From: Parcubacteria group bacterium
Lineage (GTDB): Bacteria > Patescibacteriota > Minisyncoccia > 2-02-FULL-40-12 > IGHO2-01-FULL-4-A
Assembly (NCBI GenBank): GCA_043821485.1
Contig: JBDRCU010000037.1
Location: forward strand, 28,746 to 92,745
DNA length: 64,000 bases
Direction: 5' to 3'
Shown here one piece after another: positions 1-64,000 of the stretch. Made by a program: the position numbers and the translations under genes. Position 1 is the stretch's first letter. Every line of letters starts with the position of its first letter. The notes beneath the pieces were generated by a model that saw only the letters and a program-made list of their open reading frames with translations, was not told the DNA's origin and made no database searches.

Positions 1-605
1 AGCAATGTTCGCGCATGCGTGCGGGATATTTTCCCACTGCGAAGCGAGTCTTTAATATTATCCGGCAAATCTAACAATCTCAAAGTATTGGCAACAACTT
101 CCCTGCTTTTACCTACTCGCGTAGCTATTACTTTTTGAGTCAGGCCAAAATCATTGGATAATCTTGCATAGGCATCTGCTTCTTCAAGCGGGCTAAGATC
201 TTCTCTCTGTAAATTCTCAACCAAAGCAACTTCCAGTTTAATTTTATCGTCGTCAAGATTATTCTTTATAATTACAGGTACATGAGGCATGCGCGCAAGC
301 TTGGCGGCACGCAACCTTCTCTCCCCTGCTATAAGTTCGTATTCAATATCGATACCTCTATTGGTTTCCTTCTCTACCTTGGATACGAGTAATGGCTGAA
401 GAACTCCATGTCTCTTAATCGACGCTGCAAGCTCCTTCAGGCCTGATTTATCAAATGCCTGTCTTGGCTGTTCGCTATTCGGCTGTATCTTGCCTGTCTC
501 AACATAGAAAATATCCTCTTTCTTATTTGGAACACTCTGAGGCGGTCTTGATTGTGTTGGTATCAATGATTCAAGTCCTTTACCCAAGCCAAATAGTTTC
601 TTCAT
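1..605 (-). CDS. parB: Chromosome partitioning protein ParB, partial; the C-terminus runs off the window start
   Basis: The reverse-strand translation starts MKKLFGLGKGLESLIP and contains a GERRLRAAKLA ParB-box-like motif. It lies immediately downstream of parA on the same strand. Confidence 0.8.
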   Translation of the reverse strand, partial: MKKLFGLGKGLESLIPTQSRPPQSVPNKKEDIFYVETGKIQPNSEQPRQAFDKSGLKELAASIKRHGVLQPLLVSKVEKETNRGIDIEYELIAGERRLRAAKLARMPHVPVIIKNNLDDDKIKLEVALVENLQREDLSPLEEADAYARLSNDFGLTQKVIATRVGKSREVVANTLRLLDLPDNIKDSLRSGKISRTHARTL

Positions 606-609
606 AATA

Positions 610-1371
610 TTATGTTAATTGTATAACTTCACGGGCTAGATCTCTATAGGCCCTGGCTCCCCTGGAACCTTCATCAAATTGCAATATTGACTTGCCATAT
701 CCTGGCGCTTCTGCAAGCGATACTGATCTTGGAATTATTGATTCAAATACTCTGCCTGAAAACTTCTTTTGCAATTCATTCAAAACTTGCCGTGATAAAG
801 TATTGCGCCTGTCATACATTGTAGGCAACACTCCATATATTTGCAATTGAGGATTGAGTTGCTGTCGGACAAGATCAATCGTCTTTGTTAATTGTCCTAA
901 TCCTTCAAGTGCATAGTATTCACATTGCACAGGGATTATGAGTCCTTCAGCTGCAACAAGACCATTGATTGTGAGTATCCCAAGAGACGGCGGACTATCA
1001 ATTATTATATAGTCATAATTCGTACGAACTTTATCCAAAACTTCTTTAAGCTTGGTCTCACGATCTTCCATACTAATAAGTTCTACGTTTGCTCCTGCAA
1101 GACTGGCAGCGGCAGGAAGAACATCAAAACCCAATATTGAACTTCTGCGTATCAAACTATTCGGTTCTTTATCTCCTATTAAACTATGATAAAGATTTCC
1201 ATGATGATCAGCCATTTCAATACCAAGTCCAGCTGTTGCATTTGCCTGCGGATCAAGATCAACCAGAAGCACATATTTACCTGATGCAGCTAAGTAAGCG
1301 CCAAGATTAATAGCAGTAGTGGTTTTGCCCACTCCACCCTTTGCATTAATTGTTGCCAAAATCCGAGCCAT
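610..1371 (-). CDS. parA: ParA/Soj chromosome partitioning ATPase
   Basis: The ORF begins MARILATINAKGGVGKTTTAINLGAYLA, which carries the deviant Walker A motif KGGVGKTT. It is a 253-aa protein sitting upstream of parB. Confidence 0.9.
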   Translation of the reverse strand: MARILATINAKGGVGKTTTAINLGAYLAASGKYVLLVDLDPQANATAGLGIEMADHHGNLYHSLIGDKEPNSLIRRSSILGFDVLPAAASLAGANVELISMEDRETKLKEVLDKVRTNYDYIIIDSPPSLGILTINGLVAAEGLIIPVQCEYYALEGLGQLTKTIDLVRQQLNPQLQIYGVLPTMYDRRNTLSRQVLNELQKKFSGRVFESIIPRSVSLAEAPGYGKSILQFDEGSRGARAYRDLAREVIQLT

Positions 1372-1469
1372 AGTATGACACTATGATACCGTTAATATTC
1401 TCTTGTGCCAAGAGTACAACGGAGACTCTACGTTGAAAAAACGGGGTTCAATGGTATAATCCAAAACAA

Positions 1470-1556
1470 GCCCGGGTGTTGGAATCGGTAGACAAGATGG
1501 TCTCAAAAACCATTGTCCGAAAGGGCGTGCGAGTTCGACTCTCGCCCCGGGCACCA
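1470..1556 (+). tRNA. tRNA-Leu (anticodon CAA), type II with long variable arm, CCA encoded
   Basis: The acceptor stem is GCCCGGG paired with CCCGGGC. The anticodon stem ATGGT/ACCAT carries a CTCAAAA loop. The T-arm is CGAGTTCGACTCTCG and the gene ends in ACCA. Confidence 0.85.
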
Positions 1557-1618
1557 ATCATATCCTTTATCAACACACTTTAAAAACTAAGCTTTTCTAT
1601 TTAAGGTATAATTACAAT

Positions 1619-2131
1619 ATGAATTCAAAAGGATTTACACTCGTAGAGCTAATAGTTTCAATTGCAATTGTTGGCATTCTTGTAGTAATGATAAATATCA
1701 GACTGGATACTGTTCGGGCTAATGATCGGAATGCAAAAAGGCTATCTGACTTATTATATATCTCAACAGCGCTTGAGATGTATTACGATGATAATGATGA
1801 ATACCCGCAGGGATGTTTGGGCACAAGCCCGTCCGGACATGGATCAGACTTTGGCGATTGCGACACGAATTACATCACAAATTTAATAAACTATATCGAC
1901 CCCCTTCCAATAGATCCTTCCGGAGATGATCAATACGGCTATACATATCAGGTATCTGAAGACGGACAAAACTATAAGCTAAGAAATTGGCGTACAGTTG
2001 AACGCATCACTGTAGACAGAGATCATGCTTTTGCAAAATGCGCGCCTCATTGCACAGATGCTCATTGCGATAATAGCAGAGCACAAAAAAGTTTCGCTAT
2101 TTATACAAGCGGATATGCTTGTGTACAGTAA
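1619..2131 (+). CDS. Type IV pilin-like / pseudopilin with a prepilin-type N-terminal cleavage-methylation domain
   Basis: The N-terminus reads MNSKG|FTLVELIVSIAIVGIL. This matches the prepilin pattern of G-F at the cleavage site, E at +5 and a hydrophobic helix. Confidence 0.8.
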   Translation: MNSKGFTLVELIVSIAIVGILVVMINIRLDTVRANDRNAKRLSDLLYISTALEMYYDDNDEYPQGCLGTSPSGHGSDFGDCDTNYITNLINYIDPLPIDPSGDDQYGYTYQVSEDGQNYKLRNWRTVERITVDRDHAFAKCAPHCTDAHCDNSRAQKSFAIYTSGYACVQ

Positions 2132-2956
2132 TTAATTTTTAATAGCAAGTCTTACAGCATTCTTAAGTGCTGAAGAGATACCGATTGGTCCCACTCCCCC
2201 GGGAACAGGCGTTATAATAGACGCTTTGTTTTTTACTTCTTCAAAAACAACATTTCCCACGATCTGGCCATCAATCTTTTCATATCCAAAATCAATCACA
2301 ATAGCGCCTTCAGCTACCATATCCCCTGTTATTATCCCTGCTTTGTTTGCACCGGCAATAATGATATCGGCATGAATACTATGTTCTTTCTGATCAAGAG
2401 TATGCTCATTTAATATAGTTACTGTTGCACCGAGTGACGCAAGCCAATGTGCAATGGGCTTGCCAATAAGGATGCCATAACCAAATACTTTGCAATTCTT
2501 ACCTTTGGGATCTACATTATACTTTTCAAAAATAGCCTTCACTGCTTCAACAGATGGAGGCAAAATTTCTGATCGCCCTACAAAAAATGATCCTTGTGCT
2601 TTCTGTGATAACATGTCAGGATCTTTTTCTTCCGGAATTGCATTAAGAACATATTGCGTATTGATAGCCTCTGGAAAAGGAAGCTCAGCTATTATTGCAT
2701 GGTTTACAGAAGACTTTGCAATATCAACTACTTTTTTGCGAAAGTTCTGGCTGGTGATATCAGCTTCCATCTCATAGATACGCGATTCAATGCCAATACT
2801 CTTCCCTGCAGTACGCTTCATCTCAAGATATTTTTTTGATTCAGGATTGCCGGAAACATAAATCATTGCCAAACGAAGAGGCTTTGATCGCGACTTTAAT
2901 AGTTCTGCAGTTTGAGCAAGTATTTCGTCAGCTATTTTTTTACCCTCAACAATCAT
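2132..2956 (-). CDS. folD: Bifunctional methylenetetrahydrofolate dehydrogenase / methenyl-THF cyclohydrolase FolD
   Basis: The 274-aa product contains the FolD-like motifs GKNCKVFGYGILIGKPIA and PVPGGVGPIG. Confidence 0.88.
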   Translation of the reverse strand: MIVEGKKIADEILAQTAELLKSRSKPLRLAMIYVSGNPESKKYLEMKRTAGKSIGIESRIYEMEADITSQNFRKKVVDIAKSSVNHAIIAELPFPEAINTQYVLNAIPEEKDPDMLSQKAQGSFFVGRSEILPPSVEAVKAIFEKYNVDPKGKNCKVFGYGILIGKPIAHWLASLGATVTILNEHTLDQKEHSIHADIIIAGANKAGIITGDMVAEGAIVIDFGYEKIDGQIVGNVVFEEVKNKASIITPVPGGVGPIGISSALKNAVRLAIKN

Positions 2957-2961
2957 ATGGA

Positions 2962-3606
2962 TTAAAATTTTGTATTAAGAATCTTCTCTAAATCTGCAGG
3001 CTTAGCCGGACCTATTCGAAGGATGCGTGGTTTAATTTTTGAAAAATCAATTATGGTGGAAGGCGTGGACGAAGGCAATACTCCGGCATCTAATATCAGA
3101 TCGGGTTTCCACAATTGATCCTTGAATGATTCCAGTATCTTAGCTGGATCATCTGAACCTGCTTCTCCTGAAATATTAGCAGAAGTTACAGCAAGTGGAT
3201 AGCCGAATTTACCAAGAATTGAATCTATAAGAGGATAATCCGGAATACGGACAGCTACAGTTGGCTTTCCTTGCGTAACGTCATTGGGTATTATTGCTTT
3301 TTTTATAAGGACAACTGTTATTGGTCCGGGCCAAAGCTTATCCAAAACTGATTCAAGTTTCGGAGGAATAAAAGCAACTTCACGCAACCATTTCATATTA
3401 CGAACAAAAACTGGAAGAGGCTTAGTGCTAGACCTGCCTTTAATCTTATACAACTGCCTTGCCACATACGGATCGCATGCATTACATCCAAGCCCGTATA
3501 CTGTATCTGTTGGAAATACAACTGATCCGCCTTTCTTAAAGACATCAACAGCTGCGCGCACAGCATCAATATTATCTCCTTTTTGATTAAGTCGAATAAT
3601 TTTCAT
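2962..3606 (-). CDS. tsaC: L-threonylcarbamoyladenylate synthase (YrdC/Sua5 family, TsaC)
   Basis: The YrdC-domain motif FPTDTVYGLGCNA is present. The product is 214 aa. Confidence 0.85.
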   Translation of the reverse strand: MKIIRLNQKGDNIDAVRAAVDVFKKGGSVVFPTDTVYGLGCNACDPYVARQLYKIKGRSSTKPLPVFVRNMKWLREVAFIPPKLESVLDKLWPGPITVVLIKKAIIPNDVTQGKPTVAVRIPDYPLIDSILGKFGYPLAVTSANISGEAGSDDPAKILESFKDQLWKPDLILDAGVLPSSTPSTIIDFSKIKPRILRIGPAKPADLEKILNTKF

Positions 3607-3610
3607 AATA

Positions 3611-4618
3611 CTATTTCAATCCTGAGTCTGTCTCTATAGCAAGAGAGCTCAAACCTGCATTTATTAATCTTTTATTATATCCAGGTATTATACGTCCTTC
3701 AGGAGAAGACGGATGAAATTCAAGCTGGTTGTCATTGTACGTAATGCGTCCTTTATTCACAGACTTCTTATTTCCTGATTCAATTCTTCGTATTTGATAT
3801 GATCGTATATGCTTTTCTATAAATTTACCAATAGACAAATCCAAAATCCATTCAAATGTATTAGCAATCCAGCTTGGCTTAATATCTGTCATTTCTGTAT
3901 CCCATCTATATATATAATCCAGTAACCATCTGTTTTGTTCTTTAAACTCAATAACAATATCATCATTCAATGCCAGCATTGGAATAAGATTTGCATAGAG
4001 CTGTGCAGTATACATACTATGAAATGGAATATCCAAAGATTTATCAGTTATGAAATGATTTGCGCAAACTTTATCAGGCGCAATAAAATGTTTATTTGTG
4101 CGTCGCACTCCAAGACACGACAAAACAAATGATATCAAAAAACGCACTGTCCATATGTATCCTTTTCGCGTAATTACGAATATATCAAGGTCGCTCAATT
4201 CACTGGTATTACCCAAAGCAAGCGAACCAGAAGCAGAAATTGCTTTTACAAATGGCACGTGTCTCAACCACGAAACTGCATCCTTGGTTTTATCAATCTT
4301 ATCCCCTGCTAAGCGATACTTCTTTCTGCGAAGCGGGATAAGATATCTACGACCAAAGAGAAAATAGAAATTTCTGAATTTTGATACATTGCCTTGATTA
4401 ACAAGCCTATCAAGCGAATCTCTGACAGCATTCTCGCTAATATCTGATGGATCGTTATCTCCCCTGTTATTGCCACTCTCTGAATGCCTAATTTTCACCA
4501 AATATCTAAAAACCTCCCTTGCAGTCAAAGGCCAGTCCAAAGTGTCATAATATGCCAATGTTGCTATGATATTGTTTTCCACTATTGCAAGCCTAGCCGA
4601 AAACGTATCATTTAACAA
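3611..4618 (-). CDS. Polymerase-beta-superfamily nucleotidyltransferase domain protein (function unknown)
   Basis: The motif GSLALGNTSELSDLDIFVI fits the GS-x(n)-[DE]h[DE]h nucleotidyltransferase signature. The product is 335 aa. Confidence 0.55.
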   Translation of the reverse strand: MLNDTFSARLAIVENNIIATLAYYDTLDWPLTAREVFRYLVKIRHSESGNNRGDNDPSDISENAVRDSLDRLVNQGNVSKFRNFYFLFGRRYLIPLRRKKYRLAGDKIDKTKDAVSWLRHVPFVKAISASGSLALGNTSELSDLDIFVITRKGYIWTVRFLISFVLSCLGVRRTNKHFIAPDKVCANHFITDKSLDIPFHSMYTAQLYANLIPMLALNDDIVIEFKEQNRWLLDYIYRWDTEMTDIKPSWIANTFEWILDLSIGKFIEKHIRSYQIRRIESGNKKSVNKGRITYNDNQLEFHPSSPEGRIIPGYNKRLINAGLSSLAIETDSGLK

Positions 4619-4646
4619 TATCGTCTAATCCTGCTATAATATCTCT

Positions 4647-4985
4647 ATGTACGTTATTCGAATATTACTTGCAAACATTGTAGCAGTCTGGGTTGCCGAC
4701 TATTTTATAGACGGCTTTTGGGTTTCAGGAGACTTGAAAGAACTCCTCATTGCTGGTATCATCCTGGGGCTGATATTCCTGATCATAAAGCCTTTACTCA
4801 AGCTTGTTTCGCTCCCTTTGATCTGGATCACAGCAGGGCTATTCACCCTCGTAATATATGGCTTTCTCATCTGGGTTGTAGCTTATTTCATGTCCTCAAT
4901 GTCAGTGGCCCTATATATGCCACTGATCTGGGCGACTCTCATAATAGCGATAATCAATTACATAGCCAGAGGATTCAAACTCTAA
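4647..4985 (+). CDS. Small integral membrane protein, DUF360/YvlD-like (phage-holin family IV-like)
   Basis: The 112-aa product has 3-4 predicted TM helices. The GDLKELLIAGIILGLIFLIIKPLL pattern is typical of this family. Confidence 0.5.
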   Translation: MYVIRILLANIVAVWVADYFIDGFWVSGDLKELLIAGIILGLIFLIIKPLLKLVSLPLIWITAGLFTLVIYGFLIWVVAYFMSSMSVALYMPLIWATLIIAIINYIARGFKL

Positions 4986-4998
4986 GGCTTCAAAAAAT

Positions 4999-5217
4999 AT
5001 GGATGCATTTACGATTATTCAAACCTCCCTTGCTATCCTTTTGATAGTAACTATATTACTACAGCAAAAAGGCGCAGGCATGGGCGGTGCGATAGGAGGC
5101 GCTGGTTCAGAAGCAGGTTTTTCAACACGACGCGGTACAGAAAAAACGGTATTCACCGCAAGTATTATTATTGGTATTCTCTTTTTTGCTTTTTCTGTAA
5201 CTAGACTACTTCTATAG
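4999..5217 (+). CDS. secG: Preprotein translocase subunit SecG
   Basis: The 72-aa product has two TM segments joined by a Gly-rich loop, LLQQKGAGMGGAIGGAGSEAGFSTRRG. Confidence 0.7.
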   Translation: MDAFTIIQTSLAILLIVTILLQQKGAGMGGAIGGAGSEAGFSTRRGTEKTVFTASIIIGILFFAFSVTRLLL

Positions 5218-5262
5218 GTTCCTCTTTTGATATGCATAACTCCTAGTTACGCATTTTAATTT

Positions 5263-7101
5263 ATGTCTGCTTACGACTTCAAACAATTAGATAATTTTTT
5301 CACCGGTAAAAACAAAGATAAAATTATATCTGGGAAATTTCATTTCATAACAAAACACTTCCCTACCAAAAAACAATTCCTGTACTTACCGAAGGTTCTT
5401 TCCCAAAAAGAAAGATACGCACTGCTTGCATCCATACTCGTAGCAGTCATTGCACTAATAACAATTCCCGTATGTGCCTACTACCACTTTACAGAACCAA
5501 CTCCTACCCATGGGGGGTCTTTCACCGAAGGCATCCTTGGAGAACCGCAAAACATTAATCCTTTACTCATCAATACAAGAGAGGTAGACACCGATCTTGT
5601 CCGATTAATATATTCCGGATTAGTCAGACTAGATGACAAAGGAAACATCCATCCTGGATTGGCAGAATCCTATACCATTTCAGATAGCGGTCTTGAATAC
5701 ACCTTCAATCTTCGACAGGATGCATTATGGCATGACGGTACTCCTGTTACAGCTGATGATATAGTATTCACTATACTCACGGTGCAAAATCTCGATGTTG
5801 ACAGTCCTCAAAGACTCAATTGGCAAGGAGTGGACGTTGAAAAAATTGACGAACAAACAATCAAATTAACTCTAAAAAACCCTCTTGCCCAATTCATCTA
5901 TACAACAACCATGGGAATTCTCCCTAAGCATGTATGGGAATCTGTATCTGCAGAAAATTTCAAAAGCACGAATCTGAATATCGAAGCAATAGGCTCAGGC
6001 CCTTATCGAATTAATGATATCGGACGAGGTGGAGGAGGAAGTGTTACTTCTATGACATTATCTTCATTCAGAAACTACTATTTAGAAGGGCCGTATATAG
6101 CAAAAATAGAGTTACATTTTTTTACGTCGCTTGATGATATGATATCAGCATATAATTCTGGCAAGATAGATACGATCGAGTTGCCTCTGCAAAGACGTCT
6201 TAGCGATCTTAATATCTCACAAAGATCAAAGATACAAACCGTAGACCAACACAGCTATTTCACTGTATTCTTTAACGAAAACCAAAATGAGATCTTTGCC
6301 GAAGATGACATACGTCTGGCATTGAATTATGGTACAGATAAACAAGCCATAATTGATACAGAACTTCTAGGACATGGCAGTGTTGTGGATTCTCCCTTAC
6401 TCCCTAAAATAACTGGAATAGAAAAACCTGAAAATATTTATCCTTACGATCAATCCCTTGGAATACATCTCCTTGAAAAAAATAACTGGAATATTTCCGG
6501 AGACCAAAAGATTCGTGAAAGGCTGAACGAATCCACAGAAGACGTCGAACAACTTTCCATAAAGCTAACCACACTCAATATGCTTGGCCTGCCGGAAGTA
6601 GCAGGAGAACTCAAATCCCAATGGGAAGAACTGGGATTCTCCGTCACAATAGAAACTCTATCAATACCCGAAATTCAAAAAGTAATTCAAGAACGAGACT
6701 TTGAGGCATTCCTATTCGGTGAAGTTATCCCCCTTGGATTAAACCAATTCAGTTTCTGGCATTCATCACAATCTCGATCCCCCGGTCTGAATATAGCCCT
6801 CTATGACAATCCCAGCGTAGACAAACTTCTTGAAGAAGCTAGGAGAACCATGGACGAGGTTAAACGCCTTGAAAAATACAATGAAATACAAAATATAATT
6901 ATTGGGGACGCTCCCGTAGTATTCCTATACAGCCCCAAGTACCTGTATATACAGCCTTCTGCCATAAAAAATGGTGAAATAACAGTAATCAATACTTCTC
7001 CTGATAGATTCAATGATATCCATGAATGGTACATAGAAACCAAGCGCATAAGGCCTACGGCAGACAAAACAACCCCTACTCCATCTCAAGACTTGCAATA
7101 A
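5263..7101 (+). CDS. ABC transporter substrate-binding protein, family 5 (peptide/nickel, OppA/DppA-like), membrane anchored
   Basis: An N-terminal TM anchor is followed by a conserved SBP_bac_5-like N-lobe, ILGEPQNINPLL...YSGLVRLDDKGNIHPGLAESY...WHDGTPVTADDIVFT. Confidence 0.78.
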   Translation: MSAYDFKQLDNFFTGKNKDKIISGKFHFITKHFPTKKQFLYLPKVLSQKERYALLASILVAVIALITIPVCAYYHFTEPTPTHGGSFTEGILGEPQNINPLLINTREVDTDLVRLIYSGLVRLDDKGNIHPGLAESYTISDSGLEYTFNLRQDALWHDGTPVTADDIVFTILTVQNLDVDSPQRLNWQGVDVEKIDEQTIKLTLKNPLAQFIYTTTMGILPKHVWESVSAENFKSTNLNIEAIGSGPYRINDIGRGGGGSVTSMTLSSFRNYYLEGPYIAKIELHFFTSLDDMISAYNSGKIDTIELPLQRRLSDLNISQRSKIQTVDQHSYFTVFFNENQNEIFAEDDIRLALNYGTDKQAIIDTELLGHGSVVDSPLLPKITGIEKPENIYPYDQSLGIHLLEKNNWNISGDQKIRERLNESTEDVEQLSIKLTTLNMLGLPEVAGELKSQWEELGFSVTIETLSIPEIQKVIQERDFEAFLFGEVIPLGLNQFSFWHSSQSRSPGLNIALYDNPSVDKLLEEARRTMDEVKRLEKYNEIQNIIIGDAPVVFLYSPKYLYIQPSAIKNGEITVINTSPDRFNDIHEWYIETKRIRPTADKTTPTPSQDLQ

Positions 7102-7202
7102 ATCAGATACTTGATATAATAGGCATACCATTAAACAGCATCTCGATTATTAAGACTTACTTACGATAAGCAACTTCTCTCTATATAGTTATGTTTCTTT
7201 TT

Positions 7203-7286
7203 GCCCGGGTGGTGGAATTGGCAGACACGCAGCGTTCAGAACGCTGTGAGCGCAAGCTCATGCGAGTTCGAGTCTCGCCTCGGGCA
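7203..7286 (+). tRNA. tRNA-Leu (anticodon CAG), type II
   Basis: The acceptor GCCCGGG/CTCGGGC has one G-U pair. The anticodon stem CAGCG/CGCTG carries a TTCAGAA loop. There is a long variable arm and a GCGAGTTCGAGTCTCGC T-arm. No CCA is encoded. Confidence 0.85.
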
Positions 7287-7372
7287 CAGCACTCTAAACT
7301 AGATATTAATTAATAGGACTCTCTCATCTGGCTCATATCAAATGTGCCAAGTGCAAATGTCCAAACTAAAGA

Positions 7373-9319
7373 ATGACAGGAAATAAATCGAAAGCACGCG
7401 TCCAGCTGGACGCAGAACCGGTCGAACCTAAAGAAGGAATCAAAAAAAATACATCCAGACGCAGACATATTCGCAGATCATCGAGTCCGTCTTCGCATGT
7501 AAAAGATACAATAAGGACTGCTCGCAGTGAATCCCAGACATCTCCGCGCAGAGCAACTCGCAAAGGACCTCGCCTGCGAGACAATCGCCGGCCTCCAAGC
7601 GGACTTAAACAATTAGTCCGGCTCAAACGTAAAACCAAAGATACTGCAGAAGGCTATGACGATTCACTAAAATATACTCCTCTGGGAGGTCTCGGTGAAA
7701 TCGGACGAAATATGGCTGTACTAGAATACAAGGATGAGATACTTCTCATTGATGCTGGTTTTGGTTTTCCAGAAAATGACCAACCCGGAATTGATTACAA
7801 TATTCCGAACATCAATTATCTAAAGGGTAAAGAGAAAAAAATTCAGGCACTTCTGATAACTCATGGTCACTATGATCACATTGGCGCACTCCCTTACATA
7901 ATGGACAAAATCGGCAATCCACCGATCTACTCATCACGGCTTACGGGAGCAATCGTAAAAAAACGCCATCTGGAATTCCCCCATCTTCCAGAGCTTGATA
8001 TAACAGAGGTTGACCACAAAGACACTATTAAGGTTGGCCAGTACTTTGAAATAGAATTTGTGCATGTTAATCACAATATGCCTGAAGACTTAGCTATGTA
8101 CATCAAAACTCCTGCAGGAACCATATTCCATACAAGTGATTTTAAATTTGATCCAACACCTCTTAATGAAGCTCCTACAGATATCGAATATCTTAAAGAA
8201 GTTGGAAAACGCGGAATCACATTACTTTTGTCTGATTCAACTGGAGCAGAAAAGCCTGGCGAATCAATATCAGAATCAGAAATTAGCAAAAACTTGGAAG
8301 AAATATACAAAACAGCCAAAGGCAGAATCATAGCGGCAACATTCGCATCCCTGATAAACCGTGTCCAACAAATGATTACATTGTCCGAAAAATATGGAAG
8401 AAAAGTAATCATAGATGGCTATAGTATGAAAAGTAATATAGAAATAATGAAAGAGCTTGGAGAAATCAGAATGAAAAAAGATACCCAAATCACTCCTGAC
8501 CAAATAGACAATTATCCCGACAATCAGATAATGGTAATTGGAACAGGTGCGCAAGGAGAAGAACGCGCTGTTATGATGCGCATTGCTTCTGGCGAACATA
8601 GACACGTAAGACTCCGCGCCGAAGATACTGTAATATTTTCATCTTCCGTAATTCCGGGGAATGAACGAACTGTACAGCGCTTACAGGATTTACTCTATAG
8701 AATGGATGTAAATGTATTCCATTATCAAATGATGGACATCCATGCAGGTGGTCATGCACTTCAGGATGATTTGAGAAAAATGATACAAATAATGAAGCCT
8801 AAATTCTTCATGCCTATTCACGGATATTATTCAATGATGGTTGTTCATGGCAGATTGGCACAGGAAGAAGGTATAAGCAAAGATAATGTACTCATTCCTG
8901 ACAATGGAAATATTATCCATATAACACCTAATGAATGGTGGTACGACAAGAAATCCGCAGAAATAGAGAACATCATGGTAGATGGTCTGGGCGTTGGAGA
9001 TGTCGGCAATGTTGTCATTCGAGACAGACAAGTACTTGCAGAAGAAGGCATGTTTGTAATCATTTCTCTAATCAATGGCCGAACAGGTGCAGTACAAGGA
9101 AGCCCTGATATCATTTCACGCGGATTTGTCTATCTTAAAGATAATAAGGAACTTCTGACAGAAGTACGCAACAAGGTTAAAGAGATTGTAAAGAAAACCA
9201 CCACAAGACCAATCAATACAACTGATCTCAAAAATAGTATCCGTGAAGAAATTGGTTTATTCCTTTTCAAAAAGACAGAACGACGTCCGATGATATTGCC
9301 TGTCGTGATAGAAGTGTAA
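7373..9319 (+). CDS. rnj: Ribonuclease J (metallo-beta-lactamase / beta-CASP) with an N-terminal Arg/Ser-rich extension of about 100 aa
   Basis: The core starts LKYTPLGGLGEIGRNMAVLEY and carries the zinc-binding motif HGHYDHIG. Confidence 0.88.
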   Translation: MTGNKSKARVQLDAEPVEPKEGIKKNTSRRRHIRRSSSPSSHVKDTIRTARSESQTSPRRATRKGPRLRDNRRPPSGLKQLVRLKRKTKDTAEGYDDSLKYTPLGGLGEIGRNMAVLEYKDEILLIDAGFGFPENDQPGIDYNIPNINYLKGKEKKIQALLITHGHYDHIGALPYIMDKIGNPPIYSSRLTGAIVKKRHLEFPHLPELDITEVDHKDTIKVGQYFEIEFVHVNHNMPEDLAMYIKTPAGTIFHTSDFKFDPTPLNEAPTDIEYLKEVGKRGITLLLSDSTGAEKPGESISESEISKNLEEIYKTAKGRIIAATFASLINRVQQMITLSEKYGRKVIIDGYSMKSNIEIMKELGEIRMKKDTQITPDQIDNYPDNQIMVIGTGAQGEERAVMMRIASGEHRHVRLRAEDTVIFSSSVIPGNERTVQRLQDLLYRMDVNVFHYQMMDIHAGGHALQDDLRKMIQIMKPKFFMPIHGYYSMMVVHGRLAQEEGISKDNVLIPDNGNIIHITPNEWWYDKKSAEIENIMVDGLGVGDVGNVVIRDRQVLAEEGMFVIISLINGRTGAVQGSPDIISRGFVYLKDNKELLTEVRNKVKEIVKKTTTRPINTTDLKNSIREEIGLFLFKKTERRPMILPVVIEV

Positions 9320-9409
9320 AACGTAAGAAAATCTTGATATTTTCGTCATATTCTATACAATATATCCCCCTCTAAATAGCTAATGCTACAGGGAGGGAGA
9401 TATTTTATT

Positions 9410-11170
9410 ATGGGAAGATTTAAAAGACTAATCCCCTATATTTGGCCGCATATCAAGCGGTATCCATGGTCATTCTATCTGACCTTTATTGGCTATGGCA
9501 TAGGATGGGGCTTAACGGGACTCCTTGTCCCATTCATATATAAAGATATCGTTGATGTCATCTCTGGGGCGACTGACCCATCTTTGGTAGCAGACCCATT
9601 ACTCGGTCTGATTTTCAAGCTTCTTGTCATAATTGTTATCTACAACATACTCTTCCGCATATCAGATTGGAGTATTATACGTTTTCAAAGCAAGATCCAA
9701 CGCGATCTTATCTCATATCTATTTGAAGAACTAGGAAAACATTCCTATAAGTTTTTTGTTAATGAATTTGCAGGAAGTCTGGTGACAAAAATAAAACGAT
9801 TCATAAGAGCGCTGGACCGCATGCATGATCGTATAACTTTTGATTTCTGGAATGCGATTATACAGCTTGCTGGGATGTTTGTTATTTTGTTTTATGTCAA
9901 TACAATAATTGGAATAATATTTCTATCCTGGTCTATAATTTTTATTGTATTAACAATCCTAAGCGTTAAATATCGAATCAAATACGATCTTGCCGAAGCT
10001 AAGGAAGATTCAAAGATAACAGGACTTCTGGCTGACACGATAACAAACATTCTTAACATCAAAATGTTTGCTAAGAGTGACTACGAGAATACCAGATTCA
10101 GAGAAAGCGCAGAAATACAACACAAAGCCAGATATGCAGCCTGGAACTTCAATATGAAAATATATGCAGTGCAAGCTGTATTCATCGGAGCTCTTGAAAT
10201 TAGCGGGATGTTTGTAGCGATTAAACTCTGGCTGGCAGGATCTATATCCCTAGGTACGATTGTCCTCATTCAAAGCTACTTTGGAATAATCTTCAACCGT
10301 ACATGGAACCTTGGAAGAGCAATGTCCGAATTCAGCAAAGCCCTATCCGATGCTGATGAAATGATTGATATACTGGAAGAACCTATAGGGATTAAGGATC
10401 CTCTCAAACCTAAAAAAGTGAAAATCAAAGAAGGCAATATCTCTCTTGATGACATGACCTTCTGCTATGGCGAGAAAGGTGAAGATGTCTTCTCTAAGTT
10501 CAATTTGGATATTCCATCTGGTCAACACATAGGTATTATTGGCCATTCAGGATCGGGTAAAACGACCATAACTAAACTTCTTTTAAGATTCGCAGACATA
10601 CAAAAAGGCAGTATTAAGATTGACGGACAGGATATACGTCATATCACACAGGACGATCTTAGATCTGAGATTGCATACGTACCACAGGATCCGATACTAT
10701 TCCATCGAAGTCTTGAAGAAAATATTCGTTATGGAAATCTCAAGGCAACCGAAGAAGAAGTTATTGAAGTTGCTAAGAAAGCCCATGCACATGAATTCAT
10801 CTCTGCCCTACCGAAAGGATACAACACTTTGGTTGGCGAGCGCGGAATTAAATTATCTGGAGGAGAACGCCAGCGTGTTGCAATTGCACGAGCCATGTTA
10901 AAAAACACCCCAATCTTAATCCTAGACGAAGCAACAAGCTCGCTTGATGCAGTTAGTGAAAAATTGATTCAGGAAGCATTCAAAGAATTAATGAAAAACC
11001 GCACAACTATAGTCATTGCTCACAGACTCTCAACTATCCAGAAATTGGACAGGATTATCGTACTTGAAGACGGAATTATAGAAGAAGAAGGCACGCATAA
11101 CGAACTTATTAAAAAAGAAGGTATCTACCACAATTATTGGACTCACCAAGCAGGAGGGTTCATAGAATAA
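9410..11170 (+). CDS. ABC transporter ATP-binding/permease fusion (exporter, MsbA-like)
   Basis: A 6-TM domain is followed by Walker A GHSGSGKTT, the signature LSGGERQRVAIARA and a Walker B-like ILILDEATSSLD motif. The start is chosen at the ATG at 9410, which follows a GGGAGGGAG Shine-Dalgarno site. Confidence 0.9.
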   Translation: MGRFKRLIPYIWPHIKRYPWSFYLTFIGYGIGWGLTGLLVPFIYKDIVDVISGATDPSLVADPLLGLIFKLLVIIVIYNILFRISDWSIIRFQSKIQRDLISYLFEELGKHSYKFFVNEFAGSLVTKIKRFIRALDRMHDRITFDFWNAIIQLAGMFVILFYVNTIIGIIFLSWSIIFIVLTILSVKYRIKYDLAEAKEDSKITGLLADTITNILNIKMFAKSDYENTRFRESAEIQHKARYAAWNFNMKIYAVQAVFIGALEISGMFVAIKLWLAGSISLGTIVLIQSYFGIIFNRTWNLGRAMSEFSKALSDADEMIDILEEPIGIKDPLKPKKVKIKEGNISLDDMTFCYGEKGEDVFSKFNLDIPSGQHIGIIGHSGSGKTTITKLLLRFADIQKGSIKIDGQDIRHITQDDLRSEIAYVPQDPILFHRSLEENIRYGNLKATEEEVIEVAKKAHAHEFISALPKGYNTLVGERGIKLSGGERQRVAIARAMLKNTPILILDEATSSLDAVSEKLIQEAFKELMKNRTTIVIAHRLSTIQKLDRIIVLEDGIIEEEGTHNELIKKEGIYHNYWTHQAGGFIE

Positions 11171-11174
11171 GCTT

Positions 11175-11219
11175 GCAAAATAAAACGCAAAACGGGCTGG
11201 TCCCCATGGACCGGCCCGT
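11175..11219 (-). terminator. Rho-independent terminator for the minus-strand gene at 11273..11671
   Basis: A GC-rich imperfect hairpin, ACGGGCTGGTCC-CCAT-GGACCGGCCCGT, is followed on the minus strand by a T-rich tract (TTTTGCGTTTTATTTTG). Confidence 0.6.
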
Positions 11220-11272
11220 CGCAAGAACATTTGAAAGTATATTATTACCTCCTACTGAATCCAGTACTACTT

Positions 11273-11671
11273 CTATGGAGGCAGGATATCCAATAAAACA
11301 TCCTGAGCCAAGGGGCCTGATACTCTGACAGCATGACCAGTCCTGATCGGCTGACCTTCGGGAGATTTCACCATATCGTATGGCGAGATTTTCATCTGGA
11401 CTCGACAGGTCTCGTCTCCCAGAAGGATCTCCACGCAAATAGCGCCCTTCGATTCCCTGACTTCAAGGGTAAGGTTGCGCTCCCCGGACCCAAAGCCTGC
11501 ACTATGAAGCTCTAGGCCCTGACCCACGATTCGCACAGGAACCACGACTCTGGAGCACCCCTTAATGATACCTGTGACGGACTCTTTTCTCTCTCCTCCT
11601 CCCCCGTCGAAAGTACGTACTTCCGGCTCCTTGGGCCCTTTTGTGATGACGCTCTTCCTTGCTTCAGTCAT
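11273..11671 (-). CDS. Hypothetical protein (132 aa) in GC-rich island A, with a possible small beta-barrel/OB-like fold
   Basis: The ATG is at 11671 (MTEARKSV...), 6 nt downstream of a GGAGG Shine-Dalgarno site, and the gene has its own terminator. GC content is far above background. The longer in-frame upstream extension would overlap trpS and lacks a Shine-Dalgarno site. Confidence 0.55.
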   Translation of the reverse strand: MTEARKSVITKGPKEPEVRTFDGGGGERKESVTGIIKGCSRVVVPVRIVGQGLELHSAGFGSGERNLTLEVRESKGAICVEILLGDETCRVQMKISPYDMVKSPEGQPIRTGHAVRVSGPLAQDVLLDILPP

Positions 11672-11758
11672 GGCTTTCCCTCCACATCTCTGATATACAG
11701 AGCATACTACATAGTTACAATTCTCGGATATATCGTCAATATCTGCTATAATCAAAAT

Positions 11759-12736
11759 ATGAAAATATTCTCTGGTATACGGCCTTCGGGCAAGCTCCAT
11801 CTAGGAAACTATCTTGGAGCAGTAAAAAATTGGATCGAACTGCAAGACAAACCTGATACAAAACAGGTTATTTATGCTGTTGTTGATTATCATGGTATTA
11901 CCACTCCATTTGCTCCGGCGACCTATCATGAACAAATCACAGACGCAATCCTTGATTATCTTGCTGCTGGCGTGGATCCAACTAAATCCTTAATTATCAG
12001 ACAATCCAAGGTACCCGCTCATACAGAACTTGCATGGATATTTAATACAATTACGCCCATAAGCTGGCTTGAACGTTTGCCAACCTACAAAGAGAAGCTG
12101 GAACAAACTCATGGCAAATACAATCATCTTGGCTTACTCTCCTATCCAGTTCTCATGGCTTCCGACATATTAATATACATGTCAGATGCAGTTCCCGTTG
12201 GAGACGATCAAAAAGCCCACATCGATATTACGAATGAAATCGGCAAGAAGTTCAATTCAATGTTTGGCGAAACATTTCCTGCAGTAAAGATGCTTCGTAC
12301 AAAAGGAGAACGCATTAAATCTCTCCAAGATGCAGATAAAAAAATGTCTAAAACCGGAGATGAAAGTATAGCCTTAACAGATGACCCAGATACAGTTGCA
12401 AAAAAGATCAAAAAAGCAGTCACTGATTCCGGAAGTAAGATTACATTTGACGAAAAAAAGAAGCCAGCAATATCAAATTTGCTGACTATCTATCACCTGC
12501 TCACGGATAAACCAATATCATCCATCGAATCCGAATACGAAGGCAAAACATATGCTGATTTTAAAAATGATCTTGCAGAAGCAACAATAGAATTTATAAA
12601 ACCATTTCAGGAGAAACGTAAAGAATTCGAAAACAATATGGATGAAGTTCGTAAAATTATGACAGACTCAGAGGAAAAGGCTAATGAAATAGCAAACAAA
12701 AATCTAGCTCACATCAAAGAAAAGATAGGATTGTAG
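11759..12736 (+). CDS. trpS: Tryptophan--tRNA ligase
   Basis: The N-terminus is MKIFSGIRPSGKLHLGNYLGA (HIGH-type region), and there is a KMSKT (KMSKS) motif. Confidence 0.92.
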   Translation: MKIFSGIRPSGKLHLGNYLGAVKNWIELQDKPDTKQVIYAVVDYHGITTPFAPATYHEQITDAILDYLAAGVDPTKSLIIRQSKVPAHTELAWIFNTITPISWLERLPTYKEKLEQTHGKYNHLGLLSYPVLMASDILIYMSDAVPVGDDQKAHIDITNEIGKKFNSMFGETFPAVKMLRTKGERIKSLQDADKKMSKTGDESIALTDDPDTVAKKIKKAVTDSGSKITFDEKKKPAISNLLTIYHLLTDKPISSIESEYEGKTYADFKNDLAEATIEFIKPFQEKRKEFENNMDEVRKIMTDSEEKANEIANKNLAHIKEKIGL

Positions 12737-12887
12737 ACATAATACCAGACAACATATACATATTCTGTCAAGGTTTACTGTTTATACAAAGTATGGTTAA
12801 ATAAAGATAGAATCATATATTCATAAAAATGAGACAGAAAACTGTCTTATTTGTAGTACCTTAACAGTGAGTTTGTTTCAGTTTGTT

Positions 12888-12933
12888 GGATGGGATTCAT
12901 AGTTCGCATGTGTGTGGATTATGAATCCCATCC
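12888..12933. repeat. Perfect 13-bp inverted repeat (GGATGGGATTCAT ... ATGAATCCCATCC) with a 20-nt spacer
   Basis: Read directly from the sequence. The repeat lies about 70 nt upstream of the lipoprotein gene in island B. Confidence 0.6.
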
Positions 12934-13001
12934 GACGCAATTCTGTAGCGGATGAAGAAGGGACTCGGCCATTGCGGCTAGAGCCCAGAAGGAGACAGAC
13001 G

Positions 13002-13496
13002 ATGAAGTACAAGCTTCTCGTATCCGTGTTCGCGCTCCTGGCGGCTTCGCTACTGATGGCTGGGTGCGGTGGCAGTGGACCGACTAACTCCCTGGTCCAG
13101 CAGACCGTGCAGTCGGTCAGGATCGTAATGCCTGTTGACAGGGCGACGAGCCAAGAATCTCCGCCCGGACTGAGGAGCAACGGCTACACAAGCTTCTTGG
13201 TGGAAACAAAGGGTCATACCAACAGCCCGACTCTTCAGGCTTTCTTCGAGGAATGGTCTGCTATCGAAGGGGAGCCTCTATCTCTGACAGCGCACTTCAA
13301 AGACCTCGAGATACAGAACAACACACCTTCCCCCTCCGCGAACTGGAAGGTTATACCCCCGCAAGATTGGCCCAAAGCGACGCTCACCCGGCTATACATC
13401 TCGGTTCAACCTAAAGATCCCCGGACTGGCGATGGAGTAGGCGGAGATTACATCTGGGTCTATATCAACGGGCTCCCCACTGATCCGGCTGGCTAA
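13002..13496 (+). CDS. Putative lipoprotein (164 aa) in GC-rich island B
   Basis: The product starts MKYKLLVSVFALLAASLLMAGC, a signal peptide with an LMAGC lipobox. The RBS context is AAGGAGACAGACGATG. GC content is high. Confidence 0.65.
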   Translation: MKYKLLVSVFALLAASLLMAGCGGSGPTNSLVQQTVQSVRIVMPVDRATSQESPPGLRSNGYTSFLVETKGHTNSPTLQAFFEEWSAIEGEPLSLTAHFKDLEIQNNTPSPSANWKVIPPQDWPKATLTRLYISVQPKDPRTGDGVGGDYIWVYINGLPTDPAG

Positions 13497-13521
13497 CAAA
13501 ACCGAAACAAACTCCGAACCG

Positions 13522-13568
13522 ACGGACCGTCACCATCCTATCCTATATGGTGGCAACGGTCCGTTTTT
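13522..13568 (+). terminator. Rho-independent terminator after the island-B lipoprotein
   Basis: The hairpin ACGGACCGTCACCAT...ATGGTG..ACGGTCCGT is followed by TTTTT. Confidence 0.65.
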
Positions 13569-13633
13569 AAATACAAGAATCCATCAACAAGCTAAGCATA
13601 GAACTATCTGCTAAAAGATATATAATAAAGATA

Positions 13634-14983
13634 ATGAAATATTCACGTATATTTATCTTTTGTATAATCGTAATTCTACTTTTTACATTTCTATTTTTTG
13701 AAAAAGCACCTACAACTAATGCAGTAGGGACTTGTTATTGGACAAATGAATGTGGCAATCAGCAAAGGTTTGTTTACTGTCTTGAGCCAACTACTGTTTG
13801 CTCCTGTGAAAGGGGCGAAACCATACAATGCCAACCTCCAGACCCCAGCATCGTAGAACGTATAGATTGCGAATGTATAGATCCAAGCACCCCAACCCCC
13901 ACCCCCACTCCAACTCCTACACCAAGTGGAACCCCTACTTCAACACCTACTTCAACTCCAACTTCCACACCAACCCCAACACCTCCACCCACCCCAACCC
14001 TCAACGTCTATCTCTGGGCTACTCCTAATACAGGGGCTCCTCCTTTAGAGGTTCTCCTTGAAGCAAATATTTCTGGTACTGCAACAGGGAAGATCAATTA
14101 CTGGATGTGGTGGGATTGTACAAGTACAACTACAAGTCCTTCAACAGCTGCAGGCATATGCGGTGAATTACCTGATAACCCTTCTTCCGGTAGCTGTGCA
14201 AGTAATGAGCATGGAATCAAATGCAAGGAGATATACGATAATCCTCTACAGGTTGTACATGAATATATTGGTTTGGGCAGCTATACTCCCAAGGTAATAG
14301 TTTCTCGAAGTACTGCACCAAATGACGAAGATAGAGCTTCTGTTGATGTAATGATACCTCCTACTGCAACAATAGATACTCTTGTTCCCCCTAACTACTG
14401 CATATCAGGTCCTGCAACTCAGGTTAACTGGATATATTATGATCAAGGCGGATCGCCTCAGAAATATTACAGGGTACAGGTAGATAACAATTCAGATTTC
14501 AGCAGTCCGGAAAAAGATTCAGGAAAGGTGCAATCCGGTTCAAATTCATACTTTGCAAGCGGTCTTGGCTTCGGGGAAACATATTACGTGCGCGTAAGAG
14601 TCTGGAATCAAGACAATGTTAAATCTGCTTGGAGCGGATCTGAATCATTTTCAACTCCTGCTTATGCAGCGCCTAATATTGAATTCAGCTGGATACCAGA
14701 AGATCCTGCAGTAGAAACTGTAGTGGAATTTAGTGATGATTCTACTGTATATGGAGGGTCGCCAATATGGAGTTGGGATTTTAACTGTACTGTAGAGCCT
14801 CTTGAATGCGATCTTTCTGAATCTTCAGATCAAAATCCAAACAATGTATTCCATATACAAGATGATTATTCTATAAACCTTGAAATATCAGATGGATTGC
14901 ATACATGCAATGAAACTCAATTGCTTTCAGTGCCTGCAGAGAATCCAATACCCTATTGGATAGAGGTGGGGCCGTGGGATTAA
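13634..14983 (+). CDS. Secreted/cell-surface protein with a Cys-rich N-domain, a Pro/Thr-rich linker and a C-terminal beta-rich (FN3/PKD-like) region
   Basis: The product has a signal peptide, MKYSRIFIFCIIVILLFTFLFF. A (TP)n/(TPTS)n linker lies at about 13,890-13,990. The protein has many Cys residues. Confidence 0.65.
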   Translation: MKYSRIFIFCIIVILLFTFLFFEKAPTTNAVGTCYWTNECGNQQRFVYCLEPTTVCSCERGETIQCQPPDPSIVERIDCECIDPSTPTPTPTPTPTPSGTPTSTPTSTPTSTPTPTPPPTPTLNVYLWATPNTGAPPLEVLLEANISGTATGKINYWMWWDCTSTTTSPSTAAGICGELPDNPSSGSCASNEHGIKCKEIYDNPLQVVHEYIGLGSYTPKVIVSRSTAPNDEDRASVDVMIPPTATIDTLVPPNYCISGPATQVNWIYYDQGGSPQKYYRVQVDNNSDFSSPEKDSGKVQSGSNSYFASGLGFGETYYVRVRVWNQDNVKSAWSGSESFSTPAYAAPNIEFSWIPEDPAVETVVEFSDDSTVYGGSPIWSWDFNCTVEPLECDLSESSDQNPNNVFHIQDDYSINLEISDGLHTCNETQLLSVPAENPIPYWIEVGPWD

Positions 14984-16233
14984 TGGGTCAATAGATCAAT
15001 CAACTCCTGTTTCTTTTGTTCAAAAAGTTCTTTTGTTTTTGCTTCAACAATACAAATTACAGCAGGATGAGTGCTTGATGGCCTAATAAGCATTCTCCAG
15101 TCCGGATAAGTTATATCCACGCCGTCTAATTCATTTATGCCTCCTTCCGGATATTTTTCTTTAAATTCTGCCAAAATCTCATCCATGGATCTAGGTAATT
15201 CAGAAAGTCCATATTCAATCTCACCGGAATTAAACCAACTGTCTATTGAACTAGTCAATGTCTTAGCATCTGTATCTGTAATCTCTAATAGATATAGAAT
15301 AAGAACCATCGTCAATGCTACACTCTCAACAAATCCCATTGCTTTAAACATGTAGTGCCCTGAAAACTCTGCTCCAAATTCAGCGTCATTATCCCGCATA
15401 GTTTGTTTAATAAATGCATGTCCGGTCTTTGAAAGTATCGGAGTGATATTGTGATGCTTTACGTAATCAAGCACTGAATGTGAAAATTTTACATCATGGA
15501 CCATAGCTTGTCCTTTAAAATAGCTTCGGGCAATAATAGCGCCTAATATATCCCCTCTTACCTTAATGTTATCCTTATCACCTACCTGAATGCGATCACC
15601 ATCAGGGTCGCAAGTAAATATTATATCCGGATTGTTGTAATCCATTGTCACGCCAAGCTCAAGCAATATAGCTCCCAGCTCATCAACTATCATTGAATTT
15701 GCCTCAAGCTTCACTCTTCGCTTAAACTGCATCGGTTTAATCCCTGATGCTTTAATGACAGCCTCCGTGTGGTCTGCCTTAATATCCTTACTGATTACCT
15801 TGCCTTTAGGCATGAGTGGTTCTACTCTGCGAGTACGTAACATCTGTTTTAAAATATCAAAATTATCATTGTCTCCCCCTATCACCACAGCATCCTTACC
15901 AACAGGCTTAAACCCGTTATATTCATCTCCCAAATGAGATGCTGTTATCATCACTCCCCCGTCAGCACCTTCATTGATTACGCCAAAGTAGCACAAGGGC
16001 GTACTCGTTACTCCAATATTTACAACGTCACAACCTGCGTGTGTAATTCCTTCAATCATCTTACCTGCAAGAGTTGCAGATGTATCACGCATATCGTGAG
16101 CAATTACAATCTTGCGAGCCTGTAAAAATTCAACCAAAACAATGCCAAATTGATATGCAAATTCATCATCAAATTCCTGGCCATAAAGACCTCGAATATC
16201 ATAAGCTCTGAATATATCTGGATTAAAAATCAT
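14980..16233 (-). CDS. Phosphoglucomutase/phosphomannomutase family protein
   Basis: The N-terminus is MIFNPDIFRAYDIRGLYGQEF. An active-site region TASHLGDEYNGFK (TASHNP-like) is present. The product is 417 aa. Confidence 0.85.
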   Translation of the reverse strand: MIFNPDIFRAYDIRGLYGQEFDDEFAYQFGIVLVEFLQARKIVIAHDMRDTSATLAGKMIEGITHAGCDVVNIGVTSTPLCYFGVINEGADGGVMITASHLGDEYNGFKPVGKDAVVIGGDNDNFDILKQMLRTRRVEPLMPKGKVISKDIKADHTEAVIKASGIKPMQFKRRVKLEANSMIVDELGAILLELGVTMDYNNPDIIFTCDPDGDRIQVGDKDNIKVRGDILGAIIARSYFKGQAMVHDVKFSHSVLDYVKHHNITPILSKTGHAFIKQTMRDNDAEFGAEFSGHYMFKAMGFVESVALTMVLILYLLEITDTDAKTLTSSIDSWFNSGEIEYGLSELPRSMDEILAEFKEKYPEGGINELDGVDITYPDWRMLIRPSSTHPAVICIVEAKTKELFEQKKQELIDLLTH

Positions 16234-16319
16234 AAAGTGTGTAAGGGGTATATAACCATAAAATCAGGCCTAGGTCAAAAATCATTCACAATACAAGATC
16301 ATCATGCTAGTATTTCCCT

Positions 16320-17669
16320 ATGCAATTATCTGATATTAAACACGTCCATATGATAGGCATTAAAGGCACAGGCATGTCTGCTTTGGCTTTAATGCTCACT
16401 AAATTTGGTATTCGAGTCTCCGGATCTGATACGAAAGACTCGTTTCTGCTTCTGGATAAGAAGAATTTTGTTAAAAACAGGATTAAAATATTTCCTGAAT
16501 TCAAAGCAAAGAATATCTCCAAAGAAGTAGATCTTGCGATAGTATCCACTTCGCATAATAAAGGGGGTAATCCTGAAGTTAAAGAAATTAAACGCCGAGG
16601 AATTAAGTTAATAACCTATCCTCAGATGCTTAGCATGATTACACGCGAACTCCCATCAATTGCAATTATTGGAAGCCATGGCAAGACTACTACTACGAAT
16701 CTGCTCGGACATATAGCTTTGAATAATGGCATTCGTTCTGCAGTACTTTCTGGACCAACAAGCCAACAAGTCTTAAATGAAGCAAAAAAAGATCCTGAAT
16801 CATTTATCTTCGAAGCTGATGAGTATGAGAACAAACTTCGCCACTACAATCCGCAAATGGTAATACTCACCAGTGTTGATTACGATCATCCTGATTTTTT
16901 CAAAACTCCGACGCAATACAAAAATGTTTTTAAAAATTTCATAAAACGTATTCCCAAAACAGGTCTGCTAATCTACTGCGCTGACGACAAAAATGTTCGC
17001 GAGGTTGCCAAACTAGCAAAATGCAAAACATTAGCATACGGAATATCCAGCCATGCCAAAATCAAAACCAGAATCATCAAACCTCATCTATTTGAGGTAC
17101 TACACGGCAGAAACAAAGCCCGTATCAAAACGCCTCTCATTGGCACACACAATAGCCTGAATGCCACGGCAGTGCTCCTCGCCTCTCGCGAACTTGGCAT
17201 AACCAACAAACAATTTCAAAAATCCCTTTCCACATTCAAAGGCTCTCCTAGAAGATTAGAGAAAATATCTACAAAACCGCTTATCTATGACGACTACGGA
17301 CATCATCCGAATGAAATCCGTGCAGCTATAAGGGCTCTTCGCGACGAGTATCCAAAGCATGAAATCTGGACAGTGTTTCAACCTCACACCTATACACGAA
17401 CTAAAAAATTCCTTAAAGAATTTGGCAAATCGTTTGAAGATTCAGATCACACCATAGTATTAGATATATGGGGTTCGGCAAGAGAAGATTCTGGTATGGT
17501 ACATTCAACGGATCTAATGTTTGAAATTGGCAAAAATGGAGATACCGTATACCATCTCCCTTCAATGAAAAAGGCTGCCCGATTCCTAAAAAACATTATG
17601 AAAAAGGATACCCTAATCCTAACAATCGGCGCAGGCGATATCTGGAAAATCCATGAATTGCTAGTTTAG
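16320..17669 (+). CDS. murC: UDP-N-acetylmuramate--L-alanine ligase (Mur ligase family, MurC-like)
   Basis: The N-terminal motif is HMIGIKGTGMSALALML..SGSD. An ATP-binding motif GSHGKTTTT is present. Confidence 0.82.
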   Translation: MQLSDIKHVHMIGIKGTGMSALALMLTKFGIRVSGSDTKDSFLLLDKKNFVKNRIKIFPEFKAKNISKEVDLAIVSTSHNKGGNPEVKEIKRRGIKLITYPQMLSMITRELPSIAIIGSHGKTTTTNLLGHIALNNGIRSAVLSGPTSQQVLNEAKKDPESFIFEADEYENKLRHYNPQMVILTSVDYDHPDFFKTPTQYKNVFKNFIKRIPKTGLLIYCADDKNVREVAKLAKCKTLAYGISSHAKIKTRIIKPHLFEVLHGRNKARIKTPLIGTHNSLNATAVLLASRELGITNKQFQKSLSTFKGSPRRLEKISTKPLIYDDYGHHPNEIRAAIRALRDEYPKHEIWTVFQPHTYTRTKKFLKEFGKSFEDSDHTIVLDIWGSAREDSGMVHSTDLMFEIGKNGDTVYHLPSMKKAARFLKNIMKKDTLILTIGAGDIWKIHELLV

Positions 17670-17942
17670 AATAGCAAGAGCCCTCTTATCGAGGGTCTCT
17701 GTAGGTACGAATTAGATACTCCACGGTCCCTCTCCCACCCTATTATGGAATCAAGACCGTGGAGCACTCGCGTCTTACTCCGTGAACTATAATAATATAA
17801 CAAATCTCCTATGCTTTCAATTGGTATAGTCAGGACACAATGAAACAAATTCCCTTTTATTTTAAAATTAAATTACCTCCGCCTGATTGGAGGACTATAC
17901 GAAAAAAGTCTTTATAGAAAAAATACTGTGTAAAAAATTACC

Positions 17943-18914
17943 CTAGAATTTGGGGGAGCCAAAGAAGTTCGGATGGGTTTTAACTTTACCACCTATTTTT
18001 GAGCAAATATGCTTCTTCTGAGCACAAGACACCCTGAGACTAGGCAGAGATCTATTTGTAACCTTTGATACCTCTTTAAGTGTCATAAGTTTTTCTACTT
18101 TTTCGTTATAGCGATTACATATAACAACATCCATAGATATAGCCAGGCTTTTACTGATTAGATTTTCAAGTTGAACTAAGGGTTTTATAAATGGACTAAT
18201 CTTTTTACCACTATAAAGCATCTCGCTAACTATAAGATCGGCCTCTTCTAAGGCCCCTATGTATATTTTTTTATCTTTTTCGGAACCTTTAAACGCTATA
18301 TTTGGAAACCCATGACCAACAAGAATAAAATTTATAAGTATTCTACCCACTCTACCGTTCCCGTCTGGAAATGGATGTATTTGTTCAAACATATCGTGGA
18401 TTACCGCTATTTTTCGTATTAGATTATTGGTAGAAGCATTTATTATTTTAATTAACTTTTCTATATGTTTTTCTATTTCGTGTGGGTGTGATGTTTTAAC
18501 TTTCGCTCCTGTAATCTCAATGTCCCCTTTTCTCCACTCACCCGGAGACCAACTAAAATATGGGTCACCCCTAAACATCATGGAATGCATTTGTCTTATA
18601 ATTGCCTTACTAACACTAAATTGTTTAGTCTTGTATTGTTGAAAGGCTAATTCATAATTAGCCAAAGCGGCATCAAAATAACCAAGAACTTTATATCCCG
18701 TTTGTGTATATTTAGGATCCCCCAAGATATCCTTGATTTCTGCACGACTAACAAAATACCCTTCAATCATAAGAGAGTTTCGTGTGTCTTCTTCTAGTAA
18801 GGCAAGCCACTCTTTATTTCTCACTGAAACTGTTTCTATTCCTCCTAATTTTTCGAACCACGTATGTCTTAATTGTGTAGCAGTATTTGGAATAATTCCT
18901 TGTTTTGGGGTCAT
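17943..18914 (-). CDS. Fic/DOC family protein (putative AMPylase)
   Basis: The canonical Fic motif HPFPDGNGRVGR (HxFx[DN]GNGRxxR) is present. The product is 323 aa. Confidence 0.85.
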   Translation of the reverse strand: MTPKQGIIPNTATQLRHTWFEKLGGIETVSVRNKEWLALLEEDTRNSLMIEGYFVSRAEIKDILGDPKYTQTGYKVLGYFDAALANYELAFQQYKTKQFSVSKAIIRQMHSMMFRGDPYFSWSPGEWRKGDIEITGAKVKTSHPHEIEKHIEKLIKIINASTNNLIRKIAVIHDMFEQIHPFPDGNGRVGRILINFILVGHGFPNIAFKGSEKDKKIYIGALEEADLIVSEMLYSGKKISPFIKPLVQLENLISKSLAISMDVVICNRYNEKVEKLMTLKEVSKVTNRSLPSLRVSCAQKKHICSKIGGKVKTHPNFFGSPKF

Positions 18915-19190
18915 GTTAGATATAATTGATTATTATTTAAATCATGAAAATACGTTGTATTTCCACAATATACCCATATTATCATATAATTTCATAGATG
19001 TCCAGATAGCTAAAAAGTACCCAATTGTGCTTATAAATAAGGACTTTTTTGCATATTTAATTTTAACGCATTTTTTCAAAATTATACATTTTTTACTCAT
19101 TATTCGGAAAACTGAGAGTACTGGGAACTTTCTAATTCTAGAGTTTTCTTCCTTTAATAATCCCTAAAAATCCTATATAGTACAAAGACT

Positions 19191-20150
19191 ATGCAACTTG
19201 GAATCGTCGGCCTGCCTAATGTGGGTAAATCCACATTATTCCAGGCCCTGACAAACAAAGAAATTGATATATCGAATTATCCTTTTACTACAATAGATCC
19301 AAATGTAGGTATTGTTACTGTTCCGGATGAAAGACTTGAAAAGCTAACCGAATTATCTAACTCGAAAAAAACCATCCCAACAGCAATTGAATTTGTAGAT
19401 ATTGCAGGGCTTGTAAAAGGCGCTGCAGATGGAGAAGGCCTTGGTAATCAATTTTTGGCCAATATTCGCGAGGTGGATGCAATCGTACATGTTGTACGCG
19501 CTTTTGTGGATGAGGATATCACACATGTCCATAATACAATCGATCCTGCAAATGATATTGAAATAATTGAAATCGAACTAGGATTAGCAGATATGCAAAC
19601 CAAGGAAGCCCGTGAAAAGAAGAGGGACAAAAAGGACATCCCTCCCCTAGAACTCCTCACCGATAAAAAAATCATTTACGCCCTGAATGTTTCAGAAAAA
19701 CAATTAAAGGATGGCTGGAAACCAGATGAAAAAATATTAAAAGCTATGAAAGGAAGCGACTACGTCGTCGTATCCAATACATTTGAACTCCTTCTCTCCA
19801 AGTCTGATTCCGAAGAAAAGAAAGAATATTTAGCAGACATGGGGATTGAACAGTCTGGTTTGGATGAACTAATACAAAAGTGTTACCACACACTCGGACT
19901 AATAACTTTCTTAACTACAGGAGAAGACGAAACACGTGCATGGACCGCAAAGAAGGGAGATCTTATCCCCTATGCAGTTAGTGCTATACATACAGATTTT
20001 GAACGTCTATTTATCCGCGCAGATGTTATTAACTGGGAAGAATTAATAAAAATAGGTTCATGGAGTAAAGCAAGAAACTTAGGGAAAATAAAAACAGTCG
20101 GCAAAGACTATGTCATTAATGAAGGCGATGTTGTGGAAGTGAAGATATAA
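19191..20150 (+). CDS. ychF: Ribosome-binding ATPase YchF (Obg-like GTPase family)
   Basis: The N-terminus is MQLGIVGLPNVGKSTLFQALT...NYPFTTIDPNVG (G1/G2 motifs). A C-terminal TGS-like domain is present. Confidence 0.9.
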   Translation: MQLGIVGLPNVGKSTLFQALTNKEIDISNYPFTTIDPNVGIVTVPDERLEKLTELSNSKKTIPTAIEFVDIAGLVKGAADGEGLGNQFLANIREVDAIVHVVRAFVDEDITHVHNTIDPANDIEIIEIELGLADMQTKEAREKKRDKKDIPPLELLTDKKIIYALNVSEKQLKDGWKPDEKILKAMKGSDYVVVSNTFELLLSKSDSEEKKEYLADMGIEQSGLDELIQKCYHTLGLITFLTTGEDETRAWTAKKGDLIPYAVSAIHTDFERLFIRADVINWEELIKIGSWSKARNLGKIKTVGKDYVINEGDVVEVKI

Positions 20151-20160
20151 AAAGAGGAAA

Positions 20161-20195
20161 GCTCGCAGAGGAGCATTCCTACCACTCCTGCGAGC
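20161..20195. terminator. Stem-loop (GCTCGCAGAGGAG...CTCCTGCGAGC) immediately after ychF, probably a bidirectional terminator
   Basis: The inverted repeat was read directly. On the minus strand it is followed by a T-rich tract, so it would serve the minus-strand island-C gene. Confidence 0.5.
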
Positions 20196-20225
20196 AAGGA
20201 AAGAACAATAATAGGATACTGATTT

Positions 20226-20477
20226 CTACCTTCTTTCTACCGGCTCCACGGATTTCACCGTCCGCGACAAGAAGGACTTTTTCCTGTTGTCGATTTCGAC
20301 CTGCAGACTTTCTGAATTTGTCATACGGGGATTCAGTTCGTCAGGCACTTCGATCGCGACCAGTTCGCGTGAACTGAACGGACTTTCTTCGCCCTCTGTA
20401 ATCGGCCTACATCCTACCTTCCTGAGTTCTTCAGGAAAATCACTAGGAGCAATCGGATGCAACGTAACCCTATACAT
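20226..20477 (-). CDS. Small hypothetical protein (83 aa) in GC-rich island C
   Basis: The ATG follows a GAGGAGGGGATCAGA Shine-Dalgarno context. The product starts MYRVTLHPIAPSDFPEELRK. A hairpin lies downstream. Confidence 0.45.
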   Translation of the reverse strand: MYRVTLHPIAPSDFPEELRKVGCRPITEGEESPFSSRELVAIEVPDELNPRMTNSESLQVEIDNRKKSFLSRTVKSVEPVERR

Positions 20478-20551
20478 TCTGATCCCCTCCTCTCAACTCT
20501 TTGATAACGGATCCCTCAGAAAAGAAACTATCCTATTATCTCAAACGTCCT

Positions 20552-20586
20552 CCAAAAACGCAAGAAGCCCCGGGGGAGGGCTTCTT
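20552..20586 (-). terminator. Rho-independent terminator between the two island-C genes
   Basis: On the minus strand the hairpin AAGAAGCCC-loop-GGGCTTCTT is followed by GCGTTTTT. Confidence 0.55.
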
Positions 20587-20619
20587 GGCCTTCCTCCTCC
20601 GGAGCTACTGGAACTGGAC

Positions 20620-20886
20620 TCAGATCTTCGTGGAAGTCCTGAGCTTTGGGGGAATCTTGTCTAATCCCTTCTTGGGAACCGAGTACAAAGGTGGTACCTT
20701 CTTACAACCCTTAATTCGTATCACGGGTTTCAGTCCTGCGAACGCTCCTCTCGGCTCTGCTTCTCCTCTTGCTTTCCCCAAAGCAATTGCTGAAGCCTCG
20801 GCAGAAGAAAAACCCTCCTGACGAACCTTGCGATTTTCCCCTCCTATGGAGAGGGTAACTTCAAAAATCCCCGAGGAATGACTCAT
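20620..20886 (-). CDS. Small hypothetical protein (88 aa) in GC-rich island C
   Basis: The start is taken at the second ATG (MSHSSGIFEVTLSIGG...), which follows a GGGAGGA Shine-Dalgarno site with 8-nt spacing. The product is a small, possibly alpha/beta protein with a Lys/Pro-rich C-terminal tail. Confidence 0.45.
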   Translation of the reverse strand: MSHSSGIFEVTLSIGGENRKVRQEGFSSAEASAIALGKARGEAEPRGAFAGLKPVIRIKGCKKVPPLYSVPKKGLDKIPPKLRTSTKI

Positions 20887-20958
20887 GATGCCTGATCCTC
20901 CCATTCGGTAGATATCTCAATTATTCCATAAAAAAAAGATCCCGTCTTTCCACAGGTG

Positions 20959-21807
20959 TTAATATCCAAAAAGTTTCAGTTTCTTCTCAATCATTTCCTT
21001 TGTTGCTTCAACTGCTGGTTTTGCAAATTCGTAAGGCGTGGCAGACTCATCATCTTTGGCTAATTCTTCTTCCATTGCATCATGATATGCGATGCGTAGT
21101 TCAGTATTTACATGGACATTGGTTACTCCATGAGCAATTGCTGCTTCGACTTCTTCATCAGACAAGCCCGATCCCCCATGAAGTACGATATGTACATCAG
21201 GAACAACTTCACGAATAGATCTTAAAACATCAATATCTAAATGCATTGTCTGATCTGTTGTAATCCCATGCACATTCCCGAATGCAATTGCCAAACGATC
21301 GATCCCTGTTTTTTCGACAAATTCTTCTGCTTCCTTAGGTTTAGTGTAATCTTCGTGAAAAATTTCAACTTTTTCCTGAACTTTCGAACTTCCGCGCAGA
21401 TATCCCAGCTCCCCTTCAACCATCATGTCTGGATTTTTAGACTTTGCATATTTGACAACTTCTTTTGTAAGTTCAATATTACGTTCAAAAGGCAGAGCTG
21501 ATGCATCAATATGTATTGTGTCATAACCCGCATCCACCGCTCTTGTTGCGGTTTGCCAACCTTTATGATGATCTGCATTAAGAAAAATCGGATGGCCTGC
21601 TTCTTGATATGATTTAACCAAAGCCACAGCCTGATTGTAACCAACAAACAATGCTTCATTTTCAGAAGTAGCAACCATGAGCGGCGATCCGAGTTCTTTA
21701 GCAGTCTCAACAAAAGCCTTTAATTGATCTGCAAATGAAAAATTAAAATGACCGATGGCCCAATGCTCGTCTCTCGCTTGTTTAAAATATTCTTTTAGGG
21801 ATTTCAT
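20959..21807 (-). CDS. fba: Class II ketose-bisphosphate aldolase (fructose-/tagatose-bisphosphate aldolase family)
   Basis: The product starts MKSLKEYFKQARDEHWAIGHFNF and contains ...NADHH... and ...HGGSG... motifs typical of class II aldolases. Confidence 0.82.
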   Translation of the reverse strand: MKSLKEYFKQARDEHWAIGHFNFSFADQLKAFVETAKELGSPLMVATSENEALFVGYNQAVALVKSYQEAGHPIFLNADHHKGWQTATRAVDAGYDTIHIDASALPFERNIELTKEVVKYAKSKNPDMMVEGELGYLRGSSKVQEKVEIFHEDYTKPKEAEEFVEKTGIDRLAIAFGNVHGITTDQTMHLDIDVLRSIREVVPDVHIVLHGGSGLSDEEVEAAIAHGVTNVHVNTELRIAYHDAMEEELAKDDESATPYEFAKPAVEATKEMIEKKLKLFGY

Positions 21808-23057
21808 AATGTTATGAATCCGCGCACAAGATTCTCTTCAATCAATTCATTTAATTTATCACGTCCTAGATATTCAATAAATATCTTATTCCACAATGCT
21901 TCTTCCTGATGGTATAAATACTTGACTGTGCCTTTCTTAACCAAAGACATAGCAAGGTCAATCAGATCAAAACTTACTAAGCGTTCTCCTCCATTTTCTT
22001 TAAAAAAATCTCCTACAAAATCCAGTCCCTGCCAATATCCATAAGCATGCCCTTCTGCACCGGGAATGGATGTTAACTTGCCCAAATCCCCTTCTGCATT
22101 ATACCAGTGTTCTGCTTCAGGATTTACATGCGGTTCAAAAAGTCTAAAATCATTTTCATCATCCTTAGCCAAATATCTCTGAATTATACGAAATGTAATA
22201 GCTCCTTCCTGCGGAGTTGGTTCATCTGATACATCCCCTCTTAACAAGGATTGCACGCTTGGAATAAACTCATCACCTTTACCTGCAAAGTGCCGGAATA
22301 ACCGAGAATAAAAAGGCACTTCATTCAAATAATGGAAAAGTAATGTGAACATGCGCATTGTTTCTCCTGGCGCATCCACAGTAATAGGTGTTATGAATAT
22401 GATTCCATATTCCTTAAGATGGCTTAAGTTATGGTATTTCTTTTTCATAAACTTTTCTGCGACATCAAGCCACTTTGTATCAAGTACCAATACTTCAACA
22501 TCACGCTCTTCAAAGTCATCAGGGGTAAGATCTTTATAAGGCTCGTCAAAAAATTTATGCATCCATTCATTATCCTGCGCAAATCTAAGAGATGAAAATA
22601 CTGAAGCAAATCCTTCTTTTTTAACAAGCTCGGCAACACTGGAATATCCAAAGTGATCGAGCAAATTCTGCGGAGGATGAGATTCAAGCATTTCAATTGC
22701 TTTTTCTTTTTTAATAAAAAATCCCTTGCCGGGTTTACTTAGCTCAAGAGCAGTATCGCACATTCTTCCGCAGACTGGCGACATCTTCCTCAAATCAGGC
22801 TTTCCAAGAAATTCAAAAAGCTGTTTATCCATGAAAGACAAACGTTCAATAAGGGAATTATAGATATCGTCAGCCTTGGCTTCGTTCCTGTCTATACCAA
22901 GCTCTTTAAGAGTTCTTCCAATCAGAAGATCGTTCTCTTCAATAACATTCTGGATCACGCCCTCTTTGCCTGTTATCCCCTGCATCTTATCAGCAAGGCC
23001 TTTGAGTACTTCCGGCTTAGTACGAAGAATCCGAGCTAATTTATCATAATTATCCAT
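21804..23057 (-). CDS. Hypothetical protein (417 aa) co-located with sugar-phosphate enzymes
   Basis: This is a long ORF with no recognised motif. It overlaps fba by 4 nt, which suggests an operon. Confidence 0.55.
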   Translation of the reverse strand: MDNYDKLARILRTKPEVLKGLADKMQGITGKEGVIQNVIEENDLLIGRTLKELGIDRNEAKADDIYNSLIERLSFMDKQLFEFLGKPDLRKMSPVCGRMCDTALELSKPGKGFFIKKEKAIEMLESHPPQNLLDHFGYSSVAELVKKEGFASVFSSLRFAQDNEWMHKFFDEPYKDLTPDDFEERDVEVLVLDTKWLDVAEKFMKKKYHNLSHLKEYGIIFITPITVDAPGETMRMFTLLFHYLNEVPFYSRLFRHFAGKGDEFIPSVQSLLRGDVSDEPTPQEGAITFRIIQRYLAKDDENDFRLFEPHVNPEAEHWYNAEGDLGKLTSIPGAEGHAYGYWQGLDFVGDFFKENGGERLVSFDLIDLAMSLVKKGTVKYLYHQEEALWNKIFIEYLGRDKLNELIEENLVRGFITL

Positions 23058-23220
23058 ATTTAAATTATACCTTAAAAACCTGATAAAAAGGAGCTAATAT
23101 TAGACCATGCTTGTGCTGTCTTGACAATGTATATTAGAAGTGATATATATAGATTATCGTGAACAACGTATTAATCTCCTTCTAACTCCTGGCTCGTCTG
23201 AGCTGGGGAAAGGAACAGAG

Positions 23221-23346
23221 ATGCATCGTAACAAGGATCGGGGCCTACGAGCCCCCAAGAATAAGAGGACATTGAACCACAGTTTCAACCACATCGGCAC
23301 CGCCAACATCGCCACCGACGCCAGCGCCGGCCACCTGTCCGGCTGA
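23221..23346 (+). CDS. Candidate micro-ORF (41 aa) in GC-rich island D
   Basis: ATG preceded by AAAGGAACAGAG. The peptide is MHRNKDRGLRAPKNKRTLNHSFNHIGTANIATDASAGHLSG. A second 11-codon ORF, MHPRPQIRGPP, starts at about 23,388 with an AGAAGGAGACGACG-ATG context. Coding status is uncertain. Confidence 0.3.
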   Translation: MHRNKDRGLRAPKNKRTLNHSFNHIGTANIATDASAGHLSG

Positions 23347-23432
23347 GACAGCAGCCGCGCACGGCAGAAGGAGACGACGATGCACCCGCGACCGCAGATC
23401 AGGGGTCCCCCGTAGGATCCCACGTTCTCCCC

Positions 23433-23467
23433 GGGGCCGCCCCAGAAAGGCGGCCCTTTCACTTTTA
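23433..23467 (+). terminator. Rho-independent terminator (GGGGCCGCC-CCAGAAA-GGCGGCCC then TTTCACTTTT)
   Basis: The hairpin and T tract were read directly. The element is oriented for the plus strand at the end of island D. Confidence 0.55.
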
Positions 23468-24442
23468 GATAACCTCCACTTCCACCAACGGCCATTCACT
23501 AGTTTCGTCTTTCTTCAATATCCCGTCTTTAGCGCCAAACTTTGATACAACAGAAGAAGCGTTTGCAACAGCAAACTGTATAGCTTTAGTAATATCTTCA
23601 CTTCTCATATATTCTGCAACAAAACCAGAAGCAAAGGCGTCCCCTGCCCCTGTACGTTCTTCTATGGGTGAATCCGGAATCCCTGCTTTGTATTTTTTGC
23701 CTTCTTTATCTATAACAAGCACGCCCTCTATTCCTCCACTGACTGATACAATCCCTCCAACTATCTCATGTAGCTTGGATGCAATACCATCCCAGTCTTC
23801 TCTTTTTATTCCTGTTAATTGAGATCCTTCTTCCCTATTGCATGTAAATATATCCATATCGCCTGCAACTTTGAGTAATGCATCCGGACCATCCTTGAAC
23901 ATACTTCCTGTTGTATTGATTGCTAATTTAATTCCCTTGCTTTTCGCATGCTCAACAAGCTTATACATAACATCCCAATTATTCCCTACTGAACCCAGAT
24001 ACAACCACTTAGCATCTATCTTATCCAAATCAATTTTATTAACATCAAAATGCTGTGCCTCTCCTTTATAATTAAGGATCGTTCTACTTCCAGATGAATG
24101 CACCAGAATCACTGAATACGATGTTATATTATCATCATGCTTTTGTATTAAACTCGTATCAACTCCTTCATTCTCTAATACCTCGATAATCTCTTTACCG
24201 TCCTTATCCGCACCTATTATACAAATACTTGCAACATTGTGTCCTTGCCTTGCAAAAGTCACTGCTGAATTTGTTCCTCCTCCGCCAGTCGAGAATACAA
24301 TCTTATCTATATCAATCTTTGAACCAAGCGGGAAACACTCTATCTCCCCTGTTGGAGAATCTTCGCTTTTTGCAATAATAAAGCTATCATCTTCCATGAA
24401 AACATCTTTTGTTGCTGATCCTATTGTTATTACGTCAAACAT
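23465..24442 (-). CDS. PfkB-family carbohydrate kinase (ribokinase-like)
   Basis: The N-terminus is MFDVITIGSATKDVF. The GG motif STGGGGTNSA and the anion-hole motif GAGDAFASGF are present. Confidence 0.85.
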   Translation of the reverse strand: MFDVITIGSATKDVFMEDDSFIIAKSEDSPTGEIECFPLGSKIDIDKIVFSTGGGGTNSAVTFARQGHNVASICIIGADKDGKEIIEVLENEGVDTSLIQKHDDNITSYSVILVHSSGSRTILNYKGEAQHFDVNKIDLDKIDAKWLYLGSVGNNWDVMYKLVEHAKSKGIKLAINTTGSMFKDGPDALLKVAGDMDIFTCNREEGSQLTGIKREDWDGIASKLHEIVGGIVSVSGGIEGVLVIDKEGKKYKAGIPDSPIEERTGAGDAFASGFVAEYMRSEDITKAIQFAVANASSVVSKFGAKDGILKKDETSEWPLVEVEVI

Positions 24443-25079
24443 TCTCTATAGATGACCTTAAGTTGCTGATTGCTTTGTCTACATCACTACTAGTAAAAAT
24501 ATAACTTCCTGAGACAAACATACTCACACCAACCTTCGCAAGAAGCGGTGCAGTCACCGGAGTTATACCACCATCTACTTCTATGGGTATGTCTGGATAC
24601 ATATAGTTGAAGTCTTGAATTTTTTCTATAACGTCCTGAACAAAATCAGATCCATAGAATCCAGGCTCAACAGTCATGAAATGAACAAAATCAATTTGAT
24701 CGATAATATCTTCAATATCATCAGCTGGTGTTTCAGGATTTAATGCAACTCCTACCATAACGTCATTTTCTTTCAAAATATTTATTACCTCTTCAGGCTT
24801 GCTCGTAGCTTCAATGTGGAAAATGAATTTATCTGCTTGCGTATCCAGCCAGTGAGACACATGATTCTCCGGTTTGGAAACCATCAGATGCACTCCTATA
24901 CTAATGTCTGTCTCTAATTCTTTAAGTTGAGGATATCCTTCGATTGTAGCATTAGGTACAAAAATACCATCAGTAATATCCAAATGTATACGATCAACAT
25001 ACGACTCCACCTTTGCCAGATGTTCCTGGAATTCTTCAGCTGTATTTACAAGAATGGATGGAATTATTTCCTTCTCCAT
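24435..25079 (-). CDS. rpe: Ribulose-phosphate 3-epimerase
   Basis: The motif HLDITDGIFVPN matches HxDxMDGxFVPN. The product is 214 aa. Confidence 0.88.
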   Translation of the reverse strand: MEKEIIPSILVNTAEEFQEHLAKVESYVDRIHLDITDGIFVPNATIEGYPQLKELETDISIGVHLMVSKPENHVSHWLDTQADKFIFHIEATSKPEEVINILKENDVMVGVALNPETPADDIEDIIDQIDFVHFMTVEPGFYGSDFVQDVIEKIQDFNYMYPDIPIEVDGGITPVTAPLLAKVGVSMFVSGSYIFTSSDVDKAISNLRSSIENV

Positions 25080-25081
25080 TT

Positions 25082-25537
25082 TTATATTTGTTGTTCTATT
25101 TTACTAATTTTATCTATTCGTCTTTTGTGACGTTCTTGATTACTAAACTCCGTATCCAACCATAGCTTTATCATAGCCTTTGCATTTTCTTCGTCAAGGA
25201 ACCCTGCACCAAGGGATAATACATTTGCATCATTATCTTCACGAGAAAGCCTAATCAAATCTGCATCACCTCCATAATATACGACTGCGCGTACGTTTTT
25301 ATACTTATTTGCAACTATAGCTTCTGCCTGACCACTCCTGCCAAGTACAATGCCTTTGCTATTAACAGGGTCTTCTGAAACCCTAACTCCCACTAAAGAT
25401 ACAAAATCTGGATAATCATCATCTTTGTCATAACTATCAGGCCCCATGTCTTCAAATCCAAAACGCCACTCAGTGAGCCATTCTTTAATCTTTGCCTTCA
25501 ATTCATAACCTCTATGGTCAGATGCTAAATAGATCAT
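25082..25537 (-). CDS. rpiB: Ribose-5-phosphate isomerase B (RpiB/LacAB family)
   Basis: The N-terminus is MIYLASDHRGYELK. The product is 151 aa. Confidence 0.88.
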   Translation of the reverse strand: MIYLASDHRGYELKAKIKEWLTEWRFGFEDMGPDSYDKDDDYPDFVSLVGVRVSEDPVNSKGIVLGRSGQAEAIVANKYKNVRAVVYYGGDADLIRLSREDNDANVLSLGAGFLDEENAKAMIKLWLDTEFSNQERHKRRIDKISKIEQQI

Positions 25538-26526
25538 GACTCTAGTTTATTCAAATATGAGACTGCTGACAATAGGGCTGTTGTTCCTTGCCCAACTGCT
25601 ATAGCTATTTGATTATATGGAATGTTTGTAACATCTCCTGCAGCATAAAGCCCTGACACATTGGTCTCACCCGCCATATTTACAATAATTTGTTTAAAAT
25701 TGTCTTTTTCTGTATCTTCTGGCACTAAATCAGAATTAGGAATCATTCCTATGTGAACAAATATACCCTCAACATCGAGTGTCTGCTCAATGCCTGCTTC
25801 GTCGGTATATTTAAGCCCTGTGACAAAGTCAGTTCCCATAATTTCAGTAGTCTTTGCACTGTATATGACTGTTACATTTTTCTTTGATCTTAAATTATTA
25901 ATCAACATCTGATCTCCTTTAAACTTTGGATTTTTATTAATCACATAAACTTTCTCTGCGATTCCCGAAAGCATAAGCCCTGATTCAAGCGCGGAATTAC
26001 CTCCACCAACTGTTGCTACAGTTTTACCGGTAAATAGCGGACCATCGCAGGTCGTGCAATAACTAACTCCTTTATTTCTAAACTCTTTTTCACCAGGCAT
26101 TCCAAGCTGACGCGGATGTACGCCAGTTGCTACAATAACTGTCTTAGCAAGATAACCACATTTAGGCGCACCGTTAGTCGCCGGATCAATACGTTCAGAA
26201 GCCATCTTTGATTCTTTGCCTTTGCCTGGAGTTATACAGAACAATCCATCTTCTTGCTTGACTATATGAGCTACTTCAACACCTTCTTCAATATCGACAT
26301 TGTAATGTCTAAGGTGTTCCTTAAATTTCATAGTCAACTCAACACCGTCGATCTTCGTAAAACCGGGATAATTTCCTATCTCTCCTGATACTACTACTTC
26401 TCCTCCAAAATCTTTTGTAATTATTTTAAAGTTAAGACCCCGTCTTGCGGCGTATATTCCTGCAGCTGTTGCAGCTGCCGATCCTCCGACAATAAGGAGG
26501 TCTAGAGGTTTACTATTTTGATCCAT
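25534..26526 (-). CDS. trxB: Thioredoxin reductase-like FAD/NAD(P)-binding disulfide oxidoreductase
   Basis: A GxGxxA FAD-binding motif LIVGGSAAATAAGIYAARRG is present. A redox-active CTTCDG motif is present. A GG motif precedes a second Rossmann fold. Confidence 0.8.
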   Translation of the reverse strand: MDQNSKPLDLLIVGGSAAATAAGIYAARRGLNFKIITKDFGGEVVVSGEIGNYPGFTKIDGVELTMKFKEHLRHYNVDIEEGVEVAHIVKQEDGLFCITPGKGKESKMASERIDPATNGAPKCGYLAKTVIVATGVHPRQLGMPGEKEFRNKGVSYCTTCDGPLFTGKTVATVGGGNSALESGLMLSGIAEKVYVINKNPKFKGDQMLINNLRSKKNVTVIYSAKTTEIMGTDFVTGLKYTDEAGIEQTLDVEGIFVHIGMIPNSDLVPEDTEKDNFKQIIVNMAGETNVSGLYAAGDVTNIPYNQIAIAVGQGTTALLSAVSYLNKLES

Positions 26527-27966
26527 AATTATAGTATATCATTAGTGCCAAATCTTCTAAAACAATTAAAAGAATCTCCTTATCTATCGATACTGTCCAT
26601 AATATTCTTGAGTCTCCTCACTCATTTTCTATTTTTCAGCCATCCAGGCCAAGTGGTATTCGATGAAGTTCACTTCGGCCGTTTTGTAACAGGCTACTTC
26701 ACTCATGAATACTTTTTTGACATTCATCCCCCGCTTGGCAAACTCCTTATAGCTGGCATGGGCTATATTGCTGGCTTTAAACCGGGCATAAGCTTTGAAA
26801 CGATTGGCAATGCTTTTCCAGATAACACTTATGTCTGGCTCCGATTGCTTCCATCTCTTGCCGGAGCTCTTATCGCCCCTGTCATATACCTATTGCTTCG
26901 TGAGCTTAAATTTTCCAAAGCCATGTCATGGCTCGCAGGCATATTGATTGTATTCGAAAGCGCTCTATTAGTACAATCCCGATTCATGCTGCTCGATGCA
27001 TTCCTGCTTCTGTTTGGATTTGTCGCCTTTCTTCTATATGCACGATTCCATAATACAGATAAACTGCGCTATCTTATTGGAGCATTCATATTCGCAGGAT
27101 TATCCTTGTCTATCAAGTGGACAGGTCTGACATTTCTTGGCGTTATTGGATTGATTGAAATAATTAAAATTCTCAAAAACTTCACTTGGCAAAAATTCTG
27201 GCGTTTGTTTGGCGTAACTGCATTAGCCCTCATCATATACTTCTCATTTTTTGTTATACATTTTCATCTATTATACAAATCCGGCCAAGGAGATGCATTT
27301 AGTTCTTCTGAATTCCAAAAAACGCTTCAAGACAGCAACTACGAGAACGATAATACCATTGATAACTGGAATAGCAATCCAATAACAAAAGATCTTAAAA
27401 AATTTATAGAGCTAAACTCGACAATGCTTGGATCAAATTCCGGACTCAATGCAACTCATCCATATTCAAGCAAATGGTATACTTGGCCATTCATGCAGAG
27501 ACCAATGTTTTACTGGAGCGACTTTACTTCTGCAGATCAAGCACCCGACGAGAAGGATCACAACGATCGAATCTATCTAATCGGCAACCCTGTCATTTGG
27601 TGGGGATCAACTTTTGCAATGCTATATTTTATCCTTATTGCTCTGTCTGAACTTCCTTCAGTTCTTCTCAAAAAGAAAAAGACAGACAAATTCATGTGGA
27701 TATTGATTGGCGTATATATAGCCAGCCTGCTTCCATTTATCGGAGTCTCACGAGTATTATTTTTGTATCATTACTTCACCTCACTAATCCTAGCCATCAT
27801 TGCTCTTGCTTATCTTCTAGACAATTTACCGAACAAAAAACGGATTATTATTCCGTTCCTTGCTTTATCTATAGCTGCATTCATATTCTTCTCCCCTATC
27901 ATATACGGCCTGACAATCCCTGAATGGCTGTATAATCTTCAAGCTTGGTTCCCAAGCTGGAGGTAA
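26518..27966 (+). CDS. GT-C glycosyltransferase, PMT/family-39-like (dolichyl-phosphate-mannose protein mannosyltransferase-like)
   Basis: The product is a polytopic membrane protein. A DEVHFGRF...HPPLGKLL first-loop motif is present. Confidence 0.72.
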   Translation: MIHNYSISLVPNLLKQLKESPYLSILSIIFLSLLTHFLFFSHPGQVVFDEVHFGRFVTGYFTHEYFFDIHPPLGKLLIAGMGYIAGFKPGISFETIGNAFPDNTYVWLRLLPSLAGALIAPVIYLLLRELKFSKAMSWLAGILIVFESALLVQSRFMLLDAFLLLFGFVAFLLYARFHNTDKLRYLIGAFIFAGLSLSIKWTGLTFLGVIGLIEIIKILKNFTWQKFWRLFGVTALALIIYFSFFVIHFHLLYKSGQGDAFSSSEFQKTLQDSNYENDNTIDNWNSNPITKDLKKFIELNSTMLGSNSGLNATHPYSSKWYTWPFMQRPMFYWSDFTSADQAPDEKDHNDRIYLIGNPVIWWGSTFAMLYFILIALSELPSVLLKKKKTDKFMWILIGVYIASLLPFIGVSRVLFLYHYFTSLILAIIALAYLLDNLPNKKRIIIPFLALSIAAFIFFSPIIYGLTIPEWLYNLQAWFPSWR

Positions 27967-27976
27967 ATATCCGAAT

Positions 27977-28594
27977 CTACAGCTTTATTTCTCTTACCTT
28001 AAGATACAGCTCTTCAGCACGCTCCCAGTCAAAATTATTCCAGAATACTTCAATGTAGGCTTTTCGATCTGCACCGAAATCCATGAAGTAAGCATGTTCG
28101 TAGACATCTAAGACTATAACCGGAATTGCTCCCCATACTCCTCCTTGATTATGCGAGTCACCATTATACTGCATAATCTTCCCTCGTCTTGGATCCCATG
28201 CAAGTACTGCCCAGCCACGAGATGCCATTGCACATTCAGTCATATATTTAATTCCATCTTTAACGCTTCCCCATTTTTCCTCTATTGCTTTTGACAATTC
28301 TGGAGCTTTATTTGAATCACCATCTCCTCCTAATACATCGAAATACCATTCATGCAGATACATACCATTAACAGAAAAAGTCTCTGCCTGCTTTAATGCG
28401 CGGAGTTCACTATATGTTTGATTGCCTTGAGCCTCTCCGCTTATTAGTTTGTCGCGTAGCTTTCCAAGACCACTCCATACTTCTTCTGCTTTCTCAACAT
28501 AACCAACATAAAGTTTGTCATGATGCGTCTCAATTGTTTCCTTAGAAATTCCCTTGAGAGAATCTTTATCGAATTTTAATGGTTTAGGTTCCAT
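27977..28594 (-). CDS. sodA: Fe/Mn superoxide dismutase
   Basis: A C-terminal LDVYEHAYF motif (DVWEHAYY-like) is present. The product is 205 aa. Confidence 0.9.
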   Translation of the reverse strand: MEPKPLKFDKDSLKGISKETIETHHDKLYVGYVEKAEEVWSGLGKLRDKLISGEAQGNQTYSELRALKQAETFSVNGMYLHEWYFDVLGGDGDSNKAPELSKAIEEKWGSVKDGIKYMTECAMASRGWAVLAWDPRRGKIMQYNGDSHNQGGVWGAIPVIVLDVYEHAYFMDFGADRKAYIEVFWNNFDWERAEELYLKVREIKL

Positions 28595-28612
28595 TTTAAA
28601 TATTGCACTGCC

Positions 28613-28900
28613 CTAATTAGGTATTTTCTCTGTCATATCTCCGGATAATAATTTTTCTATCATGACTTTGTCAAAACCAATAACATATTGATCTCCTATC
28701 TGAATTACTGGCACGCCCATTTGATGCGTATTGTCGAACATCTCCTGACGTTTCTCAGCATCAACTGCTACATCATACTCCTCATACTTAATATTATTTT
28801 CCTTAAAGTATTCTTTTGCCATTTTACAATATCCGCAAGCAGGCGTTGTGTAAATTGCCACTTTCTTTGCACCATTTGATGCCTTGTTTGTATTTGTCAT
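28613..28900 (-). CDS. Glutaredoxin-like (NrdH/Grx) thioredoxin-fold protein
   Basis: A CGYC active site (YTTPACGYCKMAKEYF) is present. The product is 95 aa. Confidence 0.75.
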   Translation of the reverse strand: MTNTNKASNGAKKVAIYTTPACGYCKMAKEYFKENNIKYEEYDVAVDAEKRQEMFDNTHQMGVPVIQIGDQYVIGFDKVMIEKLLSGDMTEKIPN

Positions 28901-29026
28901 TTTCTTATTATTAATTATTGATATATAGATGCCTTATTAAGACTACTAATCCCCTGTTTGGGTTGCAGGAGTTTGTATCTCAACTATTTTTATTATATCA
29001 TACTCGTCAATCTCTCTAATATTTAA

Positions 29027-29488
29027 ATGTGGTATAATCTAGACACTATGGGATTCTTACTAAAAACAGCGTTATTTATCGTAATAGTAGTACTCGTAGG
29101 AGGATATATCTCCTACAATTATGACGATCTGAAACAAAAAACAACGGAGTTTATTAATCCGGCAATTAAGGAAGACAGGCTTTTGACCGAGCTTATGGAT
29201 GGCCTAGAGGGCCTCGGAGCGGATATAGCAGGGCTTGATCTCTCTGGCGAATCTTCTGAAATACGGGATGTATTAGAACGCAGTCAACAACTAATAGCAG
29301 AATCGGAAGCAAAGATCGTAGAAGTTAAAGGAATAAACGATAAAAAGATATCAACGATCAGTTCAGGCATAGGACGAATAAACGATCTCATCAGAAAACC
29401 TATTGAAATCTTCACAGACCCCGCACCAGCAGCATCATTCTCATATGAAACGGATGACGGCGAATATACTTGCGAATTAAATCAGTAA
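29027..29488 (+). CDS. Hypothetical membrane-anchored protein
   Basis: An N-terminal TM helix is followed by a coiled/charged region. No motif was recognised. Confidence 0.45.
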   Translation: MWYNLDTMGFLLKTALFIVIVVLVGGYISYNYDDLKQKTTEFINPAIKEDRLLTELMDGLEGLGADIAGLDLSGESSEIRDVLERSQQLIAESEAKIVEVKGINDKKISTISSGIGRINDLIRKPIEIFTDPAPAASFSYETDDGEYTCELNQ

Positions 29489-29568
29489 TCAAAACGAAAA
29501 CGCCGCTCGACAGTGCGAGTTTTGTTTTCGCACTACCTTACGACGTGTCGTGGTACATGTTTTTCCTC

Positions 29569-30108
29569 CTATCCCTGGAAGGTTTCAGTTGCCGCGCCAT
29601 TGGCATTGGGCCAGCGGCGCTTGAAAAGTATCGGAACGAGGATCCTGACGGGGACCTTATGTAAGGCACCCTCCAGCCACAGGATTACCTTGAGTCCTGG
29701 GAAGAAGTGATTCAGACGCTCACAGCAAGTCTGACACAAGTTGGCGACATGGATATCTCCAGTCTGCTTCTTTCTGTGAACTGTCACCAACGTTACCGGT
29801 TTCCCGTTCCTCTTAGCAGCACAGTGCATGAGCCCCACTTCGGCACAGCTCGAGGACTGACCTATGGGAGTATCGAGTTGGAGACCATCGAACTCATTGC
29901 CCTGGCTGTCGACGCTAAGCGCGTACAGCTGGTGAAAGCCATGCTGGTAATATCCCTCCAGTGCAGCCTTGGCCCGTTCGACAAGTCTCTCATCTTCCCT
30001 GGTCATCGGCTCTTCAAACTTCAGAATCATCTGGACGTGTGCACTGTGGCATATCGTTTCCAGCTTTTGCCACTCTTCTTGGTCTGGTTTGTCGGGTTTC
30101 TCGCCCAT
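29569..30108 (-). CDS. Cytidine/deoxycytidylate deaminase-fold protein (tetrameric CDA / blasticidin-S deaminase-like) in GC-rich island E
   Basis: Zinc ligand motifs SCAEV (CxE) and CQTCC (CxxC) are present. Their spacing, and the flanking pattern AKAAL..Y..GFHQLYAL...G......TP, match the homotetrameric cytidine deaminase pattern. The ATG at 30108 follows an AAGGGAG Shine-Dalgarno site. Confidence 0.7.
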   Translation of the reverse strand: MGEKPDKPDQEEWQKLETICHSAHVQMILKFEEPMTREDERLVERAKAALEGYYQHGFHQLYALSVDSQGNEFDGLQLDTPIGQSSSCAEVGLMHCAAKRNGKPVTLVTVHRKKQTGDIHVANLCQTCCERLNHFFPGLKVILWLEGALHKVPVRILVPILFKRRWPNANGAATETFQG

Positions 30109-30188
30109 CGGGTTCTCCCTTCTTCTAAATCCTGAGTTCCACGACAATAACAGACTATGATTTAAATGTCAAATCTACTTAATTCTAT

Positions 30189-30953
30189 TTATTCAAATGA
30201 AATCGAGTTTATTATGGTTTCTATAGGCTCTTCTCTGTCTTGTTGTGAAATTACAAAAGTATAATCCGGACCAGAAACTAATATCAGTCTCACAGCAGAA
30301 CAATTCCAATAATCGGAGCGCATGATTACCTGATATGCATCTTTATTACTAAAATTTATATACCCCTCAGAGATAACACAATCACTAGGTATGGGTTTCC
30401 CCTGTTTATTAATCATAAAATCCCTCCATTCTGTCAGGTTTATTTTCCAGTCATAAATATCAATAGGCTCTTCGTTGTTTTCTATATATCCCTCTGGATA
30501 ACAGATTGAAAATCCAAATCTTTCACTGACTTCTTTAATCCAGTCATTCGGACAAGACGACATAAACTTGTTAGCTGCTTCTATTGAGACACTCTCATCT
30601 AACGAGCCTCCTCCCCTACCCCCAGCCAAAGGTTGAACAGACATGAATACATCTCCGTTTTCATCAAGGCCTACTTCGCTTCCCATAATTTGTATTTCTT
30701 GATCATCAGTAATATCTAAAGTAGATTCCGATATGGACTTTGGATAAAATCCAGCCACAAGCAATACTAGGATACCAAAAGCAAATGCGTATTTAAAAGC
30801 ATGGTTCCAAGAAAATGAACTTGGATGCGCCACCACCGCATCTTCTTCCGGCAAAGATTCCAACATCTTAATCATTGCCTCTTTCGAAGGCTTTGCTTCC
30901 CTATATCTTTTCAGAGAATCCCTTATTAATTTTTCTGCTTTTTCATCATTCAT
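30189..30953 (-). CDS. Putative anti-sigma factor (single TM), co-transcribed with the ECF sigma factor
   Basis: The gene overlaps the sigma gene stop by 8 nt. A central TM helix AFAFGILVLLVAGF is present. Confidence 0.5.
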   Translation of the reverse strand: MNDEKAEKLIRDSLKRYREAKPSKEAMIKMLESLPEEDAVVAHPSSFSWNHAFKYAFAFGILVLLVAGFYPKSISESTLDITDDQEIQIMGSEVGLDENGDVFMSVQPLAGGRGGGSLDESVSIEAANKFMSSCPNDWIKEVSERFGFSICYPEGYIENNEEPIDIYDWKINLTEWRDFMINKQGKPIPSDCVISEGYINFSNKDAYQVIMRSDYWNCSAVRLILVSGPDYTFVISQQDREEPIETIINSISFE

Positions 30954-31512
30954 GATTTTGTTCTAATTTTTCTTTTAATTTCTTTATTGCTCTTGATTGT
31001 AATTGCCTTATTGCATCTTCTTTCTTCCCTGTTATCTCTGCTATCTCCTTATTTGATAAATCATTCACAAACTTCAATGTTATAATTTCTTTCTGCTCAT
31101 CAGTTAATCCCTCAATGCATTCCATTACAGTACGAATCTCATCTTTTTTAATTAATTCTAAATTTAATCCATCGCTCGAATCCGGAATATTTTGCATCAT
31201 ACTTTCTGGTTCTTCAAAAAGCATTTCTTTCTTCTTCTTCCAACCGTCAATCACAGTATTGCGTGCAATTGTAAAAAAATATGCCAATGGATCACTGCTA
31301 GTCTCTCTGAATCTGTCAATTGCCTTGAAAGCTTTTACAAAAACAATCTGCACGATATCCTCTGATTCTTCTTTGCTCCGTACTCTGTGATAAACATAAC
31401 GATAAATCGGCGTGAAATATATGTCATACAAAATCCCAAATGCCTGGCTATCGCCTGCTTTTGCCTTCAGAATCAATTGTTTCGGATCTTCGTTTCCATT
31501 ACCACTGGTCAT
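30946..31512 (-). CDS. ECF-type RNA polymerase sigma-70 family factor
   Basis: The sigma-70 region 2 pattern YRYVYHRV...EDIVQIVFVKAF is present. A region-4 HTH is present. The product is 188 aa. Confidence 0.85.
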   Translation of the reverse strand: MTSGNGNEDPKQLILKAKAGDSQAFGILYDIYFTPIYRYVYHRVRSKEESEDIVQIVFVKAFKAIDRFRETSSDPLAYFFTIARNTVIDGWKKKKEMLFEEPESMMQNIPDSSDGLNLELIKKDEIRTVMECIEGLTDEQKEIITLKFVNDLSNKEIAEITGKKEDAIRQLQSRAIKKLKEKLEQNHE

Positions 31513-31606
31513 ATAACGATTATACTATAAATGTTGTGATTCGGAGTATATTCGATTGTTTAATATTGTCAAAATGTTATAATGGAGGGGTGTTTAAACA
31601 GTATAT

Positions 31607-32605
31607 ATGAAATATCCGCAAAGAGTACAGTTTCCAAAAGGGAAACAAAAAGAATTCCTATTTAATATAAAGAGAGTTCTCAAATGGGATACAAATGAGA
31701 TTGCGAATTTAGTAGGATTATCTACTCGTACTATACGTGACTGGCAAAGAGAAAAACTACTCATGTCATTACCAGCATTTAATAAGCTACTGAATGAATC
31801 TGGTATCCCTAAACCCAAAGGAATCAAAATCAGAGATCCATTTTGGTATACACAAGATGGAGGCATGAGAGGATATATAGCTTTAATAAAAAAGTACGGT
31901 CATTTCCCCAAAAATGAGAAAAAGCGAAAAGAGAAGTGGTATGAATGGTGGAATACCAAAGGCAAATACAGTCATCCACTTACAGTCTCCTCCCCCATCT
32001 CCCGACCTAGAAAATCTAAGGATCTAGCTGAGATGACCGGTATACTCCTAGGTGATGGTGGTATAACAAAAAACCAAGTTATTGTCACTTTAAATTGCAG
32101 AGATGACAAAGAATACTCAGAATACGTATATACACTAATGCAGAAATTATTTGGGGTGACTCCAAGTGTATATAGGCAGGAAGAAGCTTCTGTTAATAAG
32201 ATAGCGATATCCCGCGTCCAACTTGTAAAATACTGTGTAGAAAACTTGGGATTGGTTATCGGTGATAAAATAAGACAGCAAATAGATATACCCAAATGGG
32301 TTAAAGCTAATCAGAAATACAGCATCGCATGTCTTAGAGGCCTAGTAGATACAGACGGTTCTATATTCCTGGAATGTCATAAAATAAAAGGAAAGAAGTA
32401 TTGTTATCAACGCTTGAATTTCACTAGTCTTTCTGAGCCATTGCGGAAATCAGTTTTTAAGATATATACAAAATTAGGATTAACTCCAAAATTAAGAAAC
32501 AACAGATCCGTACAGATTGAAAAAAAGGAAGAAATAGCGTACTATTTCCGTACAGTAGACACAAGTAATCCTAAACATCGTAGACGCTTTGGAGGAGTCG
32601 GATAG
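31607..32605 (+). CDS. Free-standing HTH + double-motif LAGLIDADG endonuclease-like protein
   Basis: The N-terminal HTH is EIANLVGLSTRTIRDWQ. LAGLIDADG motif 1 is LAEMTGILLGDGGI. LAGLIDADG motif 2 is LRGLVDTDGSI. The 3' end overlaps tRNA-Ser by 15 nt. Confidence 0.75.
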   Translation: MKYPQRVQFPKGKQKEFLFNIKRVLKWDTNEIANLVGLSTRTIRDWQREKLLMSLPAFNKLLNESGIPKPKGIKIRDPFWYTQDGGMRGYIALIKKYGHFPKNEKKRKEKWYEWWNTKGKYSHPLTVSSPISRPRKSKDLAEMTGILLGDGGITKNQVIVTLNCRDDKEYSEYVYTLMQKLFGVTPSVYRQEEASVNKIAISRVQLVKYCVENLGLVIGDKIRQQIDIPKWVKANQKYSIACLRGLVDTDGSIFLECHKIKGKKYCYQRLNFTSLSEPLRKSVFKIYTKLGLTPKLRNNRSVQIEKKEEIAYYFRTVDTSNPKHRRRFGGVG

Positions 32606-32674
32606 TGGTTTATTCCAGCTGATTTGAAATCAGCCGGCCGCAAGGCCTCGTGGGTTCGAATCCCACCTCCTCCG
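32591..32674 (+). tRNA. tRNA-Ser (anticodon TGA), type II
   Basis: The acceptor is GGAGGAG/CTCCTCC. The anticodon stem GCTGA/TCAGC carries a TTTGAAA loop. The variable arm is GGCCGCAAGGCC and the T-arm is GTGGGTTCGAATCCCAC. No CCA is encoded. Confidence 0.8.
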
Positions 32675-32758
32675 CATGTTGATCTGTACCCCATAAAGTG
32701 GACACGGGGTATGGTCTATATGTTTTCTTTTGTTAACATTAATCATTAACAAAAGAAT

Positions 32759-33196
32759 ATGAGAACAATATATTCAAGCGAGGAAATCGCCAAGTTAAAA
32801 CAAAATCCATGTGTATTTAATTGCACAGAAAGGTTGATCAATTACACCTACGAGTTCAAGAAGCGCGCATTAAAATTGCATGCACAAGGAGTAAGTGCGA
32901 GGGAGATATGGAAGCGATCGGGCTTCGATGTCGATAAATGGAAAAAGCATTACTTCAAAGGAACTCTCCGTGATTGGAAGAAGATCGTAGAGAAAAATGG
33001 GGTCGAAGGGTTATTAAAACCTGATGGTATACAATTCGACAGAGGACCGAACAAGACTGACAAAGACAAATTAAAACGTCTGGAACTTCAGGTTAGATAT
33101 CTTGAAGCAGAAAACGATTTTTTAGCCAAACTCCGGGCCAAAAGAGCGGAGTCAAACTCAGGCCGTGTGAGAAATACAGAATCATCAAAGAATTAA
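32759..33196 (+). CDS. IS3-family transposase OrfA (HTH / leucine-zipper)
   Basis: The 145-aa product has a C-terminal heptad Leu repeat LKRLELQVRYLEAENDFLAKL. Confidence 0.85.
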   Translation: MRTIYSSEEIAKLKQNPCVFNCTERLINYTYEFKKRALKLHAQGVSAREIWKRSGFDVDKWKKHYFKGTLRDWKKIVEKNGVEGLLKPDGIQFDRGPNKTDKDKLKRLELQVRYLEAENDFLAKLRAKRAESNSGRVRNTESSKN

Positions 33197-34020
33197 ATGA
33201 TGATGCCAGTGTTCTTTGTTCATTAGCATATGTCTCCAGGAGTGGATACTACAAATGGTTACGAACTGCGGATCTGCCGGACAAGGACTATCCTGATTAT
33301 TTAAAAATCAAGAAGGTATTTGACAAAGGTAAGGGCAAATACGGCTGGAGAGCGATTAAAATGAGGATTCCAGCGATGAATCACAAGAAGATACAGCGGA
33401 TCATGAGGAAGTATGAATTGGTTGCCAAAGTGAGGAAAAGAAACCCATACAAGGCAATCATGAAAGAACGACTAGAACACAGGATATTCCCCAACAAACT
33501 CCAGAGAGAGTTTAATCAGACAATACCTCGCACCGTATTTTGCACCGACATCACCTATCTGCCGTTTAATCAACGGTTTGCCTACCTCTCAGTGGTAAAG
33601 GATGTTGCGACCGGTGAGGTGGTGGCATGGAGTGTGTCATCCGGTCTTGAGATGACACTGGTAACAGAAACAATCGAACAAATGGAGCCATGTGAAAATG
33701 CGCTGATCCATTCCGACCAAGGGTTCCACTACACCAATCCGTTGTTCATTGAGAACGTAAAGGAGCTCAGAATGAACCAATCAATGTCTGGTAAAGGAAA
33801 CTGCATAGACAATGCACCGATTGAATCCTTTTTTGGCCACATGAAAGACGAGCTGGATTACAAATCCTGCACATCTTTAGAAGAATTGCGTTTGAGAATT
33901 GAAGAATATATGAGATACTACAATTACGAAAGAAAGCAGTGGACAAGGAACAAGATGGCTCCGATTGAGTACAGAGATCATCTTTTGGCTCAATCAGAGG
34001 GGCAGGTGGTGTGTTCCTAA
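33118..34020 (+). CDS. IS3-family transposase OrfB (DDE integrase core), expressed by -1 frameshift from orfA
   Basis: The -1 frame is open from about 33,106. A candidate slippery heptamer T_TTT_TTA lies at 33,118-33,124. The product carries the rve-domain motifs HSDQGFHYT and MSGKGNCIDNAPIESFF. The first in-frame ATG is at 33,361. Confidence 0.78.
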   Translation, partial: FFSQTPGQKSGVKLRPCEKYRIIKELNDDASVLCSLAYVSRSGYYKWLRTADLPDKDYPDYLKIKKVFDKGKGKYGWRAIKMRIPAMNHKKIQRIMRKYELVAKVRKRNPYKAIMKERLEHRIFPNKLQREFNQTIPRTVFCTDITYLPFNQRFAYLSVVKDVATGEVVAWSVSSGLEMTLVTETIEQMEPCENALIHSDQGFHYTNPLFIENVKELRMNQSMSGKGNCIDNAPIESFFGHMKDELDYKSCTSLEELRLRIEEYMRYYNYERKQWTRNKMAPIEYRDHLLAQSEGQVVCS

Positions 34021-34079
34021 AGTGTCTACTAAATGGGGTACGGATCACAATTTACAATTTCAGAGTTTTCTTTGGTGGC

Positions 34080-35135
34080 TTAATAAATTGTACTCCACCG
34101 ATTTACAAAGAGTTTATTTTCCCCAGGAACAACTTGCCAAATATCGCCTGTTCGATCAACGTGAAGTAATTTTACTACCCAAATACTGTAATCGCTATTT
34201 GGAATATCAAAAGTAGTTGATAAATTGCCAGATGAATTATATCTGCGAACTTGTAATTTTACACCGGCTCCGTCACTTATCTCTGCCTGGATATAAAAAT
34301 TACCATTTTGATCTTCGCTCAAAAAAACTAGCGAGCGCAATCCATTTATTCCTACTACGATAGTTTTCTCTGTAATACCGGCTTGGCTGATAATATCTAC
34401 TGTGCCCCCGCCCGTATAATTGGTTTTATACCTTTTCCCACTCAAGCCGTAGATTCCGTCTATCTTTGTCACGCTTTCTGATTTTAAATTTCCTTCTGTT
34501 AAAGAAATAAGGTAGCTATTCTGTTGACTGTCAGTAATATATAATTTGTTGTCAAATATATATAATTCACCGTATGTATTTTTACTTGAAGAAATTTCAG
34601 AAAAAGCAGAGGGGTTTTCAATTTTACCCAACAAAGAACCGCTACCATCGTACTTGTATAGTGAGTAACGGGAACCCTGCGCGTAGCCATAAACATTATC
34701 GTCATCATCAACGACGATATCTACGAGTGATTGAGCTGTATTTATAATTGATAATTGTTTTCCACTAGAGTCAAAAACTTTTACCCTGCTGTTCTGGAAA
34801 TCAGTTATATAGAGATAATTTCTTTTGTCGGTAGAAAAGGACGATGGCCCCGACCCGCCCGCGACTCGCATAATACCGAATTGTTGTTCACCATCGCCAT
34901 AATCAAAGCTTTCCGAGACCATTTTCTTATAATTCGTATATGCCGAAGAAGTTGGTTGATTAGAGAGTTGAGATGTCGGATTAGATTCGAACGTGTTTGC
35001 TGCTTGCGTAGGAATCAGCGTTGGCTGCTGAGCAATTGGTTCCGACTTTTTTACAAAAACAAAATACCCAACTACACCTACAAGTAGGATGATTGCTACG
35101 ACCAAAATTATGTTTTTAAATCCTTTTTGATTCAT
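34080..35135 (-). CDS. Membrane-anchored protein with beta-propeller-like (NHL-type) repeats
   Basis: An N-terminal TM is followed by a Ser/Thr/Gln-rich linker. Repeated ...YITD.QN.RV.VFD..G... segments follow. The product is 351 aa. Confidence 0.5.
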   Translation of the reverse strand: MNQKGFKNIILVVAIILLVGVVGYFVFVKKSEPIAQQPTLIPTQAANTFESNPTSQLSNQPTSSAYTNYKKMVSESFDYGDGEQQFGIMRVAGGSGPSSFSTDKRNYLYITDFQNSRVKVFDSSGKQLSIINTAQSLVDIVVDDDDNVYGYAQGSRYSLYKYDGSGSLLGKIENPSAFSEISSSKNTYGELYIFDNKLYITDSQQNSYLISLTEGNLKSESVTKIDGIYGLSGKRYKTNYTGGGTVDIISQAGITEKTIVVGINGLRSLVFLSEDQNGNFYIQAEISDGAGVKLQVRRYNSSGNLSTTFDIPNSDYSIWVVKLLHVDRTGDIWQVVPGENKLFVNRWSTIY

Positions 35136-35255
35136 ATGTTTAGAATTATTAGTTAATAATTTTTATAACTTTATGAAAAAAATTCTTTTACCTCTACAGA
35201 TGCTCCTACAGAATTCAGTTCAAGCTATTTTTAATACACACCGCATAAACAGCTC

Positions 35256-35597
35256 TTAATTCCTCCTTTGTCTCTGCTCCCGAGTATCTGAAATATCATT
35301 TATTACAGCCTCTATATCTACTCTGTCTCTTATTTGTTTAGGTAATTTACGAAATAGTTCTCTTATTTTAATTGACTCTGTAGCATGCCCTGTATCAAAA
35401 TATATTCTAATAGTATCAAGAATATCCTGTATACACATTTTCTTATCTCTGTATAATTCAAAATTGTTTGACGGGGACCTCGTCATTTCTACACTTATCT
35501 TCGATCCTGCTATTACCAAAAATTTTCGAAAATCGTTCGAAGTAGTACATTTGTCTCCTTCCTGAAAACTTTCTCTTTTAATGGCTCGTTCGTTCAT
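35256..35597 (-). CDS. Hypothetical protein
   Basis: The only support is a 113-aa ORF. Confidence 0.4.
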   Translation of the reverse strand: MNERAIKRESFQEGDKCTTSNDFRKFLVIAGSKISVEMTRSPSNNFELYRDKKMCIQDILDTIRIYFDTGHATESIKIRELFRKLPKQIRDRVDIEAVINDISDTREQRQRRN

Positions 35598-35611
35598 ATA
35601 TGGGATTATAT

Positions 35612-36073
35612 TTACTTCTTGCTAGGATCCCCGTCAGGATCAAATGGATTATATTCACCTTCTTCTTCAAGTTTTGCCAATCTAGAAAGTTCTTTTACGC
35701 GCTCTTTCTCTATTCCAATAATATCTAGTATCCTCAATGTCATCTTTCTCGGTATCATACCTTCAGGAAGTCCGTCTAAAGCCTCAGTAACATTTTCGGT
35801 TTTACCCTCTTCAATAAATCTCTTTATTCTCTCTAGCGCTACGAAAACACTATCTTTAGATATAGGCTTATTTCCTTGTGATAAATTTTTATTCCATACA
35901 TCTATTTCATCCCCAAGTTCTGCCTTGGCATTTTCTATCTTTTTTCTTATTATCTCTTTTCGGGAAGGTTCTCTCTCTGGATCAAATTTTCCTTTTTCTC
36001 CCATAATAATCAAAAAATTAATTATTAACAATGATGTCAGCATAACATGCCTGTATCTGCGGTCAAATTGCAA
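35612..36073 (-). CDS. Hypothetical protein (N-terminal TM, charged C-terminal region)
   Basis: The only support is the ORF. The start is uncertain, with alternative ATGs at about 36,043 and 36,004. Confidence 0.4.
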   Translation of the reverse strand: MQFDRRYRHVMLTSLLIINFLIIMGEKGKFDPEREPSRKEIIRKKIENAKAELGDEIDVWNKNLSQGNKPISKDSVFVALERIKRFIEEGKTENVTEALDGLPEGMIPRKMTLRILDIIGIEKERVKELSRLAKLEEEGEYNPFDPDGDPSKK

Positions 36074-36103
36074 TATCTACAATATAAGAACGTCTAATAT
36101 ATT

Positions 36104-36385
36104 ATGACTTCCATTGCATTAGCAACAATTCTATATGGAATCTTTGGCGGACTCATACGCGGAGTAGTTGGCATTGCCAAATATCTTGAAAAAAACAAAA
36201 AAGAGAAAAAACTTCGCTGGGGCTATTTCATTTTTAGCCTCATGGTCGCAGGATTCATAGGAGCTATCGCAGGCGCAATATTAAAAGATGTAGGCTGGGA
36301 GATCGCATTGGTCGCCGGCTACGCAGGTACGGATTTCCTAGAAAGCCTATACAAAATCCGCGCAAAACAAGGCTTTGAGATCTAG
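36104..36385 (+). CDS. Small membrane protein
   Basis: The 93-aa ORF encodes two predicted TM helices. Confidence 0.45.
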   Translation: MTSIALATILYGIFGGLIRGVVGIAKYLEKNKKEKKLRWGYFIFSLMVAGFIGAIAGAILKDVGWEIALVAGYAGTDFLESLYKIRAKQGFEI

Positions 36386-36466
36386 AGCTTGTACTTTAGT
36401 CTCCATCTGCAGTAAAATGGTTATATAAATAACTAATTGCGTTAGCTTTTAGCTGACTCCAAATAT

Positions 36467-36880
36467 ATGAAAGTTCGACGTTTAGGAATACTGTCAACAG
36501 CTCTTACTGTTGCCACTTTGCAAGCGCTTCTAGGATTCTTTATAGCTCTATTCATATTATTAATGAACCTGGGCTTAGGCATAGTTTTCAGTGGAGCGAC
36601 AGGAGATCAATCTGCACTGGGAGCATTTCTAGGAATAGGGGCCGTATTAATAATTGTCCTTCCAATAATGCAATGGGTAGGAGGTTTCATAATGACTATC
36701 ATACTAGTAGCTATATATAATCTAGTAGCTGGATGGACCGGGGGTATAGATTTGCAATTTGAACAGCAACAGACATATCAGCCTGTACCACCTCAATCAG
36801 TACAGCAAACACCGCCACCGGTAGCACCTGAACAACAAATGCCTCCTCAGGCACCGCCTCAAATACCTCCAGCACAATAA
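36467..36880 (+). CDS. Membrane protein with a Gln/Pro-rich C-terminal tail
   Basis: Three to four TM helices are followed by QQQTYQPVPPQSVQQTPPPVAPEQQMPPQAPPQIPPAQ. Confidence 0.5.
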   Translation: MKVRRLGILSTALTVATLQALLGFFIALFILLMNLGLGIVFSGATGDQSALGAFLGIGAVLIIVLPIMQWVGGFIMTIILVAIYNLVAGWTGGIDLQFEQQQTYQPVPPQSVQQTPPPVAPEQQMPPQAPPQIPPAQ

Positions 36881-36881
36881 T

Positions 36882-39800
36882 CTACAAAGAAGACAGCGCT
36901 CTCACGTCTTCTGCTAAAAACTTCGGTACGCCGTCTTTGTCATTGAGTCGTCCATTCACTATCAACACTTTGTTTTCTTCGAATACTTCTGGCTGAGCAT
37001 CGAATACCGTAGGGAATACAACTACTTCAATCTTTGATGTCATATCTTCAATCCACGCAAATGCCATTGGTTTGCCAGTTTTAGTTGTTATCTTTTGAAC
37101 CTTCGTTATCATGCCTGCAATCTTAGTAGGACTCTTCTTTTTCTTCGATATTACTTCTCCAATATTCGTAAGTCCATTATGCTGTTGAAGTTGTCTTTCA
37201 TAATCTTTCATTGGATGTCCTGATAGAAAAAGACCTAATAATTCTTTTTCCCAAAACAATTTTTCAAGAGATGGAGCAGGGGGCTCATCTTTTAAAGTCA
37301 GAGGGGGCATTGTCACTCCATTACCCGATGCCATATCAAAAAGACTTCCTTGTTTGGCTTCCTGTGCTTTTTGATGTTCGCGTGCGTGCTTTAACAATTG
37401 ATCAATATTCCCTAATAGCATTGCTCGTTCTCCAAAAGAATCCATTGCTCCGCATTTAATAAGACTCTCAAGAGATTTACGATTCAAATCCTTGTCACGA
37501 ACTCGAGTCACAAAGTTTTCTATTGAATCAAATTTCCCATTAACATCACGTTCACTGACAATTGCCTGGACAACATTTACTCCTACATTTTTAACTACTG
37601 CTAATCCAAATCGAATATCTTCGCGTACCTTGCCTTCAACTTCTTCACGAATCACAGAAAATTTCTCATCACTAAAATTAATATCCGGAGACAATACCTT
37701 AATATTCATTGAACGGCATTCTTCGACAAGAAAAGCGATGCGTTCTATGTCATTAAAATGTGAATTCATTAATGCTGCCATGAATTCTACAGGGTAATGA
37801 GCTTTCAAATATGCAGTCTGATAGGCGATAGTGGCATAACATGCTGCATGCGATCTATTAAATGCATATCTATTAAATGGCTCCACAAGCTCCCAAAAAC
37901 GCTGTGCAACTTGTTTGGGAGTACCGACTTCGTCTGCTCCTCTTTTGAACTTTTCTTCCTGCTTCATAAGAAGATCTCTTATCTTCTTGCCTACTGCTTT
38001 GCGCAAAATGTCTGCTTCAGCAAGGCTGAATCCTGCAAGGACACGTACTGCTTGAAGAAGCTGTTCCTGATACACCATAATTCCGTAAGTATTCTCAAGA
38101 ATTGGTTCAAGAGAGGGATGTAAATATTCAATGATTTTCTTGCCATGCTTGCGTGCAATATAATCGGGAATAAGCTCCATGGGGCCTGGACGATACAAAG
38201 ATACCATTACAATGATATCCTCAATATTTGTTGGTTTTAATTCGCGCAAATAACGCTTCATTCCTGAACTTTCGAGTTGAAAAACTCCTGTGGTCTGTGC
38301 TTTTTGTAAAAGTCTGAAAGTCTTCTGATCATCAAGGGGTAGATTGTCAATGTCAATCTCAACTCCATAATTCTTTTTAATAAGCATTAATGCATTATGA
38401 ATTATGGTCAAATTAGAAAGTCCCAAAAAATCCATCTTTAATAATCCCAAACTCTCAACTGCGTGCATTTCGTATTGAGTAATAATGTCGCCTTCATGCG
38501 TGCCTTTTTGCAATGGAACATATTCAGTAATTGGTTCCGGAGTTATTACAACTGCACATGCATGAGTAGAGCAATGGCGTGCAACGCCTTCTAATTGCAT
38601 TGCTGAATTAAGCAACGTATGCGCGTCTTCATTCGTATCATAAAGCTGTTTTAATTCAGTTACATTTTTTACACACTTTTTGAGGTAACCGATATTTTCA
38701 CCTTGCTGAGGATTGAATGGAATCATTTTTGCAATACGATCGCAGAAATCATAAGAGAAACCGAGCGCGCGTCCCGCATCACGAATACTTCCCCGCGCAG
38801 CCATAGTTCCAAATGTAATAATTTGAGCAAAGTGATCACTCCCATATTTATTACGCACATAATCAAAAACCTCATTGCGTCTGGCATCATCAAAATCAAG
38901 ATCAATATCAGGCATACCAATACGTTCTGGATTTAAAAATCGTTCAAAGAGAAGTTTGTACTTGAGTGGATCAATATTTGTAATATTTAAAACATAGGAG
39001 ACCAGACTTCCTGCCGCAGATCCGCGCCCCGGTCCGACAATGATTCCCTGACTCTTGGCCCAGTTTACGAAATCAGCAACAATCAAAAAATATGAAGCAA
39101 ATTCGGTTTTCTTAATAACACCTAACTCATATTCGAGACGCTCAAGCGCTTCATGATTATCTTTTTGAACGTATCTTTTTCCTACTCCTTCAAGCGCCAA
39201 TTCCTTCAAACGCTCATCTGCTGTATGCCCTTCTGGCAAAGGGAATGGGGGAAGCTGTATTTTGCCAAGTTCTATTTCAACATTGCATCTGTCGGCAATC
39301 TTGCCGGTATTCTCAAGCGCATCCGGAGTATCTTTAAACTTTTCTGCCATTTCCTCTTGAGACATAAAAGAAAAATCATCCGAGCGAAGACTAAGCCTAT
39401 CCTTATCTCCAACTTGATTGCCTGTTTGCACTGCAAGAAGTATATCGTGAGCATCTGCATCATCTGAATTTAAATAATGTGAATCCTGCGTTGCAACAAG
39501 GGGAATATTTAATTCACGAGCAAGTGGCACTATCTTTTTATTAACAACGCCTTGCTCTTCAATCCCAGGATGATGCTGAATCTCAAGGAAATAGTTTTCC
39601 TTTCCAAAGATTTCCTGATATTCAGAAATGAGTTTGCGTGCTTTGTCATCATTTCCGGAAAGAAGCGTACGTGGCACTTCCCCTGAAAGACATCCTGATA
39701 ATGCTATCAATCCTTCACTATGTTTACGCAAAAAATCTTTATCAACTCGAGGACGATAATAATATCCTTCCAAATGCGCTGCAGTAACAATTTTAATAAG

Positions 39801-40121
39801 GTTCTTGTAACCCACGTTATTCTCTGCAAGGGCAACGAGATGATAATAGCCACGCCCTTTCTCTGTCGGCTGTTTATCATACATATTTGGAGAAACATAG
39901 ATTTCACAACCAATGATTGGCTTAATTCCTGCCTTTTTACACGCCTGATAGAACTCAATAGCTCCATAAAGTACCCCGTGATCAGTGATGGCAACTGCAT
40001 CCATTCCAATGTCTTTGACTTTCTTTACAAGCTGATCTATGCGTGTTAATCCGTCTAAAAGTGAAAAATGGGTATGATTGTGCAGATGTACAAATCTCAT
40101 AGTAAAGAAATTGTAGCACAT
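36882..40121 (-). CDS. dnaE: DNA polymerase III alpha subunit (DnaE)
   Basis: An N-terminal PHP domain, FVHLHNHTHFSLLDG, is present. The polymerase core motifs GPGRGSAAGSLVSYVLNIT and IGMPDIDLDF are present. The product is 1079 aa. Confidence 0.93.
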   Translation of the reverse strand: MCYNFFTMRFVHLHNHTHFSLLDGLTRIDQLVKKVKDIGMDAVAITDHGVLYGAIEFYQACKKAGIKPIIGCEIYVSPNMYDKQPTEKGRGYYHLVALAENNVGYKNLIKIVTAAHLEGYYYRPRVDKDFLRKHSEGLIALSGCLSGEVPRTLLSGNDDKARKLISEYQEIFGKENYFLEIQHHPGIEEQGVVNKKIVPLARELNIPLVATQDSHYLNSDDADAHDILLAVQTGNQVGDKDRLSLRSDDFSFMSQEEMAEKFKDTPDALENTGKIADRCNVEIELGKIQLPPFPLPEGHTADERLKELALEGVGKRYVQKDNHEALERLEYELGVIKKTEFASYFLIVADFVNWAKSQGIIVGPGRGSAAGSLVSYVLNITNIDPLKYKLLFERFLNPERIGMPDIDLDFDDARRNEVFDYVRNKYGSDHFAQIITFGTMAARGSIRDAGRALGFSYDFCDRIAKMIPFNPQQGENIGYLKKCVKNVTELKQLYDTNEDAHTLLNSAMQLEGVARHCSTHACAVVITPEPITEYVPLQKGTHEGDIITQYEMHAVESLGLLKMDFLGLSNLTIIHNALMLIKKNYGVEIDIDNLPLDDQKTFRLLQKAQTTGVFQLESSGMKRYLRELKPTNIEDIIVMVSLYRPGPMELIPDYIARKHGKKIIEYLHPSLEPILENTYGIMVYQEQLLQAVRVLAGFSLAEADILRKAVGKKIRDLLMKQEEKFKRGADEVGTPKQVAQRFWELVEPFNRYAFNRSHAACYATIAYQTAYLKAHYPVEFMAALMNSHFNDIERIAFLVEECRSMNIKVLSPDINFSDEKFSVIREEVEGKVREDIRFGLAVVKNVGVNVVQAIVSERDVNGKFDSIENFVTRVRDKDLNRKSLESLIKCGAMDSFGERAMLLGNIDQLLKHAREHQKAQEAKQGSLFDMASGNGVTMPPLTLKDEPPAPSLEKLFWEKELLGLFLSGHPMKDYERQLQQHNGLTNIGEVISKKKKSPTKIAGMITKVQKITTKTGKPMAFAWIEDMTSKIEVVVFPTVFDAQPEVFEENKVLIVNGRLNDKDGVPKFLAEDVRALSSL

Positions 40122-40188
40122 GCAGGATACTACTCAAAAACGATATTATAGTTGCAATCTTGGCTATTTATGGTAATATCTCCCTACT

Positions 40189-40413
40189 ATGCCCGTACCA
40201 AAAAAACACGGAACTTCAGGAAAGATGCGCAGACGACGCAGCCATAGCGCACTGAAGAAAACAACACTTACAACATGCAGTCACTGTAAAAAACCCGCTC
40301 TTCCTCATCGGGTTTGCAAGCAATGCGGTTTTTACAAAGACCAGGAAGTTGTTAATGTACTTGCGAAAGAATTAAAGAGACAGGAAAAACGCAAAAAGAA
40401 AGGAGGGAAGTAA
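40189..40413 (+). CDS. rpmF: 50S ribosomal protein bL32
   Basis: The N-terminus is MPVPKKHGTSGKMRRRRSHSAL. The zinc-ribbon cysteines C..C...HRVC..CG are present. Confidence 0.8.
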   Translation: MPVPKKHGTSGKMRRRRSHSALKKTTLTTCSHCKKPALPHRVCKQCGFYKDQEVVNVLAKELKRQEKRKKKGGK

Positions 40414-40432
40414 TAGCTCACTAAAATAGTCT

Positions 40433-40912
40433 ATGGCATCACGTCACTTATCACGTTCAATAGTAATGCAGACACTTTATGAATGGGATTTTCATGGCAA
40501 AAACAATGCCATGCTTAAAGATATTGTTGAACATAATCTGAATGAATTCGCTCCGGGAATGGATAGTGTCAAATTCGTACGCAGTCTTGTTGAGGGAACC
40601 GTAAACAAAATTTCTGAAATAGATACCATAATAGAGAAGGCTGCACCGCAATGGCCTATTGAGCAGATTGCAATGGTTGACCGAGCAGTACTTCGCCTTG
40701 GCATCTATGAATTGCTTTTTGGAAATCATGACGAGGTACCGCCAAAGGTTGCAATAAATGAGGCTATAGAACTTGGAAAATCATTCGGAGGCGAATCATC
40801 AGGAAGATTTATCAACGGCGTTATGGGAACAATCTATCGAGAGATAGGTGAACCTCGTAAAGACGAAATTAGTAAAAGAAAAAAGAAAGAACAAGAAAAT
40901 GTAAACAAATAA
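40433..40912 (+). CDS. nusB: Transcription antitermination factor NusB
   Basis: NusB-family pattern [19 protein letters not shown] ... RLGIYELLF is present. The product is 159 aa. Confidence 0.85.
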
Positions 40913-40976
40913 TTTAGTGACCAGCGGCTAGTTTTTAGCAAGGCTAAATACTCACCAGTGATCACTACGGAACTCC

Positions 40977-41675
40977 ATGGAAGAATTTAAGCTCGACGAA
41001 CTTCAGCAGAGTATTGGCCTGCAATTTAACGATAAAGACCTATTACTTAAGGCCCTGACTCATCGTTCTTATTTAAATGAGAACACTTCGTGGCATCTGG
41101 ACCATAATGAACGTTTGGAATTTTTGGGTGATGCGGTACTGGAACTGGTTGTCACGGAATATCTTTATGGCAATTATCCTAATCCCGAAGGAGAACTCAC
41201 TAATTGGAGGGCTGCTTTAGTGAATTCAGTCATGCTTGCAAATATTGCGAAGAAGTTTAATCTTAATGATTACCTGCTACTGTCCAAAGGGGAAGCCAAA
41301 GACGAAGGGCGTGCGCGCCAGTATATTCTTGCAAATGCAGTTGAAGCATTAATTGGAGCCATACATTTGGATAGCGGATATGAGGCAGTGCGCAAATTCA
41401 TAACCACCTTCATTCTGGATGAACTTGAATTGATTTTAAAAGACAAGAAATATAGGGATCACAAAAGTCTTTTTCAGGAAGAATCGCAAGAACGCGAAGG
41501 AGTAACCCCAAACTATGAGGTGCTTGAAGAGTGGGGACCAGATCATGATAAAAATTTCAAAGTTGGAGCTTATCTTGAACGAACCCTCATAGCAGAGGGC
41601 GAGGGACATTCAAAACAAGAAGCCCAGCAGGAAGCTGCTAGAAACGCTCTAATTGTTAAAGGTTGGGATGAATAA
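40977..41675 (+). CDS. rnc: Ribonuclease III
   Basis: The RNase III signature ERLEFLGDAVLELVV is present. A C-terminal dsRBD is present. Confidence 0.92.
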   Translation: MEEFKLDELQQSIGLQFNDKDLLLKALTHRSYLNENTSWHLDHNERLEFLGDAVLELVVTEYLYGNYPNPEGELTNWRAALVNSVMLANIAKKFNLNDYLLLSKGEAKDEGRARQYILANAVEALIGAIHLDSGYEAVRKFITTFILDELELILKDKKYRDHKSLFQEESQEREGVTPNYEVLEEWGPDHDKNFKVGAYLERTLIAEGEGHSKQEAQQEAARNALIVKGWDE

Positions 41676-41693
41676 AAATATTAAATAAATATT

Positions 41694-42116
41694 ATGAATA
41701 AAAAATACATATTATCAATAATTATCTTAGTGCTTGCTGCAGTAGTACTGTATATAGCACTGGATGCAAGATCGATTGCTGAAGATACATCTAATGGTGA
41801 TGTGTCGATGAATGGGGAAACGCTAGATGCGACTCTGCATATTGATGGCATTTCATACGATGCATCAATGTCTCTAGGTGACACAGTTATTGACCTTATG
41901 ACAAACGTAGCAGAGAATGAAGACGATTTTAAATTTACTGGCACAGAATATGAAGGAATGGGATTCTTTGTTGAATCCATCAATGGAATTTCCAGCACTA
42001 ACGATATGTATTGGATTTACTATATAAATGACAAGAGTGCCCAAGTCGGAGCATCACAGTATGAGTTGGTTGACGGGGACGTTATCGAGTGGAAATTTGA
42101 AGAAAGCGACTTCTAA
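41694..42116 (+). CDS. Hypothetical exported protein (N-terminal signal anchor; DUF4430-like C-terminal region)
   Basis: The product starts MNKKYILSIIILVLAAVVLYIAL. No other motif was recognised. Confidence 0.45.
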   Translation: MNKKYILSIIILVLAAVVLYIALDARSIAEDTSNGDVSMNGETLDATLHIDGISYDASMSLGDTVIDLMTNVAENEDDFKFTGTEYEGMGFFVESINGISSTNDMYWIYYINDKSAQVGASQYELVDGDVIEWKFEESDF

Positions 42117-42118
42117 TT

Positions 42119-42667
42119 ATGGAATCTAATAGAAATATAATCTGGATTTTTGTTATCCTTATGGTGCTTAGTGCATTGATGCGTTTTGTTCCGCACATGC
42201 CGAATGTTACGCCTGTTGGCGCGCTTGCTCTTACTGCCGGACTTTATCTGCGTCGAAGCTGGGCTGTAATACCTGCCATACTTGTTATGGTTTTCACAGA
42301 CATTTTTGTCGGATTGTATCATCCCGGAATTATGTTATCTGTCTATGGAGGTTTTGTAATTATGGCTCTTATGGCTAGCACTGCAAAAGGAGAATCTAAA
42401 ACGCATATGATTGCCCCTGTCCTGGCTGGATCAATGATGTTTTTCCTAATAACCAATGCTGCTGTATGGTGGTTTTCTGGATTCTACGAACACACTGCAA
42501 GCGGTCTTATGCAAAGCTATACTCTAGCATTGCCATTTTTTAGAAATAGCTTAATCGGTAATTTTGTCTATACAGCACTGTTCGTTGCTGTTATTGAATA
42601 TGCATATGCTATCCAATCAAACCATGCTACTGCGAAGATAAGAAAAGGGAACGAGATTGACCAATAG
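42119..42667 (+). CDS. Polytopic membrane protein (possibly an ECF-transporter S-component-like substrate carrier)
   Basis: The 182-aa product has 5-6 TM helices. No defining motif was recognised. Confidence 0.45.
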   Translation: MESNRNIIWIFVILMVLSALMRFVPHMPNVTPVGALALTAGLYLRRSWAVIPAILVMVFTDIFVGLYHPGIMLSVYGGFVIMALMASTAKGESKTHMIAPVLAGSMMFFLITNAAVWWFSGFYEHTASGLMQSYTLALPFFRNSLIGNFVYTALFVAVIEYAYAIQSNHATAKIRKGNEIDQ

Positions 42668-42711
42668 CCATATTTCTGGTATCGTCTCTAGACATTAATT
42701 AAATAAATGCC

Positions 42712-43182
42712 ATGTTAAAAATTCGACTGCAACGCATTGGAAAGAAAAAACAAGCTTACTACAAAGTCGTAGTAACAGAACATACTCGCAAGCCAAAAGG
42801 CCAGTATCTTGAATTGCTTGGATCCTATGATCCTCATGCTAAAAAGATTGAAGTTGACGCTGAACGCGTTAAGCACTGGTTATCCCATGGAGCAAAGGCT
42901 TCTGCCACTGTGCATAATCTAATGGTGGGACATAATATAATAGAAGGGAAAAAAGTTACATCTTGGAAACCTAAAAAGAAGAAAGTGGAAGAATCTGAAG
43001 GGAAGGCAGATGCCCCTAAAAAAGAGGAGGTTAAGACAGAAGAAGTAAAAGAAGAAACAAAAACAGATGAGCCAGAAGCAGAAGCGGAGACAAAACCAGA
43101 ATTAGAATCAAAAGAAGGGGAAATAAAGGAAGAAGTAAAAGAGGAGCCGAAGGAAGAACCAAAAGAGGAAAAGAAAGATTGA
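42712..43182 (+). CDS. rpsP: 30S ribosomal protein bS16 with a long Lys/Glu-rich C-terminal extension
   Basis: The N-terminus is MLKIRLQRIGKKKQAYYKVVV. The extension after residue 90 or so is about 60 aa of KE-rich low complexity. Confidence 0.9.
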   Translation: MLKIRLQRIGKKKQAYYKVVVTEHTRKPKGQYLELLGSYDPHAKKIEVDAERVKHWLSHGAKASATVHNLMVGHNIIEGKKVTSWKPKKKKVEESEGKADAPKKEEVKTEEVKEETKTDEPEAEAETKPELESKEGEIKEEVKEEPKEEPKEEKKD

Positions 43183-43301
43183 CACAAGTCCCGTCCAGCG
43201 CTATATTAATACTCGCATATACCATAATAACGAAAAGCAGAAAACAGCATTGCGTTGACAATATACTGTAATCGGAATGCCTGTAAGATCTGCCCCCTAC
43301 A

Positions 43302-43670
43302 ATGGAAGAATACGATAAAGAGTTTGTCGAATATATTGTTAAAGGCATAGTAAACATCCCTGACAAAGTCGAGGTTTCAAGAAAGGTTGACGAGATGGGA
43401 GTACTGCTTGAGGTCAAAGTAGATCCAAGTGATATGGGTTTACTCATCGGACGAAGTGGTGCAACTGCCAAAGCCATCCGCGTACTAGCACGTATAGTTG
43501 GAATGAGAAACAATGCACGTGTAAATCTCCGTATCATTGAGCCAGAAGGAAGTACACGAGGCCCAGGTGCAAGCGCTCCAAATAATTCTGCATCTGCACC
43601 AGTCCCAGTACCTGCACAAGGTGAGAAATCAACAAGCATCGACGACGTAGTAAATAACCTCGGAGTCTAA
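43302..43670 (+). CDS. KH-domain RNA-binding protein (YlqC/UPF0109-like) in the rpsP-trmD operon
   Basis: The KH GxxG loop LIGRSGATAKAIR is present. The gene order rpsP-KH-trmD is classic. Confidence 0.78.
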   Translation: MEEYDKEFVEYIVKGIVNIPDKVEVSRKVDEMGVLLEVKVDPSDMGLLIGRSGATAKAIRVLARIVGMRNNARVNLRIIEPEGSTRGPGASAPNNSASAPVPVPAQGEKSTSIDDVVNNLGV

Positions 43671-43746
43671 AAGCAATTATAATCAAAACCGCCGCAAGGC
43701 GGTTTTGATATTGCATAAAATGACAAAAGTGAGTAGGGTAATATGT

Positions 43747-44439
43747 ATGAAAATAGACATCATAACAATCTTCCCAAATCTATTTGATAACTTCTTAAAC
43801 GAAAGCCTAATTGCGCGTGCTCAAAAGAAAAAACTTGTGCGTATAACTGCACACGATTTGCGCAAATGGACCAAGGATAATCACAAAACTGTAGATGGCA
43901 AACCATATGGCGGGGGAGCTGGAATGGTTCTTATGGTTAATCCAATAATGAAAGCTGTAAACAAACTTAAAAGCAAAAAGAAAAAGATACGAGTCATATC
44001 AATGTCTGCTAAGGGCAAAACTTTCAATCAAGCGATGGCACGCAAATGGTCTAAATTTGATCAATTAATTTTCATATGCGGACGATATGAAGGCATAGAT
44101 GAAAGGGTTAATAAATATGTTGCTGATGAAGAAATTTCAATAGGCAACTATGTTTTGTTTGGAGGAGAAATTCCAGCAATGGTAATAACTGAAGCAGTGA
44201 CACGTTTAATTCCTGGATCCATTGGCAAACAAGAATCTCTAAAAGATGAATCTTTCAATGTCACTGGAACAGTTCAAAAACAGCTATCTGAATTCCTAGA
44301 ATACCCTCATTACACCCGACCAGAGACAATAGAAATCAATGGCAAAAAACGCCACGTCCCAAAAGTACTGCTTTCCGGCAATCACAAAGAAGTAGAGAAA
44401 TGGCGCAAAAAACAGTCAAAAATTGCCAAAAAAATTTAA
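43747..44439 (+). CDS. trmD: tRNA (guanine37-N1)-methyltransferase TrmD
   Basis: The N-terminus is MKIDIITIFPNLF. The SPOUT-fold motif GRYEGIDERV is present. Confidence 0.88.
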   Translation: MKIDIITIFPNLFDNFLNESLIARAQKKKLVRITAHDLRKWTKDNHKTVDGKPYGGGAGMVLMVNPIMKAVNKLKSKKKKIRVISMSAKGKTFNQAMARKWSKFDQLIFICGRYEGIDERVNKYVADEEISIGNYVLFGGEIPAMVITEAVTRLIPGSIGKQESLKDESFNVTGTVQKQLSEFLEYPHYTRPETIEINGKKRHVPKVLLSGNHKEVEKWRKKQSKIAKKI

Positions 44440-44689
44440 TTCCTATAGACTTTATAATATGAAAAAAGAACTTCAAAATCTCATTGAAAAATCAGAACTG
44501 AATGATGAAGATAAAAAAATCTGGTTTTCTGTAATTCAATCGCTTAATGACAAAATGACTGTTAAGTTTCATGAGGTTATTTTGACAAATCCAGACAATC
44601 TTCCTCAAATAACATCCCTTATTAAAGAATTCCAAGAAGCTATAGGAAACAAAGATTTAGCTAAAATAGATAAATTATTAGAAAAATGA
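44423..44689 (+). CDS. Hypothetical protein
   Basis: The only support is a short ORF in operon context. The ORF is 267 nt (88 codons), or 76 aa if it starts at the alternative ATG at 44459. Confidence 0.4.
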   Translation: MPKKFNSYRLYNMKKELQNLIEKSELNDEDKKIWFSVIQSLNDKMTVKFHEVILTNPDNLPQITSLIKEFQEAIGNKDLAKIDKLLEK

Positions 44690-45573
44690 GAAGAGAAGAA
44701 GCCTTCCAACCAAATAAATCAGAGACTAAAAAGACTTTCAAAGAAAGTCTGTCTCTTCGTACGAAAGAGCTTAAACACAGAAGTAATAGAGTACTGATTG
44801 CACTTACTGCAGCGTTACTACTTTCTGGTTTTGCAGGTGTAGCTGAAGCAGGAATGAAAGATTTCTTCAAAGGAAAAGGTAGGGAAATACTTAATACCGG
44901 CAGAAGGGTGGGCATAGATAGGACCAAGAAAGAATTCAAGTATCAATTAGATAAAAAAATACTAGAACGCAGATTAAAAGAAAAGGACAAAGAATTTACC
45001 AGACTGATGAGAGAGCTTATAAAATATGACGAGAAGATACTGATGCAAGGACTAAGTGCCCTACAAGAAGAACTGTCTCAAGACCTAGATCCTAAATTTG
45101 ACGATGTATTAACTTCACTTGAACAGCAACGGGCTTTTGCTACAAAAATTATCCAGCTTGATTTAGAAATTGCAGATATGGAACAGGGAGTAAAAACAGA
45201 GGAAGAAACAGGTGGTTCAATAGAAGAAAAAAGACGCGAACGCGATATACTCCTTAAAGCATATGAAAAATCTCTTGTAGAAATGAATACGGAATTAGAA
45301 CAAGCCTTACAAAATGAAGAAAAGAATCCTCTTAAAGAACTTCTGGAAGAACAGGGATGTGGGATAGATACGCTTCATACAACAAGAGATGGAATGACAT
45401 CTGTAGAATTTTATGCAACAGTCGAACCTATGCGCGAACATGCACAAGGAGCTAGAGCAGAGATTCAAGAACTCGAAGGACAAATGGATCAACAAGGAAA
45501 AGCAATAAGAGAGGAGCATAAGGAAGCAGGAAGTGGAGCACTAGATAGAACCCTAGATATTATATTTAGATAA
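44686..45573 (+). CDS. Hypothetical coiled-coil protein with a signal-anchor
   Basis: The 295-aa product has a TM at about residue 35-55. The rest is charged heptad-like sequence. Confidence 0.45.
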   Translation: MRREEAFQPNKSETKKTFKESLSLRTKELKHRSNRVLIALTAALLLSGFAGVAEAGMKDFFKGKGREILNTGRRVGIDRTKKEFKYQLDKKILERRLKEKDKEFTRLMRELIKYDEKILMQGLSALQEELSQDLDPKFDDVLTSLEQQRAFATKIIQLDLEIADMEQGVKTEEETGGSIEEKRRERDILLKAYEKSLVEMNTELEQALQNEEKNPLKELLEEQGCGIDTLHTTRDGMTSVEFYATVEPMREHAQGARAEIQELEGQMDQQGKAIREEHKEAGSGALDRTLDIIFR

Positions 45574-45593
45574 AATATAGAAATTTGTCGATA

Positions 45594-45623
45594 TAAAAAC
45601 CCTTAGAACAAGGGTTTTTTGTT
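45594..45623 (+). terminator. Rho-independent terminator (AAAACCCTT-AGAAC-AAGGGTTTTTTG)
   Basis: A perfect hairpin with a T tract, read directly. Confidence 0.7.
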
Positions 45624-45625
45624 TC

Positions 45626-45654
45626 TTGACTTTGACCCTAAAATACTATATAAT
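45626..45654 (+). promoter_or_regulatory. Consensus sigma70-type promoter TTGACT-17nt-TATAAT for the island-F gene
   Basis: TTGACT lies at 45626-45631 and TATAAT at 45649-45654, separated by a 17-nt spacer. The element is about 70 nt upstream of the ATG. Confidence 0.6.
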
Positions 45655-45724
45655 ATATACAACTCTGCGAGGTCCGTAAGGAATTTCATAGAACGTACAT
45701 TCCGAAAACGAGAGGAGAAAGGTC

Positions 45725-46387
45725 ATGCGTTACGCGGGCCTATTCCTGTTGGTGGTCGCCATCATGGCGACCCTCACAATCAACTCCGAACCCGCCTTCG
45801 CCGGAGACCTGTTCGACAGGATCCTTAGCGAGGGCTTGGCTGGCACCGATCGAGACCACGTCGTCACGACTGCCCGCCAGACGATCCGCGAGGACAGCGA
45901 CATCCGTGACCCCGGAACAACTGGAAGCATCTACGAAGGGGTCGACATCACAAACAAGGTACTTGGAAATCCTTACGGTGGCGGGGGAACCAAGGGAACG
46001 CTAACCCGCCTAGGTGGAGCTGGACTGTTCTACTTCCTGGACAGTACGGGTCGCATTCGACATCCGAGTCATACACGTCAATCGGCGGATGTCGTCAAGC
46101 AGATCGAAGCCAAACCCGATACCGTGACCCGACCGACACCGGACCCAAGCATGGAGTGGTCTCTCAACAACGTGACGACCGACAAAACCATGGTCGTCTA
46201 CTACCAGAACGAGATGCTCTTCGTGCTCAACGGCGGAGAGTCGAACTTCCATGCGATTCCTCTGAGCTGGAACTCCACCCGCTTCAGGGCGGAGATCCTG
46301 GAACAGGATCCATCGACTGGCGCCCTTGTTCGCAGTGCTGCGACCAGAACGGCCACCGGAAGCTACGGCTTCAACTTCTCCGACTAG
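45725..46387 (+). CDS. Hypothetical secreted protein (220 aa) in GC-rich island F
   Basis: A signal peptide MRYAGLFLLVVAIMATLTINSEPAFAG is present. The RBS context is GAGGAGAAAGGTC. GC content is high. Confidence 0.6.
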   Translation: MRYAGLFLLVVAIMATLTINSEPAFAGDLFDRILSEGLAGTDRDHVVTTARQTIREDSDIRDPGTTGSIYEGVDITNKVLGNPYGGGGTKGTLTRLGGAGLFYFLDSTGRIRHPSHTRQSADVVKQIEAKPDTVTRPTPDPSMEWSLNNVTTDKTMVVYYQNEMLFVLNGGESNFHAIPLSWNSTRFRAEILEQDPSTGALVRSAATRTATGSYGFNFSD

Positions 46388-46438
46388 CCGGCCATGAGAC
46401 CGGCAACAAGTACCGACATCAGGGCCGGACCTCCAACA

Positions 46439-46462
46439 GGGGGCACCGGCCCCCTTTTTTTT
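46439..46462 (+). terminator. Strong rho-independent terminator (GGGGGC-ACCG-GCCCCC then T8)
   Basis: Read directly. It sits immediately before the rRNA promoter region. Confidence 0.7.
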
Positions 46463-46694
46463 ATAAAACCCTTGACTTACCTAGGTCATTCTAATACACT
46501 GTATGGGTACTATGAATTAACACAAAACATACATCTTCATAGCATTTATGAAGGCTCGGGATTGTCCCTCAATGGGATGGTCCCGAGTCTTTAATGACAG
46601 AACATTAACAACTTTACAGCCAACGATACGTATATTCGTATCGTTAACTAGATCAATGAAAGATAGTTTGAGTAAATCTCAACTATTCTTATAA

Positions 46695-46734
<40 letters not shown>

Positions 46735-48113
46735 GATAAGGCATGCAAGTCGAACGGGCAATCTTCGGATTGTCAGTGGCGAACGAGTTAGTAACGCCTT
46801 GGTACCTACCCTATACTCAAGAATAACTCCGAGAAATCGGAGCTAATACTTGATAGTCTCGAAAGAGTAAAGATTTATCGGTATAGGAGGGGCCTAGGTC
46901 CTATCAGCTTGTTGGTGAGGTAACGGCTCACCAAGGCTATGACGGGTAGGGGATGTGAGAGCATGATCCCCAACGAGGGAACTGAGAACGGTCCTTACAC
47001 CTACGGGTGGCCGCAGTCGAGAATATTGGACAATGCGCGAAAGCGTGATCCAGCGACGCCGCGTGCAGGAAGAAGGCCTTCGGGTTGTAAACTGCTTTTA
47101 TGTGGGAAGAATTTTGACGGTACCACAAGAATAAGGGGCTGCTAACTTCGTGCCAGCAGCAGCGGTAATACGAAGGCCCCAAGCGTTATCCGGAATTATT
47201 GGGCGTAAAGGGCAGGTAGCCGGTTGGTATAGTCTGATGTTAAATCTCATGGCTCAACTATGAGACCGCATCAGAAACGTATCAGCTAGAGCAAGTCAGA
47301 GGCATACGGAACGTGCGGTGTAGGGGTGAAATCCGTTGATATCGCACGGAACACCAAAAGCGAAGGCAGTATGCTGGGGCTTTGCTGACGGTCAACTGCG
47401 AAAGCGTGGGGATAGAAAAGGATTAGATACCCTTGTATTCCACGCCCTAAACGATCCAGACTAGCTATCGGGAGCATCGACCCTCCCGGTGGCGAAGCTA
47501 ACGCGTTAAGTCTGGCGCCTGGGAAGTACGATCGCAAGATTAAAACTCAAAGGAATAGGCGGGGATTCGCACAAGCGGTGGATCGCGTGGTTTAATTCGA
47601 TACAAAGCGAAGAACCTCACCAAGGTTAGACATCATAGTGAAAGCCTTCTGAAAAGTTGGCCCCTTTTATAGCACTATGACAGGTGGTGCACGGCTGTCG
47701 TCAGCTCGTCGAGTGATCGGTTCTCTTAAGTGAGGAAACGAGCGCAACCCCTGTCGTCTGTTACAAGTGTCAGACGATACTGCCTGGGATAACCAGGAGG
47801 AAGGAGGGGATGACGTCAAGTCAGCGTGTCCTTTGATACCTTGGGCTACACACGCGATACAATGGGTGTTAACAATGGGTTGCCAAACCGCGAGGTGGAG
47901 CTAATCCCATCAAATGCGCCCTCAGTTCGGATAGGAGGCTGAAACTTGCCTCCTTGAAGTTGGAATCGCTAGTAATCGCAGATCAGAATGCTGCGGTGAA
48001 TACGTTCTCGAATCTTGCACTCACTGCCCGTCACATCAGGGAAGCCGGAAATACCCAAAGCACCATAAATTCTAATGGTACTACGGTAGGTTCGGTAACA
48101 AGGATGAAGTCGT

Positions 48114-49017
48114 AGAGATTAAGAAATAAAATTTGCGACCTGTCAAGAGTAATCTGGCAGAAAAACCCGACTAATATCGGTGAAACCTAAATCTTAAAAT
48201 GTTATAATTAAGATATGGTAATACCGAGGAAAGCTAGGAGAATCACATATTCAACTGAAATAAGAGAGCTAAAAAAGAGACTAAAACTAGATGAGTCACA
48301 AAAGGCTATAGTGATAGGCAGTATATTGGGCGATGCAACATTAGAGCTCAATTGGTCAAAAACCAACTGCCGAATGAGAATTGATCATTCTATAAAACAA
48401 GAGGATTACGTACGACTAAAGTATACAATCCTCAAGGACTGGGTACTTACTGAACCTAAATACTACAAGCCTCATAGGTCCATATGGTTCCGAACAATAA
48501 GTCATCCCAACCTTACTGAACTATGGAAAATATTCTACAAGAACAAGAAAAAAATTATACCAGAAAATATAGCTGAACTAATCCAAAACCCCCTTACTGT
48601 TGCAACATGGTTTATGGATGATGGTAATGTACGAAGACGAAATTCACGTATAATTTCCTACGACCTCAATACTCAATCGTTCACATACGCAGAAAATGAA
48701 AAACTTCTGAACGCCTTGAAAACGGTCTATGGAATATCTTGCAGTCTACATAAAAATCATAACAGACATAGAATATATATCGGTACCAATGAAAAAAATA
48801 AATTCCAAAAGATAATACGTAAATTATCAACACCATCTCTTAAATACAAACTTCAGTGAATATGTGATTCTCTTGGCCCCGTAGAGACTTCTCGTACTCT
48901 GGCCCCATAGCAGAACGAGGGATAGCTGTACGTAGACAGCTATAATACGTCGGCCCCAGTTATTAAAAACTGGGTGAAGATATAGTCCATGCTCGTGGAA
49001 ACACGGGAATAAACATG
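48114..49017 (+). other. Intervening sequence (probable group I intron) in the 16S rRNA at an E. coli ~1506-equivalent site
   Basis: Exon 1 ends ...GAAGTCGT and exon 2 starts AACAAGGCACGG, which restores the universal GAAGTCGTAACAAGG. A U precedes the 5' splice site and the intron ends in G. The boundaries are approximate, within a few nt. Confidence 0.6.
48215..48859 (+). CDS. Intron-encoded double-motif LAGLIDADG homing endonuclease
   Basis: Motif 1 is IVIGSILGDATLE. Motif 2 is TVATWFMDDGNV. The ORF lies wholly inside the 16S insertion. Confidence 0.85.
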   Translation: MVIPRKARRITYSTEIRELKKRLKLDESQKAIVIGSILGDATLELNWSKTNCRMRIDHSIKQEDYVRLKYTILKDWVLTEPKYYKPHRSIWFRTISHPNLTELWKIFYKNKKKIIPENIAELIQNPLTVATWFMDDGNVRRRNSRIISYDLNTQSFTYAENEKLLNALKTVYGISCSLHKNHNRHRIYIGTNEKNKFQKIIRKLSTPSLKYKLQ

Positions 49018-49261
49018 AACAAGGCACGGCTAGGAGAACCTGGTCGTGGATCACCTCCTTTCTATACAAAAACTCCTGCTTTATGCAGGTGCTGTATAGA
49101 AACATTAGGTGTCGATATAGGTTGTGCGAGGTTTGTTCGTCGATAGACAAGCACCTCGTACAAACTAAGGCTGGCTGATACAGCCCAATCTATCAGCGTT
49201 TGATGCTACCGAAAAGCACACTATCTAGTTAATGATACAAATAGACGTATAAACTCTAAAC

Positions 49262-49290
49262 AAAATAGCCTTAAGGGGCTATTTTGTTTG
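49262..49290 (+). terminator. Rho-independent terminator downstream of the 16S rRNA (AAATAGCC-TTAAGG-GGCTATTT then TGTTTG)
   Basis: Read directly. No 23S or tRNA follows. Confidence 0.6.
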
Positions 49291-49377
49291 ACTTATCTTT
49301 ACTTTGATATTAGACTGACCTTGTACGATAACAAATTTAATATAAATATCATGGGATTTGCAAAAGGAGAACCCTCT

Positions 49378-49650
49378 ATGGAAAAATCTATAGCCAAAGA
49401 AATGATAGAACAGATCGAAGATACATGGGCAGATGCAAAGCGTGGGATTGAAATTCTTGAAGCCAGAGGACACAGTCAGACAAAAGAACTGAAAAAAGAA
49501 TTAAGTAAATTGATGGTAGAAGATTTAGACGAGGCAGAAGATGCTAGAGACAAAGAAGTAAACGAAGATAGTCCACAAAGAGAAGGATATCAAGGCTTCA
49601 ACAAGCGCAATGCATTTGTTACAAAACTAAATAAACTTCTTAAAGAATAA
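49378..49650 (+). CDS. Hypothetical acidic protein (90 aa)
   Basis: An AAAGGAG Shine-Dalgarno site lies 9 nt upstream of the ATG. A hairpin terminator follows at about 49,664-49,692. Confidence 0.45.
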   Translation: MEKSIAKEMIEQIEDTWADAKRGIEILEARGHSQTKELKKELSKLMVEDLDEAEDARDKEVNEDSPQREGYQGFNKRNAFVTKLNKLLKE

Positions 49651-49709
49651 TTCTACCCATAATAAAACAGCGCAATATGGCGCTGTTTTATTATTACTAT
49701 TTTATCCAA

Positions 49710-50528
49710 CTACTTAATCTGATAAGTTAGAGTAACATTCACAGTTACTTCATTTTCTCCGGGTTCAATTGAAGGCATAGATCCTCCTCCGCCTCGTCCT
49801 GCTTCCATGTACACAGCAGAATCATACATAGGATAACCCATATATCCTTCATTGAAATTAACTATCTTGCCTAGATCAAGACCAACCTGATCTTCGAGTT
49901 CCCTAGCCTTCTTCTTGGCGTCCTCAATGGCAAGCTCTCTGGCTTCCGCTTGCAATTCGTCTGGGTCGTCAATATCGAATCTGAATGAATCCACTCGATT
50001 AGCTCCTTCGTCTACAACACCATCAAGAATTTCACTAACTATATCTAAATCACGAATCTTTACTTCAATGCTTTCAGTGACAGTATACCCAACAATACTT
50101 TGTGATACTGGCTGGGGTAGATAAGGATATATTTCTGCTGAGCCTCCTCCGCCCCGTCCAACTGCTTCATCGCTTCCATATTTAGGATAAATATTATAAC
50201 CTGTTGTTTTAATATCTTCCTTGTCTATATCTTTACTCTTTAAATAGTCAATAACATCTTGAGACTTCTCTGAATTCTCTTCTTGCGCATCTTCAGATGT
50301 ATCAGCTTCAGTTACAATACTTAAACGAACAATTGCAACATCAGGAACTGCATACACAGTACCTTGACCGCTGAAAGATACTACATTCTGCGTAGTGCCT
50401 GCGTCAGACAAATATCCTACTAGACTAAAGCCTAATATTATCAAAACCACAACAAATATAGCCGAAGCCCAAAGAAGAAATCCTTTTGCATTTTCAATTT
50501 TTGTATCCATATTTCTAAAAACAGTCAA
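49710..50528 (-). CDS. SIMPL-domain (DUF541) protein, membrane anchored
   Basis: An N-terminal TM is present. A duplicated ...GQGTVYAVPDVAIVRLSI... / ...YTVTESIEVKIRDLD... SIMPL-like pattern is present. Confidence 0.75.
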   Translation of the reverse strand: MTVFRNMDTKIENAKGFLLWASAIFVVVLIILGFSLVGYLSDAGTTQNVVSFSGQGTVYAVPDVAIVRLSIVTEADTSEDAQEENSEKSQDVIDYLKSKDIDKEDIKTTGYNIYPKYGSDEAVGRGGGGSAEIYPYLPQPVSQSIVGYTVTESIEVKIRDLDIVSEILDGVVDEGANRVDSFRFDIDDPDELQAEARELAIEDAKKKARELEDQVGLDLGKIVNFNEGYMGYPMYDSAVYMEAGRGGGGSMPSIEPGENEVTVNVTLTYQIK

Positions 50529-50607
50529 AGCTGTTTAATTAATAGTATTTATGATATATCTAACGCTACAGAAATGATTCTGTGACAGTGGTATAATAGC
50601 ATTTTGT

Positions 50608-51084
50608 ATGCCTAAAAAACAGACACTCAAAAAACAAATTTATTTAATACTTCACGACATACGCAGTGCCTGGAATGTAGGGTCTATGTTTCGTACTGCC
50701 GATGGCGCAGGAATAGATAAAATATATTTAACCGGCTACACAGCCACCCCTGAACATCCCAAAGTTCTCAAGACTTCTCTTGGCGCAGAAGGTTTTGTCC
50801 TATGGGAGCGATACAAACCCCTTGGAAAATTAATTAAGAAATTGCAAAAAGACGGCATACAAGTGCTTGCTCTTGAACAACATCCAAAAAGCAAAAACAT
50901 ATTCAAATACAAACCCAAATATCCCATTGCACTCGTAGTAGGAAATGAAATACGCGGAGTCGTCAAAACAACTCTTGCAAAAGTAGATGATATACTAGAA
51001 ATACCAATGCATGGCCAAAAAGAAAACCTAAACGTAGCAGTTGCTGCTGGTATAGCGCTGTACGCTATAAGGAAGAAAAAATGA
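50608..51084 (+). CDS. SpoU-family (SPOUT) tRNA/rRNA 2'-O-methyltransferase
   Basis: The SpoU motifs LILHDIRSAWNVGSMFRTADGAG and VVGNEIRGV are present. The product is 158 aa. Confidence 0.8.
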   Translation: MPKKQTLKKQIYLILHDIRSAWNVGSMFRTADGAGIDKIYLTGYTATPEHPKVLKTSLGAEGFVLWERYKPLGKLIKKLQKDGIQVLALEQHPKSKNIFKYKPKYPIALVVGNEIRGVVKTTLAKVDDILEIPMHGQKENLNVAVAAGIALYAIRKKK

Positions 51085-52835
51085 TCAAACTCTCAAAATT
51101 AAAACACTGGACACTGACCCTAATACCTTTATTGATACTGGGGATATTAATGTATCTCCACGTAGATCTACTTCTCAAAACATTTGTAATAGACGGGACG
51201 GGCCATATCCGTACTGCAATATCCGGATATGGTGATATCCCTCTGCACCTAACACAGGTGAGTAAATTTGCCTTCGGTGATTTTAATCTTAGTGAACCAA
51301 TTTTCTATGGCAATAACCTACAATATCCATTTATCATAAACCTCATTAGCGGACTATTGCTCAAACTTACATCATTATGGAGATTATCATTTCTATTGCC
51401 TGTAATAGTGCTCGCCGTATTAAATATATTTCTTGCATATTCCATATATCGCAAACTTATCTCAAACAAGATTTTAGCAACCCTGGCTGTTGTCGTGTTT
51501 TTGGTAGGTTCTGGATTTGGGGGATGGAGTATTATCCAAGACGCAATAGGCGAGGGCCATACATTGAACTCATTTATAGGAATGCTAAGTGAAGAGAATA
51601 TATCTACAGCTACTAGATGGGACGCGCAATATCCTGAACAAAATATTGGCTATGGAGCACCCATGAGCCTTTTTTTCTTACATCAACGTCCTTTCATCAT
51701 GGGGCTAACCTGTTTTCTAACTTTAATAACACTTCTTCTTGCCCTAAAGGACAAACCCAGTACTAAATATGCAATCCTTGCGGGAATCATCTATGGCATC
51801 TTGCCACTCGTTCACGCTCATACATTCATGATATTCACAGTAGCAATGCTAGTAGTTTTAATTCTCTCTCTGTATAGATCTGATAAACTCTATCTTAAAA
51901 AATTACTAATCATTTTGGGTATAGCAATCTTAATTGCAACACCACAGGTACTTTATCTAATGGGGGACAAAGCAGGTGTCTCCACGGAATCTGAATTCTT
52001 AAATTTCCGTATTGGCTGGATGGTAGAACCAACCATTGGATCAGCACAATTCCCTGATGAGAATCGTACCGTCTTTAGTCTAAGTTACCTCAAGTTTATT
52101 ATGATAAATTTGGGAATACTCTTCCCTGCATTTATTCTCGCTCTAATACTGATCCTCCTTCCCAAAAAACTAAACAAAAAAATATTTAATAAAACATCTC
52201 GCACACTATTGCTGGCAGCGGCATTGTCAGCTATTTTCATTTTTCTTGCAGCCCAGCTAATCCGCTTCCAACCATGGGACTATGATAATAATAAGATTTT
52301 TGTATATTGGCAGTTTTTTGCAGTGCCTTTGGTCTTCCTATTGCTCTACCAGCTGTACAAACATACAAAATTAATCGGAGGAACTATCATTGCAGTCTTT
52401 CTCGTATTCTCCCTTTTCTCAGGAATTATTGATCTGACTCCAAGATATACATCCAAGACAGAGAACCTACCGGTAATCTATGACATCCATGCACAAAACC
52501 TTGCCCAATATGTACGCACTAATACCTCAAAACACGACTTAGTGTTAACAGGCGCCTCTCACCTCAACCCAGTGATAGCCCTTGCTGGCAAAGAAACACT
52601 TGTTGGATTTCCTGGCTGGCTATGGACGCGTGGGATTGACTATGGAGATCGCTTGCAAAAAATAGAAGACTTCTACAAAAACCCCTCGCAAGACCAGATA
52701 CTTAAAGAGTTTCCCATTTCATACATACTACTCGATTTACAGACAAATACTGACTACAAAGCAGACTTAAATACTTTTGATAATCTCTACACAAAAGTCT
52801 TTGAATCGGGACAATACACCTTATACAAAATCTAA
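51081..52835 (+). CDS. Large polytopic membrane protein (GT-C-like glycosyltransferase candidate)
   Basis: The 584-aa product has more than 12 predicted TM helices. No catalytic motif was recognised. Confidence 0.5.
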   Translation: MIKLSKLKHWTLTLIPLLILGILMYLHVDLLLKTFVIDGTGHIRTAISGYGDIPLHLTQVSKFAFGDFNLSEPIFYGNNLQYPFIINLISGLLLKLTSLWRLSFLLPVIVLAVLNIFLAYSIYRKLISNKILATLAVVVFLVGSGFGGWSIIQDAIGEGHTLNSFIGMLSEENISTATRWDAQYPEQNIGYGAPMSLFFLHQRPFIMGLTCFLTLITLLLALKDKPSTKYAILAGIIYGILPLVHAHTFMIFTVAMLVVLILSLYRSDKLYLKKLLIILGIAILIATPQVLYLMGDKAGVSTESEFLNFRIGWMVEPTIGSAQFPDENRTVFSLSYLKFIMINLGILFPAFILALILILLPKKLNKKIFNKTSRTLLLAAALSAIFIFLAAQLIRFQPWDYDNNKIFVYWQFFAVPLVFLLLYQLYKHTKLIGGTIIAVFLVFSLFSGIIDLTPRYTSKTENLPVIYDIHAQNLAQYVRTNTSKHDLVLTGASHLNPVIALAGKETLVGFPGWLWTRGIDYGDRLQKIEDFYKNPSQDQILKEFPISYILLDLQTNTDYKADLNTFDNLYTKVFESGQYTLYKI

Positions 52836-53465
52836 ATGACCCTACCGTCTCACAAGTTAGAACAACGACTTTTTAGAAATGGTTACAAATCTATCTGCGC
52901 AGTAGATGAAGTTGGAGTTGGATGTCTTGCGGGTCCAGTGGTAGCATGCACAGTCCGCATTAAAAAACCCTTTCTAAAACAGAAAAATATCCTTAAAAAT
53001 GTCCGCGATTCAAAACTTTTAACACCTCGGCAAAGAGAAAAACTCTACGCCCAACTTATTAATAATAGATATATAACACACTCAATTTCTTATTCGCTTC
53101 CCCGAACAATAGATAAATACAATATCTATAATGCCTCGCGAAATACAATGAAACGATCTGCGCAAAACATTATTTCGCTTAATAGCGTCTTACTTGTGGA
53201 TGGCCCCAGAGAATTAAAGAATATGCATCTTCCACAGCAAGCCATAATAAAAGGAGATAGAAAGGTTATTGTAATTGCATGCGCATCAGTAATTGCGAAG
53301 GTTCATCGCGACAGAATGATGAAACGATATGCCAAGCGCTATCCCGGATACGGACTTGAACAGCACAAAGGATATGGAACTAAATATCATATTGCGCAAC
53401 TCGCATCTCTTGGTCCATCCAAAATACATCGCAAATCATTTGCTCCTGTGGCAAGACTCTTGTAA
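52836..53465 (+). CDS. rnhB: Ribonuclease HII
   Basis: The N-terminal catalytic motif CAVDEVGVGCLAGPVVA is present. The product is 209 aa. Confidence 0.9.
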   Translation: MTLPSHKLEQRLFRNGYKSICAVDEVGVGCLAGPVVACTVRIKKPFLKQKNILKNVRDSKLLTPRQREKLYAQLINNRYITHSISYSLPRTIDKYNIYNASRNTMKRSAQNIISLNSVLLVDGPRELKNMHLPQQAIIKGDRKVIVIACASVIAKVHRDRMMKRYAKRYPGYGLEQHKGYGTKYHIAQLASLGPSKIHRKSFAPVARLL

Positions 53466-53474
53466 AATTAAGGT

Positions 53475-54485
53475 ATGGCACAACCTAAAATAGCTATTAA
53501 CGGTTTCGGACGAATCGGTCGTATGTTTTTTCGACATGCCTGGGACAATCCTGATTTAGATATTGTTGCGATAAATGATCTAGGCGATCTTGATAATCTT
53601 GCATATCTTTTGAAATATGATTCAGTTTACAAAACGTTTGAAAAAGAAATTAAAACAAAAAATGGCAATCTCATCGTTGACGGACAGGAAATAGAAGTTC
53701 TTCAGGAAAGAGAACCTTCTAAGCTTCCTTGGTCCGAACTTGGCGTTGATATTGTTGTTGAAGCAACTGGTGCATTTACAACATTGGAGAAAGCAAAAGC
53801 TCATCTACATGCAGGGGCTAAGCGTGTAGTAATAACTGCTCCAGCGAAGGACGATATAACTCCAACTGCAACGCCCAATGTAGGAGAGGATCGTTTATCA
53901 GATGAGAATGTAACATCCAATGCATCTTGCACTACAAATGCAGTAGCACCAATTATGGCCATAATGTCTAATAATCCTGGTGTTAAGAAAGCTCTCCTTA
54001 ATACAATACATGGCTATACAGCAACACAGGGACTTATTGATGGACCTTCAAAGAAAGATTTTCGACGAGGTCGCGCAGCAGCTCAAAACATCATACCTTC
54101 AAGCACTGGAGCAGCAATAGCCACTACCAAAGCACTACCTAACTTAAAGGGCAAATTTGACGGCATTGCAATGAGAGTACCCGTAATAACAGGTTCGATT
54201 ATAGACGTAACTTTTATAGCAGAGAAATCAGTTTCAGTCGAAGATATTAATAATATATTCCGTGAAAAAGCAAAATCTGATGAATGGAAAGGAATCCTTG
54301 CGGTCACAGAAGAACCTATTGTCTCTTCTGATATTATCGGCAATAGCCATGGATCAATTATAGACTTATCTATGACCCGAGTTGTTGATGGAGACTTAGT
54401 CAAAGTCTGTGCTTGGTATGACAATGAATGGGGATATGCTTCAATGCTTGTTAAACATGTCAAAACAGTAGCTAAAATGCTTTAA
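53475..54485 (+). CDS. gap: Glyceraldehyde-3-phosphate dehydrogenase
   Basis: The N-terminus is KIAINGFGRIGR. The active site SNASCTTNA is present. Confidence 0.93.
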   Translation: MAQPKIAINGFGRIGRMFFRHAWDNPDLDIVAINDLGDLDNLAYLLKYDSVYKTFEKEIKTKNGNLIVDGQEIEVLQEREPSKLPWSELGVDIVVEATGAFTTLEKAKAHLHAGAKRVVITAPAKDDITPTATPNVGEDRLSDENVTSNASCTTNAVAPIMAIMSNNPGVKKALLNTIHGYTATQGLIDGPSKKDFRRGRAAAQNIIPSSTGAAIATTKALPNLKGKFDGIAMRVPVITGSIIDVTFIAEKSVSVEDINNIFREKAKSDEWKGILAVTEEPIVSSDIIGNSHGSIIDLSMTRVVDGDLVKVCAWYDNEWGYASMLVKHVKTVAKML

Positions 54486-54497
54486 TTTTTAAACGAC

Positions 54498-55385
54498 ATG
54501 CCTCACGTACATGATGAAAAAATTAAAGAGCTAGAAATTATGGCGAATAAAATTCGTCAGTCTATTATTGAGATGCTGACTACTGCAGGAAGCGGTCATA
54601 CAGCTGGCCCGCTTGGCATGGCTGATGTTTTCACAGCCTTGTATTTCCATACACTGAATCATGATCCAAAGAATCCCGAATGGGAAAACAGGGATAGACT
54701 TCTTCTGTCTGCCGGCCATATCGTACCAGTTCAATATTCAGCAATGGCGCATGCTGGATATTTTCCGATGAGAGAGCTCAATACTCTGCGCAAGCTTGGC
54801 TCGCGTCTTCAAGGCCATCCGGAACGCTTAAGGCTTCCTGGGATCGAAACAACTCCGGGTCCACTGGGAGAAGGCTTATCTCAGGCATGCGGAATGGCTT
54901 ACGGAGCAAGAATGGATAAAAAATGGTTTAGAATTTATTGCATAATGTCAGACGGGGAACAACAAGAAGGCAATACGTGGGAAGCAATCATGTTTGCAGG
55001 CAAAAATCGTTTATCCAATATCACTGCAATAATGGATCGTAACAATATACAAATAGACGGAATAGTTGAAGACATCATGCCTCTTGAACCGCTTCGCGAA
55101 AGATATGAATCATTCGGATGGCATGTACTCGAAATTAACGGACATGATTTTGAAGATATCATAAGTGCTTGTGAACAAGCTCATGCAATAACGACTAAAC
55201 CTGTTCTTATCATTGCCCATACAATTCCTGGCAAAGGCATTCCTGAAATTGAATTTGATTATCGCTGGCATGGAGTACCTCCGGGCAAAGGGCCTGGGGA
55301 TAAAGTTCCTCAAGATGAGCAAAAGAAGCATTTCTTGCATGATTTAAGGACTTTAAAAGGAAAAATAGAAAGCGAGCATCAATAA
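54498..55385 (+). CDS. Transketolase, N-terminal (TPP-binding) subunit of a split transketolase
   Basis: The motifs GHTAGPLGMADV and DGEQQEGNTWEA are present. The product is 295 aa. Confidence 0.88.
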   Translation: MPHVHDEKIKELEIMANKIRQSIIEMLTTAGSGHTAGPLGMADVFTALYFHTLNHDPKNPEWENRDRLLLSAGHIVPVQYSAMAHAGYFPMRELNTLRKLGSRLQGHPERLRLPGIETTPGPLGEGLSQACGMAYGARMDKKWFRIYCIMSDGEQQEGNTWEAIMFAGKNRLSNITAIMDRNNIQIDGIVEDIMPLEPLRERYESFGWHVLEINGHDFEDIISACEQAHAITTKPVLIIAHTIPGKGIPEIEFDYRWHGVPPGKGPGDKVPQDEQKKHFLHDLRTLKGKIESEHQ

Positions 55386-55430
55386 AAATGGATTTTGTGA
55401 TAAAATATAGATTAGAAGGGAGGTGACGTT

Positions 55431-55634
55431 ATGAAAGAAAGCGGAAATTTATCAAAACTATTATGGGGTCTTATGTGGATTGCTGCAATCCTGTTTTGGA
55501 TATCAGTAGTATTCCTAGACAACAGCATATTCGGCATAAGCAGTGAACACCTATGGAAAGAAATAGTCGTATTTGGAATATTACTATTTGCAGTATGTTG
55601 TTCGCGTTGCCGAGGAGGTTCGTGCGAAAAATAG
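55431..55634 (+). CDS. Small membrane protein (67 aa) between the transketolase halves
   Basis: An AGGGAGGTGA Shine-Dalgarno site is present. Two TM helices are predicted. A C-terminal CCSRCRGGSCEK motif is present. Confidence 0.4.
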   Translation: MKESGNLSKLLWGLMWIAAILFWISVVFLDNSIFGISSEHLWKEIVVFGILLFAVCCSRCRGGSCEK

Positions 55635-55659
55635 TAAAAGGTCTGCACACTAAACTATT

Positions 55660-56658
55660 ATGATTAATTCCAATGCAAAATTGGCAATTGGTGTTTTTGG
55701 CAAGGAAACGCCTGAATTTATTCCCATACGAGATGGGTATGGCAAAGGCGTAGTTGAAGCCGGCCAAAAAGATGAACGCATAGTTGTACTATGCGCTGAT
55801 TTAACTGAATCTACCCGCTCTCATTGGTTTAAAGAACAATTCCCTGAGCGATTCATAGAAATGGGCGTTGCAGAACAAAATCTTGCAACAGTAGGTGCCG
55901 GACTTGCTGGTTACGGTAAAATTCCATTTATTGCATCCTATGCAACTTTTTCACCAGGAAGAAATTGGGAACAAATTCGAACAACTGCATGTCTTAATGA
56001 CTTACCTGTAAAAGTCGTTGGCGCACATGCAGGCGTTTCAGTTGGCCCGGACGGAGCAACGCATCAGGCGCTTGAAGACATAGCACTAATGCGCGTACTT
56101 CCCGGAATGACAGTAGTTATACCATGTGATGCAATTGAAACACACAAGGCAACACTAGCCCTTGCACATGACGATAAACATCCGGGATATTTAAGATTGG
56201 CCCGAGAGAAATCTCCAGTTATTACCACACAAGACACGCCATTTGAAATAGGGAAGGCAGAAATATTTAGAGAAGGAGATGACGTCACACTTATTGCTTG
56301 CGGACCTCTTGTGTATAATGCACTTGTTGCAGCAGAAGAATTATCCAAAGAAAACATCAATGCAACGGTGATTAATAATCACACGATCAAGCCCTTAGAT
56401 GAACAAACAATAATAGATTCCGCTAAAAAGACAGGAGCAGTAGTCACAATCGAAGAACATCAAATCGCAGGAGGTCTTGGTTCTGCAATTGCAGAATTGC
56501 TCAGCCAGCATCAGCCAACACCGCAAGAATTTATCGGTATGAAAGATACTTTTGGCGAATCAGGGACGCCAGAAGAACTCTACAAACACTTTGGTCTTGA
56601 TTCAGAATCTATAAAAGAAGCTGTTAAAAAAGTTTTATCCAGAAAACAAAACCTTTGA
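55660..56658 (+). CDS. Transketolase, C-terminal (pyrimidine-binding) subunit
   Basis: The motifs GVAEQNL and ...GPDGATHQ... are present. The product is 332 aa. Confidence 0.88.
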   Translation: MINSNAKLAIGVFGKETPEFIPIRDGYGKGVVEAGQKDERIVVLCADLTESTRSHWFKEQFPERFIEMGVAEQNLATVGAGLAGYGKIPFIASYATFSPGRNWEQIRTTACLNDLPVKVVGAHAGVSVGPDGATHQALEDIALMRVLPGMTVVIPCDAIETHKATLALAHDDKHPGYLRLAREKSPVITTQDTPFEIGKAEIFREGDDVTLIACGPLVYNALVAAEELSKENINATVINNHTIKPLDEQTIIDSAKKTGAVVTIEEHQIAGGLGSAIAELLSQHQPTPQEFIGMKDTFGESGTPEELYKHFGLDSESIKEAVKKVLSRKQNL

Positions 56659-56699
56659 TTTTTAATGACTTTTCTGCTATTTTACTGGAACAGAAATGA

Positions 56700-56772
56700 G
56701 GGCGTGTAGCTCAGCGGTAGTAGCGCGTCACTGATAATGACGAGGCCGCAGGTTCGATCCCTGCCACGCCCA
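56700..56772 (+). tRNA. tRNA-Ile (anticodon GAT)
   Basis: The acceptor is GGGCGTG/CACGCCC. The anticodon stem CGTCA/TGACG carries a CTGATAA loop. The T-arm is GCAGGTTCGATCCCTGC. Confidence 0.85.
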
Positions 56773-56841
56773 CCGCGAAAACAACAATCTTTATTGATTG
56801 TTGTTTTTGTTTATTTAACGTCATGCTATACTAAAATAACT

Positions 56842-57639
56842 ATGCTTAAAAAAACCACAAGACCAAAACCAAGTACAAAAGAAATGCGTGAAGGAAAATT
56901 TAATCTACCTGCTTCCAAACTTCAGCTCATAGAAGAAGACGCTCCAACAAGAGATTTTCGCTCTTCATTTCACTGGAGAGTATTTCGTATAATGGCTGAA
57001 TTTGTTGATGGCTGGCAATTCCTTGCAGATTTTAAACGATCCGTAACATTCTTTGGTTCAGCACGATTTAAACCCGAAAGTCCATGGTACCAGCAAGCTC
57101 GTGAACTCGCTAGCAAGTTAGCTGACGATGGTTTTGATGTCATTACAGGCGGAGGCCCGGGTATCATGGAAGCTGCAAACCAAGGAGCGCATGAGTCTCA
57201 CACTAATTCTCTTGGATTAATTGAAGACGACAGAAGAGGAGATTCAAGGGGCGATTCAATAGGATTAAACATCAGATTGCCATTCGAACAACGTATTAAT
57301 AAATATGTTGAGAAAGCAGTTGCCTTCCATTATTTCTTTGTACGAAAAGTAATGCTTACATATTATGCACAAGCCTACATCTATTTCCCCGGAGGATTTG
57401 GAACTCTGGACGAAGCATTTGAAGTTATAACCTTGGTACAAACAAAAAAGATACCTCGCATACCTATCGTATTTGTTGGCAAAGGCTACTGGGGGAAACT
57501 GGATGACTTTATGAAAAATACAGTATATGGCGAATACAAAGCAATAGACAAGGGAGATATGGACATTTATACCATTGTTGACACAGTTGAAGATGCCTAC
57601 AAGATTATAAAAAAATCCCCGCCAAGAAAGGTTTTCTGA
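56842..57639 (+). CDS. LOG-family protein (cytokinin riboside 5'-monophosphate phosphoribohydrolase-like; TIGR00730)
   Basis: The motifs VTFFGSAR and GGGPGIMEAANQGA are present. The start is taken at the ATG at 56842 to avoid overlap with tRNA-Ile. Confidence 0.8.
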   Translation: MLKKTTRPKPSTKEMREGKFNLPASKLQLIEEDAPTRDFRSSFHWRVFRIMAEFVDGWQFLADFKRSVTFFGSARFKPESPWYQQARELASKLADDGFDVITGGGPGIMEAANQGAHESHTNSLGLIEDDRRGDSRGDSIGLNIRLPFEQRINKYVEKAVAFHYFFVRKVMLTYYAQAYIYFPGGFGTLDEAFEVITLVQTKKIPRIPIVFVGKGYWGKLDDFMKNTVYGEYKAIDKGDMDIYTIVDTVEDAYKIIKKSPPRKVF

Positions 57640-57705
57640 TATCAAAAGCTTCCCCAAAAACTCAAAATGTGTTATAACATAAGACGCCCATAAAACATCT
57701 TATTA

Positions 57706-57778
57706 GGGCCCGTAGCTCAGTTGGTAGAGCGCCTCACTTGCACTGAGGAGGCCGGGGGTTCGAATCCTCTCGGGTCCA
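57706..57778 (+). tRNA. tRNA-Ala (anticodon TGC), with the G3:U70 identity pair
   Basis: The acceptor is GGGCCCG/CGGGTCC. The anticodon stem CCTCA/TGAGG carries a CTTGCAC loop. A TTCGAAT T-loop is present. Confidence 0.85.
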
Positions 57779-57780
57779 CG

Positions 57781-58104
57781 ATGAATGATAAGAAAAATAG
57801 AATTTGCGAAATTAATGTGCCAGTCAATGATAAATACTGGGATGGCTGGAGCGTACTCCACGTTTTTGTAGGAGTTCTATTGGCTTGGGTAATGAATCCA
57901 TTTATTGCGCTCTTTGTTATGATTTTGTACGAACCATTCGAAGTGCGTGTTATTTGTCCATGGATTTACAAACGCCATGGTATCGTTTTTGGAAACGAGT
58001 CTGCCAAAAATATCCTCATGGATATTATGTTTGATGCAATAGGTATCTTAATTGGCTTCTATATACTGCGAGGCGTTGTAAATTCCCCTTTCATCCTATT
58101 CTAA
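57781..58104 (+). CDS. Small membrane protein (107 aa)
   Basis: The ORF starts immediately after tRNA-Ala. Three TM helices are predicted. Confidence 0.4.
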   Translation: MNDKKNRICEINVPVNDKYWDGWSVLHVFVGVLLAWVMNPFIALFVMILYEPFEVRVICPWIYKRHGIVFGNESAKNILMDIMFDAIGILIGFYILRGVVNSPFILF

Positions 58105-58262
58105 TTATTCGAAGTAAGTGACCTCTAGATATCTTTAATCAAAGTTTTCCATACATCCCGAAACGGTCCACCATATTGAATTAGTCGCCTCGCTCTTGTT
58201 GACAATAGTATATGCATCATGCTAGTATTGTAATACAAATTATTACAGTAAGTAGAAGGAAT

Positions 58263-58469
58263 ATGCGAAATATCATCAATATATCTCTCCCCCCAAGTCT
58301 CGCACAAACCGTACACAAGGAAGTACGCCAGGGGAAATATGCCAGTACAAGCGAATTTTTTCGCTATCTTTTGCGCAGGCATCAACTGGCACAAGAACTT
58401 AAACAAGAACGAAAAATATTTGAAAAAGGCAAAGGGAAGACTCTCAAATCACTTCGAGTCCTGCGCTAA
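58263..58469 (+). CDS. Ribbon-helix-helix (CopG/ParD-like) antitoxin
   Basis: The N-terminal RHH pattern is MRNIINISLPPSLAQTVHKEVRQGKYASTSEFFRYLLRR. Confidence 0.7.
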   Translation: MRNIINISLPPSLAQTVHKEVRQGKYASTSEFFRYLLRRHQLAQELKQERKIFEKGKGKTLKSLRVLR

Positions 58470-58479
58470 ATTACAGAAT

Positions 58480-58734
58480 ATGAAAATTCTCTATTTGCCC
58501 AGATTTGCCCGAGAATACAAAAAGCTCCCTGAAAATATAAAAAAGCTTGCTGAAAAAAGAGAGACAAATTTCCGTAAAAATCCTTTTAACTCAATTCTAA
58601 AAACGCATAAACTGCATGGTGAACTATCAGAATTCTGGTCTTTTTCTATTAACTGGGAATATAGAATTATTTTTGATTTTGCAGACGAGAATACCGTGAG
58701 ATTCTATAGAATCGGAACTCATGACCTTTATTAA
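58480..58734 (+). CDS. RelE/ParE-superfamily toxin (mRNA interferase-like)
   Basis: The 84-aa product carries ...HKLHGELSEFWSFSINWEYRIIFDF...RIGTHDLY. It begins 11 nt after the antitoxin stop. Confidence 0.7.
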   Translation: MKILYLPRFAREYKKLPENIKKLAEKRETNFRKNPFNSILKTHKLHGELSEFWSFSINWEYRIIFDFADENTVRFYRIGTHDLY

Positions 58735-58803
58735 AATTAATTTACCAAACCAAGCCTACCTGAATATGCTATAATATCTATAAAGATACTTCGTATCGTT
58801 TTT

Positions 58804-59172
58804 ATGGTATTAGTTAAATATTTAATTTGGCACTATAGTATTGCACCGCGTAATATAGTGGCCATTATGCTTAATTATGTTGTGGGAACATGGCATAACT
58901 TTTTAATTGTTAGGCATCTGCGTACACTGTTTGCTCCTTGGCATAGAACAAAGCCCGAAGAAATTCTCAAACCCAAAACACTAGGAGATAAAATGGGCAA
59001 TTTTGTCGTAGATATTTTCATAAGACTCATAGCTGCAGTACTTCGCCTTGGGATCGTACTCACTGGTTTGATATATGAGATATTAATCATCGCTGTATTT
59101 ATTGTATTCCTGGTTGTGTGGTTAGCATGGCCTGCAATATTGGTCTTATCAATTAGACAATTTTTTGTATAA
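58804..59172 (+). CDS. Small membrane protein
   Basis: The 122-aa ORF has hydrophobic segments. Confidence 0.4.
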   Translation: MVLVKYLIWHYSIAPRNIVAIMLNYVVGTWHNFLIVRHLRTLFAPWHRTKPEEILKPKTLGDKMGNFVVDIFIRLIAAVLRLGIVLTGLIYEILIIAVFIVFLVVWLAWPAILVLSIRQFFV

Positions 59173-59178
59173 CGCAAC

Positions 59179-61677
59179 ATGAATACCAAAATATTCCAAT
59201 CAATAAAAACTTTCAAATACATTCCTCTGCGAGTAATCGTATTTTGGCGCATTGTGCTCCTTATCTTGGGCAGTGCAGGTTCAATCGGATATCTTGCTCG
59301 ATATTTTAATTATATAACTTTAGATTCCAACCTTATTGATCTCTCTACCTTCATCCTTCTTCCAATCGGAATCACAATTTTGTTCTTTGAAATCTTTTTA
59401 AAATTCCATATCATAGATCCCCCTATAAAAGACGATGCTTCTATTGAAGAACGCTTTGATTTCAATACACGAAAGATCCTTTATCACGCTTACAATATTC
59501 ATCCAAAAGGTGGCATAACAATACCAGATCTTACATTAGCACTCTTAAAAGATCCTTCTGCTCGAATCCTTTGGGCGCGCATGGGTATAAATCCTGCTGA
59601 TGTTGGGGAGTTCTTTGCTCAAAATATTAATCAGCACGAGACAAGTACTGAACAACAAAAAGACTATACCGATCTCATTGTAGCCCTAGATGTGATACGC
59701 GAGGATAGTAAATCCAAACGAATATACATGGCAGACCTCTTTGTGGTCCTTTTTGATCTTGATCCGCTATTACAACAATTCTTGCTTCAAGCCGATATCA
59801 GCAGGGAAGACCTGAGTTCCATAGCTACTTGGTATGATGCAAAAAAGCAATATATTCAACGCTCCAGACGCTTCTGGATGCGCGAGAGACAGCTTGAGAA
59901 GCGCCCAGTAGGTCTTGGCTGGGCATATGGCTATACACCCGCATTGAGCCGTTTTGCACATGATATTAGCGCCCAATTCGAGGGTACGGATAAGAAGCTC
60001 TGGCTTGTAGGACGCGAAGATGAATTAGTCCAAATAGAGCGTATCCTGTCAAGATCAAGAGAAAATAATGTCCTACTGGTTGGCCCTCCCGGAGTAGGAA
60101 AACAGACAACAGTTCATGGCCTGGCTCAACGCATAATACATAATCACAGTCTTCCTGGCCTTGCATATAAACGAGTATTTGAACTTGACGTAGCATCAAT
60201 CATGTCATCATCTTCTTCGCCTCAAGAAATCGAAGCTCTACTACTCACAGTTCTTCATGATGCTACCAAAGCGGGAAACATCATACTTTTCATAAATGAT
60301 TTTCAAAATGTAATCGGCCTTACTGACAGCATGGGCAGTACTGACATGTCAGAAATTTTAAAACCCTATCTTGAATCCAGTGCAATCCAAATCCTTGCAA
60401 CAATTGACGACGAACATTATCACACCATAGTTGAACGCAGACCGGACATACTTAAGGTTTTTGAAAAAATCGATATTGCAGAGCCTAACGAGACAGATAC
60501 AATACGTATTCTTCAAACTATGCTTCCGTACATGGAAGCTCATGAAAAAATATTAATTACGCATCAGGCATTAAGAGCTGTGGTTCTCAAATCGGGCGCA
60601 TTCATACAGGACAGGCCATTCCCTGAAAAAGCAATTGACCTGCTTACAGAAGTTGTAGCTGATGTTAAAACAGGAGACAGACAGCTTGTGCAGAAAGATG
60701 ATGTCGATAAAGTAATCAGTCAGAAGACGCACATTCCGCTTGGATCTCTCACAGAAGGCGAAAAAGAAAAACTTCAGCATCTCAAAGAACTTCTGCACGA
60801 AGATGTGGTCAATCAGGAACAAGCCGTGATAGAAGTCTCAAGAACAATTACCCGCTTGCGCGCAGGTATAACTAGCATAAAGAAGCCTGCCGGTAGTTTC
60901 CTATTTACCGGACCCACCGGAGTAGGCAAGACCTTAACTGCACGAACTCTTGCTAAAGTGTACTTCGGAAGCGAAGAGAATATGATACGTTTTGATATGT
61001 CAGAATATCAAAATTCGGATGCAATGGATCGCTTCCTTGGATCTCCTAAAACAGGAGAGGCGAGCCGATTCCTTAATGCAACCAGAGACAATCCTTATGC
61101 GGTATTACTTTTTGATGAATTCGAAAAAGCTCATCCGTCTATACATAATTTATTCTTACAAATTCTGGATGAAGGCTCTATGACAGATGCTTATGGCAAA
61201 AAAGTATCTCTCAAACAGCATATAATTATTGCTACATCGAATGCGGGGGCTGAACATATTCGTGAAATGATAAAACAGGATATTGATCCCGCATCAGAAC
61301 AAGCACAACTGATTGATTACCTATTACAAAACAGCCTATTCAGACCTGAACTTTTAAACAGGTTTGATGACGTTATAATATTTCATCCTTTAACTGATAA
61401 GCATCTCCACGAAGTTGCTTCGCGTCTTCTTGAAAAACTAGCCAAACGACTCAAAGAACAAAATTACTATCTAACTATTACTGCGGATTTAATTTCTTAC
61501 GTTGCACGCAAAGGATACAATCCACAGTTTGGCGCACGCCCTATGCAACGCTTAATACAAGATACCGCAGAGGTCTGGGTAGCAGAGGCAATACTCAATA
61601 AAAGAATCAAAAAAGGAGAGCAGTTTGAAATTGATATGAATGCTATGGAAAAGGGGCAACTGCATGATACACTGTAG
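59179..61677 (+). CDS. Clp-family AAA+ ATPase (ClpC/ClpB-like, two nucleotide-binding domains) with a hydrophobic N-terminus
   Basis: NBD1 Walker A is VLLVGPPGVGKQT. NBD2 Walker A is FLFTGPTGVGKT. NBD2 Walker B is LLFDEFEKAH. A sensor-2 GARPMQR motif is present. Residues 20-70 or so are hydrophobic. Confidence 0.88.
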   Translation: MNTKIFQSIKTFKYIPLRVIVFWRIVLLILGSAGSIGYLARYFNYITLDSNLIDLSTFILLPIGITILFFEIFLKFHIIDPPIKDDASIEERFDFNTRKILYHAYNIHPKGGITIPDLTLALLKDPSARILWARMGINPADVGEFFAQNINQHETSTEQQKDYTDLIVALDVIREDSKSKRIYMADLFVVLFDLDPLLQQFLLQADISREDLSSIATWYDAKKQYIQRSRRFWMRERQLEKRPVGLGWAYGYTPALSRFAHDISAQFEGTDKKLWLVGREDELVQIERILSRSRENNVLLVGPPGVGKQTTVHGLAQRIIHNHSLPGLAYKRVFELDVASIMSSSSSPQEIEALLLTVLHDATKAGNIILFINDFQNVIGLTDSMGSTDMSEILKPYLESSAIQILATIDDEHYHTIVERRPDILKVFEKIDIAEPNETDTIRILQTMLPYMEAHEKILITHQALRAVVLKSGAFIQDRPFPEKAIDLLTEVVADVKTGDRQLVQKDDVDKVISQKTHIPLGSLTEGEKEKLQHLKELLHEDVVNQEQAVIEVSRTITRLRAGITSIKKPAGSFLFTGPTGVGKTLTARTLAKVYFGSEENMIRFDMSEYQNSDAMDRFLGSPKTGEASRFLNATRDNPYAVLLFDEFEKAHPSIHNLFLQILDEGSMTDAYGKKVSLKQHIIIATSNAGAEHIREMIKQDIDPASEQAQLIDYLLQNSLFRPELLNRFDDVIIFHPLTDKHLHEVASRLLEKLAKRLKEQNYYLTITADLISYVARKGYNPQFGARPMQRLIQDTAEVWVAEAILNKRIKKGEQFEIDMNAMEKGQLHDTL

Positions 61678-61682
61678 CAACG

Positions 61683-63638
61683 TTGTTTTATCGCATGGAT
61701 AGAAAAGAAGCTATATTAAAAGATTTAAATAAAGAACAAATTAAAGCAGTCCAGACAATTACTGGACCTGTTTTAATTTTGGCTGGAGCTGGGTCAGGTA
61801 AGACCCGCGCTTTAACGCATAGAATTGCATACATGATAGAAGACGGAATAAGCCCTCATAATATTCTTGCTGTAACATTTACAAACAGAGCTGCGAAAGA
61901 GATGAAAGAACGTATTAACAAACTCTTGTCAGGCAAAGATAAGTCAGTCATGCCAGTAATAGGGACGTTTCATTCTGTATGTTTGCGCATACTGCGAGCC
62001 CAAGCACAACATCTTGGATATGATCCCGGTTTTGTAATATATGATACAGATGATCAAGTCAGTGTTGTAAAAAATATTCTGGAAAATCTTGGCATTGACC
62101 AAAAACGCTTTAAACCTCAAACAATGCTGAATAAAATTTCAACATTAAAAAATGAACTCATAACATCAGCAAAATTTGAACCAGAAGCAAATTCCTATAC
62201 ACAAAAGCTCCTTCAAACAATTTACGAAGCATACCAAGACACGCTTAAAAAAATGAATGCCATGGATTTTGATGATTTAATAATGAATTGCGTTCAATTA
62301 TTCCAAACCAATCCTGAAATTCTGGAAAAGTATCAGGACATGTTCAACTATATATTAATTGACGAATATCAGGACACCAATCATGCTCAATATGTTTGGG
62401 TTAAGCTCCTTGCACGCAAACACAGAAACGTTGCAGTCGTAGGCGACGATAATCAGAGTATTTACGGATGGAGGCAAGCCGACATACGGAATATTTTAGA
62501 TTTTGAAAAAGATTATCCGGAAGCCGTAGTCATTTCACTTGAACAGAATTACAGATCAACACAAACTATACTAGATGCAGCCAACAATGTTATTAGCAAC
62601 AACAAGATGCAGAAGCTAAAAAATCTTTGGACAGATAATTCCAAGGGCGAAGCTGTGATTATCAAAGAAGCCATGGACCATCATCAGGAAGCTAAATATA
62701 TAGTGGAAATGATACAAGGAAAACCCGAGATTCTGAAACATGGCGCAATCCTTTATCGCACTCATGCACAATCACGAAATCTTGAAGAAGCATTAGTCAG
62801 GCATGGAATTCCATATTCAATCTTTGGAGGCATTAAATTCTATGAAAGACGCGAAGTAAAAGACGTACTTGCTTATCTGCGCCTTACTCTTAATCCTCGC
62901 GATCAAGTTAGTTTTGGAAGAATCTATAACGTACCTACGCGCGGGCTTGGAGCTACAACTTACAAAAAACTCCTATCCATGGATCTGCCCCTTGATGAAT
63001 TACTTAGTTCAAACTTATTAGATAAGGAATTTAATAAAAAGCAGATTGAAAAACTTCATGCTTTAGATGAATTATTACAAAAGATAGGCAGTCAGGCTAA
63101 AACTATGCCTGCTTCAAAATTAGTCTTAAGTTTATTAAAACTGCTTGATTACAAGAGATATATAGATGACGGAACTCCGGAAGGAGAAGTTAGATGGGAT
63201 AATGTTAAAGAAATTATAACAGCAGCGCAAAAATATGATGAGATAGAACCGCCTCGCGGACTTGAGGCATTCCTTGAAGAAGTAGCTTTGCTTCAAGATA
63301 CGGATACAAAACGCGGACACGAGACAGGAATTCGCATGATGACCCTGCACTCTGCAAAAGGCCTTGAATTTGATACTGTATTTATGGTTGGTATGGAGGA
63401 AGGGATATTTCCTCATGCACGAAGCCTGTATGACGTGGACGAGCTTGAAGAAGAACGCCGTCTCTGTTATGTAGGGATTACACGGGCAGAGAGGGAACTC
63501 CATATGATCTATTGCAGACATAGAAATCTATACGGTTCTTATCAAATGAACCCTCCCTCAAGATTCATATTGGAAGTACCTGAAGAACTGATAGAATTTA
63601 AGCATATTGATGATGAGGACTATGTCGTTAAATATTAA
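61683..63638 (+). CDS. UvrD/PcrA/Rep-family DNA helicase
   Basis: Walker A LILAGAGSGKTRAL is present. The helicase motifs YILIDEYQDTN and VGDDNQSIYGWR are present. Confidence 0.92.
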   Translation: MFYRMDRKEAILKDLNKEQIKAVQTITGPVLILAGAGSGKTRALTHRIAYMIEDGISPHNILAVTFTNRAAKEMKERINKLLSGKDKSVMPVIGTFHSVCLRILRAQAQHLGYDPGFVIYDTDDQVSVVKNILENLGIDQKRFKPQTMLNKISTLKNELITSAKFEPEANSYTQKLLQTIYEAYQDTLKKMNAMDFDDLIMNCVQLFQTNPEILEKYQDMFNYILIDEYQDTNHAQYVWVKLLARKHRNVAVVGDDNQSIYGWRQADIRNILDFEKDYPEAVVISLEQNYRSTQTILDAANNVISNNKMQKLKNLWTDNSKGEAVIIKEAMDHHQEAKYIVEMIQGKPEILKHGAILYRTHAQSRNLEEALVRHGIPYSIFGGIKFYERREVKDVLAYLRLTLNPRDQVSFGRIYNVPTRGLGATTYKKLLSMDLPLDELLSSNLLDKEFNKKQIEKLHALDELLQKIGSQAKTMPASKLVLSLLKLLDYKRYIDDGTPEGEVRWDNVKEIITAAQKYDEIEPPRGLEAFLEEVALLQDTDTKRGHETGIRMMTLHSAKGLEFDTVFMVGMEEGIFPHARSLYDVDELEEERRLCYVGITRAERELHMIYCRHRNLYGSYQMNPPSRFILEVPEELIEFKHIDDEDYVVKY

Positions 63639-64000
63639 ACAAATTTTAAGAGAATTAAAGATAACTCCCAATAAACGACTGGGACAAAATTTTCTTATGA
63701 ACGAAGGAATCTACAAAAGACTCATTGATGCAGTAGAGCCAGTTGCGGGGGACACAATAGTTGAAGTGGGTCCCGGACTTGGAACACTCACTGAATACTT
63801 AGCACAAACAAATACGAATATATTAGCTATTGAGAAGGATGCAAAGCTAGCTCAATACCTTACTGAAAAATATGAGTCTCAAAATCGCGTCACAATAATC
63901 AAAGACGATATCCTTGAATTTGATCCAGCTAAATACGGCCTCAAGACAGACAAATACAAAATCGTCGGCAACATCCCTTATTATTTAACTACCCGCCTAT
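63622..64000 (+). CDS. rsmA: 16S rRNA (adenine1518/1519-N6)-dimethyltransferase RsmA/KsgA, partial; runs off the window end
   Basis: The motifs KRLGQNFLMNEG and VEVGPGLGTLTEYL are present. The start overlaps the helicase stop. Confidence 0.8.
   Translation, partial: MSLNIKQILRELKITPNKRLGQNFLMNEGIYKRLIDAVEPVAGDTIVEVGPGLGTLTEYLAQTNTNILAIEKDAKLAQYLTEKYESQNRVTIIKDDILEFDPAKYGLKTDKYKIVGNIPYYLTTRL

Follow-up and report, generated by a model that had tools for sequence, protein, structure and literature searches.

The 16S rRNA gene in a 64,000-nt stretch of DNA from a Parcubacteria group bacterium (assembly GCA_043821485.1, contig JBDRCU010000037.1, positions 28,746–92,745 of the forward strand; hereafter the window, to which all coordinates refer) is split by a 904-nt insert in its decoding-centre sequence, and the gene is otherwise complete. 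With high confidence, we assign the insert to the "16S position 1498" family of CPR introns, as a mobile group I element in which a monomeric LAGLIDADG homing endonuclease of the I-SceI type is encoded. The main features are as follows.

46696–48113, +: 16S rRNA exon 1, E. coli ~8–1498 (Rfam RF00177, 1357.6 bits; E. coli 16S alignment)
48109–48113, +: last 5 nt of exon 1, GUCGU, the P1 exon strand
48114–49017, +: 904-nt insert, very probably a group I intron, after U1498, with U before it and G (omega-G, 49017) as its last base
48215–48859, +: predicted homing endonuclease gene, 214 aa, ATG start, LAGLIDADG_2/I-SceI-like (Pfam, I-SceI alignment, AF2)
49018–49062, +: 16S rRNA exon 2, E. coli 1499 to ~1542, with h45 and an intact anti-Shine-Dalgarno sequence, GGAUCACCUCCUUU

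The gene reads AGAGTTTGATCCTGGCTCAG at its first bases, at 46696, and matches the Rfam model SSU_rRNA_bacteria with the score given above. In the alignment with E. coli 16S rRNA, E. coli shows a single unbroken gap of 904 columns between ...GAAGTCGT(A) and (A)ACAAGG, downstream of which conserved 16S sequence continues through GGATCACCTCCTT; no other large insertion in the window 16S was found in that alignment. The gene start and the extent of the insert given in a preliminary description of this DNA were thus borne out by the sequence, Rfam, and the E. coli alignment. One junction base (A) is ambiguous in the alignment, and the ends of the insert were set at 48114 and 49017 because group I introns follow a U at their 5′ end and themselves end in G. 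The insertion point, counted back from the 3′ end of E. coli 16S rRNA, lies between U1498 and A1499, and not near position ~1506 as first described. The reference was the best-scoring E. coli 16S (NZ_CP091836), of which only the 3′ end was used for numbering because it looks chimeric in V3–V4.

Homologous introns with an identical junction were found in 43 other CPR genome assemblies, showing that the arrangement is neither chance nor a feature of one assembly. The junction AAGUCGU/...G/AACAAGG is common to all 44 introns (that of the window included), and the U before the 5′ junction and the terminal G, read early on as fitting a group I intron, recur in each. These 44 members were recovered by a regex-plus-alignment route, and 34 sequences are contained in the structural alignment. 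Most related loci escaped a simple regex for exon 2 with the anti-Shine-Dalgarno sequence because the relatives lack CCUCC, not because their junction differs. The related loci form two groups, Parcubacteria-type and Microgenomates-type, whose ORF starts differ, with protein identity to the window protein being 31–38% in the Microgenomates-type group.

All sequence and structure elements of a group I ribozyme, from P1 through P9.0 and the omega-G, can be assigned in the insert:

48132–48139, +: internal guide sequence; P1 pairs in 34/34 sequences, and the minimum free energy (MFE) fold recovers the helix
48140–48160, +: P2 hairpin, CUGUCA.../...UGGCAG, with a GNRA-type loop, GUAA; double-sided changes at 6/6 pairs, 91.7% paired, MFE
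48167–48171, +: P3 5′ strand, CCGAC, with its partner at 48949–48953; 4/5 pairs covary, 98.8% paired
48177–48227, +: P4–P5–P5a domain (covariation, MFE, partial Rfam match)
48177–48182/48222–48227, +: P4, with J4/5 (AA) and P5 (48185–48187/48217–48219); 92.2% paired, 6 covarying pairs
48191–48197/48208–48214, +: P5a, with loop L5; 6/6 pairs covary, MFE
48233–48259, +: P6 5′ strand, in a long helix closing off the ORF; pairs with 48852–48877
48852–48877, +: P6 3′ strand, containing the stop codon TGA (48857–48859)
48884–48889, +: P7 5′ strand, G(A)GACU, with bulged A48885; pairs with AGUCC (48984–48988), MFE
48890–48920, +: P7.1 hairpin, between P7 and the P3 3′ strand; MFE
48922–48943, +: P7.2 hairpin; MFE, 4/6 pairs covary
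48949–48953, +: P3 3′ strand, GUCGG, forming with P7 the P3/P7 pseudoknot
48955–48974, +: P8 hairpin, CCCAGUU/AACUGGG; 5/7 pairs covary, 93.4% paired, MFE
48975–48988, +: J8/7, UGAAGAUAU, and the P7 3′ strand AGUCC, together the group I core motif GAAGAUAUAGUCC
48989–49016, +: P9.0, AUG (48989–48991) with CAU (49014–49016), enclosing P9; 3/3 pairs covary, 100% paired
48992–49007, +: P9, with a GAAA tetraloop; 4/4 pairs covary

The guide bases GCGAC (48135–48139) pair with the exon bases GUCGU, with U48113•G48135 at the splice site, and UUU (48132–48134) pairs with the intron bases AGA (48114–48116), giving a longer P1. The U•G wobble at the 5′ splice site is invariant among the 34 sequences, and a single exon/guide compensatory change occurs, in homolog L032 (GUCAU/GUGAC). 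P3 varies among homologs, with CCAAC/GUUGG, CUGGC/GCCGG, and GUACC/GGUAC among its variants, and covariation in P6 extends to 13 of 15 distal and both basal pairs. The G48886–C48987 pair occupies the position of the guanosine-binding pair; P7 is invariant in 34/34 sequences, so that neither it nor most of P1 and P4, which likewise never vary, provides covariation evidence, and its sequence G(A)GACU/AGUCC fits a guanosine-binding P7. The core motif is near-invariant in the 34 sequences and matches the Rfam Intron_gpI consensus AAGAUAUAGUC with high posterior. A P10 helix was considered and dropped, at most 2 bp (AA/UU) being possible.

Subgroup IA of the group I introns is reportedly marked, after Michel and Westhof, by extra P7.1/P7.2 hairpins between P7 and the P3 3′ strand. 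The insert has two hairpins at 48890–48943, with P7.2 partly covarying, but both are missing in three homologs (L032, L034, and L069), and the intron is at most a candidate member of IA. IA-type P7.1/P7.2 hairpins are also mentioned in PMC3984707.

In the hand-drawn group I structure of the 34 aligned sequences, 88.6% of cells were standard pairs, compared with 34–40% in slid controls with partners moved by 1–3 columns, the proportion of paired cells being inflated relative to these controls because the structure was drawn on the same alignment that was used for counting. Double-sided changes were observed at 54 of 74 pairs (344 cells), and none of 500 shuffles reached any of the observed structure measures. 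The pairs counted do not include the outer P9 pairs, the P6 base, or P2 beyond 6 bp, since the register in the MAFFT alignment differs between sequences in these places. Furthermore, separate MFE folds of the two intron halves (z-scores of −4.3 and −3.6) recovered P1, P2, P4, P5, P5a, P7, P7.1, P7.2, P8, and P9. Thus, the group I reading of the preliminary description is supported by a complete covarying architecture and by thermodynamic folds. The Rfam group I covariance search that it had put forward as a check came out below threshold, with RF00028 (Intron_gpI) scoring 24.9 bits (E = 5.5e-4) on the insert against a gathering score of 50. This match aligns the J8/7–P7–P9 core with high posterior, and a partial match of 15 bits at 48177–48270 corresponds to the P4–P6 part of the model. 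At the gathering threshold, no intron match was obtained in the window, and no RF00028 match in the 1498 introns of 20 related loci, where the same scan returned only SSU and tRNA matches plus, in five loci, group II domain matches further upstream. The shortfall is likely caused by the ~600-nt ORF in P6 and the P7.1/P7.2 inserts.

The 214-aa ORF and its two LAGLIDADG motifs, both already recognized in the preliminary description, were confirmed. Pfam LAGLIDADG_2 (PF03161) matches the protein over model positions 2–168 of 168 with 147.1 bits (cutoff 25; E = 6.4e-43). Alignment with I-SceI (E = 1.4e-20) spans residues 16–213 of the protein, with D40 of motif 1 (...GSILGDA) aligning to I-SceI D44 and D136 of motif 2 (...WFMDDGN) aligning to I-SceI D145; neither D40 nor D135/D136 varies in any of 32 relatives. 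The AF2 model (pLDDT 90.6) consists of two alpha-beta-beta-alpha-beta-beta-alpha halves and superimposes on I-WcaI with a TM score of 0.86 and on I-SceI with one of 0.83. Judging from these alignments and the model, the protein is an intact two-motif pseudo-dimeric monomer like I-SceI and is a predicted endonuclease. I-SceI and I-WcaI are monomeric LAGLIDADG homing endonucleases of group I introns in yeast mitochondrial LSU rRNA. Homology to the window protein is full-length for both (E = 4e-15 for 6x1j/I-WcaI), and the fold, the two motifs, the catalytic Asp residues, and the location inside an rRNA group I intron are shared. However, identity is 27–30%, the host gene is the mitochondrial 21S rather than a bacterial 16S gene, and the expected window target, ...GAAGTCGT/AACAAGG..., would differ from theirs. 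An identical protein is listed at NCBI as "LAGLIDADG endonuclease [Parcubacteria group bacterium]", its source being a MAG, and its close relatives are all from Patescibacteria, in agreement with the CPR origin proposed from the sequence.

Going by the structure of the intron, the pre-rRNA would be spliced with exon ligation: exogenous guanosine would attack after U48113, and the freed 3′-OH of exon 1 would then attack after G49017. Joining of GAAGUCGU to AACAAGG would restore the decoding-centre sequence and h44/h45, and the single 16S copy would thereby suffice to make a normal ribosome. In the DNA, the endonuclease, whose activity and target are predicted by homology, may cut alleles lacking the intron at ...GAAGTCGT/AACAAGG..., a site of universal conservation, with repair copying the intron in; the predicted intron-less substrate is GAAGTCGTAACAAGG. 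Such homing would account for the occurrence of the intron at one and the same site in both Parcubacteria and Microgenomates. In the least certain step, the endonuclease may be expressed from an extended −10 promoter in L5 on a leaderless or near-leaderless mRNA.

Three other explanations of the insert were weighed against a mobile, self-splicing intron. If the insert were an intervening sequence that RNase III-type processing cuts out, with no rejoining of the ends, the mature 16S rRNA would be in fragments, with a 1.4-kb body and a ~45-nt 3′ piece. Such sequences exist in bacterial 23S genes and are suspected for some CPR insertions (PMC11270868), and the absence of an Rfam group I call at the curated threshold would fit one here. 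They are, however, typically short and without homing endonucleases; the ends of the insert form no mutual processing stem, but lie in P1 and P9.0, which are conserved and covarying, and a complete covarying group I core would be needless for RNase III excision. We therefore consider this explanation very improbable. An assembly artefact, in which an intron-like fragment was mis-joined into the 16S gene, comes to mind because rRNA regions easily mis-assemble and the sequence derives from a MAG, but it can practically be dismissed: both junctions are exact to the base, the joined exons give a colinear 16S, the guide sequence complements exon 1 of the window itself, and the same arrangement occurs in 43 independent assemblies.

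It is also very unlikely that the intron is in decay, with a ribozyme dependent on the LAGLIDADG protein as maturase or on host factors, or with an inactive nuclease. The ORF overlaps P5′/P4′/P6, so that translation and folding could interfere, and the LAGLIDADG maturases I-AniI and bI3 are among the structural matches of the AF2 model, though distant ones. Several homolog ORFs are frameshifted or truncated, showing a gain–decay cycle at work in the 1498 intron family. The ORF of the window is nevertheless intact, both catalytic Asp residues are conserved, and the core helices are all intact.

Salman et al. are said to have described, in 2012, self-splicing group I introns in the 16S genes of giant sulfur bacteria. 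These introns and the IA introns in td, nrdB, and sunY of phage T4 are group I introns with homing endonuclease ORFs, and in the T4 introns P7.1/P7.2 are present and the endonucleases are expressed from intron-internal promoters. In both cases the hosts and insertion sites differ from those of the window, and the T4 endonucleases are GIY-YIG or HNH enzymes rather than LAGLIDADG. The intron of the window is of a kind already known and catalogued: Tsurumaki et al. (2024, J Bacteriol, PMC11270868) describe CPR 16S insertions at 1498 as group I-like and as encoding LAGLIDADG_2 proteins of ~210 aa. CPR host, position after U1498, protein size and family, and group I-like RNA all agree with the window, nothing essential differs as far as that text goes, and the two groups of related loci match its "two distant clades" (PMC11270868). 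The same text calls LAGLIDADG_2 "single-domain", in the Pfam sense, whereas the window protein is a two-motif pseudo-dimeric monomer; it also reports that another LAGLIDADG enzyme from CPR bacteria, I-ShaI, cleaves the site of its own insertion, and gives Brown et al. as having found that CPR insertions are removed from transcripts. The group I site 16IS10, here taken to be the 1498 site, is according to that text unreported in non-CPR bacteria; a secondary structure for site 1498 was not found in the available text, nor any text on 1498 in the supplement (PMC11270868). Introns with endonuclease genes have spread, as is well documented, into the most highly conserved CPR rRNA sites, and the window adds one more case.

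The only part that might add to this knowledge is a conserved promoter-like motif together with dual coding at the start of the ORF, both of which bear on how an endonuclease inside an rRNA gene gets expressed. The ORF fills the P6 loop and starts already in the P5 3′ strand, such that codons 1–15 (approximately) lie within P5′/P4′/P6 and the last 3 codons plus the stop also lie in ribozyme helices. A candidate internal promoter lies just upstream:

48200–48208, +: TGTTATAAT, a motif resembling an extended −10 element, in L5/P5a; the endonuclease ATG follows after 6 nt

This motif is the best promoter-like site in 46400–49400, with 10/12 matches and the TG present. The pattern TG-N-T-A-[T/A]-A-[A/C]-T (TGnTAtAAT) is kept in 28 of the 29 homologs with the ATG in P5′, and its distance to the ATG is 6–7 nt in 25 of these 29. 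We tentatively suggest that Parcubacteria-type 1498 introns may possess their own conserved extended −10 promoter in L5, yielding a leaderless endonuclease mRNA that starts inside the intron, a possibility that we rate as somewhat doubtful. If so, the endonuclease would be expressed independently of pre-rRNA transcription and ribozyme folding, and the first ~15 codons would be doubly used, serving also as P5′/P4′/P6 ribozyme strands. This would be a compact way to express a protein from within an rRNA gene, in a lineage with many members lacking the anti-Shine-Dalgarno sequence.

For annotation, the intron has practical consequences. Standard tools truncate the 16S gene: the Rfam SSU match is forced to end at 48143, missing the true 3′ end, and the intron itself goes unseen by the group I model at the curated threshold. 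The earlier claim that such genes are invisible or misleading to amplicon surveys is reasonable, the intron splitting the 1492R primer site (AAGTCGT/AACAAGG...), as a result of which organisms of this kind would be missed in full-length amplicon surveys and would have their 16S genes mis-annotated in MAGs. In addition, the 515F and 806R sites of the window 16S, read from the sequence, each carry a single mismatch.

The window contains a single 16S rRNA gene (Rfam RF00177, 1357.6 bits), which starts at 46696 with AGAGTTTGATCCTGGCTCAG and on which the Rfam SSU alignment was forced to stop at 48143, hinting at a displaced true 3′ end. In a MAFFT alignment, the gene is colinear with E. coli 16S except for one unbroken 904-column gap in the latter, lying between ...GGGGTGAAGTCGT(A) and (A)ACAAGG, with one junction A ambiguous, and followed by h45 and then GGATCACCTCCTTT. 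With E. coli positions numbered backward from the 3′ terminus of its gene, the last base before the insert is U1498; the insert thus occupies 48114–49017, at site 1498/1499. A preliminary description had placed a 904-nt LAGLIDADG-bearing group I intron at these coordinates and proposed aligning the joined exons to confirm that a full-length 16S is restored. The feature is real, the exons are colinear with E. coli 16S once the insert is removed, and that interpretation is correct save for the position, given as ~1506, the actual site being eight bases upstream. The E. coli copy used (reference locus L001, NZ_CP091836.1; 16S annotated at locus 294–1813) is 1520 nt long, with a V3–V4 region unlike that of E. 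coli; it looks chimeric, a fault of the reference record and not of the window, which explains its rank as the top blastn match.

The intron was found to comprise the following elements.

Elements of the intron and 3′ exon (window positions, forward strand)
48109-16 / 48132-39, P1, with U48113•G48135
48140-60, P2, with GUAA loop
48167-71 / 48949-53, P3
48177-82 / 48222-27, P4
48185-87 / 48217-19, P5
48191-97 / 48208-14, P5a
48233-59 / 48852-77, P6
48884-89 / 48984-88, P7, with bulged A48885
48890-48920, P7.1
48922-43, P7.2
48955-74, P8
48975-83, J8/7
48989-91 / 49014-16, P9.0
48992-49007, P9
49017, omega-G
49018 to ~49062, exon 2

Extra hairpins P7.1 and P7.2, placed between P7 and P3′, are the classic hallmark of subgroup IA; the window intron carries both there, and three homologs (L032, L034, L069) have neither. 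Independent minimum-free-energy folds of the two intron halves (z-scores −4.3 and −3.6) recovered P1, P2, P4, P5, P5a, P7, P7.1, P7.2, P8, and P9, with P1 lengthened by AGA/UUU across the splice site.

Taken alone, the search with the Rfam Intron_gpI model that had been proposed as a check was negative, the match (24.9 bits, E=5.5e-4, 48758–49008) falling below the gathering score of 50; it covers the catalytic-core motif GAAGAUAUAGUCC and then a GAAA-capped P9, and a second, partial match (15 bits) spans 48177–48270. The homologous introns of 20 related loci were scanned too, and every one stayed below the gathering score. The whole intron family escapes this model, likely because P6 holds a ~600-nt ORF and because of hairpins P7.1/P7.2.

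Support for a group I intron comes instead from comparison with relatives. A protein-alignment scan, taking one genome per species, yielded 80 loci, and in 43 of these, as in the window, a homologous insert (835–974 nt) sits at the identical junction AAGUCGU/intron...G/AACAAGG, such that the splice-site context previously noted, a U before the 5′ junction and a terminal G, is common to all. Their hosts belong to the Parcubacteria (Yanofsky-, Kaiser-, Taylor-, Zambryski-, Nomura-, and Wolfebacteria, Paceibacterota) and to the Microgenomates (Davies-, Levy-, and Gottesmanbacteria). For 34 introns, aligned with the 5′ and 3′ ribozyme parts joined and the ORF interior reduced to N6, a group I structure was drawn on the alignment (P1, P2, P3, P4, P5, P5a, P6, P7, P7.2, P8, P9.0, and P9, with P7 as a pseudoknot with P3). 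Standard pairs filled 88.6% of cells, versus 34–40% with the 3′ partners slid by 1–3 columns, a contrast somewhat flattered by drawing the structure on the same alignment; less affected are the both-sided changes, observed at 54 of 74 pairs (344 cells). No shuffle of 500 matched any of five measures. Covariation was seen in P2 (6/6 pairs; 91.7% of cells paired), P3 (4/5; 98.8%), P8 (5/7; 93.4%), P9.0 (3/3; 100%), and P9 (4/4; 86.0%), and P7, being invariant, carries no such information. P1 is paired in 34/34 sequences with an invariant splice-site U•G, and in L032 a compensatory change (GUCAU/GUGAC) joins the rRNA exon to the intron guide sequence.

The ORF at 48215–48859 encodes a 214-aa protein that matches the whole Pfam LAGLIDADG_2 model (E=6.4e-43) and aligns over residues 16–213 with I-SceI, the monomeric yeast enzyme (E=1.4e-20). 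Its motifs, ...GSILGD40A... and ...WFMDD136GN..., place D40 and D136, both invariant among 32 aligned relatives, opposite I-SceI D44 and D145. The AlphaFold2 model built from that alignment (pLDDT 90.6, pTM 0.86) has two alpha-beta-beta-alpha-beta-beta-alpha halves, and Foldseek against the PDB ranked I-WcaI and I-SceI top (TM 0.83–0.86 across all 214 residues). Sequence and predicted fold thus mark the protein as a complete homing endonuclease of the I-SceI type with two motifs, bearing out the double-motif assignment made earlier. The CPR character then claimed also holds: named members of the 188 relatives of about 214 aa are all Patescibacteria, and the identical NCBI sequence, on a 126-kb contig, is "MAG: LAGLIDADG endonuclease [Parcubacteria group bacterium]".

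What the analyses demonstrate is a split gene, a conserved and covarying ribozyme fold with the correct splice-site context, an endonuclease intact by sequence that keeps its catalytic residues, and an identical site in many lineages. If the known chemistry of group I splicing and LAGLIDADG homing applies here, a two-step reaction started by guanosine would join U1498 directly to A1499 and rebuild the sequence of the decoding centre. The endonuclease would cleave alleles lacking the intron at GAAGTCGT/AACAAGG, a universally conserved sequence, with repair of the cut allele copying the intron in. Splicing would be required, since the 16S would otherwise carry 904 extra bases separating h45 from the top of h44. 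According to one survey, CPR genomes usually hold a single rRNA copy; as summarised there, such insertions were absent from transcripts (Brown et al.), and I-ShaI, a different CPR LAGLIDADG enzyme, cleaves its own insertion site (PMC11270868).

Excision by an RNase III-type activity without ligation is very unlikely, fitting poorly with a conserved ribozyme core in which the insert ends are held in P1 and P9.0. An intron that has partly decayed and relies on a maturase, or an endonuclease no longer active, would have precedent in the decayed ORFs of several homologs, but the window ORF and ribozyme core are intact and this too is improbable. Mis-assembly of the insert into the 16S gene can be given almost no weight in view of its recurrence in 43 independent assemblies and the exon/guide complementarity.

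The endonuclease ORF overlaps the ribozyme of this intron: its ATG (48215) lies within the 3′ strand of P5, codons 1–15 (48215–48262 region) also make up P5′ and P4′ and extend into the P6 5′ strand, and the last three codons and stop (48849–48859 region) lie within the 3′ strand of P6. The N-terminal MVIPREAGRITYSTEIR and C-terminal YKLG are among the best-conserved parts of the protein family, probably owing to this dual use as ribozyme strands, with the constraint on them acting at the RNA level. The dual-coding start is a modest lead. Furthermore, TGTTATAAT occurs in loop L5 (48200–48208), 6 nt upstream of the ATG, and ranks first among sigma-70-like sites across the surrounding 3 kb (GTGAAA-17-TATAAT, 10/12 matches, TG present). 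In-frame ATGs in P5′ occur in 29 introns, 28 of Parcubacteria type (L5 loops of loci L002–L035 and L049). Across these 29, the upstream T and G are conserved in 26/29 and 27/29, T1 and A2 each in 28/29, and A4 and T6 each in 29/29, with T or A at position 3 and A or C at position 5; TGnTA[T/A]A[A/C]T lies 6–7 nt from the ATG in 25/29. Conservation and variation fall at just the positions expected of an extended −10 element, and the motif is retained in L025 despite a ~60-nt L5 insertion. Microgenomates-type introns, with the ORF start inside P6, are without it, L037 being one weak exception. This pattern suggests a candidate internal promoter giving a leaderless endonuclease mRNA, although the motif could also have been kept, without promoter function, by common ancestry and because it partly overlaps P5a. 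The promoter-like motif may be new, and is likewise a modest lead.

Tsurumaki et al. (2024; PMC11270868) report insertions in 48% of 380 CPR 16S genes, with frequent sites named 16IS1–10 and group I introns at 16IS4–7 and 16IS10; for position 1498 they describe group I-like insertions in two distant clades, encoding LAGLIDADG_2 proteins of ~210 aa. The window intron is an ordinary member of that published class. The collected loci form the same two groups as the published introns. In the Parcubacteria type, the ATG lies in P5′ and the protein is 43–60% identical to that of the window; in the Microgenomates type, it falls inside P6, and identity is 31–38%. The ORF is cut short or frameshifted in L011, L020, L027, L029, L034, L037, L045, L049, and L069 (longest ATG ORF 81–158 aa, or none >150 aa; ATG starts only). 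Judged from sequence, this damage and the absence of P7.1/P7.2 in three loci are signs of a homing-endonuclease gain–decay cycle.

Upstream of the 1498 intron, the 16S genes of L013, L019, L033, L036, and L055 match Rfam group-II-D1D4-1, consistent with LAGLIDADG-bearing group II-like insertions reported at ~1400 in CPR 16S; Rfam gave no such match in the window 16S. The anti-Shine-Dalgarno CCUCC after h45, 30–45 nt past the intron 3′ end, is missing in 27/44 related 16S genes, e.g., GTGGAATATTTCAA (loci L003–L035 and L049), and CACCTCCTT was absent from the ~0.8–2.4 kb of downstream sequence per related locus; unlike these, the window retains GGATCACCTCCTTT. Such loss was previously reported in a Parcubacteria subgroup (PMC9297842). 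The window 16S has a single mismatch at each of the 515F (GTGCCAGCAGCAGCGGTAA, 47149–47167) and 806R (ATTAGATACCCTTGTATTCC, 47421–47440) sites, and its 1492R site is split by the intron; common amplicon primers would thus be biased against it. The gene is followed not by 23S but (49064–64000) by SIMPL, SpoU methylase, RNase HII, GAPDH, and split transketolase genes, then tRNA-Ile(GAU) at 56700 and tRNA-Ala(UGC) at 57706 with a LOG-family ORF between them, and ClpB; with no LSU rRNA match anywhere in the 64-kb window, the rRNA operon is broken up. Finally, relatives of the endonuclease are encoded by "uncultured Gammaproteobacteria bacterium" MAGs from binchicken assemblies (L036, L038, L043, L047, L054, L058), of which L036, L043, and L047 carry the Microgenomates-type 1498 intron; the organism labels of these records are probably wrong.
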